Source: an uncultured Bacilli bacterium (GTDB lineage Bacteria; Bacillota_I; Bacilli_A; RF39; UBA660). Taken from it: a stretch of 64,000 bases of DNA. The position numbers and the translations under genes were made by a program. Under the pieces are notes generated by a model that was given only the letters and a program-made list of their open reading frames with translations, made no database searches and was not told the origin of the DNA. Below, in pieces: positions 1 through 64,000 of this stretch. Positions within the stretch are counted from its first letter, which is position 1, and each line of letters starts with the position of its first letter. The stretch is from NCBI GenBank assembly GCA_947629315.1, contig CANRDB010000001.1, positions 4,829 through 68,828 on the forward strand, written 5' to 3'.

Positions 1-1217
1 TTTCTTTTTTCTTGATGGATATCTAGTTCTAATCGTTTCATTTGAAGAAAATCAGTTGTTTTTACAACGGTTGAACCTACCTTTACCATCGCCTCCAAAG
101 GAATTTGAATAAGACAACCACTACTGGCCTCTTTCACTCTCTTTTTACCAAGATAAATGACATCTATTTCTTTTCCTACATCCTCTTTTCCTAAGATGCG
201 AATTCCATCCTGAACATGGATATCAGCAGACAATTTAATTTCTACGGTCGTCGGAGTTTTTTTGGTAACTACCCCTACCGGTACTCCCATATGATTGGGT
301 CTATATTCATTGATAAATTGGTGATAATCCTCATGAAATAAAAAGCCTTTTGTAAATCCTCTATTGAAGATCTGTAACAATTCTTCTTGATCTTGGGAAG
401 ATATCTCTATTTTTCCTGTTTGAACATAGGAGTCAATTGCTTTTCGATAAATAGAAGTAACCACATATACATATTCCGGTCTTTTCATTCTTCCTTCTAT
501 TTTGAAACTATCCACATGATTGTCAATTAAAGAAGAAAGATTTTCAAGAGTATTTAAATCTTTCGTACTTAATAAATAAGAATTGGTATTCTTTTTCTTA
601 CCATCCACAAGTAAATCGTAAGGTTGTCGACAACATTGTGCACAAGTTCCACGATTTCCACTTCTTCCTCCAATTAAACTACTCATTAAGCACTGACCAG
701 AATAGGAAATACAAAGGGATCCATGGATAAAGATTTCCATTTCTAAAGAAGTATGTTCCCGTATTTTTTTGACCAGTTCAATAGGTGTTTCTCGCGCTAA
801 TACCACCCGCTTGATTCCTAATTCTTCTAGTAGTTTTACACCCTCTAAATTGTGGACATGCATTTGGGTAGAAGCATGAATTTCTAACGAAGGATACAAT
901 TGATGAAGTAAATCCATCATACCTAAATCTTGGACAATTACCGCATCCGCAGAAATCGTTTGCAGAAACTCTACATATTCCAAAAAATGTTTTACTTCCG
1001 ATTCGTAGATTAAGGTATTAATAGTAACATATACTTTTACACCATATAAATGGGCATACGTAATGGCTTCTTTTAATTGTTGCTCATTAAAATTGGTCGC
1101 AAAACTACGCGCACCGTACAAATTTCCCGCTAAATAAACTGCATCACATCCACCTTGAATGGCAGCATACAAACTTTCCATACTACCTGCTGGCGCTAAC
1201 AACTCTGGCTTTTTCAT
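1..1217 (-). CDS. Peptidase U32 family protein (collagenase-like), C-terminus runs off the window start
   Basis: Own reverse translation from the ATG at 1217 gives MKKPELLAPAGSMESLYAAIQGGCDAVYLAG..., the typical U32 N-terminus. The frame stays open to position 1. It is absent from the ORF track because it is truncated. Confidence 0.8.
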   Translation of the reverse strand, partial: MKKPELLAPAGSMESLYAAIQGGCDAVYLAGNLYGARSFATNFNEQQLKEAITYAHLYGVKVYVTINTLIYESEVKHFLEYVEFLQTISADAVIVQDLGMMDLLHQLYPSLEIHASTQMHVHNLEGVKLLEELGIKRVVLARETPIELVKKIREHTSLEMEIFIHGSLCISYSGQCLMSSLIGGRSGNRGTCAQCCRQPYDLLVDGKKKNTNSYLLSTKDLNTLENLSSLIDNHVDSFKIEGRMKRPEYVYVVTSIYRKAIDSYVQTGKIEISSQDQEELLQIFNRGFTKGFLFHEDYHQFINEYRPNHMGVPVGVVTKKTPTTVEIKLSADIHVQDGIRILGKEDVGKEIDVIYLGKKRVKEASSGCLIQIPLEAMVKVGSTVVKTTDFLQMKRLELDIHQEKR

Positions 1218-1274
1218 AAGACATCTCCATTCCCTCTTATTATATAGAAAAAAAGAAGATTTGAAAACGTTTTT

Positions 1275-2099
1275 TCAATCTTCTTTGATATGATTTGTTA
1301 AAGGGGCAATCGTTAACCCACGCGATTCAATATAGGAAACAATATTTGGAAATTCCTCTAGGAATTGATTAGTCACTTCATACGTCAAAAAAGTCCCCGG
1401 CTTTAAAATTTTCTTGGTCGTCTGTAATGGTTTATGACGAATTACTTGCTCGGTAGTAATAGAATAATAGTGATAATCCTGACAGAGCGTATGGAGTTGT
1501 TCATCTTGTGTAGCGCTAAAGCAAAGGAGTGGTTCTTGTTGATAGGTAAGAAGTTTCTGTCTCATGGCAAGAAAATCTTTTTCTTGATGATCTGTTAAGA
1601 GAATTTGATGACCATTTTGAATAGCCTGTTCTATTACTTCAGATTGACTTTGAAATTGATAATTCTGTAATACCAAAGACACCTTATAATCGCCTAATTT
1701 CTCTAAAACAGAAGACAAATTTTTATGATCAGTCAGAAGGATGATACTCACCATTTTTTTCTTCGCATTGCCATAGGGAATCCATTTGTCTAAATAATTA
1801 TCTAAATTAGATACCGGTTTCGTCTTTACATACTGTAAATAATCTGGATTGTAAGTACCTATCTTTTGCATTTCTCGGTAGCTCGCATCTACATCTACTT
1901 TCATAGATGGCAGTCCTGGAACTACAAATGAGTCAAAAACTAAAGCATTTTCTCCTTCCTTTTGGTATTGATTTTGATCACTCTTAATTTGAACCATAAT
2001 ATCATCTACTTCTTTGACGACGGTAGCTGTTTGATTGGTTAAGAAAAAACTAAAACAAAGAAGCGCCAAAATCCCGATATATTCAAAAAAACGTTTCAT
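1275..2099 (-). CDS. Hypothetical membrane-anchored protein
   Basis: ORF track 1275..2135. The start is more likely MKRFFEYIGILALL at 2099, which follows an AGGTGG SD. It has an N-terminal TM segment and no motif I can name. Confidence 0.5.
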   Translation of the reverse strand: MKRFFEYIGILALLCFSFFLTNQTATVVKEVDDIMVQIKSDQNQYQKEGENALVFDSFVVPGLPSMKVDVDASYREMQKIGTYNPDYLQYVKTKPVSNLDNYLDKWIPYGNAKKKMVSIILLTDHKNLSSVLEKLGDYKVSLVLQNYQFQSQSEVIEQAIQNGHQILLTDHQEKDFLAMRQKLLTYQQEPLLCFSATQDEQLHTLCQDYHYYSITTEQVIRHKPLQTTKKILKPGTFLTYEVTNQFLEEFPNIVSYIESRGLTIAPLTNHIKED

Positions 2100-2188
2100 A
2101 AACCACCTACTAGAGTATATGAAAAAGGATATCATTTATCACTAATCACCAAAACAAAATCCCTGCATATTCTATTCATGAAAGGAGA

Positions 2189-2434
2189 ATGTCTATGTTT
2201 AACAATAGCAATAACATGGTTCCAAATCCTAGTATGCCAGTCTCTTACTCTCCTGCTGTCCAGGATGAACGTGTTGGGTTTTTGGGTCCATTCTTATTAG
2301 GAGGCATTACGGGAGGACTCGTTGCCCCTTTCTTCTATGGCGGAAATTATGGGGGAAACTACGGTGGTTATAACCCTCCATACTATACCAATAATTACTA
2401 CTACCCACCTTATCCATACTATGGACCTTATTAA
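2189..2434 (+). CDS. Small Gly/Tyr/Pro-rich low-complexity protein
   Basis: 81 aa ORF preceded by an AAAGGAG SD. The C-terminal half reads YGGNYGGNYGGYNPPYYTNNYYYPPYPYYGPY. Confidence 0.5.
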   Translation: MSMFNNSNNMVPNPSMPVSYSPAVQDERVGFLGPFLLGGITGGLVAPFFYGGNYGGNYGGYNPPYYTNNYYYPPYPYYGPY

Positions 2435-2532
2435 AAAGTACTGACATGGTAAACTAATTTACCAATCAATTTTTTTAGAAAGAAAATGGGTGGCGAAGAA
2501 CTGCACCAAAAAAGTCCAACCAATGGACTTTT

Positions 2533-3219
2533 TCATTTGCCTAAATATTGAAAAATTTGACTCATATCGACACTATATTCTTTATAGTTATGAGGATTAA
2601 CATACACTGGTACTTGTCTAATCTGATATTGATCTAAAACAGAATCAATTTCTTGAAAGAACCATTCACTTTGAAAGTGATAAAGGATTTGATTCTCAGG
2701 ATTTTGATACTGAGCTTCTAACCGATACGGATGTCTTCCATTAATCGTTACCTGCTCATCCAAAGATACATCCTCAATTTTTGCATAAATAATAAAATGA
2801 TAAGAAAAAATTCTTTTCTTTTTATAGGATATATAAATAGGAATCGATAAGAAGATACAACCGATTAGAGCAAAGATTCCACCGGAGAGAATAAAAACCC
2901 ATAGAGGTGCTTCCTTGATAGCGAACTCTACTATTCGATGGGGATTATTAGAGTCATAGTAGATGGTTATCTTCTCCCCCTCTTCCATCGAAGCAGAAGT
3001 AGGAAGTTTTTCTCTATAAATATCATCACCGATAGTGTATTGAACATATACAGAGCGATTGCCATTTTCATCCGTTTCCACTTTAGTCACAATGGCTTCT
3101 TTTTCAAGATAGGTACTCATCGACTTTTGAACGCTCCAAAAGGCAACCAACTCTATCGACCCTACGAGTACAAAAATAACCCCCATGAATGTTAATATTT
3201 GTTTCATACTATTCACCAT
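2533..3219 (-). CDS. Membrane protein, DUF3592-like
   Basis: N-terminal TM, then a beta-rich segment (VYVQYTIGDDIYREKL...ITIYYDSNNPHRIV), a second TM and a C-terminal domain. The architecture is typical of DUF3592 proteins. Confidence 0.5.
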   Translation of the reverse strand: MVNSMKQILTFMGVIFVLVGSIELVAFWSVQKSMSTYLEKEAIVTKVETDENGNRSVYVQYTIGDDIYREKLPTSASMEEGEKITIYYDSNNPHRIVEFAIKEAPLWVFILSGGIFALIGCIFLSIPIYISYKKKRIFSYHFIIYAKIEDVSLDEQVTINGRHPYRLEAQYQNPENQILYHFQSEWFFQEIDSVLDQYQIRQVPVYVNPHNYKEYSVDMSQIFQYLGK

Positions 3220-3257
3220 TATTAGTATACCATGATTTTTCTAAATAAAAAAGGAAG

Positions 3258-4811
3258 CTATTTTGCTTCCTCTGTTGCTCTAGTTTCTCGAATGACAGTA
3301 ACCTTGATAGTACCAGGATATTGTAACTTTTCCTCAATTTGATTTTTGATATCACGAGCCACTTTATGACTAGCTACATCATCAATCTCTTCTGGTTTTA
3401 CCACTACACGAAGTTCACGACCTGCCTGCATAGCATAAGCTTTATCAACTCCAGAGATATCATTAGCAATCTCTTCCAAATCATGAAGTCTTTGCACATA
3501 GTTCTCAAGAGAATCATTTCTAGCACCAGGTCTACTCGCAGATACAGCATCCGCAATCGCCACTAATTCCGAAATAACGGAAGTAGGTGCGGTATCCCCG
3601 TGATGAGATTCAATGGCATTGATAACAACACTATTTTCTTTATAGCGTTTAGCAAGAGAACTACCAATCTCGACATGGCTACCTTCCATTTCATGATCAA
3701 TGGCTTTTCCAATATCATGAAGTAAACCAGCTCTTTTAGCAAGCATGACATTCTCCCCTAACTCGGCAGCCATAATTCCCGCTAAATGAGCGACCTCAAT
3801 AGAATGGGTCAACACATTTTGACCATAACTGGTTCTAAAATGCAATTTTCCTAATGTCTCAATGAGTTCGGAATCCATCTTCGTAATTCCTAATTCAAAT
3901 AAGGCTGCTTCTCCATACTCTAATATCTTTGCTTTCATCTCTTTTGCCGTCTTATCGTATATTTCTTCAATTCGTGCGGGATGAATTCGACCATCTTTAA
4001 TTAACGTTTCAATCGTCACCCGTGCAATTTCACGACGTAATGGATCAAAACTAGAAAGAACAATTGCCTCTGGAGTATCATCAATAATTAAATCGACACC
4101 CGTTACAGCTTCAATCGTTCGTATATTTCGTCCCTCTCTACCAATAATTCGACCTTTCATGTCCTCACTTGGTAAATCGACTACCGTTACGGTTTGCTCT
4201 GAAGATACATCACTAGCATATCGTTGCATCGAAGAAATGAGCATACTTTTCGCATTTCGATCAGCCACTAATGCGGCTTCTGCCTCTTGCTCCTTAATAT
4301 AAGTAGCAATTTCTAATGACATCTCTTCTTCTACTTTTTTCATGACAATTTCTCTAGCTTGTTCTTGATTATATCCTGCAATTTTTTCCAGTAACTCATA
4401 TTGTTGTTTTTTTATTTCTTCCACTTTTGCTTGTTCGTCTTGGATATCATTTTGTTTACTAATAAGATTATTTTCTTTCTCCTCTAAAAGATTTTCCCGA
4501 TTTTGAAGAGACTGATCCCGTCTATTAATATTCTCTTCACGAGAATCCAAGCGTTGCTCTGTCTTCTTTAATTCATTTTTTCTCTCGCGAATCTCTTCCT
4601 CGGCTTTTTTCGTAAGTTGGTTAGCTTCCTCTTTCGCTTCCGCTAAATAATCTTTTTTTATTTGTTCTGCCTCTAATTTGGCATTTCCTAATAAATCTTC
4701 CACTTTCTCAGCTGTCTTTATATTCCGTACATAATGGAAGATAAACATTACAATTATTCCAACAACAAGTCCTGCTAGGACTAGCAAAATGGAGATTAAA
4801 ATATCTGGCAT
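3258..4811 (-). CDS. rny: Ribonuclease Y
   Basis: N-terminal TM, a long coiled coil, a KH segment ([12 protein letters not shown]) and an HD domain (LLHDIGKA...ESHHG). The likely start is MPDIL at 4811, after a GGAGG SD. Confidence 0.9.
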
Positions 4812-4963
4812 ACTTAACTCCTCCATTTCTAAATATCAAGTGATTATCAACCACTCTAGTAATATTGTAAAATGGATTGCTTAATAAGTCAAGAAAAAAG
4901 TACAGGAGCTCATGTCTTTTTTAGTGAAAAAGACAAAAGAAAAGCAAAAGAATCACTTATCGT

Positions 4964-5986
4964 TTATTCTTCTGCTCCACCGATTGCAAGAGTGTCATGA
5001 CTAGCATAATATTCTCTTACTTTCGCTTCAATCTCATCCTTTTTATCAGGATTTTTCTTTAACCATTCCTTTACATTTTCTTTACCTTGCCCTACTTTTT
5101 CACCTTCGTAAGCATACCAAGAGCCACTTTTCTCTAAAATACCTGCTTCGGCTCCTAAATCGACAAGTTCACTAGTTATCGAAACTCCCTCACCATACAT
5201 AATATCAACTGTACAAGTTTTAAAAGGAGGTGCCATCTTATTCTTAACAACTTTAATATTGGCTTTATTACCAATAATGTCAGTACCTAACTTAATTTGT
5301 TCCCCTCTTCTAATTTCAAGTCGCACAGAGGCATAAAACTTTAAAGCACGTCCACCAGGAGTTGTCTCAGGATTTCCATACATCACGCCGACTTTTTCAC
5401 GCAATTGGTTAATGAAAATACAAACCGTATTGGTTTTATTGATGACACCAGACAATTTTCGCAATGCCTGACTCATCAAACGAGCTTGTAAACCAACGTG
5501 AGAATCTCCCATCTCTCCCTCGATTTCTGCTTGAGGAACTAAAGCGGCAACAGAGTCAATTACGATAACACTAATAGCACCACTACGAACAAGTGCTTCA
5601 CAAATCTCCAATGCTTGTTCTCCATTATCGGGTTGACTCAATAATAACTCGTGAATATCTACCCCTATTTTAGCAGCATATTGTGGGTCTAAAGCATGTT
5701 CAGCATCGATAAAAGCAGCACGTCCACCTCTCTTTTGAGCCTCCGCAATGGCATGAAGCGCAAACGTTGTTTTACCACTAGATTCAGGCCCGTAAATTTC
5801 AATAATTCTTCCCTTGGGATAACCACCAATTCCGAGGGCAGCATCTAACGATACTGAACCACTAGGAATGGTATCGATTTTCTGATGTTCATGTTCTCCT
5901 AATTTCATCACAGCACCTTTACCGAATTGCTTTTCAATATCTGCCATGACTTGATCAAGTGTTTTATCACCAGATGTCTTTACCAT
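4964..5986 (-). CDS. recA: Recombinase A
   Basis: Walker [10 protein letters not shown], and canonical RecA sequence throughout ([24 protein letters not shown]). Confidence 0.95.
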
Positions 5987-6083
5987 AAATCTTCCTCCTT
6001 CAATCTTTCATGTCTTCATTATACTACTGGATATTTTTCTTGTCAATAGTTTTCGCGAACAAATGTATGTAATTTTTGTATCT

Positions 6084-6602
6084 TTATTTTTCCACTTTTT
6101 CTATTTTATCAACACGATACTTATGCATTTTTTTATATTGGCGCAATTTTGTAACCCAAAAATAAAAAACTGCTAAATAAAGACTATTCCACAAGATAGA
6201 AGAAACAATGCTTTGAAAATAAATGGACCATTGCCACATAGACATTCCTAAAAGAACAAAGAACACCGCTAGTACAGTACGATATAACCATATAATAGTC
6301 ATGCCGACTAAATAGGTATTCATAAAATCTATCGCTATATAGTGAAAAATCGTATGAACAAGGTAACTCACTCCTAAAAAAAGCAAAGCATGTAAAAATA
6401 AGGTATTCGTATAAGAAATATCATATAGAGCACCCAAGAGAAAAGCAATGCTATAATAAAACTTTTTAGATTGCCGAAAATAAGGATAAATAATAACTAG
6501 CGATAATAAAGTACAGAGAGGTTGCAATACTGTATGAGGCGAAACTGTACATAAAAGTATATCATCTAGTAGAAAAGACGACAATAAGACGATATAAATC
6601 AC
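6084..6602 (-). CDS. mreD: Rod shape-determining protein MreD-like
   Basis: 172 aa polytopic membrane protein whose start overlaps the mreC stop by 4 nt, the conserved position for mreD. Confidence 0.6.
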   Translation of the reverse strand: MIYIVLLSSFLLDDILLCTVSPHTVLQPLCTLLSLVIIYPYFRQSKKFYYSIAFLLGALYDISYTNTLFLHALLFLGVSYLVHTIFHYIAIDFMNTYLVGMTIIWLYRTVLAVFFVLLGMSMWQWSIYFQSIVSSILWNSLYLAVFYFWVTKLRQYKKMHKYRVDKIEKVEK

Positions 6603-7450
6603 GAAGCATCGACCTCCCGAACCAAAACAGTAACAAACGACAAATCTCCCGTAGAAGCACTTGGTTTTACAGAAACCTCTTTTGCTAAATCAAAACTATC
6701 CGTCGATACATCTTGAACGGTACCAATGAATAAACCGCTTGGAAAACGATCACTTAATCCCGTCGTCGTCACTTTCGCACTGATTGGAATATCAACATAA
6801 TCACTAATTCCCTCAATTTTATAAGTTTGCGTCTTCGCATCATAACCAGTCAATAAACCATACGCATATTTTCCTTTTGTCAATTCTATTTTCACAGATA
6901 CCTGATTCTCCAAATGTGGACTAGTTAACAACTTCACCGTACTCGTATGGGCACTAGTTTGGGAAATATAACCAATCACACCACCATTTCCCATAACCGC
7001 CATATCTACCTGAAGACCATCTTTCTCTCCTTTATTAATCGTAAATGAAGATAACCAATAAGTGGCATCTCTACCGATAACAGAAGCATGAACCACTTGA
7101 TATTGAGATAAAGAAGCATCCATTTCTAACAATTTTTTCAATTCTTCATTTTCCTTGGTCAATTCCTCAATCGTCGCTCTATTTTGTTCTTCCGATTGAT
7201 AGTCCCGCTCTAACTGTTCATGTTCTTCCACCAATTGATCGTATTTGGAAAAGAACGATAACTTATCTTGAAGAAATCGAACGGGTGTCGCAAAAATATT
7301 TCCTACTACCAAGACCGTATCTTTCACACCTTTTTCAATCCAAGATAATTTTCTATTTACAGAAATAGAATAAGCCGTAACTCCTAATAGGAATGTAATG
7401 ATAACGATCCCAATGATACCGTACTTTTTCCAGTTCTTTTGAAATTTCAT
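6599..7450 (-). CDS. mreC: Rod shape-determining protein MreC
   Basis: N-terminal TM, a coiled coil (ENEELKKLLEM) and beta-barrel repeats (GNGGVIGYISQTSAHTSTVKLLT, FPSGLFIGTV). Confidence 0.8.
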   Translation of the reverse strand: MKFQKNWKKYGIIGIVIITFLLGVTAYSISVNRKLSWIEKGVKDTVLVVGNIFATPVRFLQDKLSFFSKYDQLVEEHEQLERDYQSEEQNRATIEELTKENEELKKLLEMDASLSQYQVVHASVIGRDATYWLSSFTINKGEKDGLQVDMAVMGNGGVIGYISQTSAHTSTVKLLTSPHLENQVSVKIELTKGKYAYGLLTGYDAKTQTYKIEGISDYVDIPISAKVTTTGLSDRFPSGLFIGTVQDVSTDSFDLAKEVSVKPSASTGDLSFVTVLVREVDAS

Positions 7451-7454
7451 CCTC

Positions 7455-8165
7455 TCACCTAACTTCTTCCTGTATTTTATTCTCTAAAAAACTATAATAG
7501 TTATGCTTTCCTATAATAATATGATCCAACATTTTTATTCCTAAGATTTCTCCTACTTGTTCTAATTTTTCGGTCAATTCTATATCTTCCCGACTTGGAA
7601 GAACATTCCCAGAGGGATGGTTATGACAACAAATAATCGCACTAGCAGAAACGCGATAAGCTTCTTTAAAAATCTCTCTTGGATGAACCACACTATAATT
7701 AATAGTTCCTACAAAAAGTTGTTTATCGCCAATAATCTGTTTAGCAGTATCTAGATAAACAACATAAAAATATTCCTGTTTCTTATTCCCTATCCGAGGG
7801 CGATAATATTCATAGACCATTTGACTACTCGTTAATTTTTGATGCTTGATATCGGTCTGTTCTCTCTCCATACGACGCGAAAGTTCTAGAGATGCCAACA
7901 ACGTACAAGCTTTTGAACGACCAATCCCTTTCATGTCCACTAACTGCTCATACGATAACTCTGCTAGTGCAGGAAGAGAATCCACTTTTTTCAACAATTG
8001 ACATGCCAAATCTTTAGAAGACTGATTCTGATAACCCGTCTTCAACAAAATAGCCAATAATTCTTCATTGGATAAGTTCTCTACTCCATAATGTTCTAAT
8101 TTTTCATAAGGCCTTTCTAATACCGGTAATTCTCTAATCTTCACTACCATTGACATATTCCTCAT
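7455..8165 (-). CDS. radC: RadC-like JAB domain protein
   Basis: HhH region (LSNEELLAILLKTG) and the JAMM motif HNHPSGNVLPSREDI. The true start may be an internal Met at 8150-8156. Confidence 0.85.
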   Translation of the reverse strand: MRNMSMVVKIRELPVLERPYEKLEHYGVENLSNEELLAILLKTGYQNQSSKDLACQLLKKVDSLPALAELSYEQLVDMKGIGRSKACTLLASLELSRRMEREQTDIKHQKLTSSQMVYEYYRPRIGNKKQEYFYVVYLDTAKQIIGDKQLFVGTINYSVVHPREIFKEAYRVSASAIICCHNHPSGNVLPSREDIELTEKLEQVGEILGIKMLDHIIIGKHNYYSFLENKIQEEVR

Positions 8166-8598
8166 ATTTTTCTAAAATTTGACTACTGATAGAAGAAATA
8201 ACAACCCCATCATCTGTACCTTGTAAAATCATATCATAATTTTGTAGAGACTTTAAAAACGTTGGATTGGTAACCAAAAACTCTTCTGTAATCGTATGAT
8301 AACCAATAGAACTAAAATAATTATTCATTTTAATCAAGTTGTCAGCATCTTTCGTAATACCGATATAGACATCATATTGACCATTGTTTTCTCGATAGAT
8401 ATAGTTCGTTAACGATAGTGTTTTTTTCTCCATCTCTTCTAAAGAATCATACGTATCATAACGAATAAAATAGAGCATCTCCCCAGAGTTGGAAGTCAAT
8501 TCAAGTCCACGGAAAGATTCATATTGTTCTAGAAATGTTTTTGCTAGAAAAAAACCGACGATTAATGCAATGAATATGGATAAAAAGTATTTTTTCAT
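8134..8598 (-). CDS. Hypothetical membrane-anchored protein
   Basis: Likely start MKKYFLSIFIALIVGFF at 8598 after a GGTGA SD. Single TM plus a small soluble domain. Confidence 0.45.
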   Translation of the reverse strand: MKKYFLSIFIALIVGFFLAKTFLEQYESFRGLELTSNSGEMLYFIRYDTYDSLEEMEKKTLSLTNYIYRENNGQYDVYIGITKDADNLIKMNNYFSSIGYHTITEEFLVTNPTFLKSLQNYDMILQGTDDGVVISSISSQILEKYEEYVNGSED

Positions 8599-8733
8599 AA
8601 TATCACCATATTTATTGTATGTCCTCAAACTGTCCAAAAATGTCGAATATAGGTCGAATTATTCAATATAGTAGTATAGCGATTTCCTCCTGCAAAGTCA
8701 ATTATTTTCAAGAAAAAAAGTCGACATTGTCGA

Positions 8734-11040
8734 CTACTCTTCTGAAGAATCTTTATCTCCATATTTCACAAGTACTTCTCTTGGTTTAGAACCATTCTGT
8801 GGTCCTATAATTCCTCGCTCTTCTAATAGGTCAATACAACGAGCTGCACGGTTATATCCTAAACGGAATCTTCTTTGTAATAAAGAAGTACTGGCTTTTC
8901 CCTGTTCTACTACAAAATCTACAATTTCATCATAGAGAGGCTCTTCCATCGCATCTGATTTACTTTCCACACCCGTAATAGCATGCTCCTCTTCTATGGT
9001 CTGTTCTAAAGATTTATCATAATTTGCTTTCTGTTGTTTACATACGAAATCAACAATAGCTTTCGTTTCTTCTTCAGAAATAAATGTTCCTTGAATACGA
9101 ATAGGAGTATTAACACCTTGTGGTAAAAAGAGCATATCTCCTTTTCCTAACAATTTTTCCGCACCAATCATATCCAAAATGGTACGAGAATCGATACCAG
9201 AAGATACGGCAAAGGAAATACGAGAAGGAATATTAGACTTAACAACTCCTGTAATAACATCAGTGGATGGACGTTGCGTCGCTACAATCAAGTGAATTCC
9301 TGCTGCCCGCGCCATTTGCGTAATTCTCATGATAGAATCTTCTACTTCTTTAGCAGCTACTAACATCAAATCCGCTAACTCATCGATAATAACGACAATG
9401 TATGGCATCAATTTTACCTTTTCCTCATCTGGCTTTGACTCATTTTCTTTCATCAAATGCTCATTATAACTGGTGATATTCTTGGTCCCACTACGTTCAA
9501 AAATATCATAACGATTCTCCATCTCAGCCACTATTTTTTGTAAGACAATATTGGCTTTTTTAGGATCTGTGACAACTGGCGTTAATAAGTGAGGAACCCC
9601 ATTATAGACGGATAATTCTACTTTTTTAGGGTCCACTAAAACAAGTTTCACTTCATCTGGTTTTGTACGCATCAAGATAGACGCTAAAATACTATTAATA
9701 CAAACAGACTTACCACTACCAGTAGAACCTGCTACCAATAAGTGAGGCATTTTATTAATTTCTAGGAATCGACATTCTCCTTCAATATCTTTTCCTAATA
9801 CTGCCAATAATTTTTTATCTAAAGATTTATCTTCCTCATTAGCTTTTAAAAGTACTTCTCGTACACCAACCATGGAAATGGTAGGGTTTGGAAGTTCAAT
9901 ACCAACCGTATTCTTACCAGGAATAGGCGCTTGAATACGAACATCTTTGGCCGCTAACGAAAGAGCAATCTCACGGTTAAGACCTAATATCTTACTAACC
10001 CTTGTACCCGCTTTAATCTCTAACTCATATTGAGTTACAGCAGGACCGACTTTCGCACGAACTACTTTTCCCTCAATTCCAAAATCTCTTAGTACTTGTT
10101 CTAGAGTTGGAATATTTTTCTTAATTGCCTCTTGATTTTCCTTATTACTATTTTTCGTTGTCTTATTCAAAAGATTCAATGGTGGATATTCCCAATGAGT
10201 ATTTTCTTCATAGACTTCGACTCTCGTCACTTCTCCCGTCTCTTCATCGACAACCGGTTCCATCTTTGTTTGATGCACTTCTTCTCTTGGGATAACACGA
10301 CGATTATCTTCCTCTACCTTATCATCATCCTCAGATTCATCCTCTTCGTCCTCTGATTCCTCCTCTTCCTCATCGTCATCATCAGCCTCTTCATGCTTAC
10401 GACTAGAGTGTTCCGCAATTTTATGCATCTTTTCCTTAGCCTTCATCAAGGTATCATAAATAGAGATACCTGTAAACATAATGAATCCGCAAATCATCAG
10501 AGCAATCGATACGACAATCGTACCATCTAGTGTTAAAAGAGCAACAAACAAGCTAGAGAAAATCGCACCAATTACTCCCCCTCCTAAATTAGACATAGAA
10601 GAAATGAGAGTATTGCCTTCGCTTTTGACAAAGTGCATAACACTATCAATGGTCTCAGAAACAACCGTCGTCGTATCTTTTACCAATTGAAAATGTTTGA
10701 CATCAATATTCTCTAAATGATTTAAATATGCCGTATGTGATAAAATTAACGCACAAATGAGCATAATATAAAGCCCTAAAAATTTAACATTTAAAAAGTC
10801 TGGACGTTCCCGACGGATAATCATAAAAATACCACAGATTCCTACTACAACTAGTAAAATTGCCCACCAAGTTCCCACTAAGAAAGCAGCAAACCCTTTA
10901 ATGATATCCGCAACAATTCCAAAAGGACAACATCCAATAATCGCAATTAATACTAAACCAAAACCTTTTAGTTCTGACAAATTTGTAGATTTTTCCTCTT
11001 TTGCTTTTTTCTTTTGTTTCTTCTTTTCCATCGTCATCAC
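8734..11040 (-). CDS. ftsK: DNA translocase FtsK/SpoIIIE
   Basis: N-terminal TM helices, an acidic linker, the motor domain with Walker A GSTGSGKS, and a C-terminal winged-helix gamma domain ([21 protein letters not shown]). Confidence 0.9.
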
Positions 11041-11096
11041 CTATATTATAAGTATACCATAAAATCAGGCCGTAGAGAAGAAAAAAGAAAATAGAA

Positions 11097-11273
11097 TTAA
11101 CTATTTTCTGCTCTATTTTCAGTATCGTTTAAATTATCATTGTATATTTCATAAATTTTAGGTCCAAATAATACAGCAATCAAAACAATAATAATTACAA
11201 TAATAATAAACTTTGGCGCTGGATTTTTCATATGTGGGTCTCTTCTACTACCCATATTGTCATGTGCTGGCAT
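11097..11273 (-). CDS. Small single-TM protein (58 aa), start 1 nt after the eno stop
   Basis: Own translation: MPAHDNMGSRRDPHMKNPAPKFIIIVIIIVLIAVLFGPKIYEIYNDNLNDTENRAENS. It falls below the ORF-track size cut-off. The ATG at 11273 is adjacent to the eno TAG at 11275-11277. Confidence 0.3.
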   Translation of the reverse strand: MPAHDNMGSRRDPHMKNPAPKFIIIVIIIVLIAVLFGPKIYEIYNDNLNDTENRAENS

Positions 11274-11274
11274 A

Positions 11275-12516
<1,242 letters not shown>

Positions 12517-12615
12517 CTACGATTTCATTTTATCATATTTTTCTATAAAAAAGAAGATTTTCATCATATTCCTCAAAATTTTTTCATACACTTTATTGAA
12601 AAAAGGAGGAAACAG

Positions 12616-13113
12616 ATGATAAACAAAAAAGGAGTTTGGTTTTTAACATTATTCAGTTTAATTTTAGTTCTAAGTGTCTACTATATCACCATGCCACCAG
12701 AATTACTTGTCACTAGTAAAAAAAATCCATCTAATGACAATTCCCAACCAGTTGCCAATATGGAAGAAAGCAGTATCCTTGTCGCATTAAGAGTAGAAGC
12801 AGATGAAACAATGGAAGAAGAACTATCCTCTTTAAAGAAAATCATCAGCAATGCCGAGAGTTCTGTAGAAGATAAGAATAAAGCATTTGAAAAAATCAAA
12901 GAACTGAATTCTAATCGCAGTGCGGAAGAAAATCTAGAATCCAAAATTGAATCTACTTATCAACTCCAATCATTTGTCAAAATTAATGGCAATGTCATCG
13001 AGGTCATCGTTCACAAAAGTGAACACGACAGCAAATTGGCAAATGATATCATGAGAACCATTCAAGAAGAATTTGATACCTCTAAAAATATTACTGTGAA
13101 ATTTCAAAAATAG
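12616..13113 (+). CDS. SpoIIIAH-like sporulation protein
   Basis: N-terminal TM, a Glu-rich helical region (LRVEADETMEEELSSLKKII...EENLESKIES) and a C-terminal beta domain (VKINGNVIEVIVHKSE). This matches the SpoIIIAH family layout. Strong AAGGAGG SD. Confidence 0.5.
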   Translation: MINKKGVWFLTLFSLILVLSVYYITMPPELLVTSKKNPSNDNSQPVANMEESSILVALRVEADETMEEELSSLKKIISNAESSVEDKNKAFEKIKELNSNRSAEENLESKIESTYQLQSFVKINGNVIEVIVHKSEHDSKLANDIMRTIQEEFDTSKNITVKFQK

Positions 13114-13194
13114 GCAGAATGAGACACCAAACAAATTTTTTCTCATAAAATACTATGAATATGATAAACCACCCTATCAGGAAGTGAGGGAGCA

Positions 13195-13401
13195 ATGAGA
13201 AAAAATATTTTAACAAACAGAGAAAAAGAAGTGTTTGATTTGTTAATTCAAAACTATACAACCAAAGAAATTGCAAAGCAGTTAAAAATTAGTGAAAAAA
13301 CAGTTCGAAATCACATCTCGAATACCATCCAAAAAATTGGTGTCAAAGGAAGAGCAGCTGCTGTTGTTGAACTATTACGGCTAGGAGAAATTTCTTTATA
13401 A
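13195..13401 (+). CDS. GerE/LuxR-type HTH transcription regulator (stand-alone 68 aa)
   Basis: LTNREKEVFDLLIQNYTTKEIAKQLKISEKTVRNHISNTIQKIGV is the LuxR C-terminal HTH. The size and stand-alone form resemble GerE. Confidence 0.75.
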   Translation: MRKNILTNREKEVFDLLIQNYTTKEIAKQLKISEKTVRNHISNTIQKIGVKGRAAAVVELLRLGEISL

Positions 13402-13448
13402 AATGCATGTATATGCATTTTTTTCATATAATTTATTGAGGTGTTACT

Positions 13449-14405
13449 ATGTTAAAAAACATGTCTATGAAAAAAATTATTACCTCTTCTATTGTATTGA
13501 TGATTGTCTCTCTTCTTTCCTTTCTCCCCAACAAACCCAATAATCAGTTAGAAATTCCAACGAGTATTGAATATGTCAGTCAGAATGTTCAAACCCATAC
13601 TATCTACTTATTGGATAACAATAACTATATCAGTAAAACATCAATTAAAATTCGTTCGGAAGATAAAGAAGACATCGCTCGAGAATTGCTAGAGACTATG
13701 ATTCAAGAAGGAAAAAATAGCGATCAAATTCCTAGTGGATTTCTTCCCATTATCCCTAGCAATACAAAAATTAATGCCTTATCCATTCAAGAAGATACTC
13801 TGAAAGTAGACGTTAGTGCAGAGTTCCTAAATACCTCCAAAGAATTAGAAGAAAAACTGATTGAAGCTGTCGTCTATACTTTAACGAGCATTGATGGCAT
13901 CCAAAACATTATTCTTTATGTAGATGGGAACATCCTAACGAAACTTCCGCAAACGAAAATCAATCTTCCTACCACTTTGAATCGTCAAATTGGCATTAAC
14001 AAAACATATCAATTAACCGCTCTTACCAACGTCACCGCCACCAACATCTACTACATTCGTAAATACAACGATAACTACTTCTATACGCCTGTTACTAAGA
14101 TTACCAATGACAATCGAGAAAAAATAGAAATTATTATTGAGGAACTTAGTAGTTCGGTTCCTCAAAACAATCTCATGAGTTTTCTAAATAGCAATACCCA
14201 ACTACTGAATTTTACGATTGATTATGACCAAATGATTATCTGTTTTGATGAATACATTTTTAACGATTTAGAAACCAAAGACATTTTGGAAGAAGTCCTC
14301 GATACCATCTCTCTTTCCATATATGATAACTATCCAGTAGAAGAAGTAATCTTTCAAGTCGATAACCAAGAAATTGCGAAAACTACTGTAAAATCTATTG
14401 AATAA
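13449..14405 (+). CDS. GerM-domain-like spore germination/sporulation protein
   Basis: N-terminal signal/anchor and two repeated domains with GerM-like motifs (LLETMIQEG...IPSGFLPIIPSNTKINALSIQEDTLKVDVSAEF). Confidence 0.5.
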   Translation: MLKNMSMKKIITSSIVLMIVSLLSFLPNKPNNQLEIPTSIEYVSQNVQTHTIYLLDNNNYISKTSIKIRSEDKEDIARELLETMIQEGKNSDQIPSGFLPIIPSNTKINALSIQEDTLKVDVSAEFLNTSKELEEKLIEAVVYTLTSIDGIQNIILYVDGNILTKLPQTKINLPTTLNRQIGINKTYQLTALTNVTATNIYYIRKYNDNYFYTPVTKITNDNREKIEIIIEELSSSVPQNNLMSFLNSNTQLLNFTIDYDQMIICFDEYIFNDLETKDILEEVLDTISLSIYDNYPVEEVIFQVDNQEIAKTTVKSIE

Positions 14406-14451
14406 TATTATTTTTTATTGTATAATGTACTTGTTCCTTTGGAACGGGTAT

Positions 14452-14528
14452 GTCTCAGTAGCTCAGCTGGATAGAGCATCGCCCTTCTAAGGCGAGTGTC
14501 AGGGGTTCGAATCCCTTCTGGGACACCA
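14452..14528 (+). tRNA. tRNA-Arg (anticodon TCT), CCA encoded
   Basis: Hand-folded cloverleaf: acceptor GTCTCAG/CTGGGAC, anticodon stem TCGCC/GGCGA with loop CTTCTAA, T-loop TTCGAAT. Confidence 0.85.
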
Positions 14529-14537
14529 TTCGAGAAT

Positions 14538-14561
14538 AACTTGCTTCGGCAAGTTTTTTTT
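14538..14561 (+). terminator. Rho-independent terminator after tRNA-Arg
   Basis: Hairpin AACTTGC-TTCG-GCAAGTT followed by a T run. Confidence 0.6.
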
Positions 14562-14651
14562 ATGCCTTTTCAAAATTTTAAAGGAAAATTCCATTCAAAT
14601 TTACATTCTTTCCTATTTCATGATATAATGATAAAAGTAAAATAATAGAGT

Positions 14652-17600
14652 ATGAGGTGTCACATGAGTCAATCGGATAAATTAAAACAAATAACAGGTA
14701 GAGTAAAACGAGAAATGGACCGCACCATTCGTGAAATTAATCGTTACTATGCCAGTTATAGTCAAGAATTAGAAAACAGACAGATTCTAGATCCTAACAA
14801 CGAAGAACAAAGGGCTTTAGCAGAGCAATTCTTTCAAAGAGAGACAGAAAATCTAAAACAGGAATTACATCAATTCATCGAATCTGGCATCAATGAAGAA
14901 GATGCCTTAAAAAGTGAATTACCTCGCGCTTATGCTTTAGTCAAAACAGCGAGTAAATTTTTATGGAACAAGCCTCACTATGATGTTCAATTAATGGGTG
15001 GTATTCTTTTAAATGATGGATATGTTTCCCAAATGGCTACTGGGGAAGGAAAAACGCTAACAGCTGCCCTCCCCGCCTATTTAAATGCTCTTCTCGGTAA
15101 AGGAGTACATGTCTTAACACCAAATGCCTATCTAGCAAAAAGAGACCAAGAAGAGATGGGGGAACTCTACGGCTTACTAGGTCTATCTTGTGGTCTTGCC
15201 AATACTGAACGATTCGATTTTACACAGGCAGATGTACAGCGCCGAATGGATGAAATTATAGCGCGAGAAGTTTCCGAACTTTCTTATCAAATCGACTGTT
15301 CTTCAGCAGGAACTAAAAAAGGACGAAAAACGGATACGGAAACAAGCCAAAGAAGAATTAAAAAATGAATGTCTCGCAAGAAAAAGAAAAGTATATCAAA
15401 TGGATATTGTCTATGGAGCAACCCATGCCATTGCTTTCGATTATCTATGGGATGGTCTTGCGCAAGAGGAACAAGGGACCGTACAACGGATTGGACAACC
15501 AAACTTTGCTATTATCGATGAGGCAGATGACGTACTTTTTGACAGTGCGAGAACTCCTTATATTATTTCCGGTTCTCAAGAAGATGAGGAATTGAGAATT
15601 CGAAGTGAAGATGCCGAAAATGTGGTGAAATCTATCAAACAGGCAAATGAGGCAGTTTCCTATCTATACGATACCATTCAATTTTGGCAAAGAAAAAATG
15701 GAGAAGTTCTAGAAGGAGAAATCCCTGAAAATGAGAAACACAAACGAAAAGATTATGTCTCTTTTGAAAATGACATGAATCTAGCGCTCATTACGACATC
15801 GCAAACTCGTGAATGTGAATTAACCACCCTAGGAGAAACGATTATTTTTCAAAAGTACTATGGACAACAAATTCAAGAGATATTAAATAAAAATCAAGAT
15901 CTTATTATGTCATTGGAACAAAATGGAGCTCCCCTACTAAAATCGAATGTGGACTATTTCATTAATTTAGATGGAGAGATTTCTCTTGCTCCTCGCGCAT
16001 TTGCTTACTTAGTCGCGGGAGAATACATCTCAGAGTTATCTAATCTATTTGTTCATTTCCGTGGGAAAGAACTACTCCAAGATAGTGAATTTATTCAAAA
16101 TGCTTTGAAAGCATGGTTCACGTATCAAGAAGGACATGATTATGCCTTTGATGAGAAAACTTCATCAGTAGTACCAATCATTAACGGTCGAATTTACAAA
16201 GGTAGAAAATACGCTAAAGGATTTCAACAAGCTCTAGAAGAAAAAACCAAAGTATTATTACAAAAGCAATTGGGAGATAGAGCGCCAAAAATCAACGAAT
16301 CCAGACTAACAGAGACATTAGCGTCTATCCCTACCAATGCTTTCTTTGCTCGCTACCAGAAAGTTGGAGGAATGACGGGTACTTCTGCTGTTTTTGCTTT
16401 CAATAACCTTTATGGTCTAGATTCCTATGCGGTACCGAGAAACCGTCCTCGACAAGTTATCGATCACGGAGAGAGATTCTATACAAATAAGGATGCGAAA
16501 TATGAAGCTATTTTCCAATTGGCATTACAAGCCTATCAAACAAAACAACCACTCCTTATTTCTACCACTTCTACGGAAGAGAGTGAACTTCTACAGAAAT
16601 ATTTAATATCTCGATTAGAACAATATCAAAGAGGACTTCCAGAACGGGAAAGAAGAGCGATTAAGATTCCAGTTTTAAATGCCAGTGTTACCAAGTTGGC
16701 AGATGAAGCTAAAATTATATCTAACGCCGGTATTCCTGGGGCGATTACCATTGCAACTGAAATGGCTGGTCGTGGAACAGATATTAAATTAGGAGGAGAA
16801 GTTCCTGATAAACAAGAATTAATTCAGTCCATGCTTAAAATTAAAGTAAGGTCTCTTGTGGAAAAAAGAAAAAAAGCAGGTCTTGTCGATGAACAAAAAT
16901 ATAAAACACAACTGACTTATAAAAAAAGAATAGACCAAGAAGCAAGACAGTGGATTATTGATAACATCGGTATGGATGCCATTGCCAAAGAAATTGAAGA
17001 ACCTTATCGCCTATTAAAACAAGAAAAAGAACAACGAGAAAGTTTTATTAAAAACAACTCAGCGTTTAAAGGATTAAAAGTTGTCGTTTGTGGACATTTC
17101 CCATCTGCACGGACAGATGACCAAGTCAAAGGTCGATGTGGAAGACAAGGTGATCCAGGAGAATATATCTTCCTAAGTGATCCTGATGATTTAGCGCATG
17201 TTGGTATCAATCCTACTACCATTGAACGTCTCAAGATTATCGCTAATAGCCAACCAGATCACTGCATCGTAGAAACAGCGAACTCCAAACTATTCCACCT
17301 TCGAAAAATGATTTTATCCGCACAACGTCATAACGATAATATGAGTCATGAAAACATTCTCTCCTCTCTTCAATTTGATGCCGCTATCAGTACTTGCCGA
17401 GAGAGTGTTAGAAAAGTAACTGATCGATTCAAGCAAACAGAAAATTACATATCTTATATGAAGATAGCGATTGATAATACCTGTCAAAGTATTCTAGAAG
17501 GTTCTTCTGAAAATAAGAACTATACTTATCCTGATATAGAACGAAGTACCATCCAAAAGGCACATCTTAATCTTCCAAAAGTATGTTCTCTTTGTGAAGA

Positions 17601-18366
17601 CTTCCTTGGGGTAGAGATATCCCCTGAACTACTCGCATCCGCTAGAACAGTTCGGGATGTGAAAAATATAATCGAACAGAAAAGTACTCAGAGATTAGAA
17701 GTCTATATCGATCAACAGAAAAAGGAACAAATCAAAAAGTTAAAAGAGAAATATCAAAAACATAATGCGAGAATCTTAAACATTTCGGAAATCGTCAATT
17801 TATTCCGACAGACAGGAATTCAAGGATTAAAAGGTTATGTGCAAGAGCGTCTTAACTTCAAAAAATATGCAAAACTTTCCGATATCGAATTAGAAGCGGA
17901 AGTTACCGAAACGCTCAATGAATCTTTCAAAGAAAAATTTTATCAAACTATCAATCGTGCATGGGATAAATTTGAAGAAGATATTGAGGAATTTAAATTG
18001 CAAGTACAATGGACGAATCAATTTGAGTCTCATCCGTTGTCACCAGAAAGCATTCAAAGTTCTATCCAACGTGATTTCTTTCACTGGATGGATACATACC
18101 AAGCAAGACTCGTCCATGATACGATTCATCCAAGCATTTCTAAAGAGAAAGGTCCAAAGGAAGTGTATCCCGTAAGAATTACGACCGAGGGCATCCAAAG
18201 AGTTGCCGATGATTATGATGAAGAATTACAGGATGAAATTACCAACATTTCGGAAGAGGCATCTGTTCTTGGAGTACTTTCTAGTGATGAAATCGTCCCA
18301 TACAAATTAAAGCCATACGTCAGTATGCCAAATCGAAACGTAGAAAACAGAGGAAGAAGAAGATAA
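14652..18366 (+). pseudogene. Divergent SecA-like (SecA2-type) translocase ATPase, split by a frameshift near 15262-15320
   Basis: ORF 14652..15368 carries [41 protein letters not shown] 15400..18366 continues with DIVYGATHAIAFDYL, IIDEADDVLFDSARTPYIISG, ATEMAGRGTDIKLGG and GRCGRQGDPGE. The second frame is already open from 15262 and reads ...RKRKVYQMDIVYGA, matching SecA. The likely real start is ATG 14664. Confidence 0.75.
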
Positions 18367-18447
18367 TTCTTCTTTTTTCATTCCCTTATGCAACTTCATT
18401 ACTCCTTTTTATATTCTTCACGTACCTTATAATAGGAGGTTAAAAAT

Positions 18448-18717
18448 ATGAATGATGAAATATATCAATATGCTCTACAAAAAATTGAGTGTGATAGTCA
18501 ATTCAAGCCAATTGGATGTTATGGTAATTCCCGTGGCAGTACTGGCCCAACTGGCCCTACCGGTCCGACTGGTCCCCAAGGACCCGCTAGCATCACCATA
18601 GGTACCACAACAACAGGCGCTCCAGGAACAAGTGCAGCTGTTACCAATTCTGGTACTAATCAAAATAGTATTTTAAATTTTGTGATTCCTGCAGGAGCAA
18701 CTGATGCTATGTCATAA
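18448..18717 (+). CDS. Collagen-like protein gene, segment 1 of 4. As it stands it is an 89-aa ORF whose last 5 codons and stop come from element IE-1
   Basis: AGGAGG SD and ATG at 18448. It encodes a 31-aa N-terminal region, then GSTGPTGPTGPTGPQGP, then the module ASITIGTTTTGAPGTSAAVTNSGTNQNSILNFVIPAGAT. The host part ends at 18700 inside GGAGCAA|CTG. Confidence 0.8.
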   Translation: MNDEIYQYALQKIECDSQFKPIGCYGNSRGSTGPTGPTGPTGPQGPASITIGTTTTGAPGTSAAVTNSGTNQNSILNFVIPAGATDAMS

Positions 18718-18726
18718 ATCACAAAA
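18688..18726. other. attL of IE-1
   Basis: cctgcaggAGCAACTGatgctatgtCATAAATCACAAAA. It shares the 8-nt core AGCAACTG with attR1. The outer arm is the inverted partner (13 of 14) of TTTTGTGGTTTATG at 23121. Confidence 0.65.
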
Positions 18727-18742
18727 AAAGAATTGATTAGAA

Positions 18743-20977
18743 TCAATCCTCAATTTCTTTAATCAACATTTGATATAACGCACGATTTCCTTCCTCTGTT
18801 AAATGAATTTTATCCACTCGTACATATTCTTTATGTTGTTGAATCTCTTCATAAAAAGGAATAATATGGAGAGACGATATTCCCAATGTTTCTAGTAATA
18901 TCTCGTCCTCTTCTGTCATCGCTACTACATATAACTCATTTTCTTGGCACAATTGGAAAACTGTTTGTATTTCTTGTTCCAATCTTGGTACCTGACTATC
19001 AAAAGCTACTACTAATCGATAAGTTAACGTATTACTATCCGCAGCTTTTTGAAGTTCTTGTTGCAAATCTTGCCAAGTAAAATCTTGCCGAACAATAAAC
19101 TGTGCTTGTTGATATTCCTGATGTAGTTCATTAAAAATATTCACTAAAACATCATTACCGTAAAAGGTAATTTTATTTTTTAATTCTTCTTCATGATGAT
19201 GAATAATCTCTTCTTTTTTCTGTTGATATCGATCTAGATAAACTTGATAAATAGATTGATAAATTAAGTTGGTGTAAGCCTTTCTTCCTTCTGGAGTTAA
19301 GTGGATACCATCCGCATAAAAATACTTTGAATGTCCTTGTGATGCAGTCTCCCAATCAATAATATGTAAATTAGAATGACTCTTACTTAACTCTTTTAAT
19401 TTACTATTTACATGGACATCTTTATCGTTAGTAACCGTAATCCAAAAGACATCTCTATCACCACACGTTTGTAAAATTTCTTCCTTACAAGAAGAAGAAC
19501 AATCTCCATTCGCACCCAAATTCAATATTACAGGATTACCTAACAGATTACTATCCTCTAATTCTTCTAAAATACCGTTCGCTACCCAAATAGAACGTGA
19601 TACCTTCGCATCAAAATATCCATTTGGAAATTGTTTATAGAGATTATCAACAGCTCCTAACATAATAGAATCCCCGACTCCAACTACGGATAACTCAGAA
19701 ACAATCTTTTGAATTTCTTGTTCCCCATTCTCTAAATCCTCTAAAACAGAGAACCAATCTTCTTGTTCCTGTTGTAATCGATCCGCATACTCTTTTTGTT
19801 TTTGTTGAATAACCTCTTCATTAGCCGCTAACTCTTCTTTTAGTCTTTTCATTTCTGCCGTATGATCCTTCGTTTGTGCATAACAATAAACACCAGGAAC
19901 ACAGATGACACACAATATGATAGCCATCGCTGCATGCATTCTCGTTCTAGCATGGGGTCGACTACTGATGCTAAAATGAAAAACGGAACCTACTACAAGC
20001 ACTCCTAAAAGAATCGATAAAATCCGTACAGAATCCGACATTGAAAAGGCTTGCAAAAAGTAAATAATCGGATACTGAACCAAGTAGATGCAATAACTTC
20101 TATCTGAAAACCAATGAACAATTCGGTTTCCTACCCCTGCTAATTTGTTTACCATCAAAGTACTATAATCAATCATCCGACAAGTAATAAGAGATACTAT
20201 CAACATTGCTACTGCCCAAGAAGGTGCAGAAGCATCGATTGTTAAAAATAACCAAACTAAGAGAACAAAATATCCTCCAAAAAGACCATAGGCAATCAGA
20301 GAATGTTTCATGTTTTTTAGAATAAGTGGATAATAATAAAACTGAATAAACCCTAAAGTCATTCCCCAAAATAAGGAAAACATTCTCGTAAACGTATGAT
20401 AGTAAACCACCATAATATCTTGCGTGCCACTCATTTGATAAAAATACCAAGCACTTCCTATCGATACTACCAATAATAGTAAACAAGGAATCATTTTATG
20501 AATATGATCTCCTATTTTACGTAATATTTGATAGAAGAATGGAAAAAGCAAATCAAATTGCAATAAAATAGAAATATACCATAAATGCATAAATGGAGAA
20601 TCTAAGTGTCTAGCAAAATAATCTAAATTCGCCCCTAATTGCCAAAAATTATTATATCCTAACAAAACAGATGTTGTCTCTGGTTTTAAATTCAACCATG
20701 TATACTGGGAACAAAAAAACACAACAAAAAGAGTTAAGAACACAGTCAATAACAAAGGAAAATATATTTTAGTAAACAGTCTCTTATAATATTCCCAAAT
20801 AGAAAAATGATTCTTATGAAAAGCTGAAACGCACGATAGATAGCCACTTAACACAAAGAAACAACAGACCGCTAAATAGCCTCCTTTTAAAACATGCAAA
20901 TGATAAAGCAAAACGGCAATGCATGATAACACTCGTAAATAATCTAGTGCATAATAATACTTCTTAGTACTTTCCAT
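18743..20977 (-). CDS. OatA-like O-acyltransferase: acyltransferase-3 membrane domain + coiled coil + SGNH hydrolase domain + extra C-terminal domain
   Basis: About 10 TM helices with the N-terminal YLRVLSCIAVLLYH motif, then VVGVGDSIMLGA (SGNH block I) and DGIHLT (block V). Confidence 0.8.
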   Translation of the reverse strand: MESTKKYYYALDYLRVLSCIAVLLYHLHVLKGGYLAVCCFFVLSGYLSCVSAFHKNHFSIWEYYKRLFTKIYFPLLLTVFLTLFVVFFCSQYTWLNLKPETTSVLLGYNNFWQLGANLDYFARHLDSPFMHLWYISILLQFDLLFPFFYQILRKIGDHIHKMIPCLLLLVVSIGSAWYFYQMSGTQDIMVVYYHTFTRMFSLFWGMTLGFIQFYYYPLILKNMKHSLIAYGLFGGYFVLLVWLFLTIDASAPSWAVAMLIVSLITCRMIDYSTLMVNKLAGVGNRIVHWFSDRSYCIYLVQYPIIYFLQAFSMSDSVRILSILLGVLVVGSVFHFSISSRPHARTRMHAAMAIILCVICVPGVYCYAQTKDHTAEMKRLKEELAANEEVIQQKQKEYADRLQQEQEDWFSVLEDLENGEQEIQKIVSELSVVGVGDSIMLGAVDNLYKQFPNGYFDAKVSRSIWVANGILEELEDSNLLGNPVILNLGANGDCSSSCKEEILQTCGDRDVFWITVTNDKDVHVNSKLKELSKSHSNLHIIDWETASQGHSKYFYADGIHLTPEGRKAYTNLIYQSIYQVYLDRYQQKKEEIIHHHEEELKNKITFYGNDVLVNIFNELHQEYQQAQFIVRQDFTWQDLQQELQKAADSNTLTYRLVVAFDSQVPRLEQEIQTVFQLCQENELYVVAMTEEDEILLETLGISSLHIIPFYEEIQQHKEYVRVDKIHLTEEGNRALYQMLIKEIED

Positions 20978-21122
20978 ATTTCAAACCTCATTCATTGTGA
21001 TTATATATCATAAAGCCTTAAAATTCAAGACACTTTACGTCAATCCTAACTAATATTTTGTGAGAAAAAAACATGATTATTTGTTTCATTTTATTTTATG
21101 CAATTAGAAAGGAGTTATACTG

Positions 21123-23120
21123 TTGAATCAAAAAAGAGTGGCATTATATCTACGATTATCCAAAGAAGATATCGACAAGCCAACCAAGTTCTCTATCAGC
21201 GAAAGTATCAAAAATCAAGAACTATTACTGCGTGAAGAAGTGAAAAAACACCCTGATTGGGTCGTAGTAGCTGTCTATTCTGATGAAGACTTTTCAGGAG
21301 CAGGAACTTATCGACCAAGCTTTGACAAAATGATTCATGCCTGTGAAAAGCACATGATTGATATCATTCTCTGTAAAAGTCAGTCCCGTTTTTCTAGAGA
21401 TATGGAATTAATTGAAAAATATATTCATAACAAATTTAAAGAATGGAATATACGATTCATTAGTATCGTAGATAATGCCGATACTGATAACGATGGCAAT
21501 AAAAAATCTAGACAGATTAATGCTCTTGTCAATGAATGGTTTCTAGAGGATTTATCCGATAATATTCGGGCAACTTTACGAACAAAATGGCAGCATGGAG
21601 AATGTACCGCTGCTTTCGCTAAATATGGATTTCTAAAAGATCCCCAACATAAAAATCACCTAATCATAGATACGGTTGCTAGTCAAACCATTCAAGAAAT
21701 TGCTCATCTCTTTTTAGAGGGAAAAGGTCCAGAAACCATCGCTCACATTTTAGAACAGAAGCATATTCCTAGTCCTTATGAATACAAACTACAAATGGGA
21801 AGTAAACTAAAAATTCCTTTGCTTTCCTTAAACCATCCAAAAATAATTACTAAAAACGGAAAATATATTTTTACCCTTTTTCCAAGTGGAGAACCAATAG
21901 ACCATGTCGTCCTATCCATCCTACCATTTCAAGATTACGATATGACACTAACTCTCATAAAACAAAGTGGCAATGTAAAGGTTTATTATTCCCAGGAGAA
22001 ATTCTCTTCTGCTATCGAAACCGTATTGCCGGTTGAACATTCTTCATTTTGGAGACAATTGCCTATCAATCTTTCTATTTCTCATATTCAACTACTGGCT
22101 ATCTATTGTCTTCCAAACAATTTAGAAAAAACTTATTTAGAATGGGAAATAAACATCCATACCCTACCGTCTCATGATTTTTCTTTAAACATCCAATCCT
22201 TTGATGCAATACACCAACCAATTGATTTTTGGCAGTATCGAATCAGAAAAAAATATCAGTGGAATAGTCGGACAATCTATCACATTTTGAAAGATGAAAC
22301 TTATCATGGTACCTTAATTCAAGGAAAAACAAAGCGAATCAGTTATAAAAATCATACTAGTATTGCTACTCCCAAAGAGCAATGGTATGTTCAAGAAAAT
22401 ATTCTCCCTAAAATTCTAGATGATCAAACTTGGATAGCTATTCAAAATAAATTACAACTACATCCACGCGCAAGCAAAAATGGAAAACACCCTATCTTTA
22501 CTGGAAAAGTTTTTTGTGGAGTATGTGGAAAACCTCTTCAAAAAAACTCGAGCAGTTCTCTTGCTTCCCCTGTTAAAAAAGAATATTTAATTTGTAAAGC
22601 AAGAAAAGAACATTGGAAGAATTGTGAAAACAAAAAATCATTTCCCGTTTTAGAATTACAAAAATTAATCATTACTCAATTTCAAAATTTATGGAATTCC
22701 TATTACGATATGACTACCTTAAAGCAGATTCATAAGGAAGAACCCCATCATCAAACTATAGACGATCTCATGAAAGAAGAACAAAATTTACAAGAAATTA
22801 TCCAGCAGAATAACCAAATTCTTTATCAATTATACAAAGATAAAAGCACTGGCCTCATGGATGATTCTTGTTTTCATACCCTACTTCTACAAAATCAACA
22901 GGAAATGGATACTTATCACCAAAGATTGCAAATGATTGCCCAAGAGTTAAAACAGATTCAAACGAAACAGGAATTTTTCATGTCTACTGTGTGTGAATTT
23001 CTCAATACTCATTCCTTTGAAGACTATTTTTCAACCATTCTACAGCATTTTATTAGCAGCATTTTCATTGGAAAGCTGAACCATCATCAAAGAACAATCC
23101 AAATTCATTGGAAAATCTAA
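21123..23120 (+). CDS. Large serine recombinase Rec1 (665 aa, TTG start)
   Basis: [12 protein letters not shown] (catalytic Ser), [10 protein letters not shown], a recombinase domain, a zinc ribbon (CGVCGKP...[11 protein letters not shown]), a coiled coil and a C-terminal IQIHWKI tail. AGGAG SD 7 nt before the TTG. Carries about 150 extra aa compared with Rec2. Confidence 0.9.
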
Positions 23121-23281
<161 letters not shown>

Positions 23282-23288
<7 letters not shown>

Positions 23289-24784
23289 ATCCACTCTATA
23301 GTAACTACTCTTTTTCCCTGTTCTATATTGCCAATTTGTATTCGTTGAATAAAATTCTTTACCGTCTTAAGGGAAAGTTCAAGTTTTCTTTTAGAAAAAG
23401 AAAATGACATTTGTTCTTTTTTCATATTGGCAAGAGTATTTGATAACTTCTCTAACTCTTTGATATAACTTTTTTTGAGATTTTGAAAAACCTCATCATC
23501 TAGTTGTTGTTGAACATAATCGTCATACACTTTTTTTAAGCCTCGTTCTTTTTGATGGTAATCTTTTTCTAATCGTTCAAATTCTTTCTTATATAATAGA
23601 TTCTGTTCTATACTATATTGCTTCTCATATTCTAAAAGCAATTGTTCGTCGACAAATTGATGATAAAACTTCAAAAATTCTTTGAACACTAAAGATTCTA
23701 TCACATCCAAACGAATAGAGGTATGATTATCACAATGTTGCCAATAACTTCTTCTATCACGACAAACTAAATACGAATACACAGAATGGCTAGAAGAATT
23801 TTTTTCAAAGGATTGTCCACATTTTTGACAATATATTTTTTTACTAAACTCATAAATTTTACCCGTTTTAGATTGAATTCTCGTCTTTTGTTGCATTCTT
23901 CTTTGTACCTCATTCCACATCGATAAAGAAATAATCGGGTCATGCTGATGAGATACAACAATCCAATCCTTTTTTTGAAGAGAAATTACCTTTTTATTTT
24001 TATAGGAAATTTTTCGATATTTTCCCTGTACTACACTACCAATATACACTTCATTTTTTAAAATATCTGCAATTGTTTTTTCACTCCATTGATTACTAGT
24101 CGATGGTCCATAATATTTAGAACCTATTTCTTTTTTATATTGACTGGGAGTTGGAATCCCTTGATGATTCAAACACTGCTTAATTTTAGAATATCCATAA
24201 CCTTTCGCATATAACGCATATATTTGTTGAACATATTTAGAAGCAATCGGGTCAATTTCTAAATGATTTTTATCTTTCTTTTGGTAACCAAAAGGCGCAA
24301 AAGAACCGGTAAATAGACCAACTTCTTTTTTATTTCGTAATGTTTTACGAATATTTATAGAAGAATCTTCCAAATACCATTCATTCATCAAAGCATTGAT
24401 TTGTCTGGTTTTTTTATTTTCTTCTACAGAGGTATCAGCATGATCAACTAAACTGATAAAACGAACGTTCCACTCTTTAAATTTATTATGAATATATTGT
24501 TCAATTACTTCTAAATCTCTCGAAAAGCGAGACTGACTCTTACATAATACAATATCAATATTTCCTTGTTCACAATCTTTTAGCATGCGGATAAAAGCTG
24601 GTCTTTCTCTATCGATACCAGAGTAATCCTCATCAATATAAATATCAAAGATATCCCATCCTTCTTCTTGAACTTTTTGAAGTAACATTCTCCTTTGATT
24701 TTGAATACTTTCACTAAAGTCTTTTTTATCAATATCTTCTTTGGATAATCGCAAATAGATTGCTACTCTATTGTTCCCTATCAT
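23282..24784 (-). CDS. Large serine recombinase Rec2 (close paralog of Rec1)
   Basis: [36 protein letters not shown] (near-identical in Rec1), zinc ribbon CQKCGQ...[11 protein letters not shown], and the tail VVTIEWIF. The ORF track extends to 24796. MIGNNR at 24784 has the better SD (GAGGA). Confidence 0.9.
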
Positions 24785-24866
24785 AAGATTCCTCATTTTG
24801 AGAAAGAATTTCTTGTTCTAATACCGCCAACAACTGACGATTAAAAGTTTCTTTCCTTTGTTCCAT
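24768..24866 (-). CDS. Possible 32-aa ORF overlapping the Rec2 start
   Basis: Own translation: [32 protein letters not shown], with a GAGGAAAAG SD upstream. Too short to be sure it is expressed. Confidence 0.2.
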   Translation of the reverse strand: MEQRKETFNRQLLAVLEQEILSQNEESYDREQ

Positions 24867-24983
24867 AGACTTTTCCTCATCATGGAATACATTGATTATT
24901 TCAATATTATATTTCATATTTTCACCATTACAAAATATGAAAAAAAGCGAAGATTTATATCTCCACTTCTTTCTCCTGCAAAA

Positions 24984-26012
24984 TCATTTTCGCTGTTGGC
25001 TAATATCTAATACCCATAAAATATTCGATGGTAGAATACTTCCACAATACGAGCATATCTTATCAAAGAGTCCCACATTGGCGCCACAATTGTGACATTT
25101 TTTCACACTATTCATCGTAAACTTCGGATAATAATTTTGATTACGAATCAAGGTTACTGTTTCTTTTCCCTGCACTTTTTTGATGCGACCATTGCGTTCA
25201 AAATACTTTCGAATAATAAAAGTAATTCGAATGGCAGGAATATTCCCCTTCTTGATAACTTTATAAGTATCATACTCTAAAATTTCAAAATCTACTAAAT
25301 CTTGATATTGAGGAAAAATTTTCTCATCATAGTAATGCACCAACAATTGGTAATTTAAATCTTGAATAATCTTTTGATTACTCATCCGAACTTTATCAAT
25401 CATAATTCTATCATTCCTTAAGTCACGATAGGTAATCACTTTTACCAAAAGATAAGGAATCAAAAGAAAAGTATACAATAGATGAAGAGTAAATAGCATA
25501 ACAGGTAGTGTCACGAACATCAACATAACGGCAATAAACCAAGGATACTCTCCTGACTGTAAAGTTCCCATAAACGATATACCTGTCAAAATCATGCAAG
25601 TGCTTCCCAAAAAGATTTTATACTTTTTCATAGAAAAAATCTGTTTAAAGGATTGTGTCAAATTTTTTTGATGAACTCCCTGTTCTAAATAAAAAGAAGC
25701 TCCACAATAAGGGCAACCATCGTAAAACTCTTTTTCAGTAGCATGATATCCACATTCAGAACAAGTAAATTCATTATCCCCTCTAGATAATGTCATTGTA
25801 TAAGTTATGTTATCATCAAATTTCTTTTCACGATAAAGACGTTTTCCACCTTGATAATAATTTTTCTCTATCTTATTAGCTTTATAAACAGAATCGTTTC
25901 GGTTTCCATTTAAAGTACGAACAAATAACTGATCTTTATGTCGAAAAATCTCCTCTACTACAAGATTCTTTTTAGCAAGTCTTTGTAAATGCATTTGTAA
26001 AGGACTTGGCAT
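24984..26012 (-). CDS. Membrane protein with two zinc ribbons (IE-2 cargo)
   Basis: CSECG..CPYCG near the N-terminus, at least 3 TM helices, and a C-terminal CHNCG..CSYCG. Confidence 0.6.
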   Translation of the reverse strand: MPSPLQMHLQRLAKKNLVVEEIFRHKDQLFVRTLNGNRNDSVYKANKIEKNYYQGGKRLYREKKFDDNITYTMTLSRGDNEFTCSECGYHATEKEFYDGCPYCGASFYLEQGVHQKNLTQSFKQIFSMKKYKIFLGSTCMILTGISFMGTLQSGEYPWFIAVMLMFVTLPVMLFTLHLLYTFLLIPYLLVKVITYRDLRNDRIMIDKVRMSNQKIIQDLNYQLLVHYYDEKIFPQYQDLVDFEILEYDTYKVIKKGNIPAIRITFIIRKYFERNGRIKKVQGKETVTLIRNQNYYPKFTMNSVKKCHNCGANVGLFDKICSYCGSILPSNILWVLDISQQRK

Positions 26013-26075
26013 ACTATCACACTCCTACTATTCTCATTATAACAAAAAAAGTCCTCATCACAACTATTTTTTTCT

Positions 26076-26115
26076 ATTTTGACAATGAACTATGGAGCAA
26101 CTGGTCCAGTAGGTC
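26076..26115. other. attR of IE-2
   Basis: ATTTTGACAAtgaactatGGAGCAACTGgtccagtaggtc. Confidence 0.7.
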
Positions 26116-26140
26116 CTACTGGAGACGTTGGCCCTACGGG
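26101..26140 (+). pseudogene. Collagen-like gene segment 3 of 4 (40 nt)
   Basis: Reads (a)ct GGT CCA GTA GGT CCT ACT GGA GAC GTT GGC CCT ACG GG = [13 protein letters not shown]. It lies between attR2 and attL3. Confidence 0.65.
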
Positions 26141-26168
26141 TCCTACTGCACTCACTTAAAAGTGGCAC
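26125..26168. other. attL of IE-3
   Basis: gttggccctacgGGTcctactgcactcacttAAAGTGGCACT. The arm is the perfect inverted partner of AGTGCCACTTT at 29419. Confidence 0.6.
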
Positions 26169-26256
26169 TTTTGCCAAAAATTAGAACGAAAATAAGCACT
26201 TTACATTTCATTTGAAATATTATATAATACAAGTAACTAGAAAGAAGGGATTATAA

Positions 26257-27651
26257 ATGAAAAAAGTAGTAGGAACAGTAATGAAAGGGATGCTTGTTAC
26301 TTCAGGAGTTGTCACTGCTGTTGGTTGTACATTAGCTATCAGTAATCATTTGTTGAAATCAGATGATCTTGTTCTATCCAATCACAATGGTAGCGAAGTA
26401 AAACAAGCAAATGTTTTAGCGGTCGCTCAAAATCAAGTAAAGGAAGCGGAAGTTCAAGAGGCAAAAGCCAACCAAGAATTGACAAAAGCAACAAATGAAA
26501 AAGCAGAGGCAGAAAAAGAAGTTCAAAAAGCGAAAGAAACTGTGAAAGAGGTTCAAAAGGAAAAAAGCAAAGCCGAAGCACAATTAAAAGAAGCCAAAAC
26601 AGAAGAAGAAAGAAAACAGGTAGAAGATCAAATTAAAGTTTTAGAAGAAAAAGTGAAAGAAGCTGAAAATAATCAAAAAGCAGCAGAATCAAAAGTACAA
26701 GAAGCAGAGACTAAGGTTCAAGAGGCTGAAGTGAAAGTTCAAGAGGCTGAAGCCAAGGTTCAAGAAGCTGAGGCTAAAGTTCAAGAAGTACAAGAGACAG
26801 AAATGAAGAAACAAGAAGTAGAAAAACAAGTTCAAGAAGTTCTTCCAGCAAATCCTTCAAAAGAAGAAACTCAAACTACTGTCAAAGAAGAAAACACTAC
26901 CAAACCAGTTGAAAATAATCAACAAGTAACGACTCAAGAAACAAAGCAACCAGAGACAAAACAAACTGAAACGAAACAACCAGAGACAAAGCAAGTTGAA
27001 ACAAAACAGACTGAAACGAAAAAAGAAGAATCTTCAACAAACAATAATTCTTCTAATAATAGTTCTTCTAGATTAACGCAAGAGGCTTTAGAGGCTGCAG
27101 CGAGAGCAGAACAAAAATGGAATGAGGAATATCAAAAATTCCTTGCTGATCAAAAAGCAGAAGCAGATGCTAAAAAGCAAGCAAGAGATGAGGAAGCTAA
27201 AAAAGCAGAAGAGGCTGCTGAAAAAGAATTGGAAGAAAGAAGACAAAGAGAATCAACAGACAGTTTAAAGAACTTTGGTTCAGCGACTACTGATACCGTA
27301 TTTGGAGATAGAACTTTTACATTTGCTCAAAAGAATGTAGATTTACCATTTAATCCAGATATCAAAGAAAATCCAAAGAAAGTGACTTGTACAGGAGACC
27401 ATTGCGGAAAGAATGAACAAGGTTACATTTGGTTTGCTAGATTTAATAACAATTTAAATCTTGATATCTTTAAAGAACCTGGTAGTGATCGTTATGTAAG
27501 TAGTGTTCTTATTGGAAAACGTGGCGATGTAGAATATTGGACGCAATATGCACCAAGTGTTGTAAACGGTCATCAATTTGTAGAGTGGAAAGTAACAGAT
27601 ACTACTGAATATGGTATGAAAATTAAAGTTTATACTGCCATTTATAAGTAA
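26257..27651 (+). CDS. Secreted/anchored repeat protein (IE-3 cargo)
   Basis: N-terminal signal/anchor (VVGTVMKGMLVTSGVVTAVGC), KVQEAE-type coiled-coil repeats, ETKQ(P/T/V) repeats, and a C-terminal globular domain containing Cys residues. Confidence 0.7.
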   Translation: MKKVVGTVMKGMLVTSGVVTAVGCTLAISNHLLKSDDLVLSNHNGSEVKQANVLAVAQNQVKEAEVQEAKANQELTKATNEKAEAEKEVQKAKETVKEVQKEKSKAEAQLKEAKTEEERKQVEDQIKVLEEKVKEAENNQKAAESKVQEAETKVQEAEVKVQEAEAKVQEAEAKVQEVQETEMKKQEVEKQVQEVLPANPSKEETQTTVKEENTTKPVENNQQVTTQETKQPETKQTETKQPETKQVETKQTETKKEESSTNNNSSNNSSSRLTQEALEAAARAEQKWNEEYQKFLADQKAEADAKKQARDEEAKKAEEAAEKELEERRQRESTDSLKNFGSATTDTVFGDRTFTFAQKNVDLPFNPDIKENPKKVTCTGDHCGKNEQGYIWFARFNNNLNLDIFKEPGSDRYVSSVLIGKRGDVEYWTQYAPSVVNGHQFVEWKVTDTTEYGMKIKVYTAIYK

Positions 27652-27653
27652 TG

Positions 27654-27684
27654 AAAGAGCGAAACAATTCGCTCTTTTCTTTTG
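27654..27684 (+). terminator. Terminator after the repeat protein
   Basis: AAAGAGCG-aaacaatt-CGCTCTTT followed by TCTTTT. Confidence 0.5.
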
Positions 27685-27734
27685 ACCTATGATTAAAACT
27701 ATCCTTTTAGAATAATATACATTGAGGAGGTTTG

Positions 27735-27824
27735 ATGATGAAAGTAATCAGTCATTTTAAAGATAATGGTGAAAATTTAACAAAAGTTATAGAAGAATTG
27801 TTAAAAAATATCATTCAAAAATAA
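27735..27824 (+). CDS. Possible 29-aa ORF immediately upstream of Rec3
   Basis: A GAGGAGG SD followed by MMKVISHFKDNGENLTKVIEELLKNIIQK. Its stop is 6 nt before the Rec3 ATG. Confidence 0.25.
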   Translation: MMKVISHFKDNGENLTKVIEELLKNIIQK

Positions 27825-27830
27825 AGGCAA

Positions 27831-30925
<3,095 letters not shown>

Positions 30926-30960
30926 ATTTCTCTTTTCTACTTTTTTCTTTTTTCATATCG

Positions 30961-31899
30961 TTATTGTATTAATGATGGAATACCTTGAACATCTACTTCC
31001 ATGCTATATCCATCGTCACCAATCGTAGCATCTGTAATAATCTTATCGATTATATCTACATAACTAGTTCCATAAGTATTATTAGCCGTCCGAATAACCA
31101 CACGAGCAGCTGTTACAGTATCTTTTTCTCTATAGGCATCTACTAAATTCATACCTTGCATATTATAACTAAACATCAAATACTGATTACCATTGACTGC
31201 TTGACGAGTAAGGGTTACATTTGTTGCCCCTGAACCTTCTATTTGTGCACGAAGTTCTTCATCACTATGACTACTAAGACTACTAAAACTTCCAGGAATC
31301 ATTTCAACTTGAGCAACCCATGTAGGATTATTCTCATCATCGGTAATTAATAGCCATTCTCCATCAACGGCTGTTGAATAATCTACTGGTACTTTATAAC
31401 TTACATTTCCTACTTTTACATTAAAGGTATTAGCAACTGGTGTAACAGATCCTCCACTAGAATTACTTCCCGTATTACTGTCGGAATTACTTCCTGAATT
31501 ACTAGTACTAACATCACACTTATCACCTTTACAACCGCCACCATTATTATCCTCTTTCTTATTAGAAACTAATAGAACTACTACAACGGCTACTGCAATC
31601 ACTACTACTGCTATCACGATAGCAATAATCATCTTATTATTTCCACCAGCCTTTGGTGGTACACTATTCATTGGTTGTTGCATCACTGGAGGAACTGGTG
31701 ATTGTGGTGCCCCAGGAACAGCTGGCATAACAGGTGTTACAGGGGATGCAGGTGCCCCTGGAGCGGCTTGTTCGATTGGTGCAACAGGTGTTGCAGGTGC
31801 TACTGGAGTTACAGGAGCAACAGGCGTTGCAGGTGCAGTTGGTGCTACTGGTGAAACAGGCTGAACTGCTGGTATTGAATTTGCATTATTTTCATTCAT
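30961..31899 (-). CDS. Membrane-anchored protein with a Pro-rich N-terminal tail
   Basis: MNENNANS, then PVAPxxP repeats, a TM ([21 protein letters not shown]), a Ser/Asn/Gly linker and a roughly 170-aa outside domain. Its N-terminus is paralogous to that of 36709..38907. Confidence 0.65.
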
Positions 31900-32152
31900 T
31901 TTTATTTCCTCTTTCCTTCTTCTTTATACTCAACACATTCATTGAGTCTATAAATGTTTCTTCAAACGATGAATTTTTGAGTAAAACAATGTTGTTTTCT
32001 GACTGCCGCTTTCCTTCTTAGTTCCTCCTTACTAACTCGTATTCCATTCCAAACTACTAAGAAAGTTACAGCAATCTATCTTCTACCTACTCTATAATGA
32101 TAATACCCCTTTTTAAAGGAATAGTCAAGTATAAAGTTACTTCTTTTATAGG

Positions 32153-33802
32153 TTATTCATATGGATAAGTAGACGAACTCACATTTGCCACTTCTTGAAT
32201 CATATCATCTGTAATCGAAGAATCTGTAGCTTCTAAAGAAATTTTCATAAGAGTAAATTCTGAAAATGTATAAAGCATCACTTTTTCAATGACACGATTC
32301 TTACCATCGTGATAAAATCCCTTATAAATATAATACTCACGACCATTCATTTTCTTTTTTTTAGAAAAAGTAAGCAATTGATAGGTGCCGTATCTAGAAT
32401 TATAATCTTTTATCGTTTTATTTAAAATATCGATGTGAGAAGTAATGATTTGTTCCGCATCAGTATAAACATTATCCAACTGGTAATCTAACATATATTT
32501 ATAGTAAGAACTTAAGAATTCGTAAGTATAATCCATATAGTAAGATCTACTACCAAATATATCAGTAGAATATAAATAATTCGTAATCTCTAGCCAATGA
32601 TTTGGTAATTGGATAGTCCATTGTTCTGCAAGATGTTCGGACTGATTGACAATCCTTTTTAGATTAGAGTATAGATTATCTCCCCTCATCTCTGTATTCG
32701 TATAAAAACCTACTTCTTTAGCAGAAGTTACACGGATATGATTGACCAATTCAGCAGGTACACTATCGCTATCAATGGTGATTCTCAAAGTACAGTTTTT
32801 CGCAATCTCAAAAAGCATTGTAACTTCTTCTGTTTCAAAAGGATTTATATAGGATTCACTACTTGAGAAAGTATAGGTTTCTCGAAAAATATAAAGTGGA
32901 TAGGCGCTGTCTTCTACTTTTTCAAGAGTAGTTTGATAGTTTTGATACATTTGAGAGTTCTGTCTTTTAAACTGGGAATCTGCATACATATCATCCAAAA
33001 CAGTATAGATTGGATATAAACTGGTCATAAAACTAACTTCAAAATTTAATACTGTATCCTCATGTTCATACCGATATCGATAATGAGAGACATTTGACTC
33101 AAAACGAGTTAATTCTAAAACATCCGGTATTTCGTATTCAATTCTATAGTTTACACTAGCGAGTTCCCCTTTTTTGGTTTTGAGAAATTGGTTATTTAAA
33201 TCTTTATCTTGATTCCAGCCAATACTAGAAAGTTCCATTGGGTACTGATAATTTTGCTGCTCCTGTTGAGGATGAACTAGTGAGAAATCTTCTAACATGT
33301 ATTCAAAACTATCCAATAAAATATCAAACTGTTGATGAGGTGCCTGATAACTCCACATCACGATTCCCTCATCTATTTTGGTAAAAATAAATAAAATCTG
33401 ATTCTCTGCCGATTCATAGAGAACCTGATATCCTGGATATTGGCGTTTAGAAATTGTAATATCTTCTTCAGCAATTAATTCATAACCTTCATTTTGTTTA
33501 CTAAATTCATATAGTAATGTTCCTTTTAAATTTTCCAATGTTGTATAATCCGTTTCTTCTAGAGGAAGATACTGTAAAGAAACAGAACTCTCATCATGAC
33601 TTAAAACCGTCTGATATTCCTGTTCTTCTTGTACTTTCCATGTAGTATCATAATGGAATGTATAATAGTCATTCTCATATACTCTCGTTTGAATACGACT
33701 TGGATTCCATACTATATAGGCAATTACACAAGAGATTCCTAATGTCATCGTTACAAAGAAAGCAATCACTACTAATTGATATTTCTTCCACCAGTTTTTC
33801 AT
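32153..33802 (-). CDS. Hypothetical N-terminally anchored protein
   Basis: 549 aa with one N-terminal TM. Its start overlaps the stop of the upstream gene by 4 nt. Confidence 0.55.
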   Translation of the reverse strand: MKNWWKKYQLVVIAFFVTMTLGISCVIAYIVWNPSRIQTRVYENDYYTFHYDTTWKVQEEQEYQTVLSHDESSVSLQYLPLEETDYTTLENLKGTLLYEFSKQNEGYELIAEEDITISKRQYPGYQVLYESAENQILFIFTKIDEGIVMWSYQAPHQQFDILLDSFEYMLEDFSLVHPQQEQQNYQYPMELSSIGWNQDKDLNNQFLKTKKGELASVNYRIEYEIPDVLELTRFESNVSHYRYRYEHEDTVLNFEVSFMTSLYPIYTVLDDMYADSQFKRQNSQMYQNYQTTLEKVEDSAYPLYIFRETYTFSSSESYINPFETEEVTMLFEIAKNCTLRITIDSDSVPAELVNHIRVTSAKEVGFYTNTEMRGDNLYSNLKRIVNQSEHLAEQWTIQLPNHWLEITNYLYSTDIFGSRSYYMDYTYEFLSSYYKYMLDYQLDNVYTDAEQIITSHIDILNKTIKDYNSRYGTYQLLTFSKKKKMNGREYYIYKGFYHDGKNRVIEKVMLYTFSEFTLMKISLEATDSSITDDMIQEVANVSSSTYPYE

Positions 33803-35496
33803 AATTTCACCATCACAATCAATAAGTATTGAAACTGCGACATGACTATGACTTTATATTTTTTATTTTCATACACATATCGATTATCTTCATTGGATAC
33901 TTCTTGATATCCATCCTCTAATAATTTTGCTTGAAAGGCCGATGCATATTGCATATTACTGACGTATTCTGGAGTTTCGTTTTTATAACGTAGACTGACA
34001 ACCCCGTCTTGATAACTTCCCTTGATTAGTTTTAATGGAATAGTCTTTTCAATATCACCAATGGCAGCATACTTCTTCCAAATTTTATCAGGAATCGTGT
34101 TCACTTCTTGTTCTTGAGTATCTTTTGTATACCGATAATATCGTTCTTTCAAATCATCAAAAGGAACAGACACAATGGTATCAAAATCTTTTTGCTTGAT
34201 GTTATCATATGCTTCTTCTATCAATTCTACAGGGAGAGAAAAAGAAACATTACTATCAATAGACACAGGAACATTCATTCCCACAACCGCACCATCTAAA
34301 TTGAATAATGGACTTCCCGCATCAGATGCTCTCATCGGAATGATAGTTCGTACATATCCTCTCATACGAAGGGCTATTCCAGACTGCAAACTAAATCCCA
34401 CACCAGTCTTGCTATTTACCGTAAAGATTGGATCTTCTAATTGGGCATTCGTAGGACTAATCGTGACTGGATTTCCTTTTTCCTCTTTTAATTTCAAAAG
34501 AGCGATATCCGTATTGGGATTGATGGTGATAATTCCATCCAAATCATAATAATTTCCTTGATAATCTCGGATAGCAATATACTGTGCATTCTCTAAGGAA
34601 CTTTTAATAAAACTCCAAGTTGTTATCAAAATTCCCTCTTTTAAAAAGAAACCATGAGCAGTTGTAATCAATTCATTGTTATAATAAGAATTCAGTAAAA
34701 CAACACTATCAATGGTACGAGTTAACAATTTTTGAAAAGTATTTTTAGAAACATGGTCTAATTGATCATAGTTGTAAATGGAAGAAAAGTTATCACTTCC
34801 CCGAAAAGAATCAATAATATTGGTAGTATTTTTACTTTCTAAAGTCTCTATATTTTGATAGTAGACATTGATACTAGATTCATCAAAAGCTTCCTCAAAT
34901 ATATAGAACAGTTTATACTCACCATCTATTTTTTGCCATTCATAGTAAAGAGTTATATCGACATTCATTTCCTCTTTGTATAAAGGATTATTCTCATCGA
35001 TATTCATCATGGAAACATTAGGCACAAGAATAGTAGATATAAAACTTTTATCATCCACTGCTGTCACATAAATCTCTCCCAAGATAGAGTAACGACAATC
35101 TCGCAAATTGATAGCTTGAAAGGTTTGACTTAAATTCGTATAAGTATAAGAATTGAGAAACTCATCATCATCAGATTGAACAGGTGTGGAATAACGAAAA
35201 TCCATAAAAGTATTATAACGTTGATAATACTCTAACGTCGTTTCCTCTTCTCCGTTCGCTAAAAACAATAATTCCGTAACCTGTTTACTTTTCTCTTTGA
35301 TTTCTTGTTCCACATCATTACTCTCTACCTGTATCTCTTTCGTTAATGTGTATTGGGAATCAAATTCTTTCATGAGGTCTTGCAATTGCTTAGTATTCGT
35401 TAAAATGGCTTTAGAGGAGTCAAAATGCAAAGTCATAGCATACAAAGTAGTTATACTCATGAGACAGAGCATTAGAAATATACTAACTTTCTTCAT
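33799..35496 (-). CDS. Secreted protein with a trypsin-like (S1C/HtrA-type) fold segment, possibly catalytically degenerate
   Basis: Signal peptide. DIALLKL (Asp block) and SDAGSPLFNLDGAVVGMN (Ser block) are present. The His block reads ILITTWSFI and has no His. Confidence 0.45.
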   Translation of the reverse strand: MKKVSIFLMLCLMSITTLYAMTLHFDSSKAILTNTKQLQDLMKEFDSQYTLTKEIQVESNDVEQEIKEKSKQVTELLFLANGEEETTLEYYQRYNTFMDFRYSTPVQSDDDEFLNSYTYTNLSQTFQAINLRDCRYSILGEIYVTAVDDKSFISTILVPNVSMMNIDENNPLYKEEMNVDITLYYEWQKIDGEYKLFYIFEEAFDESSINVYYQNIETLESKNTTNIIDSFRGSDNFSSIYNYDQLDHVSKNTFQKLLTRTIDSVVLLNSYYNNELITTAHGFFLKEGILITTWSFIKSSLENAQYIAIRDYQGNYYDLDGIITINPNTDIALLKLKEEKGNPVTISPTNAQLEDPIFTVNSKTGVGFSLQSGIALRMRGYVRTIIPMRASDAGSPLFNLDGAVVGMNVPVSIDSNVSFSLPVELIEEAYDNIKQKDFDTIVSVPFDDLKERYYRYTKDTQEQEVNTIPDKIWKKYAAIGDIEKTIPLKLIKGSYQDGVVSLRYKNETPEYVSNMQYASAFQAKLLEDGYQEVSNEDNRYVYENKKYKVIVMSQFQYLLIVMVKL

Positions 35497-36680
35497 GACA
35501 ATCTCTCCTTTAATACCGCCACGATATATTTACTCGCATCCTTAGCTTTATTTCCATTTAAATACGTATCGTGAAAAGCTTCAGCTATCGTCTCATCATA
35601 GATATATCGACCACTATTATCACGTGCTACCGCATAAGAAGATATGGTAGCTCTCCATTCATCTATGGATAACTTACTTTGAAAATCTTTTTGATAATTT
35701 TGATAGGCTTCTTCTACAATTCCCTGAGCATACTCACCAGACTTTGACTCCACTCCAATTTGTGATAACACACTATAGTTTTCAGAATCAATTAATAAAA
35801 TAGAAGTAATTCCATGGCTTTTTAAAAGAGCGATGAAAGACAAATAATGTCCCATCTCATGGGCAACTGGCGAATAAATCGTCGCATTGGGTGGAAAATG
35901 TCCAGCGTGAGAAGCATCTTCGGTTGCTACCTTTAATCTCGTAGGATTTAAAAAGTAAGAAGAACTTAAAAACATTTGGGTCTTAATTACCAATTGGTAT
36001 TGGGAAGATGAAATATTCGCAAAAGCAAAAATCGGTAAAAAAGAAGCAATGACACCACTACGAGACATACTCTCATTTTTAAGAGTTAAATTCGTTAGAT
36101 ATCCCCTTGTCGTAGGAAATTCTTCATATATCTTCTCAAATACTTTTCCCAGTTCTTCAGCAAACTCCACATCCATTTCACATAAATTAATAGCAGTAAT
36201 TCCATATTTCACCGTAAAAGTCTTCTCTAACTCTTGTATTTTTAAAGGACACTTCCTCTTTTGTAGTTTAGAATCCTCTTCAATCAATTGATAAGCTAAT
36301 TCTTTCGTATCTAGATGATCACATTTATAAGTATTATCAGAAACAACAGAAGAAACAGTTCCTCCTGGTTGCATAACCGTTCCCTCTTGTAATTCACAAA
36401 GATTATTGGTAAGTTGCATCGTAGCTACTTTCTCCTCTAAGTGATTCTTGCGAAAATAATAGGATGGCTCTTGATGGAACAAAAGATATCCTAACAACAA
36501 TAAACCACATAGACAAATACTCATCCCGGACCCAGCAAGAATCATTAGAACGTGATTTCTATTTTTCGTCTTTTTACTACTATAACCACAATTTGGACAG
36601 TACCGAAACCGAGTTTCTAATTCGTGATGGCAGTGGAAACACTTCATATCATAGCCTCCTATTCTCTTCCATTTTATCAC
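35493..36680 (-). CDS. Zinc-ribbon + TM + HExxH metalloprotease-like protein
   Basis: N-terminal CFHC..CPNCG, one TM, and the motif VAHEMGHYLSF in the outside domain. Confidence 0.55.
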   Translation of the reverse strand: MIKWKRIGGYDMKCFHCHHELETRFRYCPNCGYSSKKTKNRNHVLMILAGSGMSICLCGLLLLGYLLFHQEPSYYFRKNHLEEKVATMQLTNNLCELQEGTVMQPGGTVSSVVSDNTYKCDHLDTKELAYQLIEEDSKLQKRKCPLKIQELEKTFTVKYGITAINLCEMDVEFAEELGKVFEKIYEEFPTTRGYLTNLTLKNESMSRSGVIASFLPIFAFANISSSQYQLVIKTQMFLSSSYFLNPTRLKVATEDASHAGHFPPNATIYSPVAHEMGHYLSFIALLKSHGITSILLIDSENYSVLSQIGVESKSGEYAQGIVEEAYQNYQKDFQSKLSIDEWRATISSYAVARDNSGRYIYDETIAEAFHDTYLNGNKAKDASKYIVAVLKERLS

Positions 36681-36708
36681 AATTTTGACAAGAAAAAAAT
36701 AGGTTTCC

Positions 36709-38907
36709 CTATTTTATTTCAACCGGTTTTGTGTAAGTGATTTCATTAGAGATATCCCTTACTTCAAAAGCAAAATAGTATCCTTTTCCTTTTGGAACAT
36801 TTTGAAGTACTAATTGATAATCACTTGGTGTTGTTTGATAAGATTGAGCAGTAGCCGTACTTTCCCAATCTTTCGCAAAATATCCACTATTATCTAATAA
36901 CCGATACTTATTAGTTTCAAAGGTTAGTTCAGAATAATCCTCTAACTTCAAAATAGTCATTGATGGTAATAATTCTCTATCATCATCTGACTTTCCTACC
37001 ACATTGACAATAGAACCTTTGTTACTACTCGTTTCAATGGTAGCAACTGCTGAATGATTAATAGAATCTTTGACTACGATATTTGCATTATAAACATTCT
37101 TACTTTTCTGTTCCACAAAAATTGGTCTTTTCGTCTTATTCTTTGAATTAGAATACATCATAATCTTACCATCAAAATTAGCTTTCAATTTTCCATTGTT
37201 ATCTAATGTTGTATCATCACTTTGATAGATGAGAGAATAATCATTTCCATTCTTTTGAAAAATCATATAGGAAGCATTCGCAAAACTTTCTTTTTGAGAA
37301 GCACTAAGTTTCATAGAATAATCATTATTCGCTACACTAACAGTATTCTTTGATAAATCCATATTATAAGTAGAATTGGTCTTTCGATATAAATCAAATT
37401 GCTTTAAGAACGCGGTAAAGGTACTATCTTTTCTACTAGGAAGGTTAGAGAGTGCCTCTAAATTTCTATCAATAACTTCCCCACCATTATATGGGAAGAA
37501 AATAGATAATCCTTTTGAATCCTCCTCTAAGGCATAATTATATTTTACTGCCTCTTTAATAGCTGTAAGTACTTTATCGGCTTCAGTAGGCGCTAAAGCT
37601 TGTAACTGAAAGACAAGTGTATATAAATCAACACTATCGAAAGCAGGTTCAGTTGCTCCATACTGGAAGATATTCGCTCTCGTACGAGCAATGGTATAGT
37701 AATCTCGATTGACACTTAATTTATCGGCAAAAGCATCTAATGTCGTTTCAACTTCTTTAATTTTTGATAAATCCAAAATAGAATAAGTCGTTGGAGCATT
37801 CTGATAACGAGCATACATATCAATAGGAGTCGTATTGAGGTGATCAATGAATTTCTTTCCAAATTCATATCCCCTATCAGAAATCTCAATCTCCTCTAAA
37901 AACTTAAACTTATCAATAGTTGCTGCTGCCAAAGATACCTCTTCAGAGGCTACCATATAATTAGCATAATCATCCATGACACTAGCAACTTCTAGTCCTC
38001 CTAATAAACAATTAATAAATAAAACGGAATCTAATTTTTCTTTACTAAATGGACTACCTTTTAAAGCCTCTTCCAATTCTGCTAACGAAATATTGTCGCC
38101 ATAGATTTTATCAGACTCCAACCCTTGAATTCCAGAACCATGATCCCAGAAAATCAAATCATAGTACTCTGCTGGATATTCGGTATAAGTTTGTGTTAAA
38201 AAGGTTTGAAGAGTTTGAGCAGCCCCCATATTTTTGACTTCTTGTTGTTTTACTTTTTGAAAACCACTTGGTGTCAATCGATAAACAGAACTTTCGTCCG
38301 CTGCGATGTAATCATTTTTCCATGTTTTAGATCCACCTGCCATTAAAATAATGTTATTATTCTCTAAATCAATATTTTCTGGTTTAATATAACCCAACTC
38401 ATTACTAGCATATCCACCAGAATGTTCAAGATCAGATCCTACCATATAAATTAAAATCGTACGATTTACTTTCTCTGCTTGTGGTTCAACAGTAGGCTCC
38501 TCTTTATCTTTTTCAGGAGATTGATTCATCCATAGAGCAACTACTACCATAGCAATGGCTGCTACGACTGCCACAACAATAATCACTAACCATAACTTGT
38601 TATTTTTCTTTGGTGGCACTGTATTCTGCGTTGGTATGGCCCCCATATTCGCTACTGGTGGTGTCGGTATCACTGGGGATGGTGTTTGCGGTTGAGCGGG
38701 CGCCACTGAAGGAACTGGGGATGGTGCTACTCCAGGGGCAGTTGGCATAACAGGTGTTCCCGTTGCAACTGGTGCTACTGGAGAAACTGGTTCAATTGGT
38801 GCAACAGGCACAGGTGCCACTGGAGTTGGCGTTTGTGGTTGCGTGGGTGCCATTGGTACTACTGGTGGAGTAGTACTTTCCATATTGGAATTATTATTTT
38901 CATTCAT
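36709..38907 (-). CDS. Membrane-anchored clostripain-like (peptidase C11) protein with a Pro-rich N-terminal tail
   Basis: MNENNNSN, a Pro-rich region and a TM, then RTILIYMVGSDLEHSG, YDLIFWDHGSG (His) and VLFINCLLGGLEVA (Cys), in the C11 order and spacing. Confidence 0.7.
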   Translation of the reverse strand: MNENNNSNMESTTPPVVPMAPTQPQTPTPVAPVPVAPIEPVSPVAPVATGTPVMPTAPGVAPSPVPSVAPAQPQTPSPVIPTPPVANMGAIPTQNTVPPKKNNKLWLVIIVVAVVAAIAMVVVALWMNQSPEKDKEEPTVEPQAEKVNRTILIYMVGSDLEHSGGYASNELGYIKPENIDLENNNIILMAGGSKTWKNDYIAADESSVYRLTPSGFQKVKQQEVKNMGAAQTLQTFLTQTYTEYPAEYYDLIFWDHGSGIQGLESDKIYGDNISLAELEEALKGSPFSKEKLDSVLFINCLLGGLEVASVMDDYANYMVASEEVSLAAATIDKFKFLEEIEISDRGYEFGKKFIDHLNTTPIDMYARYQNAPTTYSILDLSKIKEVETTLDAFADKLSVNRDYYTIARTRANIFQYGATEPAFDSVDLYTLVFQLQALAPTEADKVLTAIKEAVKYNYALEEDSKGLSIFFPYNGGEVIDRNLEALSNLPSRKDSTFTAFLKQFDLYRKTNSTYNMDLSKNTVSVANNDYSMKLSASQKESFANASYMIFQKNGNDYSLIYQSDDTTLDNNGKLKANFDGKIMMYSNSKNKTKRPIFVEQKSKNVYNANIVVKDSINHSAVATIETSSNKGSIVNVVGKSDDDRELLPSMTILKLEDYSELTFETNKYRLLDNSGYFAKDWESTATAQSYQTTPSDYQLVLQNVPKGKGYYFAFEVRDISNEITYTKPVEIK

Positions 38908-38926
38908 TTTTTTTACTCCTTACTTT

Positions 38927-39346
38927 TTATTGGCAAGTATAACCTTGCTCCTCTAAGTTTTTTTGATAATTGTCATAGGTTAGTCGTGAGAGTTGTAAAT
39001 CAGACATTGTTTCCTCACTCATCTTTTCAATATCATAGGTCACAACCATCGAATAACTCTTCCCATCGACTGTTGTTTTAAAAGTTACTCCTTTTTTATC
39101 GCCGTATTGTTGTTGTAACAATTTTTCTGACAGTTTTTGAGAAGACTGGGCCAACTCTTCACTTTCATAGGTTTGCGAATAAGTCGTTCTCACCTTGACC
39201 ATGACATCGTCTTTATAATCAACTTTATATTTTAAAACCGTACCGTCCTTTTCTACTGATTCACATTCCAATGTTTTATTATTTCCACAACCAGTTGTCA
39301 AAATAATAACACTTAAAATGATAAAACAAAGGATTGTCTCTCTCAT
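38927..39346 (-). CDS. Lipoprotein (DUF1307/YehR-like)
   Basis: Likely start MRETILCF after a GGAGG SD, lipobox LTTGC, small beta-rich body. Confidence 0.55.
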   Translation of the reverse strand: MRETILCFIILSVIILTTGCGNNKTLECESVEKDGTVLKYKVDYKDDVMVKVRTTYSQTYESEELAQSSQKLSEKLLQQQYGDKKGVTFKTTVDGKSYSMVVTYDIEKMSEETMSDLQLSRLTYDNYQKNLEEQGYTCQ

Positions 39347-39579
39347 CTTCACGCCTCCTCTATTCTTATTAAGAGTATCATAAATTCCATAAAATATCAA
39401 TTATTCCTATTTCTTTTTTCATTATTTTTCTGCTAAAATTTTCTCATCCTTGAAATCTTATCACTAAAATCTTTGAAAAAGCATTTTGGAAGAATTTTCT
39501 CTTTGAAACTTTCTCGGAATCCAAAATTATTATTGTATTATTACATAAAATATTATAAAATAATCTCGGTGAGAAAAAT

Positions 39580-40512
39580 ATGGAATCAAAAGAAAAAGAA
39601 ATGGAAAAAATCTCTGCAAAAGAAGAAAAAGAAAAAAAGAAACCAAAAAAGAAAAAAAGAAAATGGAAATTAACTAAGCAAGATAAAAAGTTAATTGCTT
39701 TTAGTATTTTACTAATTGGAATTTTTCTTTGCGTTGATTCCTCTATTCATTTATATACTTGGTACAAAGATTCCAAAGAAATTCAAAATCTTACTGAAGA
39801 AATTAACGACAATGTCACCATCGAAGAAGTGAAGGAGGATACTAATACAAACGATAGTAATTCTCAATCTAACGTAGAAGTTATCGAACCAAAAGAAAAA
39901 CCAAAAACCAATAATCCTTATTGGGATTATATCAAAATGTCCCTTATCGATGTTGATTTTTCCAAATTAGAGAAAACTAACTCAGATGTTGTTGGATGGA
40001 TTCAAGTAAACGGAACAAACATCAATTATCCCTTTGTTCAAACAAATGATAACGAATATTATTTGACACATTCTTTTAATAAATCTCGAAATAGTGCGGG
40101 ATGGGTATTCTTAGATTATCGAAACGATATCACTACTTTGGATCAAAATAATATCTTGTATGCTCATGCACGTCTCGATAATACGATGTTTGGTTCTCTT
40201 AAAAATATTCTAAAAAATAACTGGTATAAAAATACCGATAATCATATTATTAAGTTATCTACCAAATATCAAAATACATTGTGGCAAGTCTTTAGTATCT
40301 ACCATATTCCTACTACAAATGATTACTTAACAATCGATTTTAGTAGTGAAGAAGAATTCAAAAAATTTGCGAGCATGCTTCAAAAACGAAGTAAATATAA
40401 GTTCGATACGACAGTTAGTGGAACTGATAAAATCTTAACATTATCCACTTGTTACAGTAATAATGAAAAATTAGTCATTCATGCCAAACTTATTAAAATT
40501 CAAAATAAATAA
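39580..40512 (+). CDS. srtB: Class B sortase with a Lys-rich N-terminal extension
   Basis: NSDVVGWIQVNGTNINYPFVQTNDNEYYLTH, ILYAHA (His) and TLSTC (catalytic Cys), the SrtB signature order. Confidence 0.8.
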   Translation: MESKEKEMEKISAKEEKEKKKPKKKKRKWKLTKQDKKLIAFSILLIGIFLCVDSSIHLYTWYKDSKEIQNLTEEINDNVTIEEVKEDTNTNDSNSQSNVEVIEPKEKPKTNNPYWDYIKMSLIDVDFSKLEKTNSDVVGWIQVNGTNINYPFVQTNDNEYYLTHSFNKSRNSAGWVFLDYRNDITTLDQNNILYAHARLDNTMFGSLKNILKNNWYKNTDNHIIKLSTKYQNTLWQVFSIYHIPTTNDYLTIDFSSEEEFKKFASMLQKRSKYKFDTTVSGTDKILTLSTCYSNNEKLVIHAKLIKIQNK

Positions 40513-40543
40513 AAGGTATTCCCAATAAAATGGAATACCTTTT

Positions 40544-41194
40544 TTAATCGGTTAACCAAACACAATAGAGGGTTTCTTGTACTTTAATATCCTCTGGTGT
40601 AAAAGTATTAGCAATTTGTTGAAAAGCAGAATCGACAGAACCCATTTTAACGTTTCTTTCCATCTTCATAGGAGATAGACAAAGATCCGTCGTAGGCTGA
40701 AAGTCTACTTTTCGACAATCCTTTAATTGTTTTTGAGATGCTTCGGCAATCGCTAAAGCTTGTTCATAAGCATCCTGATAAGCCTTTTTCAAAACTTGTT
40801 TTTTTACTTTTTTTTCTTCCTTCACTCCAAAATGAACTTGATAAGCAGGAGGAGTCTCTAGTTTTGAGATTTCTTCCATCAACCGCGCTAAAAGTTCTTT
40901 ATCATAATCAAACTTTAAAAGAGCATACTGATTATACTGATAGCCATGTTTTTCATAACTTCTCGTCTGTTCATTATATTTTTGATCTTCCCGAATAACA
41001 AAACTACTAGTTTTTAAATCTTCCACAGTAAATTGATGAGGGAGGAGAATCTCTTTTACAAAAGTATCTACACTCTCTACCCCTTTTCGTAATACATCCT
41101 CATAACGATTATCAGTTGCGACAAACGTTAACGCTAAACGAACTTCATTTGGTTTTACAAACGAACTTCCTGTTCCTTGTACATAAATTTCCAT
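40544..41194 (-). CDS. SIMPL/DUF541 family protein
   Basis: The length and motifs (NEVRLALTFVA..., AYQDAYEQALAIAEASQ) are typical of the SIMPL family. Confidence 0.55.
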   Translation of the reverse strand: MEIYVQGTGSSFVKPNEVRLALTFVATDNRYEDVLRKGVESVDTFVKEILLPHQFTVEDLKTSSFVIREDQKYNEQTRSYEKHGYQYNQYALLKFDYDKELLARLMEEISKLETPPAYQVHFGVKEEKKVKKQVLKKAYQDAYEQALAIAEASQKQLKDCRKVDFQPTTDLCLSPMKMERNVKMGSVDSAFQQIANTFTPEDIKVQETLYCVWLTD

Positions 41195-41206
41195 ATCTAT
41201 CGCTCC

Positions 41207-42493
41207 TTATTTCTTTGGTATAATAACTTCTTTACCACCCATATATGGTTGTAACACTTTTGGAATCTTCACACTTCCATCGGCTTGATAATTATTCTCT
41301 AACAAAGCAATTAAGGCTCTAGTAGAAGCTAATACCGTATTATTGAGAGTATGTAAATAATAGTTTCCTTTTTCACTCTTCGCACGAATACCTAATCTTC
41401 TTGCTTGAGCATCTGTTAAATTAGAGCAAGAACCAACTTCAAAGAACTTCTGTTGGCGAGGACTCCATGCTTCAATATCACATGATTTATATTTTAAATC
41501 CGCTAAATCCCCACTACAACATTCTAATTGTCTAACAGGAATATCTAAACTTCTAAATAATTCCACAGTAAATTGCCACATTTTTTCATACCATTCTTCA
41601 GAATCTTCTGGTTCACAGATGACAATCATTTCCTGCTTCTCAAATTGATGAACACGATAAATTCCTCTTTCTTCAATACCATGTGCTCCCACCTCTTTAC
41701 GGAAACAAGGAGAATAAGATGTCATCGTAATTGGTAAAGTTTCTTTCTTAATAATTTGATCTTTAAATTTACCAATCATAGAGTGTTCAGAAGTTCCAAT
41801 TAAATATAAATCTTCCCCTTCTATTTTGTACATCATAGCATCCATTTCCGCAAAAGACATCACTCCTGTTACGACATCACTTCTAATCATGAATGGTGGA
41901 ATGCAATACGTAAATCCTTTCTCAATCATAAAGTCACGAGCATAGGCAAGCATCGCACTAGATAGTCTAGCAGCATCTCCCATCAAATAATAAAAGCCAT
42001 TTCCAGAGGTTCTACTACTAGCTTCCTTATCTAATCCATTAAAACTTTCCAAAATATCCGCATGATAAGGAATCTCATAATCAGGAACAATCGCCTCTCC
42101 AAAACGTTTTAATTCCACATTTTCTGAATCGTCTTTACCGACAGGAACATCATCTGCAATGATATTAGGAATCACCATCATCTTCTCTTTAATCATTTGA
42201 CTTAATTCTTCTTCCCTAGATGTTAAAGTACTAATTTCAGATGACATTTCCGTAACTTTCTCCTTAATCGTCATCGCTTCTTCTTTTTTACCCTCCCTCA
42301 TAAGGGCGCCAATTTGGTCACTGAAACGATTCTTTTCAGCTCGTGCTTCATCCATCTTTTGTTTCGTCTCACGATATTCTTTATCCAAATCGTAAATTTC
42401 ATCGACAAGTCCCAATTTTTGCTCTTGAAACTTCTTGCGAATATTCTCTTTGACTAATTCTTTATTTTCTCTAATCAATTTAATATCTATCAT
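41207..42493 (-). CDS. serS: Seryl-tRNA synthetase
   Basis: MIDIKLIRENKELVKENI, a coiled-coil arm, and class II motifs (FRKEVGAHG..., HTLNNT). Start at 42493 after an AAAGGTGA SD. The ORF track extends it artificially to 42580. Confidence 0.9.
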   Translation of the reverse strand: MIDIKLIRENKELVKENIRKKFQEQKLGLVDEIYDLDKEYRETKQKMDEARAEKNRFSDQIGALMREGKKEEAMTIKEKVTEMSSEISTLTSREEELSQMIKEKMMVIPNIIADDVPVGKDDSENVELKRFGEAIVPDYEIPYHADILESFNGLDKEASSRTSGNGFYYLMGDAARLSSAMLAYARDFMIEKGFTYCIPPFMIRSDVVTGVMSFAEMDAMMYKIEGEDLYLIGTSEHSMIGKFKDQIIKKETLPITMTSYSPCFRKEVGAHGIEERGIYRVHQFEKQEMIVICEPEDSEEWYEKMWQFTVELFRSLDIPVRQLECCSGDLADLKYKSCDIEAWSPRQQKFFEVGSCSNLTDAQARRLGIRAKSEKGNYYLHTLNNTVLASTRALIALLENNYQADGSVKIPKVLQPYMGGKEVIIPKK

Positions 42494-42547
42494 ATTATCA
42501 CCTTTCTTTACTATCATGAAATGATTATAAAATGAGAACTTAAAACT

Positions 42548-42743
42548 AAAAAAGACCAAAGGTATAGGAGTGCATAACACGGTACCATCCTACTTTGGTC
42601 TTAATTTCTTGATAACGGATTTATCCGAAAATGTTTACATTTCTCTCAGAAGTAGATTCATAATCCTCTGATGATTCCCTCACACCAACTGGGAACTCTC
42701 TTCGCATCATCCTATTATTACTAGTCTTCGTCCTCGATTTCTA
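42548..42743 (-). promoter_or_regulatory. T-box leader (tRNA-sensing riboswitch) of serS
   Basis: The minus strand shows AGAGAGT, a distal CCAGTTGGTG, UCU triplets in the stem I 3' side, the T-box sequence AAAGTAGGATGGTACCGTG, and the terminator AAGACCAAAGG...CCTTTGGTCTTTTTT. Confidence 0.75.
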
Positions 42744-42749
42744 GAGTTT

Positions 42750-42778
42750 ATTTTATCACGAAAGAATTTCCTTGTCAA
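42750..42778 (-). promoter_or_regulatory. Sigma-A-type promoter of the serS leader
   Basis: TTGACA, a 17-nt spacer, then TAAAAT on the minus strand. Confidence 0.6.
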
Positions 42779-42819
42779 CAAAAGGCTCGCCCTATTTACC
42801 TTTGAAAGGGATTTCTTTT

Positions 42820-43704
42820 TTATTCACTTTCTTCCGGTTCAATATGAATTTGAATATATTGAATCGAATGACTAAATTTCTTAATCTTGGTTTCTAAAAT
42901 GTCAGCGATATCATGCGATTTTCTAAGGGAGGTATTTCCTTTCATCGTAATGATAAGATTCAAAGTAGATACCGAACCATAACGCATCAAAATGACATCT
43001 TTCACGTTGACAACACCATGTTGTTTCGCAATCAATTGTCTTAATCGATTTAAATAATCTTCATTCGTTTCTCTTTGCCCGAGAAGAGTACTGATATTTT
43101 CTCTCATAATACCAATTCCTACCCCGAAAATAAAGAGTCCAATGAGAATGGCTGCTGCTTTTTCAGCATAGAGGAGAATAGGAAATTGATCACTAAATTG
43201 AATTAGGATAGAAGAAAATAATACGACAATCGAACTAACGACATCTGTCCTACTCTCTTTTCCACTAGATAATAAGATAGCATTTTTATATTGCTTTCCC
43301 TTACGAATAATGTAACTAGATAAAAAATATTTAGCAAAGATTGTAAGCAAGGAAACTACAATCACTATCGCACTGGATACCTGTGCTTTACTAAGGAGAG
43401 AATTATAAATCACTCCAACACCCACACCAAGAATCATGACACTAATCCCTAAACTTGTTAGATATTCTGCGTTTCCATGGCCAAAAGGATGTTCCAAATC
43501 CGCCGGTTTTTGAGAAATATGACTACCAATAATTGCAAAAAAATCTGTCACTAAATCACTAAAAGAGTGAATTCCATCAGCAATTAAAGCCGTAGAGGTA
43601 AAGACAATTCCCGATACAATTTTAGAAATCGCTAAAAGAATATTGGTAACAACACTAACCGTCATTACCCTACTCACTTTATGCTCTTTTGTTTTCATTT
43701 CCAT
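42820..43704 (-). CDS. Cation diffusion facilitator family transporter
   Basis: Six TM helices with ADGIHSFSDLV and HPFGHG motifs, plus a C-terminal cytoplasmic domain. Confidence 0.8.
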   Translation of the reverse strand: MEMKTKEHKVSRVMTVSVVTNILLAISKIVSGIVFTSTALIADGIHSFSDLVTDFFAIIGSHISQKPADLEHPFGHGNAEYLTSLGISVMILGVGVGVIYNSLLSKAQVSSAIVIVVSLLTIFAKYFLSSYIIRKGKQYKNAILLSSGKESRTDVVSSIVVLFSSILIQFSDQFPILLYAEKAAAILIGLFIFGVGIGIMRENISTLLGQRETNEDYLNRLRQLIAKQHGVVNVKDVILMRYGSVSTLNLIITMKGNTSLRKSHDIADILETKIKKFSHSIQYIQIHIEPEESE

Positions 43705-43711
43705 AAGTCAC

Positions 43712-46291
43712 CTATTTTGCTTGATACCAATCGCTACCGTACTCGACATCCACTTTTAAAGGTACTTCTAATTCCATTACCTGTTCCATACAATCGACTA
43801 CAATTTGTTTTACTTTTTCAAATTCACTTTCTAGGCAATCGAAAACGAGTTCGTCGTGAACTTGAACAATCATCTTAGACTGAATATGTTCTCTTCGAAA
43901 AGCAGCATCAATATCAATCATTGCTTTTTTGATAATATCCGCACTCGTTCCCTGAATAGGAGTATTTAGAGCCATCCGCTCTGCTCCCTGTCGAATCATA
44001 TAATTTTTATTCTCTAATTCTGGAATCGTTCTTTTACGGTGAAACATCGTTCGCACATAGCCATTCTGATGAGCAGACTGAATTGTCTCATCCATATAGG
44101 TTTGAACACCTGGATAAGTACCCATATAGTTATCGATAAAGTTTTGAGCCTCTTTAGGAGTTACTCCAATATTTTCCGATAATCCATAACTACTAATTCC
44201 ATAGATGATTCCAAAATTCACTGCTTTAGCGACTCTTCGCATATCTTTTGTAACTTCCTGTTCCCCTACTTTAAAAATATCACTAGCCGTCTTACTATGA
44301 ATGTCTGCTCCTTCTTGGAAAGCTTGAATCAATTGTGGAATATGCGCTACATGGGCCAAGATACGAAGTTCAATCTGCGAATAATCACTACTTACAATAA
44401 GAGAATTAGGACTAGGCACAAAAGCCTTACGAATGAGTTTTCCATATTCATGACGAATCGGTATGTTTTGAAGATTTGGTTCAATGGAAGAAAGTCTTCC
44501 AGTACGAGTTAACGTCTGCGTATAAATCGTATGGATTTTTCCATCGTCCATAATCATGTCGATTAATCCTTCAATGTAAGTGGTATACAATTTTGTCAGC
44601 ATGCGATATTCTAAAATTTCTGGAATAATAGGATGTTTATCCTTTAATTTTTCGAGAACATCAGCAGCGGTTGAATATCCATTTTTTCCTTTCTTTCCAT
44701 GTGGAAGATTCAGTTTTTCAAACAATACTTCCCCTAATTGTACAGGAGAGGAGATGTTAAATTCTTCACCAGCATAGTTATAAATCGTATTTTTAGTAAG
44801 ATCGATTTTAATTTGAATTTCTTCTCCCATCTCTTGTAATGTTTTTTTATTCACACAGATACCATTATATTCCATAGTTGCTAAAACGTTTGATAAAGGC
44901 ATCTCGATTTCATAAAATAAATTTAATAATTCTTCTTGTTTCAAAGCTTCTAACAATTGCTTTTTTGTCTCATAAATAAATTTCGCTTTCGCAATACAAG
45001 CCCGTTCTATCTTTTCTTCTTCATACCCTTTTTTCTTATCGTAAAGTTCTTCTTTAAAGGGAATAGAATACCCTAGTTCATTTGCTAGATAAGCAATATC
45101 TTCCTTTTGATTATATTCCAAAAGATAAGAAGCAATCATCGTATCATATTCTACTTGATCAATATCAATACCATGCCACTTTAAGGCAACCGTTACTCTT
45201 TTCGCATCATAAGTATCTTTTTTTGCTTTCGTTAAAAAGAGAGGCTTTTCTTTCAAGATAGAATAAGGAACAAAATACCCTTTCTTTCCATCATAAACTC
45301 CCATACCAAGAAGATCAGTATGGTGATAATTGGAGTCCGTAGTCCCTAGATAAATCGCACACTCTGTAATGGTATCTAAGATACTTCCATCTGTCACTAC
45401 CTCATAAGAAATATCCTCTTGAATAGTTTTTGGCTCTCTTTTTTTCAAGAACGAATAAAACTCTAAATCCTCATATAAAGCATTCAATTTCTCAGTATCC
45501 TCTGGACGATAGAGAATATCATCCATATGAATTTCTAAAGGAACATTCCTTTCAATGGTAGCAATTTCATAACTCATGTATGCATCTTCTTTACCAGCCA
45601 CCAATTTATCATGCGTAGCTCCTTTCATTTCATCAATATGTTGATAGAGATTATCCAAAGTACCATACTCCACTAATAATTTTAGAGCAGTCTTCTCACC
45701 AATTCCTTTTACTCCCGGAATATTGTCAGAAGCATCTCCCATCAATGCTTTTAAATCAATCATACGAATGGGTTCAATGCCATACGCTTCTTGAAAGGTC
45801 TTTGGATTATAACGAATATAATCCTTTTGTTTTAACAATTTAATATCGACTTGATTCGATAACAATTGTAGTAAGTCTTTGTCACTACTAATGATTGTTC
45901 CTACATAATTGGGATCCTCATCACAAATACGTGCGAATGTTCCTATAATATCATCTGCTTCATAGTTATCTATTTCATAATACTGAATTCCCATATATCC
46001 AAGCATTTCTTTGGCAATGGGAAATTGTACTTTCAATTCTTCAGGAGTTTCTATTCTCCCTCCTTTATAGAAATCGTACTTAGCATGTCGAAAGGTTTTC
46101 CCTTTATCAAACGCAACAAGAATTCTAGTTGGCTGTTCTTCCTCAATAATCTTATTCATCATATTGGTAAAACCAAATAAGGCATTCGTTGGAAATCCCT
46201 TACTATTCTTCATAAAATTTCCATTATAAGCCGTCGCATAGTAACTTCTAAATAACAAGTTATTTCCGTCTACTAATATAATTTTCTCCAC
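43712..46291 (-). CDS. polA: DNA polymerase I
   Basis: 5'-nuclease N-terminus (ILVDGNNLLFRSYYA), and polymerase motifs DYSQIELRILAH, RRVAKAVNFGIIYG and QVHDELV. Confidence 0.95.
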   Translation of the reverse strand: MEKIILVDGNNLLFRSYYATAYNGNFMKNSKGFPTNALFGFTNMMNKIIEEEQPTRILVAFDKGKTFRHAKYDFYKGGRIETPEELKVQFPIAKEMLGYMGIQYYEIDNYEADDIIGTFARICDEDPNYVGTIISSDKDLLQLLSNQVDIKLLKQKDYIRYNPKTFQEAYGIEPIRMIDLKALMGDASDNIPGVKGIGEKTALKLLVEYGTLDNLYQHIDEMKGATHDKLVAGKEDAYMSYEIATIERNVPLEIHMDDILYRPEDTEKLNALYEDLEFYSFLKKREPKTIQEDISYEVVTDGSILDTITECAIYLGTTDSNYHHTDLLGMGVYDGKKGYFVPYSILKEKPLFLTKAKKDTYDAKRVTVALKWHGIDIDQVEYDTMIASYLLEYNQKEDIAYLANELGYSIPFKEELYDKKKGYEEEKIERACIAKAKFIYETKKQLLEALKQEELLNLFYEIEMPLSNVLATMEYNGICVNKKTLQEMGEEIQIKIDLTKNTIYNYAGEEFNISSPVQLGEVLFEKLNLPHGKKGKNGYSTAADVLEKLKDKHPIIPEILEYRMLTKLYTTYIEGLIDMIMDDGKIHTIYTQTLTRTGRLSSIEPNLQNIPIRHEYGKLIRKAFVPSPNSLIVSSDYSQIELRILAHVAHIPQLIQAFQEGADIHSKTASDIFKVGEQEVTKDMRRVAKAVNFGIIYGISSYGLSENIGVTPKEAQNFIDNYMGTYPGVQTYMDETIQSAHQNGYVRTMFHRKRTIPELENKNYMIRQGAERMALNTPIQGTSADIIKKAMIDIDAAFRREHIQSKMIVQVHDELVFDCLESEFEKVKQIVVDCMEQVMELEVPLKVDVEYGSDWYQAK

Positions 46292-46496
46292 TATATATTC
46301 ACCTTCTTATGTCCTATTATACCATAAATGATGAATTCCTACTTATCTATTTGGCAATAAGACTAAAAGTCATTATTTTACAAAAAAAAGTAGCGCTTTC
46401 CCTATCGGATATGTCTACTCTTTTGGTTTTTCTAAACTTTCTACTAACTATTTATAAATTCATTCTACCATTTTTATGATTAACAATAAAATTTTT

Positions 46497-47177
46497 TTAC
46501 TGAATATGATACTTTCTCTTACAAACACAGTCTTTTATCTTATGAAATCCAAACCATTCAAAAGATTCTCTACGGTGAATACGATAAGTTCCTTTACTCA
46601 AGGAAACGAGAGAAATTTTACAAGCAACATCTTTTCCTGGGCTAGAAATAAAATAAGATAATAAAACTTGGGCATCTCTTTTTAAAATGGAAGACAGTTT
46701 CGTCATGACATAAAAAGAAAAAGGGTCCTCCATTTCTTTTTCTAATTTCAAATTACATAAAAATAGAAAATCATAAGTATGAGAAATTTGATGGATTTGA
46801 AATAAATCTACATAAAAATAATGATATTTCACCTGTTCTATTCTTTTTACCGTTTCTTGATATTGTTCTTCTGTTTTTAGATACTCATTTCGAGTAATAA
46901 TTGTCCTTTGACTGACATTGGTTTCTAAAATTTTAGAATGGATTAATTTTTTCCCATCATAGTCAAAGTCTTCATAAATCATATCCCAATAAAGGGAACA
47001 ATCTTCTGGTAAAAATGGTTTTATTCGCAAATATGTTTTATAAGAGAAAACACCTTGATTCTCACTATGTGTTTTTTTAGTATGATCAATAAAAAAATTC
47101 AAAAATTCTTGATAAGTAAGAACCTTTAAGGCTCCTAATTTTAATTCTACCATATATTGTTGGATTTTTCGTTTCAT
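46497..47177 (-). CDS. Hypothetical protein
   Basis: 226 aa ORF with no recognisable motif. Confidence 0.4.
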   Translation of the reverse strand: MKRKIQQYMVELKLGALKVLTYQEFLNFFIDHTKKTHSENQGVFSYKTYLRIKPFLPEDCSLYWDMIYEDFDYDGKKLIHSKILETNVSQRTIITRNEYLKTEEQYQETVKRIEQVKYHYFYVDLFQIHQISHTYDFLFLCNLKLEKEMEDPFSFYVMTKLSSILKRDAQVLLSYFISSPGKDVACKISLVSLSKGTYRIHRRESFEWFGFHKIKDCVCKRKYHIQ

Positions 47178-47210
47178 GATATAATAGGTTTACATTAGGA
47201 GGACATAGAT

Positions 47211-48680
47211 ATGTATCGTAATCAAAAAATATTAATCGGAGTTGGAAAACAAGAACTCGCAATTTTACCAAATATGGCTAATCGTCATGGACTCATTACG
47301 GGAGCTTCTGGTAGTGGAAAAACCATTACCCTAAAAGTAATGGCAGAAAGTTTTTCTAGTGCAGGCATACCGGTTGTATTAGCCGATATCAAAGGAGATT
47401 TAGCAGGAATGCCTTTTCCAGGTGCTTCCAATGACAAAATAGAAGAACGGCTTCAAACCCTAGCCATTTCTGACTTTACCTTTGAAAACTTCCCTACTCA
47501 TTTTTGGGATGTCTATGGAGAATTTGGGCATCCTATTCGGACAACCATTGAAAATGTTGGTTCTGACTTATTAGCGCGAATGTTGGGACTAACAGAGGCT
47601 CAAACAGGTGTCTTAACCATCGTCTTTAAGATTGCAAAAGACAATGGTTGGAAATTAATCGATTTAAAAGATTTAAGACTTGTATTACAGTATGTGGGTG
47701 ATAACCGCAGTCAATATACCTTAGAATATGGTAATGTCTCTCTACAAAGTATTGGAACGATTCAACGGAATTTACTCGTGTTAGAGGAACAAGGAGGAGA
47801 TTTCTTCTTTGGAGAACCCAGTATTTCCATCAAAGATTTTATTCGGTTCGATCCAACTGATGGTCGTGGTTTTATCAATGTCATTCATGCCGTAAAATTA
47901 TTTCAAAAGCCAAATCTCTATGCTACTTTTCTCCTCTGGCTGTTAACCGATTTATACAATACTCTTCCAGAAGTGGGAGATATCGCGAAACCTAAAATTG
48001 TTTTCTTCTTTGATGAAGCCCATCTTCTCTTTGAAGAAATGCCAGATTATATGATTAAAAAAGTGACACAAATCGTCAAACTGATTCGTTCAAAAGGAAT
48101 TGGTCTTTACTTTATTTCACAAAGTCCAAAAGATATTCCAGAAGAGGTTCTACCACAGTTAGGGAATCGTATTCAACATGCTTTAAGAGCCTATACTCCA
48201 GCAGAACAAAAAGTGATTAAAGCAGCCGCTAGTTCTTTCCGAGAAAATCCAGAAATCAATACGGAAGAAGCCATCATGTCTTTAGGAACAGGAGAAGCTT
48301 TAATCTCTTTCTTAAACGAAGAGGGAGAACCCAATATGGTAGAAGAAGCAACCATTCTTCCACCACAAAGTAGAATGGGAACCATTACAGAAGAAGAACG
48401 CCATTCCATTCTTGATAAAAGCCTCTTTAAAGGAAAATATGATACCAAGATAGACAATGAATCTGCCTATGAAAATTTAAAAATAGTCATAGAGGAAAAA
48501 CAGAAAGCGGAAGCACTCGCCTTAGAACAAAAACAAAAAGAAAAAGAAGAAAAGGCAAAAGCAAAAGAGAAAAAAAAGAAATCCAAAGCGGAAAAAGCAG
48601 CTGATAAAGTCACCAATTCGGCTATGAATACTTTAGGAAGAAAAATTGGCAATTCCCTATTCAAAGGACTATTTAAATAA
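47211..48680 (+). CDS. DUF853/YjgR-type (HerA-like) P-loop NTPase
   Basis: NRHGLITGASGSGKTITLKVMAE (Walker A), FFFDEAHLLF (Walker B) and a Lys-rich C-terminal tail. Confidence 0.7.
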   Translation: MYRNQKILIGVGKQELAILPNMANRHGLITGASGSGKTITLKVMAESFSSAGIPVVLADIKGDLAGMPFPGASNDKIEERLQTLAISDFTFENFPTHFWDVYGEFGHPIRTTIENVGSDLLARMLGLTEAQTGVLTIVFKIAKDNGWKLIDLKDLRLVLQYVGDNRSQYTLEYGNVSLQSIGTIQRNLLVLEEQGGDFFFGEPSISIKDFIRFDPTDGRGFINVIHAVKLFQKPNLYATFLLWLLTDLYNTLPEVGDIAKPKIVFFFDEAHLLFEEMPDYMIKKVTQIVKLIRSKGIGLYFISQSPKDIPEEVLPQLGNRIQHALRAYTPAEQKVIKAAASSFRENPEINTEEAIMSLGTGEALISFLNEEGEPNMVEEATILPPQSRMGTITEEERHSILDKSLFKGKYDTKIDNESAYENLKIVIEEKQKAEALALEQKQKEKEEKAKAKEKKKKSKAEKAADKVTNSAMNTLGRKIGNSLFKGLFK

Positions 48681-48917
48681 CCATAAAAGAAAAGTCCACA
48701 AAATACAAGTAAGAGGAATTACTAAAAGAAACTTTCCTTTTCGATTCTTATGGTGAAAATAAAACATCGCAAATAGAGCACCAAAACTTCCCCCTATCCA
48801 AGCACTGCCAAGAAGATAGCGTTCGGGAATACGGTACTCTTTTTTCTTACTCTTCTGCTTATCTACTCCAAAAAGAAAAAAACTGACTATATTCATTACG
48901 AAAAAATAATAAAGCAT
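48669..48917 (-). CDS. DUF1294 family membrane protein
   Basis: Start MLYYFFVMNIV after a GGGAGGAAGG SD. FGVDKQKSKKKEYRIPE is the typical DUF1294 motif. Confidence 0.6.
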   Translation of the reverse strand: MLYYFFVMNIVSFFLFGVDKQKSKKKEYRIPERYLLGSAWIGGSFGALFAMFYFHHKNRKGKFLLVIPLTCILWTFLLWLFK

Positions 48918-48974
48918 ATGCCTTCCTCCCTTGAATTTCCTTATTCTATAAGGTATAATGAAGTTGGTGGTTGT

Positions 48975-49544
48975 ATGAAAATGATTGATTTTATGACAAA
49001 AACAGAATATATGCCGTCTAATCAAGAGAAACAAGATATCAAAATGGCACTGATTCTCCCTGATGGAACCATATTATTAGCAGACAAATCTCATGATGAC
49101 AAACCCATGAGGAATTATGGGGTAACTGGTCCTAGAAAGACGGTAGAAGTACATGTGGATTATGTTAGAATTCTCTGTGAACACTTTTTTCGCGATGATC
49201 AAGAATTATTAGAATACGCAAATCAAGAAAATTTTTATGCAGTCATTATGCACTGGATTCAACAGGGAATTGTCCTATTTAACAATAGTACTACTTACGA
49301 AGGACCAACGTTTATTCTGCATGGAAAACACGGGCAATTACTCATTCCAGATGATATCATCACCGAAGAACAAATCGAATCTTTATCATCCTTACAACCT
49401 TTCATAGATTATTTCCGAGATATTGAAGTAAAAAAGTTTACAACACAGGAACCAAATATTCATGCTGCTACAGAATTCTGTAGTGGAAATGAAGCAATAC
49501 CAACCTATTTAAAAGAAAAAGTCGGTCATGCGAAAACTTCCTAA
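48975..49544 (+). CDS. Hypothetical protein
   Basis: Likely start MKMIDF after a GGTGG SD. No recognisable motif. Confidence 0.4.
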   Translation: MKMIDFMTKTEYMPSNQEKQDIKMALILPDGTILLADKSHDDKPMRNYGVTGPRKTVEVHVDYVRILCEHFFRDDQELLEYANQENFYAVIMHWIQQGIVLFNNSTTYEGPTFILHGKHGQLLIPDDIITEEQIESLSSLQPFIDYFRDIEVKKFTTQEPNIHAATEFCSGNEAIPTYLKEKVGHAKTS

Positions 49545-50019
49545 GTTACTCGTTATTTCCAATTTGGATTCTTGGCATGCAGAAGCTTTTTACCCTCAAA
49601 ATAATCTTAGAAATCATAAAGAGTATTGGGAATTATACATGAAAAGACATCCCAATTTATGTCTTGATTATAATCAATCAAAAACGGAAACAGCCCTTAT
49701 GGTCGCTTCGACACAAAAATTAGTATGGATGGACATTTCTAGTAATCCACAACAGGAAACGCACAAGAGTGGTATCCTTTTTTTACCAAAGAATCCATCC
49801 GATTCTCTATTATCTACTCTTTTTCTTTTAAAAGACTGTTTACAGGAACTCGCATTTCTAGAACTCGTCTATAATATTATAGAGAAAGATGGAACATATC
49901 GGTATCAATCAATGATTGGCATATCCCAAAAAGGAAAAAAATCAACCGATGTGATTGACCTATTCTATGAAAAATACTATTCAAAGGAATCTCATCCTAT
50001 CAAACAAAAAATAAGTTAA
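49528..50019 (+). CDS. Hypothetical protein
   Basis: 163 aa ORF overlapping the upstream stop. No recognisable motif. Confidence 0.4.
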   Translation: MRKLPKLLVISNLDSWHAEAFYPQNNLRNHKEYWELYMKRHPNLCLDYNQSKTETALMVASTQKLVWMDISSNPQQETHKSGILFLPKNPSDSLLSTLFLLKDCLQELAFLELVYNIIEKDGTYRYQSMIGISQKGKKSTDVIDLFYEKYYSKESHPIKQKIS

Positions 50020-50039
50020 CGCATCCCTAATATGCGTTT

Positions 50040-50513
50040 TTATTTTTCCAAAAGGATATGGTTCAGTAAATGTTTTACTTCTTCTAAAATCATTTGCTTT
50101 CCCTCTCGTCTCGTTTGATTGGTAATGGTCAATTGTTGCTCATAATAAATTTGATGTTCTCGGTCATAAAGACTAATATACACCTTATAAGATTCATCCT
50201 CCTCATGACTCGGTTTCGAACCGTTCAATTGTCCTGTAATACCAATTCCATAGTCTGCATCGGCATACTGACTAATCTGTAAACTCATTTCTCTAGCCAC
50301 TTCCATACTGTACACAGTATAGGTAGATATCGTTTCTGGTAAAACACCCATCTTTATTTTGTACTCATTGGAATAGGTAACCGCACTAAAACGAAGAACA
50401 TTACTAGCGCCCTCAATATTAGTAATCTCATTAGTAATGAATCCACCCGTACAAGACTCCATCGCAGCGATGGTTTTATTTTGTTTTCTTAATTCATCTA
50501 CTATTTCTTTCAT
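50040..50513 (-). CDS. CinA C-terminal domain / nicotinamide-nucleotide amidohydrolase (PncC-like)
   Basis: IAAMESCTGGFITNEITNIEGASNVL...VTYSNEYK is the CinA-C signature. Confidence 0.75.
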   Translation of the reverse strand: MKEIVDELRKQNKTIAAMESCTGGFITNEITNIEGASNVLRFSAVTYSNEYKIKMGVLPETISTYTVYSMEVAREMSLQISQYADADYGIGITGQLNGSKPSHEEDESYKVYISLYDREHQIYYEQQLTITNQTRREGKQMILEEVKHLLNHILLEK

Positions 50514-50543
50514 GTCTTCCTCCTCAAGTTATGATAAACAATT

Positions 50544-51623
50544 TTAAGAATCTAATTTCTTTTGAATTTTCTCAAAAATTTCTTGCTTTCCATTTTGAAT
50601 GGTATGAATGGAAATCCCTCTATGTAAGGTATCAATAATTTTAGCGATAAATTTAGAACAATCTACCTCATAAAACCAATCTAACTTTTTAATCGTATCC
50701 GGAACATACGATAAATTCGTAGAATATAATTTTTCGAATAGATGATTTTGATAAGCCTCTTGAAATATCTCAATTCCCTCAGTAAAGAGCGCAAAAGTAG
50801 AAATTAAATAAACCTTATGAGCTCCTCTTTTCTTCAGTTCCTCTGCTACTTCTATCATAGAACTACCAGAAGCAATCATATCATCTACTACTAAAATAGT
50901 TTTATCTTGCACATCGGCTCCCATATAGATGTGATCAATAATTGGATTTTTTCCATTGACCACTTTACTTAAATCCCGGCGCTTATAGAATACTCCTACA
51001 TCACATCCTAGTAATTCTGCATAATACCGAGAACGTTCCATAGCTCCCATATCTGGACTAACTACTAATAAATTTTCTAAATCTTCTTGCTCAATTAAGG
51101 TCTCCAGAATGGTATGCGTAGGATAAAAATTCTCAAAGGGTAAATTCGGGATAGCATTGGCAACATTCGGATCATGAGCATCAAAAGTCACAATACTATC
51201 GACTCCTAACGTCTCTAATTCTTGAAGTGCCACCGCACAATCTAGTGACTCTCTTCCCTTTCGTTTATGTTGTCTAGATTGGTATAATAATGGCATAATC
51301 AAGGTAATATGTTCACTACGACCACTCGTAGCTGAAATGACTCGTTTCACATCTTGAAAATGTTCATCTGGTGACATACAATGTTGTTCTCCGTGCAAAG
51401 GATAAGAAATGTGATAATTCCCAACATCACATAAAATAAATAAATCTTGATGACGAACTGTTTCTTCAATGCGAACTTTTCCTTCGCCATTTGAAAAACG
51501 AATATCTGATATTTGCGTTAAATAAGATTCTTTCTGTTTCGTCATTCGTCGCAATTCTTGATCAACTTTCGCGCCTACTTCCTTAAAGTTATCTAATACA
51601 ATTAGTTTTACCGTTTTCCCCAT
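50544..51623 (-). CDS. prs: Ribose-phosphate pyrophosphokinase (long form)
   Basis: ITLIMPLLYQSRQHKRKGRESL, FDAHDP and VVDDMIASGSS (the PRPP-binding loop). Confidence 0.8.
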   Translation of the reverse strand: MGKTVKLIVLDNFKEVGAKVDQELRRMTKQKESYLTQISDIRFSNGEGKVRIEETVRHQDLFILCDVGNYHISYPLHGEQHCMSPDEHFQDVKRVISATSGRSEHITLIMPLLYQSRQHKRKGRESLDCAVALQELETLGVDSIVTFDAHDPNVANAIPNLPFENFYPTHTILETLIEQEDLENLLVVSPDMGAMERSRYYAELLGCDVGVFYKRRDLSKVVNGKNPIIDHIYMGADVQDKTILVVDDMIASGSSMIEVAEELKKRGAHKVYLISTFALFTEGIEIFQEAYQNHLFEKLYSTNLSYVPDTIKKLDWFYEVDCSKFIAKIIDTLHRGISIHTIQNGKQEIFEKIQKKLDS

Positions 51624-51713
51624 AAATTCCTCCTACAAAAACCGAACTATCTTCTTATGAGCATTATATTAAAAAGAGGAAAAGAAGTCAATGCCATAAA
51701 AAAAGAAATATAC

Positions 51714-52862
51714 CTACTTATATTTCTTTTGATAACCTGCTTCTGGAAGAACAATCGCTTGATCATATCCCTGTTTCTTTAATTTAGAAGAAAGGTAAGC
51801 TTTCTCTAATGTATACTTTGTATTATCCTCAAATGTTCCAGCTTCTTCTGAAAAAATAGAAGCTAAGACATAGTAATGATAACGAACCGCTTGTGCATCA
51901 TTTTGCATGCCTTGTAAAACATAAGTGGAAAGTGTAGAAAAGCAAAATAGAATATCCTCTTTTGGGATTTCGGTTTTATGCTCCACTATATCTCCAAAGA
52001 TAGTAAGTGTTCTTTCCGCATCTTCTTTCTTGCCATAAACTTTTTCCAAAGCCTCATACAACAGTTCCGGGTCATCGGTCGTATATGCCTTTAATACTGT
52101 ATCAGAACCCACTAAATCACATAATAGTTTCACCATCGTTACTTGATAAGGATAAACCTCCGTTAAGACAAATGGCTGATCGGAAGTATATTCTAGAACA
52201 ATCAACTGATCCATTCCCTCCAAAAACCAATCTGGAATTTTCTCATTATCTTGAATACTGTGCCCATCTTCATGTAACATCGTATCTTCATCATAACGAA
52301 TTTGAAAATAAACAATATCATGGTACTCTGGTAGATAAACAGCCAAAGTATTCTCTCCTACTGGTAAATTTCCTCGGAGCGCAAAACGAGTATTGACATT
52401 CAATAGTCGCTCATACACCTTTTCTTTATCCAAATAGGGATTATCTTGAAAATAATCCGCAAACCGATAAAAAGTATCTTTTTCCCGATTCGTTAAATAA
52501 GGATTTTCTCGAATCGCATTTAACAATAAATAATCATCCTCATTTTGTTCAATAGTAATATTTAATTCTTGTTCTAACTCTTTTAAAATATCCTCTTCGG
52601 CTTCTTCCTCTATAATTATTTCATTTCCACAAAATACATTTTCTGTTAACCAAGGTCTTTCCTGTGGATGATAATAAAAGGCATGCGAAAAAGTAGCCAC
52701 CGCTCCTACTATCATCGTATTCACACAGACGAGTGTTAATAATTTGTTGGCTAAATCCTTTTTATCGATATAAAATTTTAAATGACGAATAGAACCCTTT
52801 TTCATAAAATCACTAGGGCGTATTATACCAAGTTCTTCTCTTTCTGTCAAACAAAAAGACAC
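51714..52862 (-). CDS. Hypothetical membrane-anchored protein with an HExxH motif
   Basis: One TM near the N-terminus. MLHEDGHSI supplies the HEDGH motif. Otherwise unrecognised. Confidence 0.4.
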   Translation of the reverse strand: MSFCLTEREELGIIRPSDFMKKGSIRHLKFYIDKKDLANKLLTLVCVNTMIVGAVATFSHAFYYHPQERPWLTENVFCGNEIIIEEEAEEDILKELEQELNITIEQNEDDYLLLNAIRENPYLTNREKDTFYRFADYFQDNPYLDKEKVYERLLNVNTRFALRGNLPVGENTLAVYLPEYHDIVYFQIRYDEDTMLHEDGHSIQDNEKIPDWFLEGMDQLIVLEYTSDQPFVLTEVYPYQVTMVKLLCDLVGSDTVLKAYTTDDPELLYEALEKVYGKKEDAERTLTIFGDIVEHKTEIPKEDILFCFSTLSTYVLQGMQNDAQAVRYHYYVLASIFSEEAGTFEDNTKYTLEKAYLSSKLKKQGYDQAIVLPEAGYQKKYK

Positions 52863-52870
52863 CGTAGTGT

Positions 52871-55408
52871 CTATTCTGTTCTCAAAGCCTCTACTGGATC
52901 TTTTCGAGATGCCATACGTGCTGGGAATAATCCGGCAATAAGCGTTAATACAATACTAATGATAACGAGGATAATCGCACCAACAACAGGAAGTTGAGAG
53001 ATATTAGAAATATCCGTCACATTCTTAATAATCATGTTAATTGGAATATTCAAAAGAACGGTTGTCGCTATACCAAAGATACCAGCAGTAAATCCCTCAA
53101 TAATTGTCTCTGCTCTAAAGACACGAGAAATATCTTTTTTACTAGCTCCAATTGCTCTTAAAATACCGATTTCTTTGGTTCTCTCTAATACAGAAATATA
53201 CGTAATAATACCAATCATTATACTAGATACCACGAGGGAAATAGATACAAAAGCAATTAAAACATAACTGATAATGTCAATAATAGTAGTAACACCAGAC
53301 ATCATTACCCCTACGATATCCGTATAATTAATGACATCCTCTTCTCCTACACTATCATTATAGTCTTCAATTAATGACATCAATTCTTCTTTTGCATCAA
53401 AATCCTTTGGATATAGCAAAATAGAACTTGGGCTATCTAAATCAACAATTCCTAAAGCTTTCAAATTATCTTCATAAGTAGCTCCATAAGTCTCCATATA
53501 ATTCGCAATGACTTGCGCTAACTCCTCTTGAGATAGGGATGCTAAATAGGCTTGTTGCTCAGGTGTTAAAGCTGTCATATCAAAATTTTTATTGTCTGTA
53601 TTAAACTCTAATCCGGTAAACACATTAATGTCTGGATTGTCTAGTTGTTCTTTCACTATCTCTTTCTTTTTGATTTCTTTTACCACATACTCCGTAAGTT
53701 CTTTCGTATAGCCAATCTCTCCATGACTAGCAGTCAAAATAGCTTCTTCATTTGGTCGGATAATACCGACAATTGTTAAATCCTCTGATTCCTCTAATAC
53801 TTTTTTCATGTATTCATAGTCATCTTTTTTATTAACCCAAATACCAGATTGTTTTTCGTAATAATCAGGATTCAAAACCAATTTAAAAGTTAATCCAACA
53901 AGTTCATCAAACTCATAAGAAGTTGGTTCAAATTCAAATTTCTCACCAGCTGCTACCTTTTTAAAGAGATCTTCTACCTCTTTTTGATCTTTTAATCCTA
54001 ATGTATAAAGAGTATAGTCACTAATGTTATTCTCTTCATCCACCATCAATACCACTTCGTTATATTTCTCTGGCCATCTTCCATAAACTACATCGTATTG
54101 ACCTTTTAATAATTCCCCATTATCCATGAGTTCACGCCAAACATTATATTGATCCATAGAATAAGACATAGCCGTACTTCCAAAACCAATCTTATCCATA
54201 ATAGGACTCGGATTAACTTGAATAATCTCTTCTGATGTATCAGGATTAAAAAGTTGTAAATCTAGATTGTAAGAATACTGAATCGCATTCGTATAAGAAT
54301 CAAAAGTATCTTGATGGTCTTCTATATGTTTCTTAAATTTCTCTAAGTTATTCTGTGTAATTTGTGAAGTAAAAGAACTAACGACATTTCCTAAAATATC
54401 ATGAGAATAAATCTTATCTAAATCATGTTCTTCCACCCTAGCACCGCTAGACATTAAATCCATCATCGATGTCATATCTACGGTTGCTTCATCCAATTGG
54501 ATAGGATAAGAAGATAACGTATCTTCCTCTACTCTACTAATATATTGTCTTACTCCACTCGATAAAGAAAGTATGAGGGCAATTCCTATGATACCGATAG
54601 AACCAGCAAACGCTGTTAAAATGGTTCTCCCCTTTTTCGTCATCAAGTTATTAAGACTAAGAGTGAGCGCTGTTAAGAAAGACATATAAGTTTTCTTACT
54701 AGTCTTACTTTTTTTCTTTTCCTTTTCCCCTTCATAAGGATTAGAATCATCCACAATACTTCCATCTAATAATTTCACAATACGGGTAGAATAACGATCC
54801 GCTAAATCAGGATTATGGGTAACCATTACGACTAATTTGTCTTTAGCAATTTCTTTCAACAATTCCATAATCTGAATACTAGTTTCAGAATCCAATGCTC
54901 CTGTTGGTTCATCGGCAAGAAGAATATCTGGATCATTAACTAAAGCTCGCGCAATAGCCACTCTCTGCATCTGCCCACCAGACATTTGATTTGGTTTTTT
55001 ATTAACTTGATCTTCCAAGCCAACCTTTTTCAAAACCGCTAAAGCTCTTTTCCGACGTTCTTGTTTTGGTACACCAGAAAGTGTAAGCGCTAATTCTACA
55101 TTAGATAGTACTGTTTGATGAGGGATTAAGTTATAGTTTTGGAACACAAATCCAACAGAGTGATTTCGATAGGTATCCCAATCTCTGTCTTTAAACTCTT
55201 TGGTAGACTTACCATTAATAATTAAATCTCCACTCGTATAACGGTCCAATCCACCCACTATATTTAGGAGGGTTGTTTTTCCACAACCAGATTGCCCTAA
55301 AATCGATACAAACTCACTTTCCCGAAAGGAAATATCGATTCCTTTTAATGCTTCTACCTTCGTATCACCTGTGACATACGTCTTTGTTATATTTTTCAAT
55401 TTTAACAT
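52871..55408 (-). CDS. Fused ABC transporter ATP-binding/permease protein (MacB/FtsX type)
   Basis: GQSGCGKTT, LSGGQMQRVAIARAL and LLADEPTGALD motifs, a large extracytoplasmic loop, and a C-terminal FtsX 4-TM domain. Confidence 0.85.
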   Translation of the reverse strand: MLKLKNITKTYVTGDTKVEALKGIDISFRESEFVSILGQSGCGKTTLLNIVGGLDRYTSGDLIINGKSTKEFKDRDWDTYRNHSVGFVFQNYNLIPHQTVLSNVELALTLSGVPKQERRKRALAVLKKVGLEDQVNKKPNQMSGGQMQRVAIARALVNDPDILLADEPTGALDSETSIQIMELLKEIAKDKLVVMVTHNPDLADRYSTRIVKLLDGSIVDDSNPYEGEKEKKKSKTSKKTYMSFLTALTLSLNNLMTKKGRTILTAFAGSIGIIGIALILSLSSGVRQYISRVEEDTLSSYPIQLDEATVDMTSMMDLMSSGARVEEHDLDKIYSHDILGNVVSSFTSQITQNNLEKFKKHIEDHQDTFDSYTNAIQYSYNLDLQLFNPDTSEEIIQVNPSPIMDKIGFGSTAMSYSMDQYNVWRELMDNGELLKGQYDVVYGRWPEKYNEVVLMVDEENNISDYTLYTLGLKDQKEVEDLFKKVAAGEKFEFEPTSYEFDELVGLTFKLVLNPDYYEKQSGIWVNKKDDYEYMKKVLEESEDLTIVGIIRPNEEAILTASHGEIGYTKELTEYVVKEIKKKEIVKEQLDNPDINVFTGLEFNTDNKNFDMTALTPEQQAYLASLSQEELAQVIANYMETYGATYEDNLKALGIVDLDSPSSILLYPKDFDAKEELMSLIEDYNDSVGEEDVINYTDIVGVMMSGVTTIIDIISYVLIAFVSISLVVSSIMIGIITYISVLERTKEIGILRAIGASKKDISRVFRAETIIEGFTAGIFGIATTVLLNIPINMIIKNVTDISNISQLPVVGAIILVIISIVLTLIAGLFPARMASRKDPVEALRTE

Positions 55409-55424
55409 AGATTTCGCATCCTTT

Positions 55425-55868
55425 CTAAATATATTTTCGTAACAAGCACTGCCATGCCTGTCTTAAGATTCTTTGTTCTTCCTCCGTAAAATTACTTTGA
55501 AAGCACTTTTCTTTTCTTTGTAACAAATTCTCTACTTGCATTGCTTTTGAGATACCTAAATCTGTTAAGTAGACCTTGTAATTTCTCTTCGTGCTACTCT
55601 CCCTATCACGATAAATATAGCCTTTTTTTTCCAGTTTATTCATCACTTTTGTCGTCATTGATTTATCGGTCATGGATAAATTGGTAACTTCCGTCATGGA
55701 AAGTCCCTTTGGATGACAATGAAGCAATACTAGACCAATCATCTCACTTGCATCTACTTGATAAGTTTTTAAATCTCTCATAATTTGTTGATTCATGATT
55801 TTAAATAAATAACGTGCATGAATTAAAAATTTTTCGCTTTCTAACAAGTCTTCCTCATTCATAATCAT
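55425..55868 (-). CDS. MarR family transcription regulator
   Basis: Winged HTH (GLSMTEVTNLSMTDKSMTTKVMNKLEKKGYIYRDR). The start is uncertain (55862-55913). Confidence 0.7.
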   Translation of the reverse strand: MIMNEEDLLESEKFLIHARYLFKIMNQQIMRDLKTYQVDASEMIGLVLLHCHPKGLSMTEVTNLSMTDKSMTTKVMNKLEKKGYIYRDRESSTKRNYKVYLTDLGISKAMQVENLLQRKEKCFQSNFTEEEQRILRQAWQCLLRKYI

Positions 55869-55944
55869 TACCCAACCTTGCATCAGTATAGCATGTTTAA
55901 GTTTAACTGTCAACTTAAATTTTATTAAAAATCATTAAAAAAAC

Positions 55945-56946
55945 TCATGAAAGAGTCTTTTCTAATTGATTTAAAAATTGTACCCCATTTGTCGTCCACT
56001 GACCATCCCGATAATAGTGCGCTAAATTGCCATAACGGACGATAGCTTGTAGAGGATAATCCGTCTTTTGATCTAATTCTTCAATAATTTCATGAGCTTT
56101 CTCAATCGGTGTTGCTAACGTCAAAGTAACATCTAAAACAAATCGCTTATCTTCATTAAAATTAGATAAATTGATTTCCGTCGGCAATGGAATTACTAAT
56201 TTTTTAGAAACAATATTCGTTCGGTCTAATTTCAGTAATCCATCTGACTTTTCATAAATGTAAAATTCAAATAATGTCTTTTTATTCGGAATTTTCTCTT
56301 CAAAATAGTCTTGAATATAGGAATACAATACCTCAAAAGACTGAGATTTCAAGTTAGAATTCAACTGATCTCTATCATCAAAGGAAACTAATCGTTTTTG
56401 TCCATACGAATCCGTATACTGAACAACGTATACATAATGGGTTTTCGCTGGCATACATTTTATTTTATCCTTAAAAGCAATATTTTTAGGTAATTGTTGA
56501 TTCAACTCTATATCTAAATCTAAATCTCCCCCATACTGCTCTTCTAATTTATTCACAAACTGTTCCTGTGTCTTCTTCACAAACTCACATTCAGTTGGCT
56601 GGATTACATAAATATCTTTAAAATGGTAATCATCGAAGACACGTTCCAAATATACCTTATCCCCAAAATAAGACCAAAAAGGTGACAATAAAAAGGCAAA
56701 AGATAAGATAAGGGAAAAAACTTTCGCTGTTCCATTATCATTACGAAAAGCTAAAAACATGATAAATAGTCCGAAAATAAACCCAAGCAATCCCAAATAA
56801 GTATTCGTCCCCACTAAAAACTGGGCACTTAAAATCCAGATATCAATAATCGGCCCATAAAATGGGATGAGAAAAATAGCCATAAACACTAATAAAATAA
56901 AGAATATAGCATCTCCCATATCAATTTTTCTTTTTGGTTTTCCCAC
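55945..56946 (-). CDS. Hypothetical membrane protein
   Basis: About 4 N-terminal TM helices plus a soluble C-terminal domain. Confidence 0.45.
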   Translation of the reverse strand: MGKPKRKIDMGDAIFFILLVFMAIFLIPFYGPIIDIWILSAQFLVGTNTYLGLLGFIFGLFIMFLAFRNDNGTAKVFSLILSFAFLLSPFWSYFGDKVYLERVFDDYHFKDIYVIQPTECEFVKKTQEQFVNKLEEQYGGDLDLDIELNQQLPKNIAFKDKIKCMPAKTHYVYVVQYTDSYGQKRLVSFDDRDQLNSNLKSQSFEVLYSYIQDYFEEKIPNKKTLFEFYIYEKSDGLLKLDRTNIVSKKLVIPLPTEINLSNFNEDKRFVLDVTLTLATPIEKAHEIIEELDQKTDYPLQAIVRYGNLAHYYRDGQWTTNGVQFLNQLEKTLS

Positions 56947-57111
56947 GGTACTCCCTACTCTCTATAAGTTAGTATACCATAAAAATTTTAGAAAATCGAA
57001 TGAAATATCTCTTTTCTCCCCTCATTTGTCATTTTCTTTCATATAAAACACTATCAAGATTTTTGAATAACCATCCATAACCTATGTCATATAGTATATT
57101 AGGAGGATTTT

Positions 57112-58032
57112 ATGATGTACGACTATCAATTTGGAAACAAAGTCTATCAATACGGCCAAGATTTAGGAATGGAATATACAACCTACCAAATTATGGCACC
57201 TGAGCAAGAACAAGAAACACAGCCTGGTTTAGAATATAAAATGGTTCCTAGACCTATTTTCGATAATCCCAATTATCGTGGCAGCGGAAAATTAAAAGAC
57301 AAGGTTGCGATTATTACTGGTGGAGATAGTGGTCTTGGTAGAGCAGCTGCTATCGCCTTTGTCAAAGAAGGCGCAAAAGTAGTAATTCCCTATTACAATG
57401 AACATGTGGATGCGAATGAAACCAAAGATTATATTGAATCCCTAGGAGGAGAATGTCTCTTACTGTCCGGGGATATTTCCGATAACCATTTTTGCACAAA
57501 AATTGTGGAAGAAACCTTACAAAGATTTGGAAAAATAAACATTCTAGTCAACAATGCCGGTGTTCAATATCAACAAGATAGCTTAGAACATATCTGTGAT
57601 GAACAATTCGATAGAACGATGAAAGTAAATGTATATGGAATGTTTTATCTAACAAAAAAAGTTTTACCCCATTTACATTCAGGAGACTCCATCATTAACC
57701 TATCATCCGTCACAGCCTTTTTTGGAGAACCACAATTAATTGACTATGTTACAACGAAAGGTGCTATTATTGGATTTACAAGAGCCCTTGCCCGCAATCT
57801 TGCACTTAAAAATATTCGGGTAAATGCTATTGCCCCTGGATTTTTTTGGACACCTCTTCAACCTGCCTGTTGGGTCAAAGAAAAAATACCATCATTAGGA
57901 GCAGATGCCGCGATGGCAAGAGGAGCAATGCCTTATGAATTAGCCCCTACTTTTGTGTTTCTAGCGAGTGATGATTCTAGTTATATGACTGGTCAAGTCA
58001 TCCATAATAACGGCGGTCAAGTCATGGGATAA
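57112..58032 (+). CDS. SDR family oxidoreductase (general-stress YhdF/YdaD type)
   Basis: ITGGDSGLGRA (cofactor-binding loop), NNAG, and a conserved C-terminus SSYMTGQVIHNNGG. Confidence 0.8.
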   Translation: MMYDYQFGNKVYQYGQDLGMEYTTYQIMAPEQEQETQPGLEYKMVPRPIFDNPNYRGSGKLKDKVAIITGGDSGLGRAAAIAFVKEGAKVVIPYYNEHVDANETKDYIESLGGECLLLSGDISDNHFCTKIVEETLQRFGKINILVNNAGVQYQQDSLEHICDEQFDRTMKVNVYGMFYLTKKVLPHLHSGDSIINLSSVTAFFGEPQLIDYVTTKGAIIGFTRALARNLALKNIRVNAIAPGFFWTPLQPACWVKEKIPSLGADAAMARGAMPYELAPTFVFLASDDSSYMTGQVIHNNGGQVMG

Positions 58033-58101
58033 AGCAAAGGAAAAAGACAAGTAAATTTGAATAAACTTGTCTTTTTTGTTACCATCTTCCCTTATCACAA
58101 C

Positions 58102-59178
58102 TTATTTTAATGACAAATCTCTTTTACAATACACATATTTACTAAGCCAATACTCATCATTATGTTCATTATATTCTCCAACTGGAAGTTCACTTGCTAA
58201 ATCATTTGCTAATTCTAATATTTCCTCTTTTAATTCCACATGATTTTTATATTCTACAGGTATTTGTTCATATCCTAAATATGCTCCCATGATATTGCCC
58301 GTTACCGCTCCTGTCGAATCAGAATCACCATCATGATTAATAGAACAGATAATAGCATCTTTGAAACTGTTAGAATATTTTAAACAAGAATAAATAGCGA
58401 TAGCAAAAGTTTCTTCAGCTACCCAACCTTCACCAAGTTCACGAATGGCCTCTATATCATTTTTATGTTCTTCAGATAGTTTTATCGCTTGATTCACTAA
58501 TTCTATGAAATAATGCTTATATTCTTCATCAAAAATATCGAAGTTTTCTTCATATTGTTTCATGGATTTATCTAATGCTTCTTTGATAGTCAAATCTGTC
58601 CTTGATAAATACCATATTAAAGTTGAAAATACATAGGCTGGAATAATTCCAAGAGGATGTCCGTGAGTAATGGCACTTGCTTCAGCCCCAAATTGTCCTG
58701 CTATTTTAGAATCGTTCATAAATAGACCAATAGGAGCAACTCTCATAATCCCACCGCATCCTTTACTATGATTAATAGGCTGTTCAATCGTTCCTTTCGT
58801 TCCTGAAGATAATGCACTGATACAAGTGTTCCCTGGTGCTCGTGGAATATTTAATTCTTTTAATTCTTTAATCCAGGAAATAGAGGAATGATGATTGGTA
58901 TGATTTTGCGTATCTAACCAATCTAAATAGGAATGATAGATAGCATCAACAGGTAACATTGCGATTCCCCTCATAGCAATTCTTGTTTTTCTAAATAATA
59001 AAGCATTTGCTGTAAATAAAGTCATTTGGGTATCATCTGATATAATACCTATTCCACCTTGAAAGGTAGTTATTTCTTTCTCTTTGACCCCTTGCTTAAA
59101 CTCTATTTGATATCCAAGAGCATCGCCAATTGCCCCACCGATTAATGAACCACAAATTTTATCTCTCCTATTGTCCAT
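58102..59178 (-). CDS. ADP-ribosylglycohydrolase family protein
   Basis: GGAIGDALGYQIEF, ISDDTQMT and NHDGDSDSTGAVTGNIMGA are the family signature blocks. Confidence 0.8.
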   Translation of the reverse strand: MDNRRDKICGSLIGGAIGDALGYQIEFKQGVKEKEITTFQGGIGIISDDTQMTLFTANALLFRKTRIAMRGIAMLPVDAIYHSYLDWLDTQNHTNHHSSISWIKELKELNIPRAPGNTCISALSSGTKGTIEQPINHSKGCGGIMRVAPIGLFMNDSKIAGQFGAEASAITHGHPLGIIPAYVFSTLIWYLSRTDLTIKEALDKSMKQYEENFDIFDEEYKHYFIELVNQAIKLSEEHKNDIEAIRELGEGWVAEETFAIAIYSCLKYSNSFKDAIICSINHDGDSDSTGAVTGNIMGAYLGYEQIPVEYKNHVELKEEILELANDLASELPVGEYNEHNDEYWLSKYVYCKRDLSLK

Positions 59179-59357
59179 ATCTTTAACCTTCTTTTCTCAC
59201 TTGAACTAATTATGTTAATTTTATTCCATATATAAAGAAATAGCACTCAATCTAGCATAGATTAAGTGCTTACCACTTAAGGGCAAGTACTCAACTCGGC
59301 AAAGTTAAGTCTTCCCTTTTTATTTTATGCAAAGCATCCTTGACGTATTCATCATAA

Positions 59358-59386
59358 CATAAAAACGACTTTTTGACAAGTCGTTT
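59358..59386 (-). terminator. Terminator downstream of tRNA-Arg(CCT)
   Basis: On the minus strand: AAACGACTT-gtcaaa-AAGTCGTTT followed by TTTAT. Confidence 0.55.
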
Positions 59387-59423
59387 ATATTGTTACTCGA
59401 AAAAATCGAGTTTGGTATCTATC

Positions 59424-59499
59424 TGGTGTCCCCAGTGGGATTCGAACCTACCTTTCACCCTTAGGAGGGGCGCGCACTATCCTAATATGCTATGAGGAC
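59424..59499 (-). tRNA. tRNA-Arg (anticodon CCT), CCA encoded
   Basis: Reverse complement: GTCCTCA...CGCCC-CTCCTAA-GGGTG...GTAGG-TTCGAAT-CCCAC-TGGGGAC-A-CCA. There is one A-C mismatch in the T stem. Confidence 0.75.
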
Positions 59500-59514
59500 A
59501 AAACAATCATACGA

Positions 59515-60135
59515 TTATCGTTTTTTTATTTTTTGCCTAGAAGAATGAGATATGCCCAATTGTCGAATAGGAACACCCTCTCCTATTCTCCTTGCAATAT
59601 CATAATAATCATATTCACTCACAAAGGGATATTCGTAGGCTGTTTTAAGATGTTCGTCTAAATCATCCATTTCAGAAATCGTTGTTGGGAAAAAATGTTC
59701 ACTACCTAGTTCCGAAATAAGTGGTCGTTTTAGGACATATCTACGACCATTCGTGAGATTATCAAAAAAGGCTTGATAACAAATATAATAACTTCCTTTA
59801 GAAATGATGGCTCCTGAAACATCACAAATAAATGATTTGGTAGCCACTCTTTCTGCAAACTGAGGATACAAAACCACTTCTTGCTCTGGAAACAAAGATG
59901 TACTAGTATGAAGAAGAACGGATTGAGTGAGAATTTTATCTAGCTCTACCAAAGAACATTGATGATGTTCTAAAAGGATGTGCCGTTGAAGTCGATTCGT
60001 TCCCCAACTTTGCATTTCTTGCTGACGCAAATAGAGAATTTGAGATTGAAGATCATCATCCCCCTCTTGCTCAATTTCCATAAGTGTATACCATTCATAA
60101 TCTTCTACCTTAAGCATCCATACCACCAATACCAT
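59515..60135 (-). CDS. Hypothetical protein
   Basis: 206 aa ORF with no recognisable motif. Confidence 0.4.
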   Translation of the reverse strand: MVLVVWMLKVEDYEWYTLMEIEQEGDDDLQSQILYLRQQEMQSWGTNRLQRHILLEHHQCSLVELDKILTQSVLLHTSTSLFPEQEVVLYPQFAERVATKSFICDVSGAIISKGSYYICYQAFFDNLTNGRRYVLKRPLISELGSEHFFPTTISEMDDLDEHLKTAYEYPFVSEYDYYDIARRIGEGVPIRQLGISHSSRQKIKKR

Positions 60136-60177
60136 TATAATGTTTTTTTCTTTGGCTTGTCAAGAAAAGAATAGGAA

Positions 60178-60699
60178 TTATCCTATTCTTAAAAAATGCA
60201 ACAACAAGATGATATATAGATTGGCCATCCGGTGAAAACTATGTTCAAACTTATGTCCAAATTCCACCGTACTAATTCCCTTATCTACTAAATTTACAAT
60301 CCAACTTTCTGCATATTTTGGAATTTTAACATCTAGTGGAAACATGTGTGTACGAATAATATCTTCTTCTTTTTCACTAAGTTCAAAATACTTCTTCGCA
60401 TTCTTCACAGCTGCTTGTGGATGTTTCATAGTATATAGTAATACTTTTTCCCGGAATGTTTCCTGATTATAGACACTATCTAAATAGAAATCATGTAGTA
60501 ATCCAGCTCTCGCTACTTGTTCATAATCTAGTCTTAAATATTTTGCTATTCTATAAGAATAGTAAGATACTTTTAATAAATGATTCAAGCGATTACTATC
60601 ATGATGTTTAATCTGACGCATTTCTTTACTAAATTCATTTTTGGATAAGATAGAAGAAACGATTGTATGGTATTCTTCATCTTGAATAATTCTATCCAT
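60178..60699 (-). CDS. HD domain phosphohydrolase
   Basis: Start MDRIIQDEEYH after a GGGAGGA SD. Contains H...HLLKVS...LLHDFY (the HD motif). Confidence 0.65.
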   Translation of the reverse strand: MDRIIQDEEYHTIVSSILSKNEFSKEMRQIKHHDSNRLNHLLKVSYYSYRIAKYLRLDYEQVARAGLLHDFYLDSVYNQETFREKVLLYTMKHPQAAVKNAKKYFELSEKEEDIIRTHMFPLDVKIPKYAESWIVNLVDKGISTVEFGHKFEHSFHRMANLYIILLLHFLRIG

Positions 60700-61041
60700 T
60701 GATATCCTCCCTAAACCTACACCATTATAGCACAATTTTATAAAATAGCAAATTTTCTATCCATGATTCTTACTAAGCATCACATCATATTATATTTTAT
60801 TAAAACTACCACATTTCATGTAATGGAATAGTAATGATGAAATATTATTTTTAAATTTTTCCTACCTAGTATATTAACCTATTCTTATTATAGCATACCT
60901 TTTTCATTTGTAAATTGATTGTGTTCTTTTTTGGCACAAGTTTACAGTTTTTCTCACCCCAATTACTGTCAGGAGAGGATTTTCCTTACAAAAAAAGATG
61001 AGCATTTTTCATAAAGTAAGTCCGTTCATCTTTTTATCTAT

Positions 61042-62232
61042 TTATTTTAATTTTCCCTTTACCCCTTTAATTCCTTTAGATCCCATCACATATCCACTTA
61101 AGATGTTCGTATCAAAAACATAGATTTTCTTCTGTTTTTCTTTATAATCTTTAATAGCTAAAGTAATCATATCATCTAAAAGTTCTTGATATTTCTTACC
61201 AGTAGGTTCCCAAAGATAGAATGATAAACTACCTGGAATTGTGTTTGGTTCATTTAAATATACCTTTTTAGTTTCTTTGTCAATCAAAAAATCAATTCTA
61301 CAAACGCCACTTAAATTGAGCGCTCGAAAGGCTTCACAAGCTAAATCTCTAACTTCCTTCGTCATATGATGGTCAATCCGCGCTGGAATAATTCTACTAG
61401 CACTCGCCATACCTTTGCTTGCCTTTCCTTTTCCACCACCGATATATTTATCCTGATAAGTTAAGAAATCATCTGTCGATAGTACTTCTTCTATCTCACT
61501 CGTTTCTTGATGAGCATAATTACCAAGAACACTACAATTGACCTCTACTAAATTAGGAACGGCTTTTTCAACCACTATCTTTTGATCGTATTGTATAGCA
61601 GTTTCAATAGCTCCTGGTAAATCTTTATCCTTTTTCACAAAAGTAATCCCCACACTACTTCCCAATGTCGCTGGTTTTACGATGACAGGAAGTCCTAATT
61701 TTTGAATTTTTTTAATAATATCGTTAGAGGATTCTGCATATTCTGTATCATAGAACCAAACATAATCGACAATTGGTAAATTCATAGAGGCAAATACTTG
61801 TTTCATCACTACCTTATCTTGACCTAGAGCAGAACCTAAAACACCACTTCCTACAGTTGGAATTCCTATCGTTTTCAAATATCCATGAAGAGTTCCATCC
61901 TCTACATTATTTCCATGAACAATTGGAAAAGCAACATCTAATTCTGTGATATTTTTACGGAATAATCCCTTTTGCTTTTGAAGGTAGAATTTTCCATTTT
62001 TAGAAACTAGCACACAAGGAATTGCATATTTTTTCAAATCCGTAAAGTCTTTATATACTTCGATATCTAAAAGCATATGACCAGTATACCATGTACGGTC
62101 TTTCGCGATATAAATTGGTACAATGTCATACTTATCATGATTCATATTTTCGATAGCTTGTAAAGCAGAAATAATACTAACTTCGTGTTCTACTGTTTCT
62201 CCTCCAAAAATAACACCAACTTTAATTCTCAT
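61042..62232 (-). CDS. ddl: D-alanine--D-alanine ligase (long form)
   Basis: MRIKVGVIFGGETVEHEVSIISA, an ATP-grasp core (VIVKPATLGSSVGI) and the C-terminal NEPNTIPG. Confidence 0.85.
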   Translation of the reverse strand: MRIKVGVIFGGETVEHEVSIISALQAIENMNHDKYDIVPIYIAKDRTWYTGHMLLDIEVYKDFTDLKKYAIPCVLVSKNGKFYLQKQKGLFRKNITELDVAFPIVHGNNVEDGTLHGYLKTIGIPTVGSGVLGSALGQDKVVMKQVFASMNLPIVDYVWFYDTEYAESSNDIIKKIQKLGLPVIVKPATLGSSVGITFVKKDKDLPGAIETAIQYDQKIVVEKAVPNLVEVNCSVLGNYAHQETSEIEEVLSTDDFLTYQDKYIGGGKGKASKGMASASRIIPARIDHHMTKEVRDLACEAFRALNLSGVCRIDFLIDKETKKVYLNEPNTIPGSLSFYLWEPTGKKYQELLDDMITLAIKDYKEKQKKIYVFDTNILSGYVMGSKGIKGVKGKLK

Positions 62233-62244
62233 AACATCACTCCT

Positions 62245-63828
62245 TTATTCATTAAATAAATCTGGTAAATCATTTTCCAATAATACATAAGTTTCTTCTT
62301 TTTTTATCTTCTGGATGAGTGGAAAAGCTTGTTTTACATCCTTTAAGACATAAATGTGATTTTCATTAAATTTTGCCTCTAACAAGCCTTCATAAATGGG
62401 TTTCGTTTGTTCTTCGCCAACTAGGATAGCATAATCTACCTGTTCTGCAATTTCCATCCCTAATTTTTTATTCTCTTCCCATTGTTTTTCTCCTAATTCA
62501 ATCATTCCAGGAGTAACCACAATCTTTTCACCTGGCATCATTCCTAAAACCTCTAAAGCATCTTTCGCACCTACTGGATTAGAGTTATAGGCATCATCAA
62601 TGATATATAAATTTCCTATTAATTTTAATTCTAAACGATGTTCTACTGGCTGCAAACGACTAACTGCCCTTTTTAAATCTTCTATACTAATACCTAATTT
62701 ATATCCCAATAAAACACCCTGTAAAATATTATAAATATTATGTTTTCCTAACAATTTTGTACGAAAAGAATAGACGTTACTATCTCCTTTGAAATGGACA
62801 TCAAAGCAACTTCCCTCGCTAGAAAGTTTAATATTCGTAGCATAGGCATCTACTTTATGATTCGTAATTCCTACCCAATATAGTGCACATTTATTTTTTA
62901 CTGGATACTGAAGTTGATAGACATCATCTCCATTTAAAACAGCAAAACCATTCTCTGGAAGAGATTCCACTAGTTCAAACTTTCCTTCTTGAATGTTTTG
63001 TTGACTACCAAAACTTTCCAAATGGGCCTCTCCAATGACCGTTAAGACTCCATAAGTTGGTTTCATTAATCGACAGGTAGCAGCAATTTCTCCCTTTTTG
63101 AAAGCACCCATCTCCGCAATAAAATAATCTTCAAATTTATCGAGATAATTATTAATAGAATTAATCAGTCCATAAGGAGTATTAAAATTTTTAGGACTAA
63201 CAAACGTATTATATTTAATACTCAATATCTCATAAATAATATTTTTACTACTCGTCTTGCCATAACTACCAGTTACTCCAATGACGGGAATATGATACTC
63301 ATTCATTTTCTTCATAGCCTGTTTTTTATAATGCCAATAAACACATTTCTCGATAGGAATATTAAAAACATTCGCTACAGCAACGACAAAGTAAGATAAG
63401 TAGGTCAAAAGTCCTAAAAATAAATAATCCCATAAAAGATTCTGTTCACAGTAAGTAATGGACATGAACCCAATGATTAAGAAATAAATAAGAAAAATGG
63501 TAATCATTAATCTTTTGACACGAGATGTCACCACCAATGGTTTTTTTACTTGTTCTTTATTTCTTCGGGCATTATACTCTGCCGCTAATAAGAAATAAAA
63601 AACACCAAAAATAATTGCTGGAAGATATCCATTTAGAAAAAATAGAAAAGTCAAGATTGGAAACCATATATCTAATTCCAACCACACTTTTTTTGGATTC
63701 TTAAATATCCATAGAAAATATCTCCGCGATTCATCATAGTAATTTTGTTGTAACATATGAATTGCTTTTTTTAGTTTAAATAGGGTAAAAATCAAATATG
63801 GTACTAAGGAAATTAGAAATAAAGTCAT
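62245..63828 (-). CDS. murF: UDP-MurNAc-tripeptide--D-Ala-D-Ala ligase (MurF) with a polytopic membrane N-terminus
   Basis: GVTGSYGKTSSKN (P-loop) at about aa 185, Mur ligase middle and C-terminal domains (DDAYNSNP), preceded by about 170 aa of hydrophobic helices. Confidence 0.8.
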   Translation of the reverse strand: MTLFLISLVPYLIFTLFKLKKAIHMLQQNYYDESRRYFLWIFKNPKKVWLELDIWFPILTFLFFLNGYLPAIIFGVFYFLLAAEYNARRNKEQVKKPLVVTSRVKRLMITIFLIYFLIIGFMSITYCEQNLLWDYLFLGLLTYLSYFVVAVANVFNIPIEKCVYWHYKKQAMKKMNEYHIPVIGVTGSYGKTSSKNIIYEILSIKYNTFVSPKNFNTPYGLINSINNYLDKFEDYFIAEMGAFKKGEIAATCRLMKPTYGVLTVIGEAHLESFGSQQNIQEGKFELVESLPENGFAVLNGDDVYQLQYPVKNKCALYWVGITNHKVDAYATNIKLSSEGSCFDVHFKGDSNVYSFRTKLLGKHNIYNILQGVLLGYKLGISIEDLKRAVSRLQPVEHRLELKLIGNLYIIDDAYNSNPVGAKDALEVLGMMPGEKIVVTPGMIELGEKQWEENKKLGMEIAEQVDYAILVGEEQTKPIYEGLLEAKFNENHIYVLKDVKQAFPLIQKIKKEETYVLLENDLPDLFNE

Positions 63829-63836
63829 ACCATCAC

Positions 63837-64000
63837 CTAACTTTCTAAAAACACTCTCACAACATTAATCGTCCTTTTTAATCCCTCTAAATATGCATAG
63901 TGACTTCCTCCAGGATAGAGAATGACACCCGCATCTCGAATCAATTTTTCTAATTCATAAGCACATTCTAAAGGAACTGCTTCATCCTGATCTCCCCATA
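63837..64000 (-). CDS. Alpha/beta hydrolase-like protein, C-terminal fragment (N-terminus beyond the window end)
   Basis: Own reverse translation: WGDQDEAVPLECAYELEKLIRDAGVILYPGGSHYAYLEGLKRTINVVRVFLES*. Confidence 0.5.
   Translation of the reverse strand, partial: WGDQDEAVPLECAYELEKLIRDAGVILYPGGSHYAYLEGLKRTINVVRVFLES

What the first reader, a model, noticed from the sequence alone, without database searches (positions are those of the whole stretch)
12616..14405. Sporulation-type genes in the same window support, but do not prove, developmentally timed reconstitution
The window encodes a SpoIIIAH-like protein, a stand-alone 68-aa GerE-type regulator and a GerM-domain protein. The split gene has the build of BclA-type exosporium or spore-surface glycoproteins: no signal peptide, GPT-rich collagen, and a neighbouring glycosyltransferase, as in the bclA3-sgtA pairing in C. 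difficile. In known cases, interrupted late sporulation genes are repaired only in the terminally differentiated mother cell, so the germ line keeps the elements. That model fits here. It rests on my family assignments, which were made without a search.
Basis: inference. Interest (0 to 1): 0.55.

Follow-up and report, generated by a model that had tools for sequence, protein, structure and literature searches.

The report
Sporulation genes beside thrice-split collagen gene
An uncultured gut bacterium carries three well-conserved sporulation genes a few kilobases from a collagen-like surface-protein gene that three small recombinase-carrying DNA elements cut into four pieces; repair of that gene during spore formation is plausible but not shown.

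Summary
ORFs 12616-13113, 13195-13401 and 13449-14405 are orthologue-grade matches to B. subtilis SpoIIIAH, GerE and GerM. They form a conserved gene trio in related uncultured gut Bacilli MAGs, are under strong purifying selection (dN/dS 0.01-0.19), and have sigma-E-type (spoIIIAH-like) and sigma-K-type (gerE-like) promoter motifs conserved across six species. The lineage therefore very probably keeps a mother-cell gene-expression programme.

The split gene is also real. Three large-serine-recombinase elements (18704-23149, 23267-26103, 26149-29445) sit at ACTG cores inside Gly-X-Y codons. Removing them in silico gives a 268-aa ORF collinear with intact homologues elsewhere, which are followed by the same GT2-TPR glycosyltransferase.

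The link between the two remains circumstantial. The protein lacks the BclA C-terminal domain and the exosporium leader. No convincing sporulation promoter lies upstream of any recombinase gene. Close relatives differ in how many elements they carry and of what type, and other species have uninterrupted alleles.

Mother-cell excision is my best explanation (about 0.45). The main rival is selfish insertion with no developmental timing (about 0.35). This is a new variant of the skin/SPbeta/gin class.

The parts
12564..12592 (+). sigma-E-type promoter motif TCATATT-N14-CATACACT upstream of the spoIIIAH-like gene
   Evidence: It is the only strict match in 64 kb on both strands, against 0.30-0.35 expected by chance. 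The -35/-10 elements with N13-14 spacing recur upstream of the orthologue in L004, L096, L087, L031 and L033; L087 was read by eye (one -10 mismatch) and missed the scan regex.
12616..13113 (+). spoIIIAH-like gene (165 aa; N-terminal TM segment plus C-terminal SpoIIIAH domain), not part of a spoIIIA operon
   Evidence: Pfam PF12685 E 5.7e-13. PDB hits only to B. subtilis SpoIIIAH. dN/dS 0.08-0.12.
13126..13152 (+). sigma-K-type promoter motif AC-N16-CATAAAATA upstream of the gerE-like gene
   Evidence: Found. AC-N16-CATAnAATA is conserved in all six species compared.
13195..13401 (+). gerE orthologue (68-aa stand-alone LuxR-type HTH)
   Evidence: Pfam GerE E 5.9e-20. B. subtilis GerE 1fse E 8e-26 over the full length. 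90-97% identity to close relatives, dN/dS 0.01-0.05.
13405..13432 (+). hairpin plus T-run after gerE (read by eye as a terminator), overlapping a sigma-E-like motif (one mismatch, N13) with -10 CATATAAT upstream of gerM
   Evidence: The -10 and its distance to the Shine-Dalgarno sequence (SD) are conserved in L004, L031 and L033.
13449..14405 (+). gerM-like gene (318 aa, two GerMN/Germane domains)
   Evidence: Pfam Germane E 5.6e-26, two stretches. B. subtilis GerM 6gzb E 2.8e-29. dN/dS 0.11-0.19.
14452..14528 (+). tRNA-Arg(TCT) between gerM and the SecA-like gene
   Evidence: ARAGORN and Rfam.
14652..18366 (+). long SecA-like gene, here split into 238-aa and 988-aa ORFs by a frame change near 15281-15337
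   Evidence: Pfam SecA_DEAD, P-loop_SecA and SecA_PP_bind. It is intact (1124 and 1151 aa) directly upstream of the collagen gene in L087 and L086. tblastn shows the frame switch.
18448..18703 (+). collagen-like gene, segment 1: N-terminal domain, short collagen run, first beta-rich module. Read in place, it ends at a stop at 18717 (89 aa).
   Evidence: 62-71% identity to N-terminal pieces in relatives.
18704..23149 (.). intervening element A (4446 bp): Acyl_transf_3/SGNH O-acetyltransferase 18743-20977 (-) and a 665-aa large serine recombinase 21123-23120 (+)
   Evidence: GCAACTG cores at 18697 and 23143. attP-type inverted arms match at 23/30 positions. Pfam Resolvase + Recombinase + Zn_ribbon_recom. 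PHROG hits to integrase and O-antigen acetylase only.
23150..23266 (+). collagen-like gene, segment 2 (39 codons of Gly-X-Y)
23267..26103 (.). intervening element B (2837 bp): 504-aa large serine recombinase 23282-24796 (-), 49-aa micro-ORF 24768-24917 (-), and a zinc-ribbon protein with hydrophobic stretches (possibly membrane-spanning) 24984-26012 (-)
   Evidence: GGAGCAACTG cores at 23257-23266 and 26094-26103. Inverted arm TATTTTGACAA matches 11/11. Pfam. Closest solved structure is SPbeta SprA/YokA, 9dxh, E 1.8e-15. An 86%-identical recombinase occupies the same position in L086.
26104..26148 (+). collagen-like gene, segment 3 (15 codons)
26149..29445 (.). intervening element C (3297 bp): 464-aa Glu/Lys-rich protein with a hydrophobic N-terminus (possible signal peptide) 26257-27651 (+), 29-aa micro-ORF 27735-27824 (+), and a 529-aa large serine recombinase 27831-29420 (+)
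   Evidence: ACTG cores at 26145 and 29442. Inverted arms AGTGCCACTTT match 16/18. Pfam.
29446..29834 (+). collagen-like gene, segment 4: long GPTGD(I/V) collagen run, second beta-rich module, stop codon
   Evidence: Collinear with intact homologues such as P0245 (61% identity over 99% of the query).
29840..30925 (+). GT2 + TPR glycosyltransferase gene, starting 6 nt after the collagen gene's stop codon and probably co-transcribed with it
   Evidence: Pfam Glycos_transf_2 and TPR. phrog_13126 beta-1,4-glycosyltransferase E 1.8e-111. The same collagen-GT pair occurs uninterrupted in L098/L099, interrupted once in L087, and in L093.

Best explanation
The three genes are working orthologues of spoIIIAH, gerE and gerM in an uncultured gut member of the class Bacilli, probably the order RF39 or a neighbour. 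They appear to be read from sigma-E-type and sigma-K-type promoters, so the organism very probably keeps the mother-cell half of the endospore programme.

About 4 kb downstream, a collagen-like glycoprotein gene and its co-transcribed glycosyltransferase are interrupted by three unrelated-to-distantly-related large-serine-recombinase (LSR) elements. Each is inserted at an ACTG core within the Gly-Pro/Ala-Thr-Gly coding repeat.

My best reading is that the germ-line chromosome keeps the elements. In the terminally differentiated mother cell, each recombinase, together with an unidentified directionality factor (the conserved micro-ORFs are candidates), excises its element. This rebuilds a 268-aa collagen-like protein with no signal peptide. 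The protein is glycosylated and assembled on the spore surface from the mother-cell cytoplasm.

Shown: the gene identities, the purifying selection, the promoter motifs and their conservation, the element boundaries, the in-frame reconstitution, and collinearity with intact homologues.

Inferred: that the organism sporulates, that the protein is a spore-surface protein, and that excision happens at all and is developmentally timed.
For: (1) Orthologue-grade matches to B. subtilis SpoIIIAH, GerE and GerM.
(2) dN/dS 0.01-0.19 at near-saturated dS, so the genes are in use and not relics.
(3) The only strict sigma-E-type motif in the window lies 23 nt upstream of spoIIIAH, and AC-N16-CATAnAATA lies upstream of gerE in six species. 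This matches the B. subtilis wiring (spoIIIA and gerM sigma-E-dependent, gerE sigma-K-dependent; my own knowledge).
(4) Two further complete sigma-K-type motifs lie directly upstream of same-strand genes: 2148-2174 before a Tyr/Gly/Pro-rich 81-aa ORF, and 57070-57096 before an SDR. The chance of at least 2 of 4 hits being so placed is 0.002.
(5) RF39 genomes are predicted to be spore-formers that retain spoIIIAH, spoIIQ and spoIIGA, and RF39, unlike RFN20 and ML615J-28, is not reported to lack sortases (PMC10868615). The window has both a sortase and spoIIIAH.
(6) Excision in silico gives a perfect Gly-X-Y ORF collinear with intact family members. In L087 the gene is likewise interrupted and reconstitutable; in L090-92 only an intact 3' piece next to the recombinase was seen.
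(7) A CATAnnnTA-like element (CGTA variant in the window and L086) sits 5-10 nt before the collagen gene's SD in eight loci (seven species). The two full sigma-K-type promoters in the window have the same geometry.
(8) Precedents: skin/sigK, SPbeta/spsM, gin/gerE and yin/yabG (PMC5595907). C. difficile bclA1-3 are sigma-K-dependent (PMC3789822).
(9) The L087 element carries upp and uraA, cargo that would be costly to lose by excision in dividing cells.
Against: - No sigma-E- or sigma-K-type promoter of any quality lies upstream of the three recombinase genes or the micro-ORFs. The RecB micro-ORF has only a one-mismatch -10-like CATATTTTG.
- The collagen gene's putative -10 has no -35 'AC' at the right spacing, reads CGTA rather than CATA in this window, and lies so close to the SD that it may not be a promoter.
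- The protein lacks the BclA_C domain, and its end module resembles phage tail-fibre modules.
- Element content differs between close relatives: one B-type element in L087 (94% enolase identity) against three here. RecB is 86% identical to the L086 recombinase but only 49% to that of L087. This points to turnover and horizontal movement.
- At least 37 of 120 N-terminal homologue clusters are intact and uninterrupted.
- In L004 and L096 no recombinase gene or 3' gene piece lies within the sequence held downstream of the junction (about 4 kb in L004, 10 kb in L096).
- No directionality factor was identified.
- The rest of the genome was not seen.
Confidence: 0.45

Rival explanations
1. Selfish insertion with no developmental timing. 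A family of small LSR elements has specialised on the repeated GGx-CCT/GCA-ACT-GGx target that collagen-coding repeats supply in many copies. The collagen gene is a dispensable safe harbour, so several elements can stack in it. Excision is rare or sporadic and serves element transfer, not host development. The nearby sporulation genes are chromosomal neighbours by coincidence.
For: - At least 34 of 120 N-terminal homologue clusters end in junction-type tails of at least five classes, and at least 37 are intact.
- Element number and type vary among close relatives, and an 86%-identical recombinase occurs in another MAG whose N-terminal collagen piece looks clearly more diverged (my estimate from the aligned sequences, about 70%).
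- The elements carry cargo genes (O-acetyltransferase, upp/uraA, and two proteins read by eye as secreted or membrane-associated).
- No sporulation-type promoters lie at the recombinase genes.
- L004/L096 look truncated, with no recombinase nearby.
- A possible sigma-A-like promoter (TTGCAG-N16-TATAAA) upstream of the RecB micro-ORF is visible in the sequence printed (read by eye).
Against: - All downstream gene pieces examined are intact and in frame, including the 240-aa 3' piece in L087.
- The glycosyltransferase, apparently co-transcribed, is retained intact downstream.
- Elements of 2.8-3.3 kb with no transfer or phage genes, and no relatives in IMG/VR, have no obvious route for horizontal spread.
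- The L087 element carries the apparently housekeeping genes upp and uraA.
Confidence: 0.35
2. A reversible on/off or length switch in vegetative cells, as in 'active lysogeny'. Excision and re-integration toggle production of a glycosylated collagen-like cell-surface fibre, possibly handled by the adjacent SecA-like ATPase. Stepwise excision would give 89-, 135-, 142- or 268-aa products.
For: - A long SecA-like gene lies directly upstream of the collagen gene in the window, L086 and L087.
- Partial excision products are all open reading frames.
- An LSR alone can re-integrate an excised circle (established LSR biochemistry; PMC12286644 abstract).
Against: - The protein has no signal peptide or LPXTG motif (sequence).
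- The SecA-like gene is frameshifted here and absent from this position in L004/L096.
- An excised non-replicating circle would be lost on cell division.
- Three independent switches would all have to fire to express the 3' module and the glycosyltransferase.
Confidence: 0.08
3. The lineage no longer sporulates. The trio has been kept for another envelope-related role, so there is no mother cell in which timed excision could occur, and the split gene is simply dead.
For: - spoIIIAH here stands alone, not at the end of a spoIIIAA-AH operon.
- No other Pfam-recognisable sporulation gene was found among about 50 genes in the window.
- The related orders RF39, RFN20 and ML615J-28 contain both sporulating and non-sporulating species (PMC10868615).
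- Germane and LuxR-HTH domains also occur outside spore-formers (my own knowledge).
Against: - Conserved sigma-E-type and sigma-K-type promoter motifs sit exactly where B. subtilis biology predicts them.
- The trio is under strong purifying selection.
- GerE-specific, not generic LuxR, similarity.
- A relative carrying an intact collagen gene also has YlbD_coat, YlbE and SpoVE-family genes.
- RF39 as an order is predicted to form spores.
Confidence: 0.07

Closest known systems
gin element in gerE of Bacillus cereus ATCC 10987 (Abe et al. 2017, PMC5595907)
   Same: A small gene-intervening element with no phage genes that carries site-specific recombinase gene(s). It interrupts a small ORF, and precise recombination at a short shared core restores it. 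An extra small factor (GirX) is needed alongside the recombinase.
   Different: gin is a single element in a regulator gene, and its sporulation-specific excision was shown experimentally. Here three separate elements lie in one structural gene, the target is a repeated collagen-coding motif, and nothing is known experimentally.
skin element in sigK (B. subtilis, C. difficile) and SPbeta in spsM (SprA/SprB)
   Same: An LSR encoded at one end of the element next to the att core. Excision restores a mother-cell gene. Directionality is set by a small RDF under sporulation control (PMC5025042, PMC5499854, PMC4191935). SprA is the closest solved structure to RecB.
   Different: Those are prophage or prophage-remnant elements of 14-134 kb (sizes from my own knowledge) in a single site. 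No RDF homologue or sporulation promoter was found here. The recombinases are only distant relatives (E 1.8e-15 to SprA).
Heterocyst-specific nifD, fdxN and hupL elements of cyanobacteria (XisF is an LSR)
   Same: Developmentally excised elements in genes needed only in a terminally differentiated cell; several elements per genome. All three recombinases give sub-threshold NCBIfam hits to XisF (68-92 bits against a cut-off of 375).
   Different: A different phylum and a different developmental programme. The XisF equivalog cut-off is not met, so these are not XisF members.
BclA-family exosporium glycoproteins and the C. difficile sgtA-bclA3 pair
   Same: No signal peptide, a Thr-rich GXY collagen region, and an adjacent glycosyltransferase gene. 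BclA3 Thr residues in the collagen repeats are glycosylated by SgtA (PMC7157674). bclA1-3 are sigma-K-dependent (PMC3789822).
   Different: No BclA_C/C1q domain and no exosporium leader. Instead there are two ~40-aa beta-rich modules (TIGTxTTGxPG...LNFxIPxG), the second of which resembles modules in phage tail proteins. The glycosyltransferase here is a GT2+TPR protein lying downstream; its family relation to SgtA was not tested.
Collagen-like tip fibrils of endospore appendages (L-BclA, F-BclA; PMC12357932)
   Same: Collagen-like proteins lacking an exosporium leader. L-BclA-type proteins have a Cys-rich N-terminus with a CC motif. Most members of the present family have CC or CCC immediately before the first collagen run.
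   Different: Those proteins end in C1q domains. In this window the motif reads C-Y rather than CC. No Ena/DUF4183 subunit gene was seen.

Membership tests
SpoIIIAH (PF12685) | Sequence match above the curated threshold, with an N-terminal TM segment and a C-terminal ring-building domain | tested here: met
   49.7 bits against a cut-off of 30.6. Residues 46-164 align to B. subtilis SpoIIIAH 3uz0. Hydrophobic segment VWFLTLFSLILVLSVYYI near the N-terminus.
SpoIIIAH (PF12685) | Encoded as the last gene of a spoIIIAA-AH operon | tested here: not met
   The gene stands alone between enolase (opposite strand) and gerE. The arrangement is the same in L004, L087 and L096.
SpoIIIAH (PF12685) | Sigma-E-dependent transcription in the mother cell | tested here: inconclusive
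   A perfect consensus motif at 12564-12592, conserved in relatives. A motif is not evidence of expression.
GerE | Stand-alone LuxR-type HTH of about 70 aa, closer to GerE than to other LuxR-family proteins | tested here: met
   68 aa. 1fse GerE E 8e-26 over residues 3-68; the next generic hit is at 2e-10. Only sub-threshold NCBIfam matches, to other LuxR-type families; none to a GerE model.
GerE | Sigma-K-dependent promoter | tested here: inconclusive
   AC-N16-CATAAAATA at 13126-13152, conserved in six species. In silico only.
GerM | Two GerMN (Germane) domains | tested here: met
   Two Pfam stretches. Residues 46-306 align to 6gzb.
GerM | Lipoprotein signal with a lipobox cysteine (B. subtilis GerM; my own knowledge) | tested here: not met
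   The N-terminus MLKNMSMKKIITSSIVLMIVSLLSFLPNK has a hydrophobic segment but no cysteine.
BclA-type exosporium glycoprotein | Central Thr-rich Gly-X-Y collagen-like region and no signal peptide | tested here: met
   PF01391 E 6.6e-21 on the reconstituted protein. The N-terminus MNDEIYQYALQKIECDSQFKPIG has no hydrophobic stretch.
BclA-type exosporium glycoprotein | C-terminal C1q/TNF-like domain (BclA_C, PF18573) | tested here: not met
   Only the Collagen family matched. The C-terminus is a ~45-aa module ending in [12 protein letters not shown].
BclA-type exosporium glycoprotein | N-terminal exosporium-leader motif that binds ExsF/BxpB | tested here: not met
   No Pro-rich IGPT..PPIP-type motif like the F-Anchor leader peptide quoted in PMC12357932 is visible in residues 1-30. 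Checked by eye only.
BclA-type exosporium glycoprotein | Dedicated glycosyltransferase gene adjacent | tested here: met
   A GT2+TPR gene starts 6 nt downstream. The pairing is conserved in L087, L098/L099 and L093.
BclA-type exosporium glycoprotein | Late mother-cell (sigma-K) expression and location on the spore surface | tested here: inconclusive
   A conserved C(A/G)TAnnnTA element lies 5-10 nt before the SD in eight loci (seven species), but with no -35 AC. Localisation cannot be tested here.
Large serine recombinase | Resolvase catalytic domain with the conserved Ser, plus Recombinase and zinc-ribbon domains | tested here: met
   All three domains are present in all three proteins. Y9, R11, S13 and other positions are invariant in their alignment. 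phrog_95 integrase E 5e-84 to 7e-98.
Large serine recombinase | Short shared core at attL and attR, with imperfect inverted repeats in the reconstructed attP | tested here: met
   Cores are GCAACTG, GGAGCAACTG and ACTG. Arm matches are 23/30, 11/11 and 16/18.
Sporulation-specific gene-intervening element (skin, SPbeta, gin class) | The element interrupts an ORF, and precise site-specific excision restores it | tested here: met
   In silico, at all three joints. The product is collinear with intact homologues.
Sporulation-specific gene-intervening element (skin, SPbeta, gin class) | The host is an endospore former | tested here: inconclusive
   Supportive: the trio, the promoter motifs, and the RF39 prediction. 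The genome outside the window was not available.
Sporulation-specific gene-intervening element (skin, SPbeta, gin class) | The interrupted gene functions only in the mother cell | tested here: inconclusive
   The resemblance to spore-surface collagen proteins is partial.
Sporulation-specific gene-intervening element (skin, SPbeta, gin class) | The recombinase or its directionality factor is under sporulation control, and excision is confined to the mother cell | tested here: inconclusive
   Motif scans upstream of the Rec genes and micro-ORFs found nothing above chance. Excision timing cannot be tested with these tools.

The most novel reading that the evidence does not exclude
A whole family of large-serine-recombinase elements in uncultured gut Bacilli has specialised on the Gly-X-Thr-Gly coding repeat of one spore-surface collagen gene. 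Because the target is repeated, elements stack inside a single ORF. Ordered excision in the mother cell would then both gate the gene and set its fibre length (89, 135, 142 or 268 aa here). That would be a combinatorial developmental DNA-editing system, not a single on/off interruption.
Probability: 0.12. Interest if true: 0.8.

Novelty: new variant of a known kind. Interest (0 to 1): 0.55.

Why it matters
If excision is timed by sporulation, this extends gene-intervening elements from cultured Bacillus and Clostridium to an uncultured, genome-reduced gut lineage known only from metagenomes. It would also be, to my knowledge, the first case of one bacterial structural gene carrying three independent recombinase elements, and of an element family that targets a protein-coding repeat. 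My literature searches found no interrupted collagen-like or bclA gene.

The conserved sigma-E- and sigma-K-type motifs give sequence-level evidence that this lineage keeps mother-cell sigma factors. That bears on whether such gut bacteria transmit between hosts as spores.

If the elements are merely selfish, the result still documents a new target specificity for serine integrases. The defined attB/attP pairs would be of interest as genome-engineering tools.

Tried and rejected
- **NCBIfam** gave no equivalog for SpoIIIAH, GerE or GerM. The recombinases hit XisF and CcrB only far below cut-off, so I make no equivalog-level claims.
- **BclA membership is rejected**: no BclA_C domain.
- **Prophage origin of the elements is rejected**: PHROGs found only integrase and O-acetylase matches, and IMG/VR holds no close relative of RecB.
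- **JGI metagenome scan** with the glycosyltransferase found nothing. I did not use the permitted second scan, because exact patterns from this species are evidently absent from that collection.
- **Exact-protein look-ups** found the window's proteins only on short ENA contigs at about 2x coverage, all in the interrupted configuration. They say nothing about excision.
The last homology search found no near-identical uninterrupted allele; the best full-length hit is 61% identical.
- **A misleading result I corrected.** All 120 best homologues of the N-terminal piece are 156 aa or shorter, which first looked like universal truncation.
- **Sigma-E/K motif scans** inside the elements gave only chance-level one-mismatch hits: 27830-27858 (-) and 21092-21118 (-).
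- **Order-level taxonomy** of the related MAGs could not be confirmed from the literature. The RF39 assignment is an inference.


Full report
**What is at the coordinates.**
- The 165-aa product passes the Pfam SpoIIIAH threshold (49.7 bits against 30.6). Its only sequence relatives in the PDB are the two B. subtilis SpoIIIAH entries.
- The 68-aa product is not just a LuxR-type HTH. It aligns end to end with B. subtilis GerE (1fse, E 8e-26) and a 75-aa relative, sixteen orders of magnitude ahead of ordinary response-regulator output domains.
- The 318-aa product has two Germane domains, and its best solved relative is B. subtilis GerM across both domains (E 2.8e-29).
- NCBIfam has no equivalog that any of them reaches.

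**Organism.** Using the adjacent enolase as a probe, the closest genomes are all metagenome-assembled 'uncultured Bacilli/Tenericutes' from mouse, rabbit, sheep, goat and human guts. The exact proteins occur only on short, low-coverage ENA metagenome contigs. The window also encodes MreC/MreD, Mur ligase, Ddl and a sortase, so the cell has a wall. A comparative study of these orders predicts RF39 to be spore-forming and to retain spoIIIAH, spoIIQ, spoIIGA and spoIIP. It reports sortases as missing from RFN20 and ML615J-28 but not from RF39 (PMC10868615). The window fits RF39 on both counts. I could not confirm the order, so this is an inference.

**Are the three genes in use?** The order spoIIIAH-gerE-gerM beside enolase and FtsK recurs in L004, L096 and L087; in L031 and L033 the trio lies about 3-4 kb from enolase. 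Against the three closest species, dN/dS is 0.08-0.12 for spoIIIAH, 0.01-0.05 for gerE and 0.11-0.19 for gerM, with synonymous sites near saturation. These values are comparable to enolase. The genes are maintained, not decaying.

**Promoter motifs.**
- Upstream of spoIIIAH lies TCATATT-N14-CATACACT, a perfect match to the B. subtilis sigma-E consensus kmATATT-N14-CATACAhT (consensus from my own knowledge). It is the only strict match in the 64 kb on either strand, where 0.3-0.35 are expected. The -35 and -10 elements and the N13-14 spacing recur upstream of the orthologue in five other species; the L087 match (one -10 mismatch) was read by eye.
- Upstream of gerE lies AC-N16-CATAAAATA, the sigma-K pattern, conserved as AC-N16-CATAnAATA in all six species.
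- gerM is preceded by a hairpin with a T-run (read by eye as a terminator) and by CATATAAT at a conserved distance from its SD.
- This mirrors B. subtilis, where spoIIIA and gerM are sigma-E-dependent and gerE is sigma-K-dependent (my own knowledge).
- Two more complete sigma-K-type motifs sit directly upstream of same-strand genes: 2148-2174 before an 81-aa Tyr/Gly/Pro-rich ORF, and 57070-57096 before a short-chain dehydrogenase. The total number of motif hits is not enriched (4 against 5.3 expected), but their placement is: the probability that at least 2 of 4 fall within 50 nt upstream of an annotated start is 0.002.

Taken together, this is good in-silico evidence that the lineage has sigma-E- and sigma-K-like holoenzymes, and hence a mother cell. 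It is not proof. No other Pfam-recognisable sporulation gene lies among the window's other roughly 45 genes, and spoIIIAH is not part of a spoIIIA operon.

**The split gene.** Four in-frame Gly-X-Y segments lie at 18448-18703, 23150-23266, 26104-26148 and 29446-29834. They are separated by three segments, each encoding a large serine recombinase (LSR) with Resolvase, Recombinase and zinc-ribbon domains.
- The recombinases are only 41% and 26% identical to one another, so they are not recent copies.
- Each segment is bounded by a short shared core: GCAACTG, GGAGCAACTG and ACTG.
- Each recombinase gene ends 15-23 bp from a core.
- Each reconstructed attP has imperfect inverted arms around the core, with matches of 23/30, 11/11 and 16/18.
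- Deleting the three segments yields a 268-aa ORF with unbroken triplets. It matches Pfam Collagen only.
- Its layout is: N-terminal domain, short collagen run, a ~40-aa beta-rich module, a long collagen run, a second module, then ...[12 protein letters not shown]. This is collinear with intact proteins elsewhere, for example P0245 (61% identity over 99% of the query) and P0249.
- The next gene, 6 nt downstream, is a GT2+TPR glycosyltransferase. The same pair follows an uninterrupted collagen gene in L098/L099, a once-interrupted one in L087, and a different collagen-like gene in a high-GC faecal contig (L093).

The elements carry no phage genes, and RecB has no close relative in IMG/VR.

**How widespread is the interruption?** In L087, the closest species by enolase (94% identity), the same gene is cut once. 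The element there is B-type, with a recombinase (49% identical to RecB), upp, uraA and a zinc-ribbon protein. Its cores are GGAGCAACTG and AACAACTG, and the joint is again in frame. L086 has an 86%-identical RecB at the same junction. L090-92 have a RecA-type recombinase abutting a collagen 3' piece. Among the 120 best homologue clusters of the N-terminal piece, at least 37 are intact short proteins. At least 34 end just after a G-P/A-T codon in non-collagen tails that fall into recurrent classes (ARLF..., EPY......KKWH..., HTL...), and these tails translate conserved element ends. So an LSR family has specialised on this repeat, and insertion is common but not universal. In L004 and L096 there is no recombinase or 3' piece in the sequence held downstream of the junction (about 4 kb in L004, 10 kb in L096).

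**Does the sporulation context explain the split?**

For:
- The gene product has no signal peptide and is Thr-rich collagen with a dedicated glycosyltransferase. This is like exosporium BclA proteins, which in C. difficile are sigma-K-dependent and are glycosylated on collagen-repeat threonines by the neighbouring SgtA (PMC3789822; PMC7157674).
- Family members mostly carry a CC/CCC motif before the first collagen run, reminiscent of the Cys-rich connectors of endospore-appendage tip fibrils (PMC12357932).
- A C(A/G)TAnnnTA element lies 5-10 nt upstream of the SD in eight loci, from seven species. The two complete sigma-K-type promoters in this window have the same geometry.
- All gene pieces examined remain intact.
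- One element carries upp and uraA, which a dividing cell could ill afford to lose.
- There are experimental precedents, including a non-phage element (gin) and LSR/RDF pairs.

Against:
- The BclA C-terminal domain and the exosporium leader are absent, and the end module resembles modules in phage tail-fibre proteins.
- The collagen gene's putative -10 has no -35 AC and reads CGTA in this window.
- Scans found no credible sigma-E/K promoter upstream of any recombinase gene or micro-ORF.
- No RDF was identified. The conserved micro-ORFs upstream of RecB, RecC and their relatives are only candidates.
- The variation in element number and type between close relatives, and the intact alleles in other species, fit mobile selfish elements equally well.

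**Verdict.** Its inference that the context supports, but does not prove, developmentally timed reconstitution is fair. The 'BclA-type' label should be dropped in favour of 'collagen-like, probably glycosylated protein without signal peptide, of a distinct two-module family'. I put mother-cell excision at about 0.45, selfish insertion without developmental timing at about 0.35, a vegetative switch at about 0.08, and a non-sporulating host at about 0.07. The system is a new variant of the known class of gene-intervening elements.

Noticed in passing
window 14652-18366 (frame change near 15281-15337): The long SecA-like gene is read in two frames (238 aa + 988 aa). The switch falls near an A-rich tract (ACTAAAAAAGGACGAAAAAC). 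Relatives have it intact (1124 and 1151 aa) directly upstream of the collagen gene. It could be an assembly error, a pseudogene or a slippery site.
   Followed up: partly
window 2148-2434 (+): An 81-aa ORF rich in Tyr, Gly, Pro and Asn (GGNYGGNYGGYNPPYY...) is preceded by a complete sigma-K-type motif (AC-N16-CATATTCTA) 6 nt before its SD. It looks like a candidate spore-coat protein. No family search was run on it.
   Followed up: partly
window 57070-58032 (+): A short-chain dehydrogenase gene has a complete sigma-K-type motif (AC-N17-CATATAGTA) 4 nt before its SD. A similar 306-aa SDR gene, also starting MNFDYCYGNQFYNYYDG, lies about 2.6 kb from the truncated collagen gene in L004.
   Followed up: no
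window 24768-24917 (-) and 27735-27824 (+); L086 53-196; L090 7261-7434: Small ORFs (29-57 aa) immediately upstream of, or overlapping, the recombinase genes share a loose pattern ([IV]I..F.D ... F/L..LL). Element A here has none. They have no Pfam or PHROG match and are candidate directionality factors or regulators.
   Followed up: partly
L087 5715-11807; L004 1-4616; L096 10001-12549: In relatives the element, or at least the DNA just past the junction, carries upp and a uracil/xanthine permease gene. These look like host housekeeping genes. In L004 and L096 no recombinase lies in the sequence held past the junction (about 4 kb and 10 kb), so the element may be large or degenerate.
   Followed up: partly
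L093 (MT838491.1) 119-2162: A GenBank record labelled 'UNVERIFIED: Bacteriophage sp.' from human faeces carries a high-GC collagen-like gene followed by a 49%-identical GT2-TPR glycosyltransferase. The pairing therefore extends far beyond this lineage. The GT also matches phrog_13126 over its full length and jumbo-phage glycosyltransferases at 28-42% identity.
   Followed up: partly
window 30961-39400: About 9 kb lies between the glycosyltransferase and the sortase gene: a Pro/Ala-rich protein with a hydrophobic segment, several large proteins with no family match, a trypsin-like peptidase and a clostripain-family peptidase. L087 has only two small genes between its GT and its sortase. This may be a separate variable island.
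   Followed up: no
window 42563-42743 (-): A T-box leader upstream of the seryl-tRNA synthetase gene (Rfam 99.5 bits). An ordinary feature.
   Followed up: no
(tool behaviour): the search for homologous proteins returned no hit longer than about 1.75 times the query length (156 aa for an 89-aa query, 469 aa for a 268-aa query). This could be mistaken for universal truncation of a gene family.
   Followed up: yes
window 39525-39552 (+): The sortase gene is preceded by CATAAAATA, the same -10 sequence as the gerE promoter, 27 nt before its start codon. No AC is visible 16-17 nt upstream in the sequence printed.
   Followed up: partly

Follow-up and report, generated by a model that had tools for sequence, protein, structure and literature searches.

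Canonical SecA has a motor layout that consists of NBD1 with an inserted preprotein-binding domain, NBD2, and a long helical scaffold. The same layout, with all of the ATPase motifs in common and with the scaffold as predicted from alignment and structural modeling, is found in the product of a gene at 14664..18366 on the + strand of the window, the 64-kb stretch of DNA analyzed here as a whole (G+C = 34%). This gene covers ~1,233 codons and contains one change of reading frame. Sequence identity between its product and canonical SecA is, however, only ~28–40%, and the product is ~350 aa longer; NBD1, NBD2, and the C-terminal helical region all contain inserts. The insert in NBD1 has a counterpart at the same position in Thermotoga maritima SecA (PDB 3DIN, 3JUX, and 4YS0), whereas canonical SecAs mostly lack it. 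Furthermore, the window protein scores far below the NCBIfam cut-offs for SecA, Pfam detects neither a SecA_SW domain nor the SEC-C zinc motif in it, and its family evolves far faster than housekeeping genes.

The accessory SecA2 proteins, among which we count the streptococcal, mycobacterial, and Listeria proteins and Clostridioides difficile SecA2 (PDB 6SXH), would resemble the window protein in being a second, specialized SecA-type ATPase. They are also alike in genomic setting, since the gene in the window and in the syntenic contig L081 adjoins a gene for a repetitive, probably glycosylated surface protein together with glycosyl-/acyltransferase genes. On the other hand, the window protein resembles SecA2 no more closely than it does SecA1, and all four SecA2 models (TIGR03714, TIGR04397, TIGR04221, and NF012136) fall far under their cut-offs. 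Also different from SecA2 is that no SecY2 or Asp-type partners are found among the Pfam-annotated reading frames within 15 kb of the gene, and that the neighborhood of other members of the family is of a housekeeping type, with PrkC, RsgA, Rpe, and PPDK. In the window, the neighbors are SpoIIIAH, GerE, GerM, tRNA-Arg, a collagen-like gene, and an acyltransferase: the SecA-like gene lies between the germination and sporulation genes spoIIIAH/gerE/gerM and the spore-surface-type collagen-like gene, and thus adjoins a variable spore-surface locus for a collagen-like protein, an acyltransferase, and a glycosyltransferase. The neighboring collagen-like gene is split, which is more noteworthy than the frameshift in the SecA-like gene.

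With regard to the change of frame, the described systems closest to this locus are prfB (RF2), dnaX, and IS elements, where a one-base frame change is likewise needed for the full-length product, and where an A-rich tract and a weak SD-like sequence, here AGGA, are likewise located nearby. Different from the +1 frameshift of the prfB type, the shift in the SecA-like gene is neither at a stop codon nor conserved in orthologs, and a stimulatory structure is not found. Compared with slippage in dnaX and IS elements, the A run here is too short, and the shift is in the +1 direction, so that the −1 mechanism on A-AAA-AAG is inapplicable. There is also a more ordinary class for comparison, that is, homopolymer-associated frameshift pseudogenes and assembly indels, with which the locus shares a single net 1-nt indel in A-rich coding sequence, its occurrence in one genome, and intact orthologs; nothing sets the present case apart from them.

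When the two frames are fused, the product has a DEAD-like NBD1 with both Walker A and Walker B, a preprotein cross-linking domain inserted in NBD1, and an NBD2, as in the SecA superfamily. A database search yields ~38 homologs of 1,000–1,230 aa with 29–44% identity, whose alignments extend over as much as 96% of the fused product. These homologs carry the same Pfam set, without SecA_SW or SEC-C, and none of them is named. For SecA_SW, there is no match in the window protein or in its 37 closest family members, and for SEC-C (PF02810) none in the window protein. The NCBIfam SecA/SecA2 models give ~140 and 280 bits on two pieces of the protein against cut-offs of 725–1493; for TIGR00963, PRK12904, and PRK09200, the pieces reach ~136–140 and 263–278 bits against cut-offs of 800–862. 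These scores and the missing Pfam matches to SecA_SW and SEC-C agree with the original prediction of a divergent, ~1200-aa paralog that is not a canonical SecA. Literature searches yielded neither a described long SecA paralog nor a “SecA3”, and no publication on this family. Judged from its sequence, the product of the locus is a member of an uncharacterized family of long SecA-like motor ATPases (~1,150–1,200 aa) from uncultured spore-forming Bacillota. The host of the window is likewise an uncultured, spore-forming member of the Bacillota, and the best named match of its PolA is from a “Firmicutes bacterium” (67%).

One part of the original description is not supported: a C-terminal extension of roughly 400 aa had been proposed, while residues 803–959 align to the T. 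maritima SecA scaffold in phmmer, and a structural model of this region matches SecA chains. In the AlphaFold model, the last 438 residues are all-helical (pLDDT 78.8), and the best PDB matches of this C-terminal model are E. coli and T. maritima SecA, with a probability of 1.0 and a TM-score of only ~0.3. Because the alignment to SecA continues up to residue ~959 and the modeled structure finds SecA in the PDB, the C-terminal ~400 aa are predicted to be mostly a divergent and lengthened scaffold/wing region.

The relatives of the locus also give a measure of its evolutionary rate. In an ENA metagenome assembly, the contig L081 is syntenic with the window, with FtsK, enolase, SpoIIIAH, GerE, GerM, the SecA-like gene, and the collagen-like gene. 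Identities between this contig and the window are 86% for FtsK, 92% for enolase, 78% for SpoIIIAH, 94% for GerE, 68% for GerM, 67.5% for the collagen-like gene, 50% for the acyltransferase, and 90% for PolA on the same contig. The SecA-like gene of L081 is a single ORF of 1,144 aa (P0003), and its identity to the window is 60% in the N-terminal part and 35% in the rest. Overall, the SecA-like ortholog of this sister organism is 42% identical versus 90% for PolA and 92% for enolase, and the family diverges ~five times faster than housekeeping genes. The window protein is 42–44% identical to every family member, as against 75% between P0001 and P0003, and its branch is a long one. Of the family columns with 90% or more conservation, it deviates at 9.5%, whereas close members deviate at 1–5%. 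Since the identity to relatives is 42–44% versus 90–92% for PolA and enolase, an evolutionary rate of this kind is incompatible with a housekeeping SecA, and the pattern fits an accessory gene whose loss would be tolerated. From the same rate, we infer that the SecA-like gene is dispensable and that a canonical secA is located elsewhere in the genome; there is none within the 64-kb window.

The SecA-like gene most likely starts at ATG 14664, with GAGGTG as a ribosome-binding site (both within 14656..14666, +). In addition to the sequence, this start is consistent with a gene call on the independent contig L086, which begins at the equivalent of 14664, and with the alignment of the ortholog P0003, which begins at residue 18 of the ORF opened at 14652. 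Frame 0 is open over 14652..15368, and its coding part, ORF1 (14664..15368, +), was delimited from the ORF list, Pfam, and tblastn; it encodes the N-terminal part of NBD1 and ends at the TGA of 15366–15368. The Walker A motif, MATGEGKT, is translated from 15033..15056 (+) in ORF1, and its columns are invariant in the family alignment. In frame +1, a TAG at 15259–15261 is followed by an open frame from 15262 through 18366, in which the first ATG is at 15400. The continuation in this frame (15337..18366, +) encodes the rest of NBD1, the preprotein-binding domain, NBD2, and the helical C-terminal region. The Walker B motif, DEAD, is encoded in this ORF2 at 15517..15528 (+), as seen in the translation and the family alignment; that is, the shift separates Walker A in ORF1 from Walker B in ORF2. 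Frame +2 is closed by a TAA at 15314. Frames 0 and +1 are both open over 107 nt (15262..15368, +), where an overlap of about 100 nt had been noted, and on direct reading the TGA at 15366–15368, the frame open from 15262, and the run at 15311–15333 are all found where the original prediction had placed them.

The open overlap of 107 nt is unremarkable on its own: off-frame stops occur at about 5–8% per codon, and a 35-codon stretch would be open by chance in ~6% of cases. It is the homology on both sides of the break that establishes the splitting of one gene. Indeed, Pfam SecA_DEAD matches ORF1 at model positions 21–155 (2.4e-42) and resumes in frame +1 at ~15376 with model positions 159–283 (1.8e-29), so that the SecA similarity first noticed in the sequence is also recovered by formal HMM search. 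ORF2 next carries SecA_PP_bind (4e-07, 31 bits; cut-off 23.5) and P-loop_SecA (4.9e-37, 128 bits). Likewise, a canonical clostridial SecA used in tblastn aligns to 14736–15197 in frame 0 and to 15382–15576 in frame +1, and only nine query residues are missing in the gap of 184 nt (3 × 61 + 1). The 184 nt (15198..15381, +; 61 codons + 1) correspond, by Pfam and tblastn, to a Lys/Glu-rich insert specific to the family, which falls between SecA_DEAD model positions 155 and 159 within NBD1 and harbors the frameshift. An intervening element or intron is rejected, as the two halves of SecA_DEAD are parted only by the family's own insert. The gene is therefore split by a single net +1-nt shift, as originally proposed, and no other pair of long open frames on one strand in the 64 kb behaves as a split gene.

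To locate the shift within the insert, every fused model with a 1-nt deletion or a 2-nt insertion was scored with the family HMM. The score is flat, at 1180–1185 bits, for junctions from 15259 to 15337 and drops by 5–10 bits beyond. A stretch of 12 residues in frame +1 from 15334 matches ARKKAKFELKNE of L083 and the family consensus. From the other side, codon and hexamer usage prefer frame 0 up to at least ~15291. Because codon usage gives the left border and homology the right one, the interval holding the net +1-nt shift is bracketed at about 15291..15336 (+). There is one conflict with the homology signal: the hexamer/codon models peak near 15340 by ~6 bits, and codon usage alone would keep frame 0 to ~15342, owing to two rare CGG codons in frame +1. 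The sequence aactAAAAAAggacgAAAAAcgg, which occupies 15311–15333 and had been put forward as the slip point, lies inside the bracket and is plausible as such; the plateau of HMM scores, on the other hand, does not single out an exact base. The A6 run at 15315..15320 (+) is the most plausible single site, although not a proven one, and the extra base is most likely in this run or close by. When one A is removed from it, the fused product aligns unbroken with both the family and T. maritima SecA. The A5 run at 15326..15330 (+) is an alternative site with HMM scores indistinguishable from those of the A6 site. The same insert contains A7–A8 runs in orthologs, and for this reason it is regarded, on sequence comparison, as a natural hot spot of indels and mutation.

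A comparison with orthologs, as had been suggested for this gene, shows that the syntenic L081 and all other relatives are unsplit. A single frame runs across the site in the ~38 family proteins and in seven sequence-distinct DNA loci (L081, L083, L084, L085, L088, L089, and L090; L082 encodes the same protein as L081). Furthermore, a search of JGI metagenomes with the degenerate DNA pattern for TLASIP..FF..Y....GMTGT recovers two distant members, 38–42% identical and both in frame, and nothing was found with the pattern in viral contigs. Since all other loci have a single frame, the shift is private to this genome.

This distribution bears directly on the possibility that the gene is functionally expressed despite the shift, by +1 ribosomal slippage on AAA-AAG, by slippage of RNA polymerase, or by phase-variable changes in the number of A residues. 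On chemical grounds, tRNA-Lys could re-pair in the +1 direction, here from AAA at 15318–20 to AAG at 15319–21, with AGGA (15308–15311) located 3 nt ahead of the A6 run. A sequence of four nucleotides such as AGGA is, however, expected by chance in purine-rich coding sequence, and the next codon in frame 0, GGA, is a common one (25.6 per 1000), so that neither a rare codon nor a stop is present at the candidate site. In the 121 nt around and downstream of the site, the RNA folds no better than shuffled sequences (z = +1.1, that is, less structured), and Rfam has no element at the site, the upstream tRNA-Arg being the only one found; thus a stimulatory element is missing. The even longer runs (A7–A8) of orthologs in the same insert count in favor of slippage or switching, but the orthologs with these runs are in frame, and the shift is not conserved. 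Efficient transcriptional slippage and phase variation need longer runs, as in dnaX, IS elements, and contingency loci, and with ~8 or more as the length at which they are expected, A6 is too short. Two specific versions of recoding are rejected. A prfB-like shift at the TGA does not agree with frame +1 encoding conserved residues 30 nt upstream of it; homology places the shift 30 nt or more upstream of this stop. Slippage by −1 on A-AAA-AAG has the wrong direction, +1 being needed, and frame +2 has a TAA at 15314. Because the homologs are unsplit, structure, Rfam element, and long slippery run are all missing, and ORF2 has no ribosome-binding site, conserved programmed recoding is not supported, and expression by one of the slippage or switching routes given above is judged improbable.

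Among these routes, a reversible frameshift in which gain or loss of an A switches the SecA-like ATPase on and off deserves mention, as the variable spore-surface locus next to the gene is of a kind for which switching would make biological sense. We consider it quite improbable, more so than functional expression as a whole; with all functional-expression readings taken together, the chance is still small. If reversible switching were true, it would point to phase-variable assembly of the spore surface or phase-variable export.

Or the gene may be naturally split, with the polypeptides from ORF1 and ORF2 assembling into a working ATPase. In favor of this, each of the two pieces is a long open frame with complete motifs. 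The cut, however, parts Walker A from Walker B within NBD1, and no member of the family is split. Also, no Shine-Dalgarno sequence is seen upstream of the first ATG of ORF2 at 15400, in contrast to the GAGGTG of ORF1, and the conserved frame +1 residues encoded upstream of 15400 would be lost from a polypeptide starting there. A two-subunit enzyme of this type is accordingly the least credible of the readings, with hardly any weight given to it.

Apart from the shift, the gene is intact. There is no stop in ~1,222 codons, while 5.5% of random substitutions would make one and the off-frames have 5–9% stops, and all ATPase motifs are kept: Walker A, DEAD, GMTGT, MAGRGTDIKLGG, and GRCGRQGDPG. Because the rest of the gene and its motifs are intact, the lesion would be either very recent or artefactual; long-standing decay is rejected, since there are neither stops nor a second indel. 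The explanation to which we lean, with a little better than an even chance, is a genuine and very recent frameshift mutation in a fast-evolving, probably dispensable paralog. Under this explanation, one extra base (net +1 nt) in the A-rich, lysine-coding insert of NBD1 would break the frame, and translation from ATG 14664 would stop at TGA 15366 and give a fragment of 234 aa with Walker A and without Walker B. The remainder of 988 codons would have no ribosome-binding site, so that no functional ATPase would be made. The gene would be a pseudogene in the making, through an event that was not programmed.

The artefactual version is an error in the assembly or consensus: the true genome would have one base fewer, for example A5 in place of A6, and encode an intact protein of ~1,233 aa. 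One isolated lesion in 3.7 kb, beside homopolymers in an otherwise perfect gene with intact catalytic motifs and no stops, has the look of a consensus error, and the site is within a stretch of A6 and A5 runs while all orthologs are intact. In addition, the organism is known only from metagenome-type assemblies, and the same strain has ~2x coverage in two ENA samples, so that the source could be a MAG that is unevenly covered. Against this, short reads seldom miscount A6, and the SPAdes-style names of related assemblies in the project point to short reads; the source contig of 149 kb also suggests adequate coverage. The window as a whole provides a further control. Intact ORFs contain 104 A/T runs of six and 56 of 7–9 (49 A/T7, 6 A/T8, and one A9), 160 in total. 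With one split gene in 64 kb and 160 such runs in intact ORFs, the assembly does not seem to be systematically prone to homopolymer errors. An assembly error is accordingly a possible explanation, but the less likely one, and we infer that the extra base belongs to the genome and did not arise in the assembly.

Where they overlap the window, two independent ENA assemblies of this strain, both of low coverage, match it at 99.97–100%. One of their contigs, L086, which was found through GerM, stops at 15293 and so falls 22 nt short of the A6 run, and two mismatches in its last 8 nt are probably read-tail errors. The other, L091, was found through the collagen-like ORF and spans only ~18.4–19.5 kb, and a second protein search found no independent fragment over the junction. 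Of the three explanations that came with the original prediction, a homopolymer sequencing error and a true recent mutation are thus both retained, at the respective strengths given above, while slippage-dependent expression lacks support, with orthologs in a single ORF, a run of only A6, a z of +1.1, and no Rfam element.

The frameshift is either a caveat for the annotation of this genome, with the gene to be flagged as frameshifted, or it captures an accessory gene in the course of being lost. Should the family have a dedicated substrate, this strain would provide a naturally occurring null mutant. The unnamed family of long SecA-like ATPases to which the gene belongs is of more note than the change of frame.

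Just 3′ of the SecA-like gene, a collagen-like (BclA-type) gene begins on the forward strand but appears to be interrupted by an intervening element of ~10.7 kb (18704–29445). Its 5′ piece (18448–18717, +) has the C-terminal end "...IPAGATDAMS*", while the 3′ piece (29421–29834, +), which carries GPT collagen repeats and matches Pfam Collagen at 2.7e-14, is an open frame without a start codon that immediately follows the termination codon of a large serine recombinase gene. The sequence GCAACTG is common to both junctions, at 18697 and 29439, in identical codon phase, so that excision would yield "...IPAGAT|[10 protein letters not shown]...". In L081, a metagenome contig from a syntenic sister organism, the corresponding position carries "[16 protein letters not shown]". 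L091, a contig of the same strain from an independent assembly, confirms the left junction.

Three large serine recombinase genes are found within 8 kb, all inside the intervening stretch: 21123–23120 (+), 23282–24796 (−), and 27831–29420 (+), the last being the one that abuts the 3′ collagen-like piece. Each encodes the Resolvase, Recombinase, and Zn_ribbon_recom domains. Such crowding suggests that the stretch consists of nested or tandem elements. Likewise, L081 has two recombinases past its collagen-like gene, which ends at 100 aa. The split gene and its intervening stretch resemble the skin, SPbeta, and gin elements, which are excised in sporulation (PMC5595907, PMC4191935).

On the other side of the SecA-like gene, a tRNA-Arg(TCT) gene (14452–14528, +) lies between it and gerM, and carries a terminator-like hairpin with a T run. 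A TATAAT box at 14624–14629, ahead of the SecA-like gene, makes it probable that the latter has its own promoter.

Near the frameshift of the SecA-like gene, L086, a contig of the same strain from another independent assembly, agrees with the window at every base for 2,931 nt and stops 22 nt short of the A6 run. Its last 8 nt contain two mismatches (L086 2932 and 2938, corresponding to window 15286 and 15292), which are probably read-tail errors at low coverage, or else may reflect local strain heterogeneity at the insert of the SecA-like gene. As for the downstream piece of the frameshifted gene, ORF2 (988 aa, entry P0129 of the protein collection), it was assigned to a 90% cluster represented by P0130, a 52-aa peptide unrelated to it. 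This placement is a database artefact, and because of it the homology search missed the window's own ORF2, which bears on any search result of "no close relative."

Between the window and L081, enolase and GerE to the left of the SecA-like gene are 92% and 94% identical, respectively, whereas the two parts of the SecA-like gene itself (window 14664–18366 vs. L081 10001–13435) are 60% and 35% identical, and to its right the acyltransferase and recombinase are 50% and 52% identical. In these sister organisms, the SecA-like gene and the genes on its right are thus far more diverged than those on its left. The SecA-like locus is the edge of a variable region, probably a spore-surface region.

What the first reader, a model, noticed from the sequence alone, without database searches (positions are those of the whole stretch)
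18694..18717. In the integrated state IE-1 supplies a 5-codon tail and a stop, giving a possible 89-aa mini-protein
With IE-1 in place, the segment 1 ORF reads ...NFVIPAGAT then DAMS*. The D-A-M-S codons and the TAA (18703-18717) are element DNA. The interrupted allele is therefore not just broken. It can encode a short protein with the N-terminal region, five G-X-Y triplets and one beta-module. The locus may switch between a stub and a full-length fibre rather than between off and on.
Basis: inference. Interest (0 to 1): 0.5.

Follow-up and report, generated by a model that had tools for sequence, protein, structure and literature searches.

The report
Leftover stub of a split collagen gene
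The 89-residue reading frame is real, but it is most likely just the front piece of a spore-surface-type collagen-like gene cut by a small mobile element, and its four extra codons and stop are the element's own recombinase-binding end.

Summary
Observation confirmed. ORF 18448-18717 (+) encodes 89 aa (8.9 kDa) ending ...NFVIPAGAT-DAMS*, and the last codons lie in inserted DNA.

Context: a collagen-like gene plus a co-transcribed glycosyltransferase is split into four in-frame pieces. Three small elements (4446, 2837 and 3297 bp) do the splitting. Each carries one intact large serine recombinase and is inserted at the same core, GCA-AC-TG. Seamless removal gives a 268-aa, 24.6-kDa protein that aligns end to end with uninterrupted homologues.

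The DAMS-stop tail is the inner 15 nt of IE-1's P' attachment arm, and the TAA lies in the arm's conserved TTTATG block. Related elements give unrelated tails (AP*, AS*, ATI*), and other element families give tails of up to 46 codons. A stop within five codons is expected about 30% of the time in this AT-rich DNA.

The gene family carries a sigmaK-type -10 box, so transcription is probably late and mother-cell specific.

The stub-versus-fibre switch is therefore unsupported but not excluded. The stub has a good RBS and a confidently predicted beta-module. In relatives, 5' fragments persist under purifying selection.

The stub is an ordinary consequence of a known kind of gene interruption. The triple-split locus itself is the more interesting object.

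The parts
18421..18429 (+). sigmaK-like -10 box CGTACCTTA, 27 nt upstream of the ATG (one mismatch to CATA---TA)
   Evidence: Homologous genes L010, L013, L016, L017, L020 and L029 have perfect CATA---TA at -25 to -30. L005 has CGTATCCTA. No sigma-70 promoter was called in 18200-18900.
18434..18439 (+). Ribosome-binding site AGGAGG of the collagen-like gene
   Evidence: Sequence.
18448..18717 (+). 89-aa stub ORF: segment 1 of the collagen-like gene plus the DAMS tail and TAA
   Evidence: An identical ORF lies on metagenome contig L001.
18696..18703 (+). attL1 shared core AGCAACTG; inferred crossover dinucleotide AC at 18700-18701 (first two bases of the Thr85 codon)
18702..18727 (+). P' half-site of IE-1; contains the tail codons and the stop. 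The TAA at 18715-18717 is the complement of TTA in the conserved TTTATG block.
   Evidence: 19 of 25 positions match the other arm, next-best axis 12. Related arms are shown.
18704..23149 (.). IE-1, 4446 bp (equivalently 18702-23147 if counted from the crossover)
18743..20977 (-). IE-1 cargo: 744-aa Acyl_transf_3 / SGNH-like O-acetyltransferase, convergent on the stub (26 nt between the stops)
21123..23120 (+). IE-1 large serine recombinase, 665 aa
   Evidence: Resolvase + Recombinase + Zn_ribbon_recom. (phrog_95 integrase, 5.5e-84).
23120..23149 (+). P half-site of IE-1 plus the attR1 core (ATTTTGTGGTTTATGTCTTTGCAGCAACTG)
23150..23266 (+). Segment 2 of the collagen-like gene (39 codons, all G-X-Y)
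23267..26103 (.). IE-2, 2837 bp. Contains a 504-aa serine recombinase (23282-24796, -), a 49-aa upstream ORF (24768-24917, -) and a 342-aa zinc-ribbon membrane protein (24984-26012, -).
   Evidence: terminal inverted repeat I3; dyad 17/25.
26104..26148 (+). Segment 3 (15 codons, G-X-Y)
26149..29445 (.). IE-3, 3297 bp. Contains a 464-aa repetitive secreted-type protein (26257-27651, +), a 30-aa ORF (27732-27824, +) and a 529-aa serine recombinase (27831-29420, +).
   Evidence: I16; dyad 18/25.
29446..29834 (+). Segment 4: G-X-Y array, second beta-module and stop (TAA 29832-29834)
   Evidence: Aligned with intact homologues.
29840..30925 (+). Glycosyltransferase family 2 + TPR gene, starting 5 nt after the collagen-gene stop (operon partner)
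   Evidence: The same gene pair occurs uninterrupted in L029, with 57% identity.

Best explanation
The 89-aa ORF is the 5' fragment of a BclA-like collagen-like gene. That gene forms a two-gene operon with a glycosyltransferase. The gene is cut into four in-frame pieces by three small elements, each with its own large serine recombinase. All three are inserted at the same core, GCA-AC-TG, that is at a Thr codon of the G-X-T repeat.

The four extra codons and the TAA are simply the first 15 nt of IE-1's P' attachment arm, read in the frame the target dictates. The stop falls in the arm's conserved TTTATG block. The stub is therefore a by-product of the insertion.

The product under selection is the 268-aa protein, restored by three precise excisions. 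These most likely happen in the sporulating mother cell, where a sigmaK-type promoter would fire.

Shown: anatomy, att-site symmetry, seamless reconstitution, homologues, non-conservation of tails, promoter motif. Inferred: timing and cell type of excision, and absence of a role for the stub.
For: - Four in-frame segments and three elements, each with an intact Resolvase + Recombinase + Zn_ribbon_recom protein.
- The rebuilt attP sites all have their best dyad axis at the A|C of GCAA|CTG: 19/25, 17/25 and 18/25 matches, next best 11-13. The terminal inverted repeats of IE-2 and IE-3 were also found independently.
- The 268-aa reconstituted product aligns end to end with uninterrupted 180-230-aa homologues at 62-78% identity. 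An intact collagen-gene/GT pair exists in L029.
- Tails differ among IE-1 relatives and among element families. The tail length is within chance expectation.
- A sigmaK-type -10 box sits at a fixed position in 6 of the 9 family genes examined, with a one-mismatch form in the window and in L005. Internal controls: gerE carries CATAAAATA; spoIIIAH and gerM carry sigmaE-type boxes.
- SpoIIIAH, GerE and GerM-like genes lie 4-6 kb upstream.
- The truncated 5' product of the analogous gerE/gin system was inactive (PMC5595907).
Against: - No excised (attB) or circular (attP) junction was found. The only other assemblies of this species show IE-1 and IE-3 integrated.
- No recombination directionality factor was identified. 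IE-1 has no spare ORF.
- The recombinase genes show no sporulation-type promoter motif.
- Other elements hitting this gene family are plainly mobile: MobL/TraG in L020 and IS200/IS605 in L017.
- The window's own -10 box has a mismatch (CGTA).
- Spore formation and spore localisation of the protein are inferred, not shown.
Confidence: 0.55

Rival explanations
1. Plain mobile-element hotspot. The G-X-T repeat is a convenient multi-copy target. The three elements are ordinary integrative elements that inactivated the operon in this strain. No programmed excision occurs, and both the stub and the downstream segments are recent wreckage.
For: - Uninterrupted homologues are common.
- Other tail families belong to a mobilisable element (684-aa recombinase with DUF4368, MobL, TraG; L020) and to an IS200/IS605 transposase (L017).
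- Cargo genes have sigmaA-like -10 boxes.
- Only integrated forms are seen in assemblies.
- No directionality factor was found.
Against: - All four segments remain open and in frame, and all three recombinases and att dyads are intact.
- Every sampled member of the closest orthologue clade (window, P0001-3, P0005, P0006, P0009, P0013, L005) is interrupted, yet the 5' part shows dN/dS of 0.13-0.38.
- IE-1-like elements sit in the same operon type in distant hosts.
- The elements carry no transfer genes.
Confidence: 0.25
2. The stub is a functional second product, for example a short N-terminal anchor plus one beta-module that occupies or caps attachment sites. The locus would then toggle between stub and fibre.
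For: - Strong RBS and an in-frame stop.
- IE-1 cuts exactly at a module boundary, and AF2 predicts an N-terminal helix and a confident three-stranded module.
- 5' fragments are under purifying selection. The L010/L013 pair shares one old junction with no recombinase within 10 kb and still has dN/dS of 0.18.
- In C. difficile a 48-residue BclA1 N-terminal remnant is widespread and reported to keep the anchoring features (PMC13188886).
Against: - The tail is att-site DNA and is not conserved.
- Stub length varies with the insertion site.
- A sigmaK-type promoter implies no vegetative expression.
- The co-transcribed glycosyltransferase is cut off from the promoter while the elements are in place.
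- The 5' GerE fragment in the analogous gin system is inactive.
- Purifying selection is equally explained by use of the reconstituted gene.
Confidence: 0.12
3. Reversible phase variation in the growing population. The recombinases integrate and excise at low frequency in vegetative cells, giving mixed fibre-plus and fibre-minus lineages.
For: - Large serine recombinases can run both directions when a directionality factor is present.
- The three independent elements would give graded products of 89, 135, 142 and 268 aa.
Against: - Excised small circles without replication or transfer functions would be lost, so the switch would be one-way in dividing cells.
- The promoter motif is sporulation-type.
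- No mixed junctions were seen in assemblies.
Confidence: 0.08

Closest known systems
gin element in gerE of Bacillus cereus ATCC 10987 (GirC/GirX; PMC5595907)
   Same: - A small, non-prophage element carrying a large serine recombinase interrupts a late mother-cell gene.
- The att sites have an imperfect inverted repeat around a short shared core with a central dinucleotide.
- The interrupted allele leaves a short 5' ORF, which was tested there and found inactive.
   Different: - Here three different elements sit in one gene.
- The target is a repeated G-X-T codon motif in a collagen-like structural gene rather than a unique site in a regulator.
- No GirX-like factor was identified.
- Excision is not demonstrated.
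skin / sigK (B. subtilis, C. difficile) and SPbeta / spsM
   Same: - Interruption of a sporulation gene by an element with a large serine recombinase.
- Precise excision in the mother cell rebuilds the ORF.
- 5' fragments (spoIVCB, yodU) exist as annotated ORFs (established knowledge).
   Different: - Those elements are 14-134 kb prophage-like.
- They occur one per gene.
- Their timing and directionality factors are known.
BclA-type collagen-like exosporium glycoproteins, and truncated BclA1 of C. difficile clade 2
   Same: - N-terminal region followed by G-X-Y (mostly GPT) repeats.
- An adjacent glycosyltransferase.
- Relatives of this gene carry the BclA-C domain PF18573.
- Natural truncated forms that keep only the N-terminal part exist (PMC13188886).
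   Different: - This protein ends in a ~40-residue beta-module, not a C1q-like domain. It also has a second such module in the middle.
- The truncation is caused by an excisable element, not by a point mutation.
Interruption elements in heterocyst genes of cyanobacteria (nifD, fdxN, hupL)
   Same: Several elements, each with its own recombinase, must all be removed in a terminally differentiated cell to restore function (established knowledge; cited in PMC7192596).
   Different: - Different phylum and cell type.
- The nifD and hupL recombinases are tyrosine-type; only the fdxN element's XisF is a serine recombinase.
- The targets are unique sites.

Membership tests
Large serine recombinase integrative elements | Recombinase with an N-terminal resolvase catalytic domain, a recombinase domain and a zinc-ribbon domain | tested here: met
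   all three proteins hit PF00239, PF07508 and PF13408 above cut-off; phrog_95 integrase, E 5e-84 to 6e-98. The YxRLSKE catalytic-serine motif is present.
Large serine recombinase integrative elements | attP with partial dyad symmetry around a central dinucleotide that is identical in attB | tested here: met
   dyad scores 19/25, 17/25 and 18/25, all centred on AC of GCAACTG. AC is present at all six junctions.
Large serine recombinase integrative elements | Recombination actually catalysed at these sites | not testable with these tools
   Needs in vitro or in vivo assays. No attB or attP junction was found in public contigs.
Sporulation-specific gene-intervening elements (skin, SPbeta, gin, vfbin, yin) | The interrupted gene belongs to the mother-cell sporulation programme | tested here: inconclusive
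   A sigmaK-type -10 box sits at a fixed position across the gene family; the window has a one-mismatch form. The family is BclA-like. SpoIIIAH, GerE and GerM genes lie nearby. There are no expression data.
Sporulation-specific gene-intervening elements (skin, SPbeta, gin, vfbin, yin) | Precise excision restores an intact, homologue-like ORF | tested here: met
   In silico only. The product is 268 aa, has no frameshift, and aligns end to end with intact homologues.
Sporulation-specific gene-intervening elements (skin, SPbeta, gin, vfbin, yin) | Excision is developmentally timed and needs a directionality factor | not testable with these tools
   Candidate small ORFs lie upstream of two recombinases only: 24768-24917 (-) and 27732-27824 (+). 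They have no family match.
BclA-like collagen-like spore surface glycoproteins | Collagen triple-helix G-X-Y region | tested here: met
   PF01391, E 6.6e-21, on the reconstituted protein.
BclA-like collagen-like spore surface glycoproteins | C-terminal BclA-C (C1q/TNF-like) domain | tested here: not met
   No PF18573 hit. The gene ends in a beta-module...[25 protein letters not shown]. Some relatives and the L023 gene do have the domain.
BclA-like collagen-like spore surface glycoproteins | Exosporium-leader type N-terminus and localisation on spores | not tested
   The N-terminus is a predicted helix followed by Cys residues. It was not compared with TIGR03720. Localisation needs experiment.
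Regulated alternative product (stub as a second functional isoform) | The element-encoded tail and stop are conserved at protein level among related elements | tested here: not met
   Tails are DAMS* (window), AP* (L023), AS* (L006), ATI* (L002) and DACYYFFS* (L016).

The most novel reading that the evidence does not exclude
The N-terminal helix/Cys region plus one beta-module is a self-sufficient unit. In cells or lineages where IE-1 stays in place, this unit is made from the sigmaK-type promoter and occupies the anchoring sites of the fibre. Spores would then have a 'bald' or short-nap surface versus a long-fibre surface, depending on how many of the three elements have left (89, 135, 142 or 268 aa).

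The early in-frame stop in IE-1-type arms (2-4 codons in four related elements) would then be selected, not accidental.

The conserved stub-upp junction in related species, where the stub is under purifying selection with no recombinase nearby, would be the fixed 'stub-only' end state.
Probability: 0.1. Interest if true: 0.65.

Novelty: new member of a known kind. Interest (0 to 1): 0.3.

Why it matters
On its own the stub matters little. Every gene-intervening element leaves a 5' ORF, and this one's tail is explained by the att site.

The check brings out a more interesting locus. A sporulation-type collagen-like gene/glycosyltransferase operon is split by three orthogonal serine-recombinase mini-elements that share one crossover core. 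It belongs to a gene family whose G-X-T repeats are hit again and again by different mobile elements in gut Bacilli.

If excision is developmental, this would be a Firmicute counterpart of the multi-element nif/hup rearrangements. It would also be a source of compact recombinases that use the same AC crossover dinucleotide.

Tried and rejected
- Exact searches for the excised junction (attB1) in JGI metagenomes and for the circle junction (attP1) in IMG/VR gave 0 hits.
The nearest genomes are 'uncultured Bacilli' MAGs from rabbit and human gut.
- The sigma-70 promoter and intrinsic terminator scan of 18200-18900 found none. RNA folding of 18700-18790 is unremarkable, z = -0.89.
- The stub has no Pfam family and no solved relative (best E 0.29). 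Foldseek of the AF2 model against the PDB gave only E > 1.
- A search for the inverted partner of the junction arm in relatives L010 and L013 found none within 20 kb.
- The first protein search seemed to show that all homologues are short. This was an artefact: the hit lists stop at 1.75 x the query length. It was corrected with the 268-aa query.
- Literature searches found no report of collagen-like genes split by serine-recombinase elements.
- I considered that 18448 might not be the true start. This was rejected because orthologues start at the same Met with the same RBS spacing.

Full report
**1. The observation**

The ORF 18448-18717 (+) exists. It starts at an ATG 8 nt after an AGGAGG and encodes 89 residues ending ...NFVIPAGAT-DAMS-stop. 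Positions 18694-18717 read GGA GCA ACT GAT GCT ATG TCA TAA. The stub is 8.9 kDa.

Before the beta-module there are six G-X-Y triplets, not five.

A short tail is not unusual. Entering the DNA of the three elements at all positions and frames, a stop is met within five codons 27% of the time (33% from base composition).

**2. What surrounds it**

GPT-type collagen codons occur in four blocks on the + strand: 18544-18581, 23149-23258, 26112-26131 and 29463-29680. None is expected by chance.

Three stretches lie between these blocks, and each encodes one large serine recombinase: 665 aa at 21123-23120 (+), 504 aa at 23282-24796 (-), and 529 aa at 27831-29420 (+). All three have Resolvase + Recombinase + Zn_ribbon_recom and match phage integrase phrog_95. 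The first two are 53% identical over their N-terminal 235 residues. The third is about 30% identical to both.

The cargo is one or two genes per element:
- IE-1: an O-acetyltransferase-like membrane protein.
- IE-2: a zinc-ribbon membrane protein.
- IE-3: a repetitive secreted-type protein.

All six junctions carry ACTG, and five of them GCAACTG. Joining the flanks at that core removes 4446, 2837 and 3297 bp. The result is an open 268-codon gene (24.6 kDa) that stops at 29832-29834, 5 nt before a GT2+TPR glycosyltransferase gene.

**3. The reconstituted gene is real**

A search with the 268-aa product finds many uninterrupted proteins of 160-230 aa with the same order of parts. That order is an N-terminal region with Cys residues, a short G-X-Y run, a beta-module, a long GDIGPTGPT-type run, and a second beta-module ending [10 protein letters not shown]. 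Seven of them align end to end at 62-78% identity in aligned columns.

One of them, P0126, lies directly upstream of a homologue of the glycosyltransferase (57% identity) on an 81-kb contig. This is an empty-site picture of the operon.

Some relatives end in a BclA-C domain instead, so the family is BclA-like.

**4. What the tail is**

I rebuilt the attP of each element from its two ends. The best dyad axis falls at the same place in all three, between A and C of GCAA|CTG. It scores 19/25, 17/25 and 18/25 matching positions, against 11-13 for the next-best axis. The repeat finder found the terminal inverted repeats of IE-2 and IE-3 independently.

This is the anatomy described for serine-recombinase att sites, including the gin element (PMC5595907). 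The crossover dinucleotide is therefore AC, the first two bases of a Thr codon. That explains why every interrupted relative ends in ...T followed by foreign residues.

The codons GAT GCT ATG TCA TAA are positions +2 to +16 of IE-1's P' arm. Its reverse complement is TTTGTGATTTATGACATAGCATCAG, and the P arm reads TTTGTGGTTTATGTCTTTGCAGCAA. The stop is the complement of TTA inside the shared TTTATG block.

The host side of attB1 (AAT TTT GTG ATT CCT, coding NFVIP) also carries TTTTGTGATT. This is a likely reason why IE-1 sits at the first GCAACTG after the module. That last point is my inference.

**5. Is the tail conserved?**

It is not. Relatives of the IE-1 recombinase give the following:
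- L023, L024, L025 and L028 (35% identity): the element sits in a BclA-type gene followed by the same glycosyltransferase, and the tail is AP*.
- L006: the tail is AS*.
- L002 (46% identity): the tail is ATI*.

In each case the stop lies in a (C/T)ATAAA block of the arm. A possibly related arm in L016 gives DACYYFFS*.

In this gene, the IE-2 and IE-3 junctions would give [11 protein letters not shown] and ALT*.

Among the 120 best homologues of the stub there are recurrent tail families:
- ARCNKSSIY[IF]FKW* occurs in at least eight host genes.
- ARF/ARLF... occurs in about thirteen.
- E[PT]Y..., HTL.SESK and others also recur.
- Tails run up to 46 codons.

The first family belongs to a mobilisable element with a 684-aa recombinase, MobL and TraG. 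One member of the second is followed by an IS200/IS605 transposase.

Tails thus follow the element, not the host protein, and stub length follows the insertion point.

**6. When would the gene be read?**

No sigma-70 promoter is called upstream. A sigmaK-type -10 box, CATA---TA, lies 25-30 nt before the start codon in L010, L013, L016, L017, L020 and L029. The window and L005 have CGTA---TA at the same place.

The motif search is validated within the window:
- gerE (13195-13401) has CATAAAATA.
- spoIIIAH (12616-13113) has the sigmaE-type CATACACT.
- The gerM-like gene has CATATAAT.

Pfam confirms these three sporulation genes. They are syntenic with related MAGs.

The cargo genes instead have TATAAT-like boxes.

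The likeliest reading is late mother-cell transcription, as for bclA in Bacillus (established knowledge). The stub would not be made during growth. Whether any is made in the mother cell depends on when the elements leave.

**7. What keeps the stub idea alive**

The stub contains complete units. AF2 predicts a helix at residues 3-19 and a three-stranded module at residues 49-81 with pLDDT about 91-92. The tail is less confident.

The 5' part is under purifying selection among interrupted orthologues, with dN/dS of 0.13-0.38.

In related MAGs the orthologous stub (P0005, P0006) is followed directly by upp and a permease, with no recombinase within 10 kb and no partner arm. That old, shared junction still shows dN/dS of 0.18.

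Either the partner is far away or a one-module protein is useful in those species. In C. difficile a truncated BclA1 N-terminal remnant is widespread and thought to retain anchoring (PMC13188886).

Against a role here is the precedent that the 5' GerE fragment of the gin system is inactive.

**8. Verdict**

The interpretation as a two-state switch is not supported.

The tail and stop are the recombinase's binding arm, so the stub is most likely a by-product. The stub alone is an ordinary feature of a known kind of interruption.

The triple-split, sigmaK-type collagen/glycosyltransferase operon, and the repeated targeting of this gene family, are the parts worth following. I found no report of these in the held literature.

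No excised form was seen in public contigs. Programmed excision therefore remains an inference.

Noticed in passing
L009-L013 (NCBI MAGs, e.g. GCA_948768915.1), locus coordinates ~10001-10430: The orthologous stub (109 or 142 aa, tails ARLF... / ARFIYSSKK...) ends at ACTG|CTCGATT. It is followed directly by upp and a uracil/xanthine permease. No recombinase lies within 10 kb and there is no partner arm. The junction is shared by species whose stubs differ at dS > 1, yet dN/dS is 0.18. This is either a distant partner or a fixed one-module protein.
   Followed up: partly
Homologues P0037, P0040, P0074, P0085, P0086, P0095, P0100, P0119; L020 659-3029: The identical tail ARCNKSSIY[IF]FKW* occurs in at least eight different collagen-like genes. 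In L020 it overlaps the 3' end of a convergent 684-aa serine recombinase (DUF4368) on an element with MobL, TraG and a DNA methylase. The gene family is a recurrent target of truly mobile elements.
   Followed up: partly
L017 6021-6881: Another interrupted family member (tail ARFNNSSNN...) is followed by an IS200/IS605-type Y1 transposase, so not all interruptions involve serine recombinases.
   Followed up: no
window 15340-15400: The SecA-like gene upstream is in two ORFs (14652-15368 and 15400-18366). The first ends just after a run of six A (15361-15366). This is a frameshift, a pseudogene or an assembly error. The second part carries long insertions compared with the SecA models.
   Followed up: partly
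window 24768-24917 (-) and 27732-27824 (+): Small ORFs of 49 and 30 aa lie immediately upstream of, or overlap the start of, the IE-2 and IE-3 recombinase genes. Both are predicted to be helical and acidic, and neither has a family match. They are candidate directionality factors or leader peptides. IE-1 has only a 17-codon ORF in that position.
   Followed up: no
window 29556-29690 versus L007: A metagenome contig of the same species (99.7-100% identical flanks, IE-3 integrated) has a G-X-Y array 135 bp (five 27-nt units) shorter. This is either repeat-number polymorphism or assembly collapse.
   Followed up: partly
window 18673-18701: The host side of attB1 (codons N-F-V-I-P) contains TTTTGTGATT, the same motif as both arms of IE-1's attP but 3 nt closer to the crossover. 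This may explain why IE-1 sits at the module/collagen boundary.
   Followed up: partly
window 12585-13425: Sporulation promoter motifs sit at the expected genes: sigmaE-type CATACACT before spoIIIAH, sigmaK-type CATAAAATA before gerE, and CATATAAT before the gerM-like gene. The lineage seems to use Bacillus-like mother-cell promoters.
   Followed up: partly
window 26440-27030: The IE-3 cargo gene (464 aa) contains tandem 21-nt (KVQEAEx) and 15-nt (ETKQx) coding repeats behind a signal-peptide-like N-terminus. It has no family match.
   Followed up: no
L023 8085-8541: Downstream of an IE-1-like element, the 3' part of a BclA-type gene encodes a C1q/BclA-C-like domain (...AYVNIVKIA*) with no start codon of its own. 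This is a second example of an intact 3' fragment that can be read only after excision.
   Followed up: partly

What the first reader, a model, noticed from the sequence alone, without database searches (positions are those of the whole stretch)
30961..38907. An operon of membrane-tethered proteins combines three protease-type signatures with paralogous Pro-rich tails
Five co-directional genes form this cluster, and two of the junctions have 4-nt start/stop overlaps. They encode (1) a Pro-rich tail, TM and clostripain-like C11 domain with His and Cys blocks; (2) a zinc ribbon, TM and HEMGH domain; (3) a secreted protein with a trypsin-like fold that lacks the His block; (4) an anchored 549-aa unknown protein; and (5) a second Pro-rich tail, TM and small outside domain. 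The two Pro-rich N-termini (MNENNxNS... PVAPV repeats, then KxxNNK and a TM) are clearly paralogous. I do not recognise this combination as a described system. It could be a surface processing or maturation module. It sits next to both the collagen-like glycoprotein locus and a class B sortase.
Basis: partly seen in the sequence, partly recalled or inferred. Interest (0 to 1): 0.55.

Follow-up and report, generated by a model that had tools for sequence, protein, structure and literature searches.

The report
Membrane-tethered protease and dead-protease operon
The five genes are real, but the part kept across many uncultured gut Bacilli is a 3-4 gene cell-envelope module with no family annotation or description that I could find: a membrane-anchored zinc protease with an anthrax-lethal-factor-like fold, an inactive HtrA-like protein and two anchored binding proteins; the clostripain-like protease and matching proline-rich tails are local additions.

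Summary
Five co-directional minus-strand genes have the stated architectures, and a sixth small lipoprotein gene lies upstream.

- **G1** is a C11 protease with its His/Cys dyad intact.
- **G3** is a secreted HtrA-like pseudoprotease. The catalytic Ser is absent in all 38 relatives and His is present in one.
- **G5** is a tail, a TM helix and a ~150-aa ectodomain.

G2-G3-G4 recur together, tightly spaced, in about 40 loci from uncultured gut Bacilli MAGs, usually followed by a G5-like gene. The C11 gene accompanies them only in the nearest relatives.

The paralogous Pro-rich tails reflect a local 5'-end exchange. Relatives have a zinc ribbon on G5 and a Q/N-rich tail on G1.

Best reading (about 0.5): an extracytoplasmic processing or shedding complex in which G2 is the only conserved enzyme and G3-G5 are adaptors or substrates. 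I rate it a new variant of known kinds, of moderate interest.

The parts
38927..39346 (-). Small lipoprotein (about 139 aa from Met19; lipobox LTTGC at 39287-39301; conserved Cys just after the lipobox and in the C-terminal GYTC motif). It ends 19 nt before G1. It is a lineage-specific partner of the C11 gene.
   Evidence: ORF. One to three paralogues precede the C11 gene in L004-L006 and L009. No Pfam, NCBIfam or PDB hit.
36709..38907 (-). G1: membrane-tethered C11 (clostripain-family) cysteine peptidase, 732 aa. It has a Pro-rich tail (38596-38907), a TM helix (38527-38595), a C11 domain (37477-38448) and an unassigned C-terminal region of about 250 aa.
   Evidence: Pfam PF03415, E 9.6e-32. 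PDB C11 zymogen 6mzo, E 3e-8, with the dyad motifs aligned. Orthologues at 47-50% identity occur only in L004-L007 and L009.
38131..38151 (-). G1 catalytic His block, FWDHGSG (His256).
   Evidence: Aligned with LWSHGTG and FWSHGDG of solved C11 proteins.
37996..38019 (-). G1 catalytic Cys block, FINCLLGG (Cys300).
   Evidence: Aligned with LFDACYM of solved C11 proteins.
35493..36647 (-). G2: type-II membrane-anchored zinc metallopeptidase with an LF/PPEP (ATLF, M34-like) fold, 384 aa from the ATG. It has a cytoplasmic C4 zinc ribbon (36585-36641), a TM helix (36477-36551) and an ectodomain. It is the only conserved member of the module predicted to be catalytic.
35847..35861 (-). G2 HEMGH zinc-binding/catalytic motif (His274, Glu275, His278).
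   Evidence: Invariant in 39 of 39 aligned homologues.
35568..35597 (-). G2 DETIAEAFHD. Probable third zinc ligand (Glu363) and supporting Glu367, with a D/E-E tandem as in PPEPs.
   Evidence: D362, E363, T364, A366, E367, F369, H370 and D371 are invariant. PPEP-1 and PPEP-3 have a Glu-Glu tandem that includes the third zinc ligand (PMC12828418). Assigning the ligand here is an inference.
33799..35496 (-). G3: secreted HtrA/S1C-like pseudoprotease, 565 aa. It has a signal peptide (35437-35496), an unassigned N-terminal domain of about 240 aa, a degenerate trypsin-fold domain (34174-34710) and a highly conserved C-terminal domain of about 125 aa (SLRYxN at 33979-33996).
   Evidence: Trypsin_2, E 2.1e-9. 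Best PDB hits are the RsgI9 ectodomain 7sjy (6.9e-9) and HtrA1-3. His and Ser of the triad are absent.
34603..34626 (-). G3 ITTWSFIK, the position of the catalytic His block (TNxHV in HtrA). It contains no His.
   Evidence: Alignments to RsgI9 and HTRA3. His is present in only 1 of 38 family members.
34303..34326 (-). G3 SDAGSPLF, the position of the GNSGGPL block. The catalytic Ser is replaced by Ala.
   Evidence: Alignment to HTRA1 and HTRA3. This position is E/A/G/Q/V/W and never Ser in 38 members.
32153..33802 (-). G4: N-terminally anchored protein, 549 aa. It has a TM helix (33707-33781) and tandem Mog1/PsbP/DUF1795-like domains (domain 1 at 33293-33667, domain 2 at 32714-33178, with a third, poorly modelled region). 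Domain 1 is the part retained in the short (about 172 aa) orthologues.
30961..31899 (-). G5: a Pro-rich tail (31633-31899), a TM helix (31567-31632), an S/N/G-rich linker and an ectodomain of about 160 aa (30964-31452). The orthologues normally start with a C4 zinc ribbon, which is missing here.
   Evidence: ORF. A 23-sequence alignment shows the conserved ectodomain (YKVxxxGFTFxIPD...TW) and the zinc ribbon in 20 of 23. The nearest relative, L046, has MNCKKCG...CKNCG followed by the same PVAP-rich linker.
31900..32152 (-). Unusually long G4-G5 spacer (253 nt) with one promoter-like site (32128-32100). No remnant of a zinc-ribbon coding sequence.

Best explanation
The conserved core, G2-G3-G4 and usually G5, encodes an extracytoplasmic, membrane-associated proteolytic processing or shedding complex of uncultured gut Bacilli.

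- **G2** is the enzyme. It is a type-II anchored zinc endopeptidase whose outside domain has the anthrax-lethal-factor/Pro-Pro-endopeptidase fold and an intact HExxH...E site.
- **G3** is a secreted HtrA-like protein that has lost its catalytic His and Ser. It most likely acts as a substrate-binding adaptor or regulator.
- **G4 and G5** are membrane-tethered binding modules. G4 is built from Mog1/PsbP/DUF1795-like domains. They act as scaffolds, substrate receptors or the protease's own substrates.

Translational coupling suggests the proteins are made together, in similar amounts. In this window's lineage an active C11 cysteine protease and a small lipoprotein have been added upstream. The 5' ends of G1 and G5 have also been homogenised, which produced the matching Pro-rich cytoplasmic tails.

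Shown: folds, motifs, topology signals, gene order and conservation. Inferred: activity of G2, complex formation, the adaptor role of G3 and the nature of the targets.
For: **G2**
- HExGH and D362-E363...E367 are invariant in 39 homologues.
- Lys residues precede the TM helix, and a nearly invariant Cys pair (C144, C167) lies beyond it. Both fit an outside catalytic domain.

**G3**
- Trypsin_2 scores above its cut-off.
- The closest solved structure is the non-catalytic sensor ectodomain of RsgI9. PMC12203970 describes it as a protease-like binding domain.
- The triad is lost family-wide.

**G4**

**Linkage**
- Among the 36 species-level loci of the genome scan, G3 accompanies G2 in 33 and G4 in 32; with the other fetched loci, G3 is found in 41 and G4 in 40 of the 44 loci examined.
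- The order is G2-G3-G4 in all but three loci, which have G3-G4-G2.
- G3 and G4 overlap by 4 nt in 27 of 38 loci, and the G2-G3 gap is 14 nt or less in 34 of 35.
- Flanking genes differ between loci, so the module moves as a unit.
- About 8 of 40 G2 orthologues and 3 of 26 G5 orthologues lack the zinc ribbon. The conserved function therefore lies outside the membrane.

**Conservation**
- The enzyme is much better conserved (G2 40-63% identity) than its partners (G3 25-43%, G4 23-30%), as expected for adaptors or substrates.
Against: - No biochemical or expression data exist.
- G2's link to M34 rests on fold and motif only. Pfam ATLF and PDB sequence searches are negative, and Foldseek was not significant.
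- The spacing between HExxH and the proposed Glu ligand, about 85 residues, is roughly twice that in PPEPs.
- No model coordinates were available, so the zinc site could not be checked.
- The G4 model is of only moderate confidence (mean pLDDT 59, from a 3-sequence alignment).
- The folds of the G5 ectodomain and of the G3 N- and C-terminal domains are unknown.
- No candidate substrate motif, such as a conserved Pro-Pro site in an extracellular segment, was found.
- Physical interaction is inferred only from gene order and coupling.
Confidence: 0.5

Rival explanations
1. The module is a transmembrane signalling device. The dead HtrA-like protein senses an extracellular cue, as the RsgI9 sensor domain does. 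G2 then performs site-1 cleavage of the zinc-ribbon/TM protein G5, or of itself. The cytoplasmic zinc-ribbon fragment is released as the output.
For: - G3's best solved relative is the ectodomain of the anti-sigma factor RsgI9.
- G2 and G5 share the anti-sigma-like layout: a small cytoplasmic domain, a disordered linker, a TM helix and an ectodomain.
- An XRE-type HTH gene lies just upstream in L008 and L033.
Against: - No sigma factor or regulator is conserved next to the module.
- The zinc ribbon is a 23-residue PF13240 knuckle, not an RsgI_N or zf-HC2 anti-sigma domain.
- The proposed output domain is dispensable. It is missing from G5 in this window, L013 and L024, and from about 8 of 40 G2 orthologues.
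- No riboswitch or leader lies upstream.
Confidence: 0.15
2. The module is an interbacterial antagonism cassette. G2 is an LF-like toxin domain. The DUF1795/Eag-like and immunity-like folds of G4 and G5 act as chaperone or immunity proteins, possibly exported through a nearby type VII-like FtsK/SpoIIIE ATPase.
For: - LF, edema factor and Certhrax are toxins that carry the ATLF fold.
- A large FHA/FtsK_SpoIIIE gene lies within about 10 kb in five loci.
Against: - G2 has an N-terminal signal-anchor and cytoplasmic zinc ribbon. It has no LXG, WXG, PT-TG or Rhs delivery domain.
- G2 is highly conserved rather than polymorphic (45-63% identity).
- G4 is itself membrane-anchored and faces outwards.
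- The EssC-like gene is separated from the module by housekeeping genes (GlmS, Der, ThrRS), so the adjacency is synteny.
- There are no hits in phages, plasmids or PADLOC.
Confidence: 0.07
3. The module is a spore-surface or exosporium maturation system. It processes BclA-like collagen glycoproteins or other spore-envelope proteins, which would explain its position beside the BclA_C/GT2-TPR/recombinase locus.
For: - In the window and its nearest relatives (L004-L007, L009, L046) the operon abuts a GT2-TPR glycosyltransferase, a collagen-like BclA_C gene and a large serine recombinase.
- The window encodes a GerM-domain protein, so the organism probably sporulates.
- The PPEP-like protein CD1597 of C. 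difficile is part of the spore proteome (PMC11460543).
Against: - The adjacency is confined to one small clade. In some 30 other species the module sits in unrelated contexts.
- The GT2 and BclA genes are transcribed in the opposite direction.
- No sporulation promoter or regulator was identified.
Confidence: 0.13
4. The genes are functionally unrelated envelope genes that merely happen to be neighbours.
For: All are common architectures in Firmicutes envelopes, and no direct interaction data exist.
Against: - Among the 36 species-level loci of the genome scan, G3 accompanies G2 in 33 and G4 in 32; over all 44 loci examined, G3 is found in 41 and G4 in 40.
- The order is G2-G3-G4 in all but three of them (G3-G4-G2 in L034, L035 and L040), with 4-nt overlaps, although the flanking genes differ.
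- G3 and G4 were seen only beside G2.
Confidence: 0.05

Closest known systems
Pro-Pro endopeptidases PPEP-1/-2/-3 and anthrax lethal factor (MEROPS M34, ATLF-like domain)
   Same: - HExxH sits on a helix, with an acidic tandem (D362-E363) and a further Glu four residues on. This resembles the Glu-Glu tandem and third zinc ligand of PPEPs (PMC12828418).
- From my own memory, unverified here: lethal factor has an ExxAEAF motif around its third zinc ligand, and PPEP substrates are encoded next to the protease genes, which would parallel a protease with dedicated neighbours.
   Different: - No detectable sequence similarity.
- An insertion of about 45 residues lies between HExxH and the Glu ligand.
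- G2 is anchored by an N-terminal TM helix with a cytoplasmic zinc ribbon. PPEPs are secreted or carry non-covalent cell-wall-binding anchor domains (PMC8610288).
- The catalytic Tyr is not at the PPEP spacing.
- Pro-Pro specificity is not shown, and no conserved extracellular Pro-Pro site was seen in the neighbours.
- The family occurs in uncultured Bacilli MAGs, not in the Clostridiales/Bacillales genera surveyed for PPEPs.
RsgI9 ectodomain of Clostridium thermocellum (PDB 7sjy) and HtrA/DegP proteases (S1C)
   Same: - G3 residues 263-441 align with the S1C-like domain (E 6.9e-9 for RsgI9, 1.9e-7 for HTRA3).
- Like RsgI9, it is an extracellular protease-like domain used, presumably, for binding rather than catalysis (PMC12203970).
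   Different: - G3 is a free secreted protein, not the C-terminus of an anti-sigma factor.
- It has no PDZ domain.
- It has its own N-terminal domain of about 240 aa and C-terminal domain of about 125 aa, both of unknown fold.
- Both His and Ser are lost.
Mog1/PsbP/DUF1795-like envelope proteins (PA0094, LpqN, MTC28, DcrB, PsbP)
   Different: - No sequence-family membership.
- G4 is a tandem array on an N-terminal membrane anchor.
- The ligand is unknown.
Clostripain-family C11 peptidases (PmC11 and other gut-bacterial C11 enzymes; PDB 6mzo, 6n9j, 3uws)
   Same: G1 matches PF03415 and keeps the His/Cys dyad.
   Different: - G1 has a long cytoplasmic low-complexity tail, a TM anchor and an extra C-terminal region of about 250 aa.
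- It is paired with small lipoproteins.
- It is not part of the conserved core.
iRhom-ADAM17 (a pseudoprotease that controls a metalloprotease sheddase): functional analogy only
   Same: A catalytically dead member of one protease family is dedicated to a membrane-anchored zinc metalloprotease (PMC13277793, listed).
   Different: The folds, organisms and topology are unrelated. This is an analogy for how the module might work, not a homology claim.

Membership tests
Peptidase C11 (clostripain family): G1 | Match to the family profile above the curated threshold | tested here: met
   PF03415, 111.3 bits against a cut-off of 25.8, covering residues 154-477.
Peptidase C11 (clostripain family): G1 | Catalytic His-Cys dyad | tested here: met
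   His256 in FWDHGSG and Cys300 in FINCLL align with the corresponding blocks of 6mzo and 6n9j.
Peptidase C11 (clostripain family): G1 | Activation by autoprocessing; proteolytic activity | not testable with these tools
   Needs biochemistry.
M34 / ATLF-like metallopeptidases (anthrax LF, PPEPs): G2 | HExxH on the active-site helix | tested here: met
   HE(M/L/F)GH is invariant in 39 of 39 homologues and lies in predicted helix 270-288.
M34 / ATLF-like metallopeptidases (anthrax LF, PPEPs): G2 | Third zinc ligand Glu on a downstream helix, within an acidic tandem | tested here: inconclusive
   D362-E363 and E367 are invariant and lie at the start of helix 361-378. No coordinates were available to check the geometry, and the spacing from HExxH is about 85 residues rather than about 40.
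M34 / ATLF-like metallopeptidases (anthrax LF, PPEPs): G2 | Overall fold | tested here: met
   [not shown]
M34 / ATLF-like metallopeptidases (anthrax LF, PPEPs): G2 | Sequence-profile membership (Pfam ATLF; similarity to solved LF/PPEP chains) | tested here: not met
   No Pfam hit on the ectodomain in any of 39 members. Single-sequence and profile searches of PDB sequences found neither LF nor a PPEP.
Pro-Pro endopeptidases specifically: G2 | Pro-Pro specificity elements (S-loop, diverting loop, catalytic Tyr seven residues before the Glu) and secretion | not testable with these tools
   The loops cannot be assessed without coordinates. The Tyr spacing differs (Y359/Y361 against E363). G2 is TM-anchored rather than secreted (features from PMC12828418).
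S1C / HtrA serine proteases: G3 | Trypsin-fold domain matching the family profile | tested here: met
   Trypsin_2, 38.7 bits against a cut-off of 27.6. HTRA1-3 and DegP hits.
S1C / HtrA serine proteases: G3 | Catalytic triad His-Asp-Ser | tested here: not met
   The His position is S/N/D/T/K..., with His in 1 of 38. The Ser position is A/E/G/Q/V/W, with Ser in 0 of 38. Asp is mostly kept. G3 is therefore a pseudoprotease, not a working member.
S1C / HtrA serine proteases: G3 | C-terminal PDZ domain(s) | tested here: not met
   No PDZ hit.
Mog1/PsbP/DUF1795-like fold: G4 | Alpha-beta sandwich fold | tested here: met
   [not shown]
RsgI/SigI-type regulated proteolysis | RsgI_N anti-sigma domain and an adjacent sigI gene | tested here: not met
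   No such Pfam hit in G2, G3 or G5. No sigma factor gene recurs among the flanking gene clusters whose representatives were annotated.
Type VIIb secretion locus | EssC together with WXG100, EssB, EsaA and similar genes adjacent and co-oriented | tested here: not met
   An FHA/FtsK_SpoIIIE gene lies nearby in five loci but is separated by housekeeping genes. No other T7SS component was seen, and none is in the window.
Known anti-phage defence systems | Match to PADLOC models | tested here: not met
   Only weak low-complexity hits to the tails.

The most novel reading that the evidence does not exclude
G2-G3-G4(-G5) would be a previously undescribed, dedicated protease/pseudoprotease machine of the Gram-positive envelope. 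In this reading a membrane-anchored LF/PPEP-fold metalloprotease has its substrate choice or activity governed by a catalytically dead HtrA paralogue and by PsbP-like receptors. That would make it a bacterial counterpart of the iRhom-ADAM17 arrangement. It would also define a new metallopeptidase family restricted to uncultured gut Bacilli.
Probability: 0.3. Interest if true: 0.65.

Novelty: new variant of a known kind. Interest (0 to 1): 0.45.

Why it matters
The lineages that carry this module are uncultured, reduced-genome gut Bacilli (MAGs labelled Bacilli, Tenericutes, CAG:710 and Coprovivens). How they build and remodel their surface is essentially unknown.

A conserved operon built around an LF/PPEP-like metalloprotease would extend that fold beyond secreted toxins and adhesin-releasing enzymes to a membrane-anchored enzyme found in chromosomal contexts that include housekeeping genes.

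The obligatory dead HtrA partner would be a clear bacterial case of a pseudoprotease dedicated to another protease.

Practically, the work defines three families with no family annotation or name that I could find (G2, at least 794 clusters; G3; G4, 281 representatives) that could be given family models. It also shows that the eye-catching features of this window, three protease signatures and twin Pro-rich tails, are lineage-specific embellishments.

Tried and rejected
**Searches that failed or returned nothing**
- The genome-collection scan with G4 alone found nothing. Its peptide patterns were too specific.
- The exact look-up of G4 found nothing.
- The third homologue search, with a 25-sequence G4 profile, returned only three proteins and was effectively wasted.
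A 3-sequence alignment was used instead and gave a mediocre model.
- Sequence and profile searches of PDB chains with G2 found no metalloprotease, whether full length, as a 26-sequence profile or as an ectodomain-only profile.
- The same searches were negative for the G4 and G5 profiles and for the lipoprotein.
- Profile-profile comparison among G3, G4 and G5 domains showed only a possible repeat between the middle and C-terminal parts of G4 (80% probability). No relationship between G4 and G5 appeared.

**Ideas considered and set aside**
- Type VII secretion link: the EssC-like gene is separated from the module by GlmS, Der and ThrRS, so the adjacency is synteny.
- Regulation by a c-di-GMP or other riboswitch, as for PPEP-1: Rfam found only T-box leaders and tRNAs.
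- Defence system: PADLOC was negative.
- Mobile-element cargo: no phage or plasmid hits.
- Pro-rich tails as G2 substrates: they lie on the cytoplasmic side. In orthologues a zinc ribbon precedes them, and Lys residues flank the N-side of the TM helix.
- Remnant of a zinc ribbon in the 253-nt G4-G5 spacer: none found.
- Sortase B link: no sorting signal was noticed in the C-termini of the six proteins on reading (no dedicated motif search was run), and the adjacency is not conserved.

Full report
**1. What is in the window**

Six co-directional minus-strand genes occupy 30961-39346:
- a small lipoprotein (38927-39346, lipobox LTTGC);
- G1 (36709-38907);
- G2 (35493-36680 as listed, but its homologues and the identical database protein P0003 start at the ATG at 36647);
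- G3 (33799-35496);
- G4 (32153-33802);
- G5 (30961-31899).

G2/G3 and G3/G4 overlap by 4 nt. The lipoprotein ends 19 nt before G1, and G1 ends 61 nt before G2. G4 and G5 are separated by 253 nt. The consensus scans gave no more promoter- or terminator-like sites than shuffled sequence, and no Rfam element lies in the region.

**2. The individual proteins**

*G1.* G1 matches Peptidase_C11 (E 9.6e-32). Its His256 (FWDHGSG) and Cys300 (FINCLL) align with the dyad blocks of solved C11 enzymes, so it is probably an active cysteine protease. It is anchored by one TM helix after a 104-residue Pro-rich tail.

*G2.* G2 has a C4 zinc ribbon (weak PF13240 hit), a TM helix and an ectodomain of about 290 residues. 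No Pfam, NCBIfam or PDB sequence search recognises that ectodomain.
- At least 794 clusters of homologues exist, none with a name.
- HExGH, D362-E363, E367, F369, H370 and D371 are invariant.
- An AF2 model (pLDDT 78.7, above 90 in the C-terminal 130 residues) gave nothing significant with Foldseek.
- PPEPs have HExxH on the active-site helix and a Glu-Glu tandem that holds the third zinc ligand (PMC12828418). G2's D362-E363...E367 fits this pattern. From memory, LF has an ExxAEAF motif at the same place.

I therefore treat G2 as a new, membrane-anchored family with the LF/PPEP fold and a probably intact active site. I do not treat it as a demonstrated M34 member or a Pro-Pro endopeptidase.

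*G3.* G3 has a signal peptide and a Trypsin_2 domain (38.7 bits against a cut-off of 27.6).
- Its best solved relatives are the sensor ectodomain of the anti-sigma factor RsgI9 (E 6.9e-9) and HtrA1-3.
- In those alignments the catalytic His falls on Ser or Phe (ITTWSF). The catalytic Ser falls on Ala (SDAGSPLF against GNAGGPL in the crystallised Ser-to-Ala HtrA mutants).
- Across 38 family members the His position holds His once and the Ser position never holds Ser. Asp is mostly kept.

G3 is therefore a pseudoprotease. Its most conserved part is the C-terminal domain of about 125 residues (SLRYxN).

*G4.* G4 has an N-terminal TM helix and no family hit.
- A model from a 3-sequence alignment is only moderately confident (mean pLDDT 59, but 70-85 over residues about 50-365).
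- The middle and C-terminal parts may be repeats (hhalign probability 80%).
- A full HMMER scan found 281 representatives at 50% identity.

*G5.* G5 is a tail, a TM helix, an S/N/G-rich linker and a conserved ectodomain of about 150 residues whose fold is unknown.

**3. Conservation**

Look-ups of G2 and G4 homologues, plus a scan of one genome per species, gave 44 loci before the later look-ups.
- tblastn and ORF clustering show G3 in 41 and G4 in 40 of these 44 loci.
- The order is G2-G3-G4 in all but three of those loci, which have G3-G4-G2.
- Of the four loci without G3, one (L002) is a contig fragment that starts inside G3, one (L036) is cut off by a contig end, and two (L042, L043) are distant G2 homologues at 29-31% identity that stand alone. 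One further locus (L039) is cut off before G4.
- Two forms exist. The long form (G4 about 540 aa) is followed by a G5-like gene in about 25 loci. The short form keeps only G4's first domain (about 172 aa) and has no G5.
- Spacing is tight. G3 and G4 overlap by 4 nt in 27 of 38 loci. The G2-G3 gap is 14 nt or less in 34 of 35. The G4-G5 gap is typically 15-33 nt.
- Flanks vary: a MoxR/DUF58/VWA operon, LemA-DUF2207-radical SAM, or housekeeping genes such as FtsK, PrsA, GlmS, Der and ThrRS.
- An FHA/FtsK_SpoIIIE (EssC-like) gene lies nearby in five loci. It is separated from the module by housekeeping genes, which I read as synteny.
- All hosts are uncultured MAGs labelled Bacilli, Tenericutes, Erysipelotrichaceae, Clostridium sp. 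CAG:710 or Candidatus Coprovivens.
- There are no phage or plasmid hits.

The C11 gene, with one to three copies of the small lipoprotein, accompanies the module only in L004-L007 and L009. In L047 an ISL3 transposase sits upstream of G2 instead. The GT2-TPR/collagen-like/serine-recombinase neighbours are shared only with this same small clade and L046.

**4. The Pro-rich tails**

The G1 and G5 5' ends are truly homologous.
- BLASTP gives E 4e-8.
- blastn gives 71% identity over 243 nt, E 1e-25, beginning 24 nt upstream of the ATG. Other Pro-rich DNA in the window scores E of about 1e-4.

This is a local event rather than a design feature.
- C11 orthologues have Q/N/G/Y-rich tails that end in the same PKKNNK-TM junction.
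- G5 orthologues begin with MNCKKCG...CxNCG.
- In the nearest relative, L046, that zinc ribbon is followed by the same PVAP-rich linker, and G5 starts 4 nt after G4.
- In this window both genes combine the G1-type start (MNENN...) with the G5-type PVAP linker.
- G5 has lost its zinc ribbon, and a 253-nt spacer with no ribbon remnant has appeared.

I infer recombination or gene conversion between the two 5' ends. The tails should be cytoplasmic. Lys residues lie on the N-side of the TM helix, and a zinc ribbon occupies that side in orthologues.

**5. How it probably works**

The conserved features all lie outside the membrane.
- The zinc ribbon is missing from about 8 of 40 G2 orthologues and 3 of 26 G5 orthologues.
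- The single conserved enzyme is G2.
- Its partners are a dead protease and binding-fold proteins, and they evolve faster than G2 does.

The most economical model is an extracytoplasmic processing or shedding complex. G2 cleaves. G3 contributes a substrate-binding or regulatory cleft. G4 and G5 act as tethered receptors, scaffolds or substrates. I give this about 0.5.

Rivals, treated in their own section: a signalling device (0.15), a spore-surface maturation system (0.13), an antagonism cassette (0.07) and chance neighbours (0.05).

**6. Comparison and novelty**

All the folds are known. What I could not find in the family libraries or in the four literature searches I ran is:
- the G2 family itself (LF/PPEP fold, TM-anchored, zinc ribbon);
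- its obligatory pairing with a dead HtrA and a PsbP-like protein;
- the restriction of all this to uncultured gut Bacilli.

The surveyed PPEP family comprises secreted enzymes or enzymes bound to the cell wall, from Clostridiales and Bacillales (PMC8610288). I rate the finding a new variant of a known kind, with interest 0.45.

**7. Limits**

- No model coordinates were available, so the zinc site could not be inspected.
- The G4 model is shallow.
- The G5 ectodomain and the two extra G3 domains remain unassigned.
- There are no expression or interaction data.
- The literature searches cover open-access text only.

Noticed in passing
window 29421-29830 (+), with 27831-29420 (+); also 23131-23283 after 21123-23120 (+); 18535-18591; 26094-26141: A collagen-like GPT/GD(I/V) repeat coding stretch with no start codon begins directly after, and in frame with, the stop codon of a large serine recombinase gene. 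The same arrangement, recombinase stop then '..FAATGPTG..', recurs after a second recombinase, and all repeat stretches are in direct orientation. The fragment ends [15 protein letters not shown], like the N-terminus of the BclA_C proteins of relatives. This suggests recombinase-bearing elements inserted in, or shuffling, a BclA-like exosporium gene.
   Followed up: partly
window 38927-39346 (-); L004 6533-7852; L009 6329-7747: A family of small lipoproteins (about 135-145 aa) has a conserved Cys just after the lipobox and a C-terminal GY(T/S)C(K/Q) motif. One to three copies always lie directly upstream of the C11 gene. They might be cognate inhibitors or partners of the protease. No hit in any library.
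   Followed up: partly
window 14652-15368 and 15400-18366 (+): SecA appears as two consecutive ORFs (238 and 988 aa). Together they are about 330 aa longer than a usual SecA, and the DEAD-like domain match is interrupted. This may be an intein, an insertion or a frameshift.
   Followed up: no
L004/L009/L011/L016/L020/L044 flanks; L008/L010/L015/L016/L019/L024 flanks: Two other envelope operons often lie next to the module, on either side and in either orientation: MoxR-DUF58-VWA-VWA-TPR (Bat-like) and LemA-DUF2207-radical SAM. This could be synteny or a loose functional neighbourhood.
   Followed up: no
L008 18574-21266; L028 8195-11158; L032, L038, L042: A very large FHA/FtsK_SpoIIIE (EssC-like) ATPase gene lies within about 10 kb of the module in five loci. 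No other type VII genes were seen.
   Followed up: partly
L008 15584-18292; L015, L022, L033: In some loci G5 is followed by further small proteins with a zinc ribbon and a TM helix (143-271 aa) and by a conserved 224-aa TM protein with no Pfam hit. The module may be extended in these lineages.
   Followed up: no
L034, L035, L040 (about 5100-7300): In the three loci with the order G3-G4-G2, type IV pilus genes (PilC/T2SSF and the prepilin peptidase A24) lie immediately upstream.
   Followed up: no
L047 72-1343: An ISL3-family transposase sits directly upstream of G2, where the window has the C11 gene. The contig comes from the same sample (ERZ27249635) as a contig that encodes a protein identical to the window's G2 (P0003).
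   Followed up: no
window 13449-14405 (+); 42563-42743 (-); 24984-26012 (-): The window holds a GerM (Germane) domain protein, which implies a sporulating host. It also holds a T-box leader upstream of the seryl-tRNA synthetase gene and a 342-aa ORF with a C-terminal zinc ribbon between two recombinase genes.
   Followed up: no
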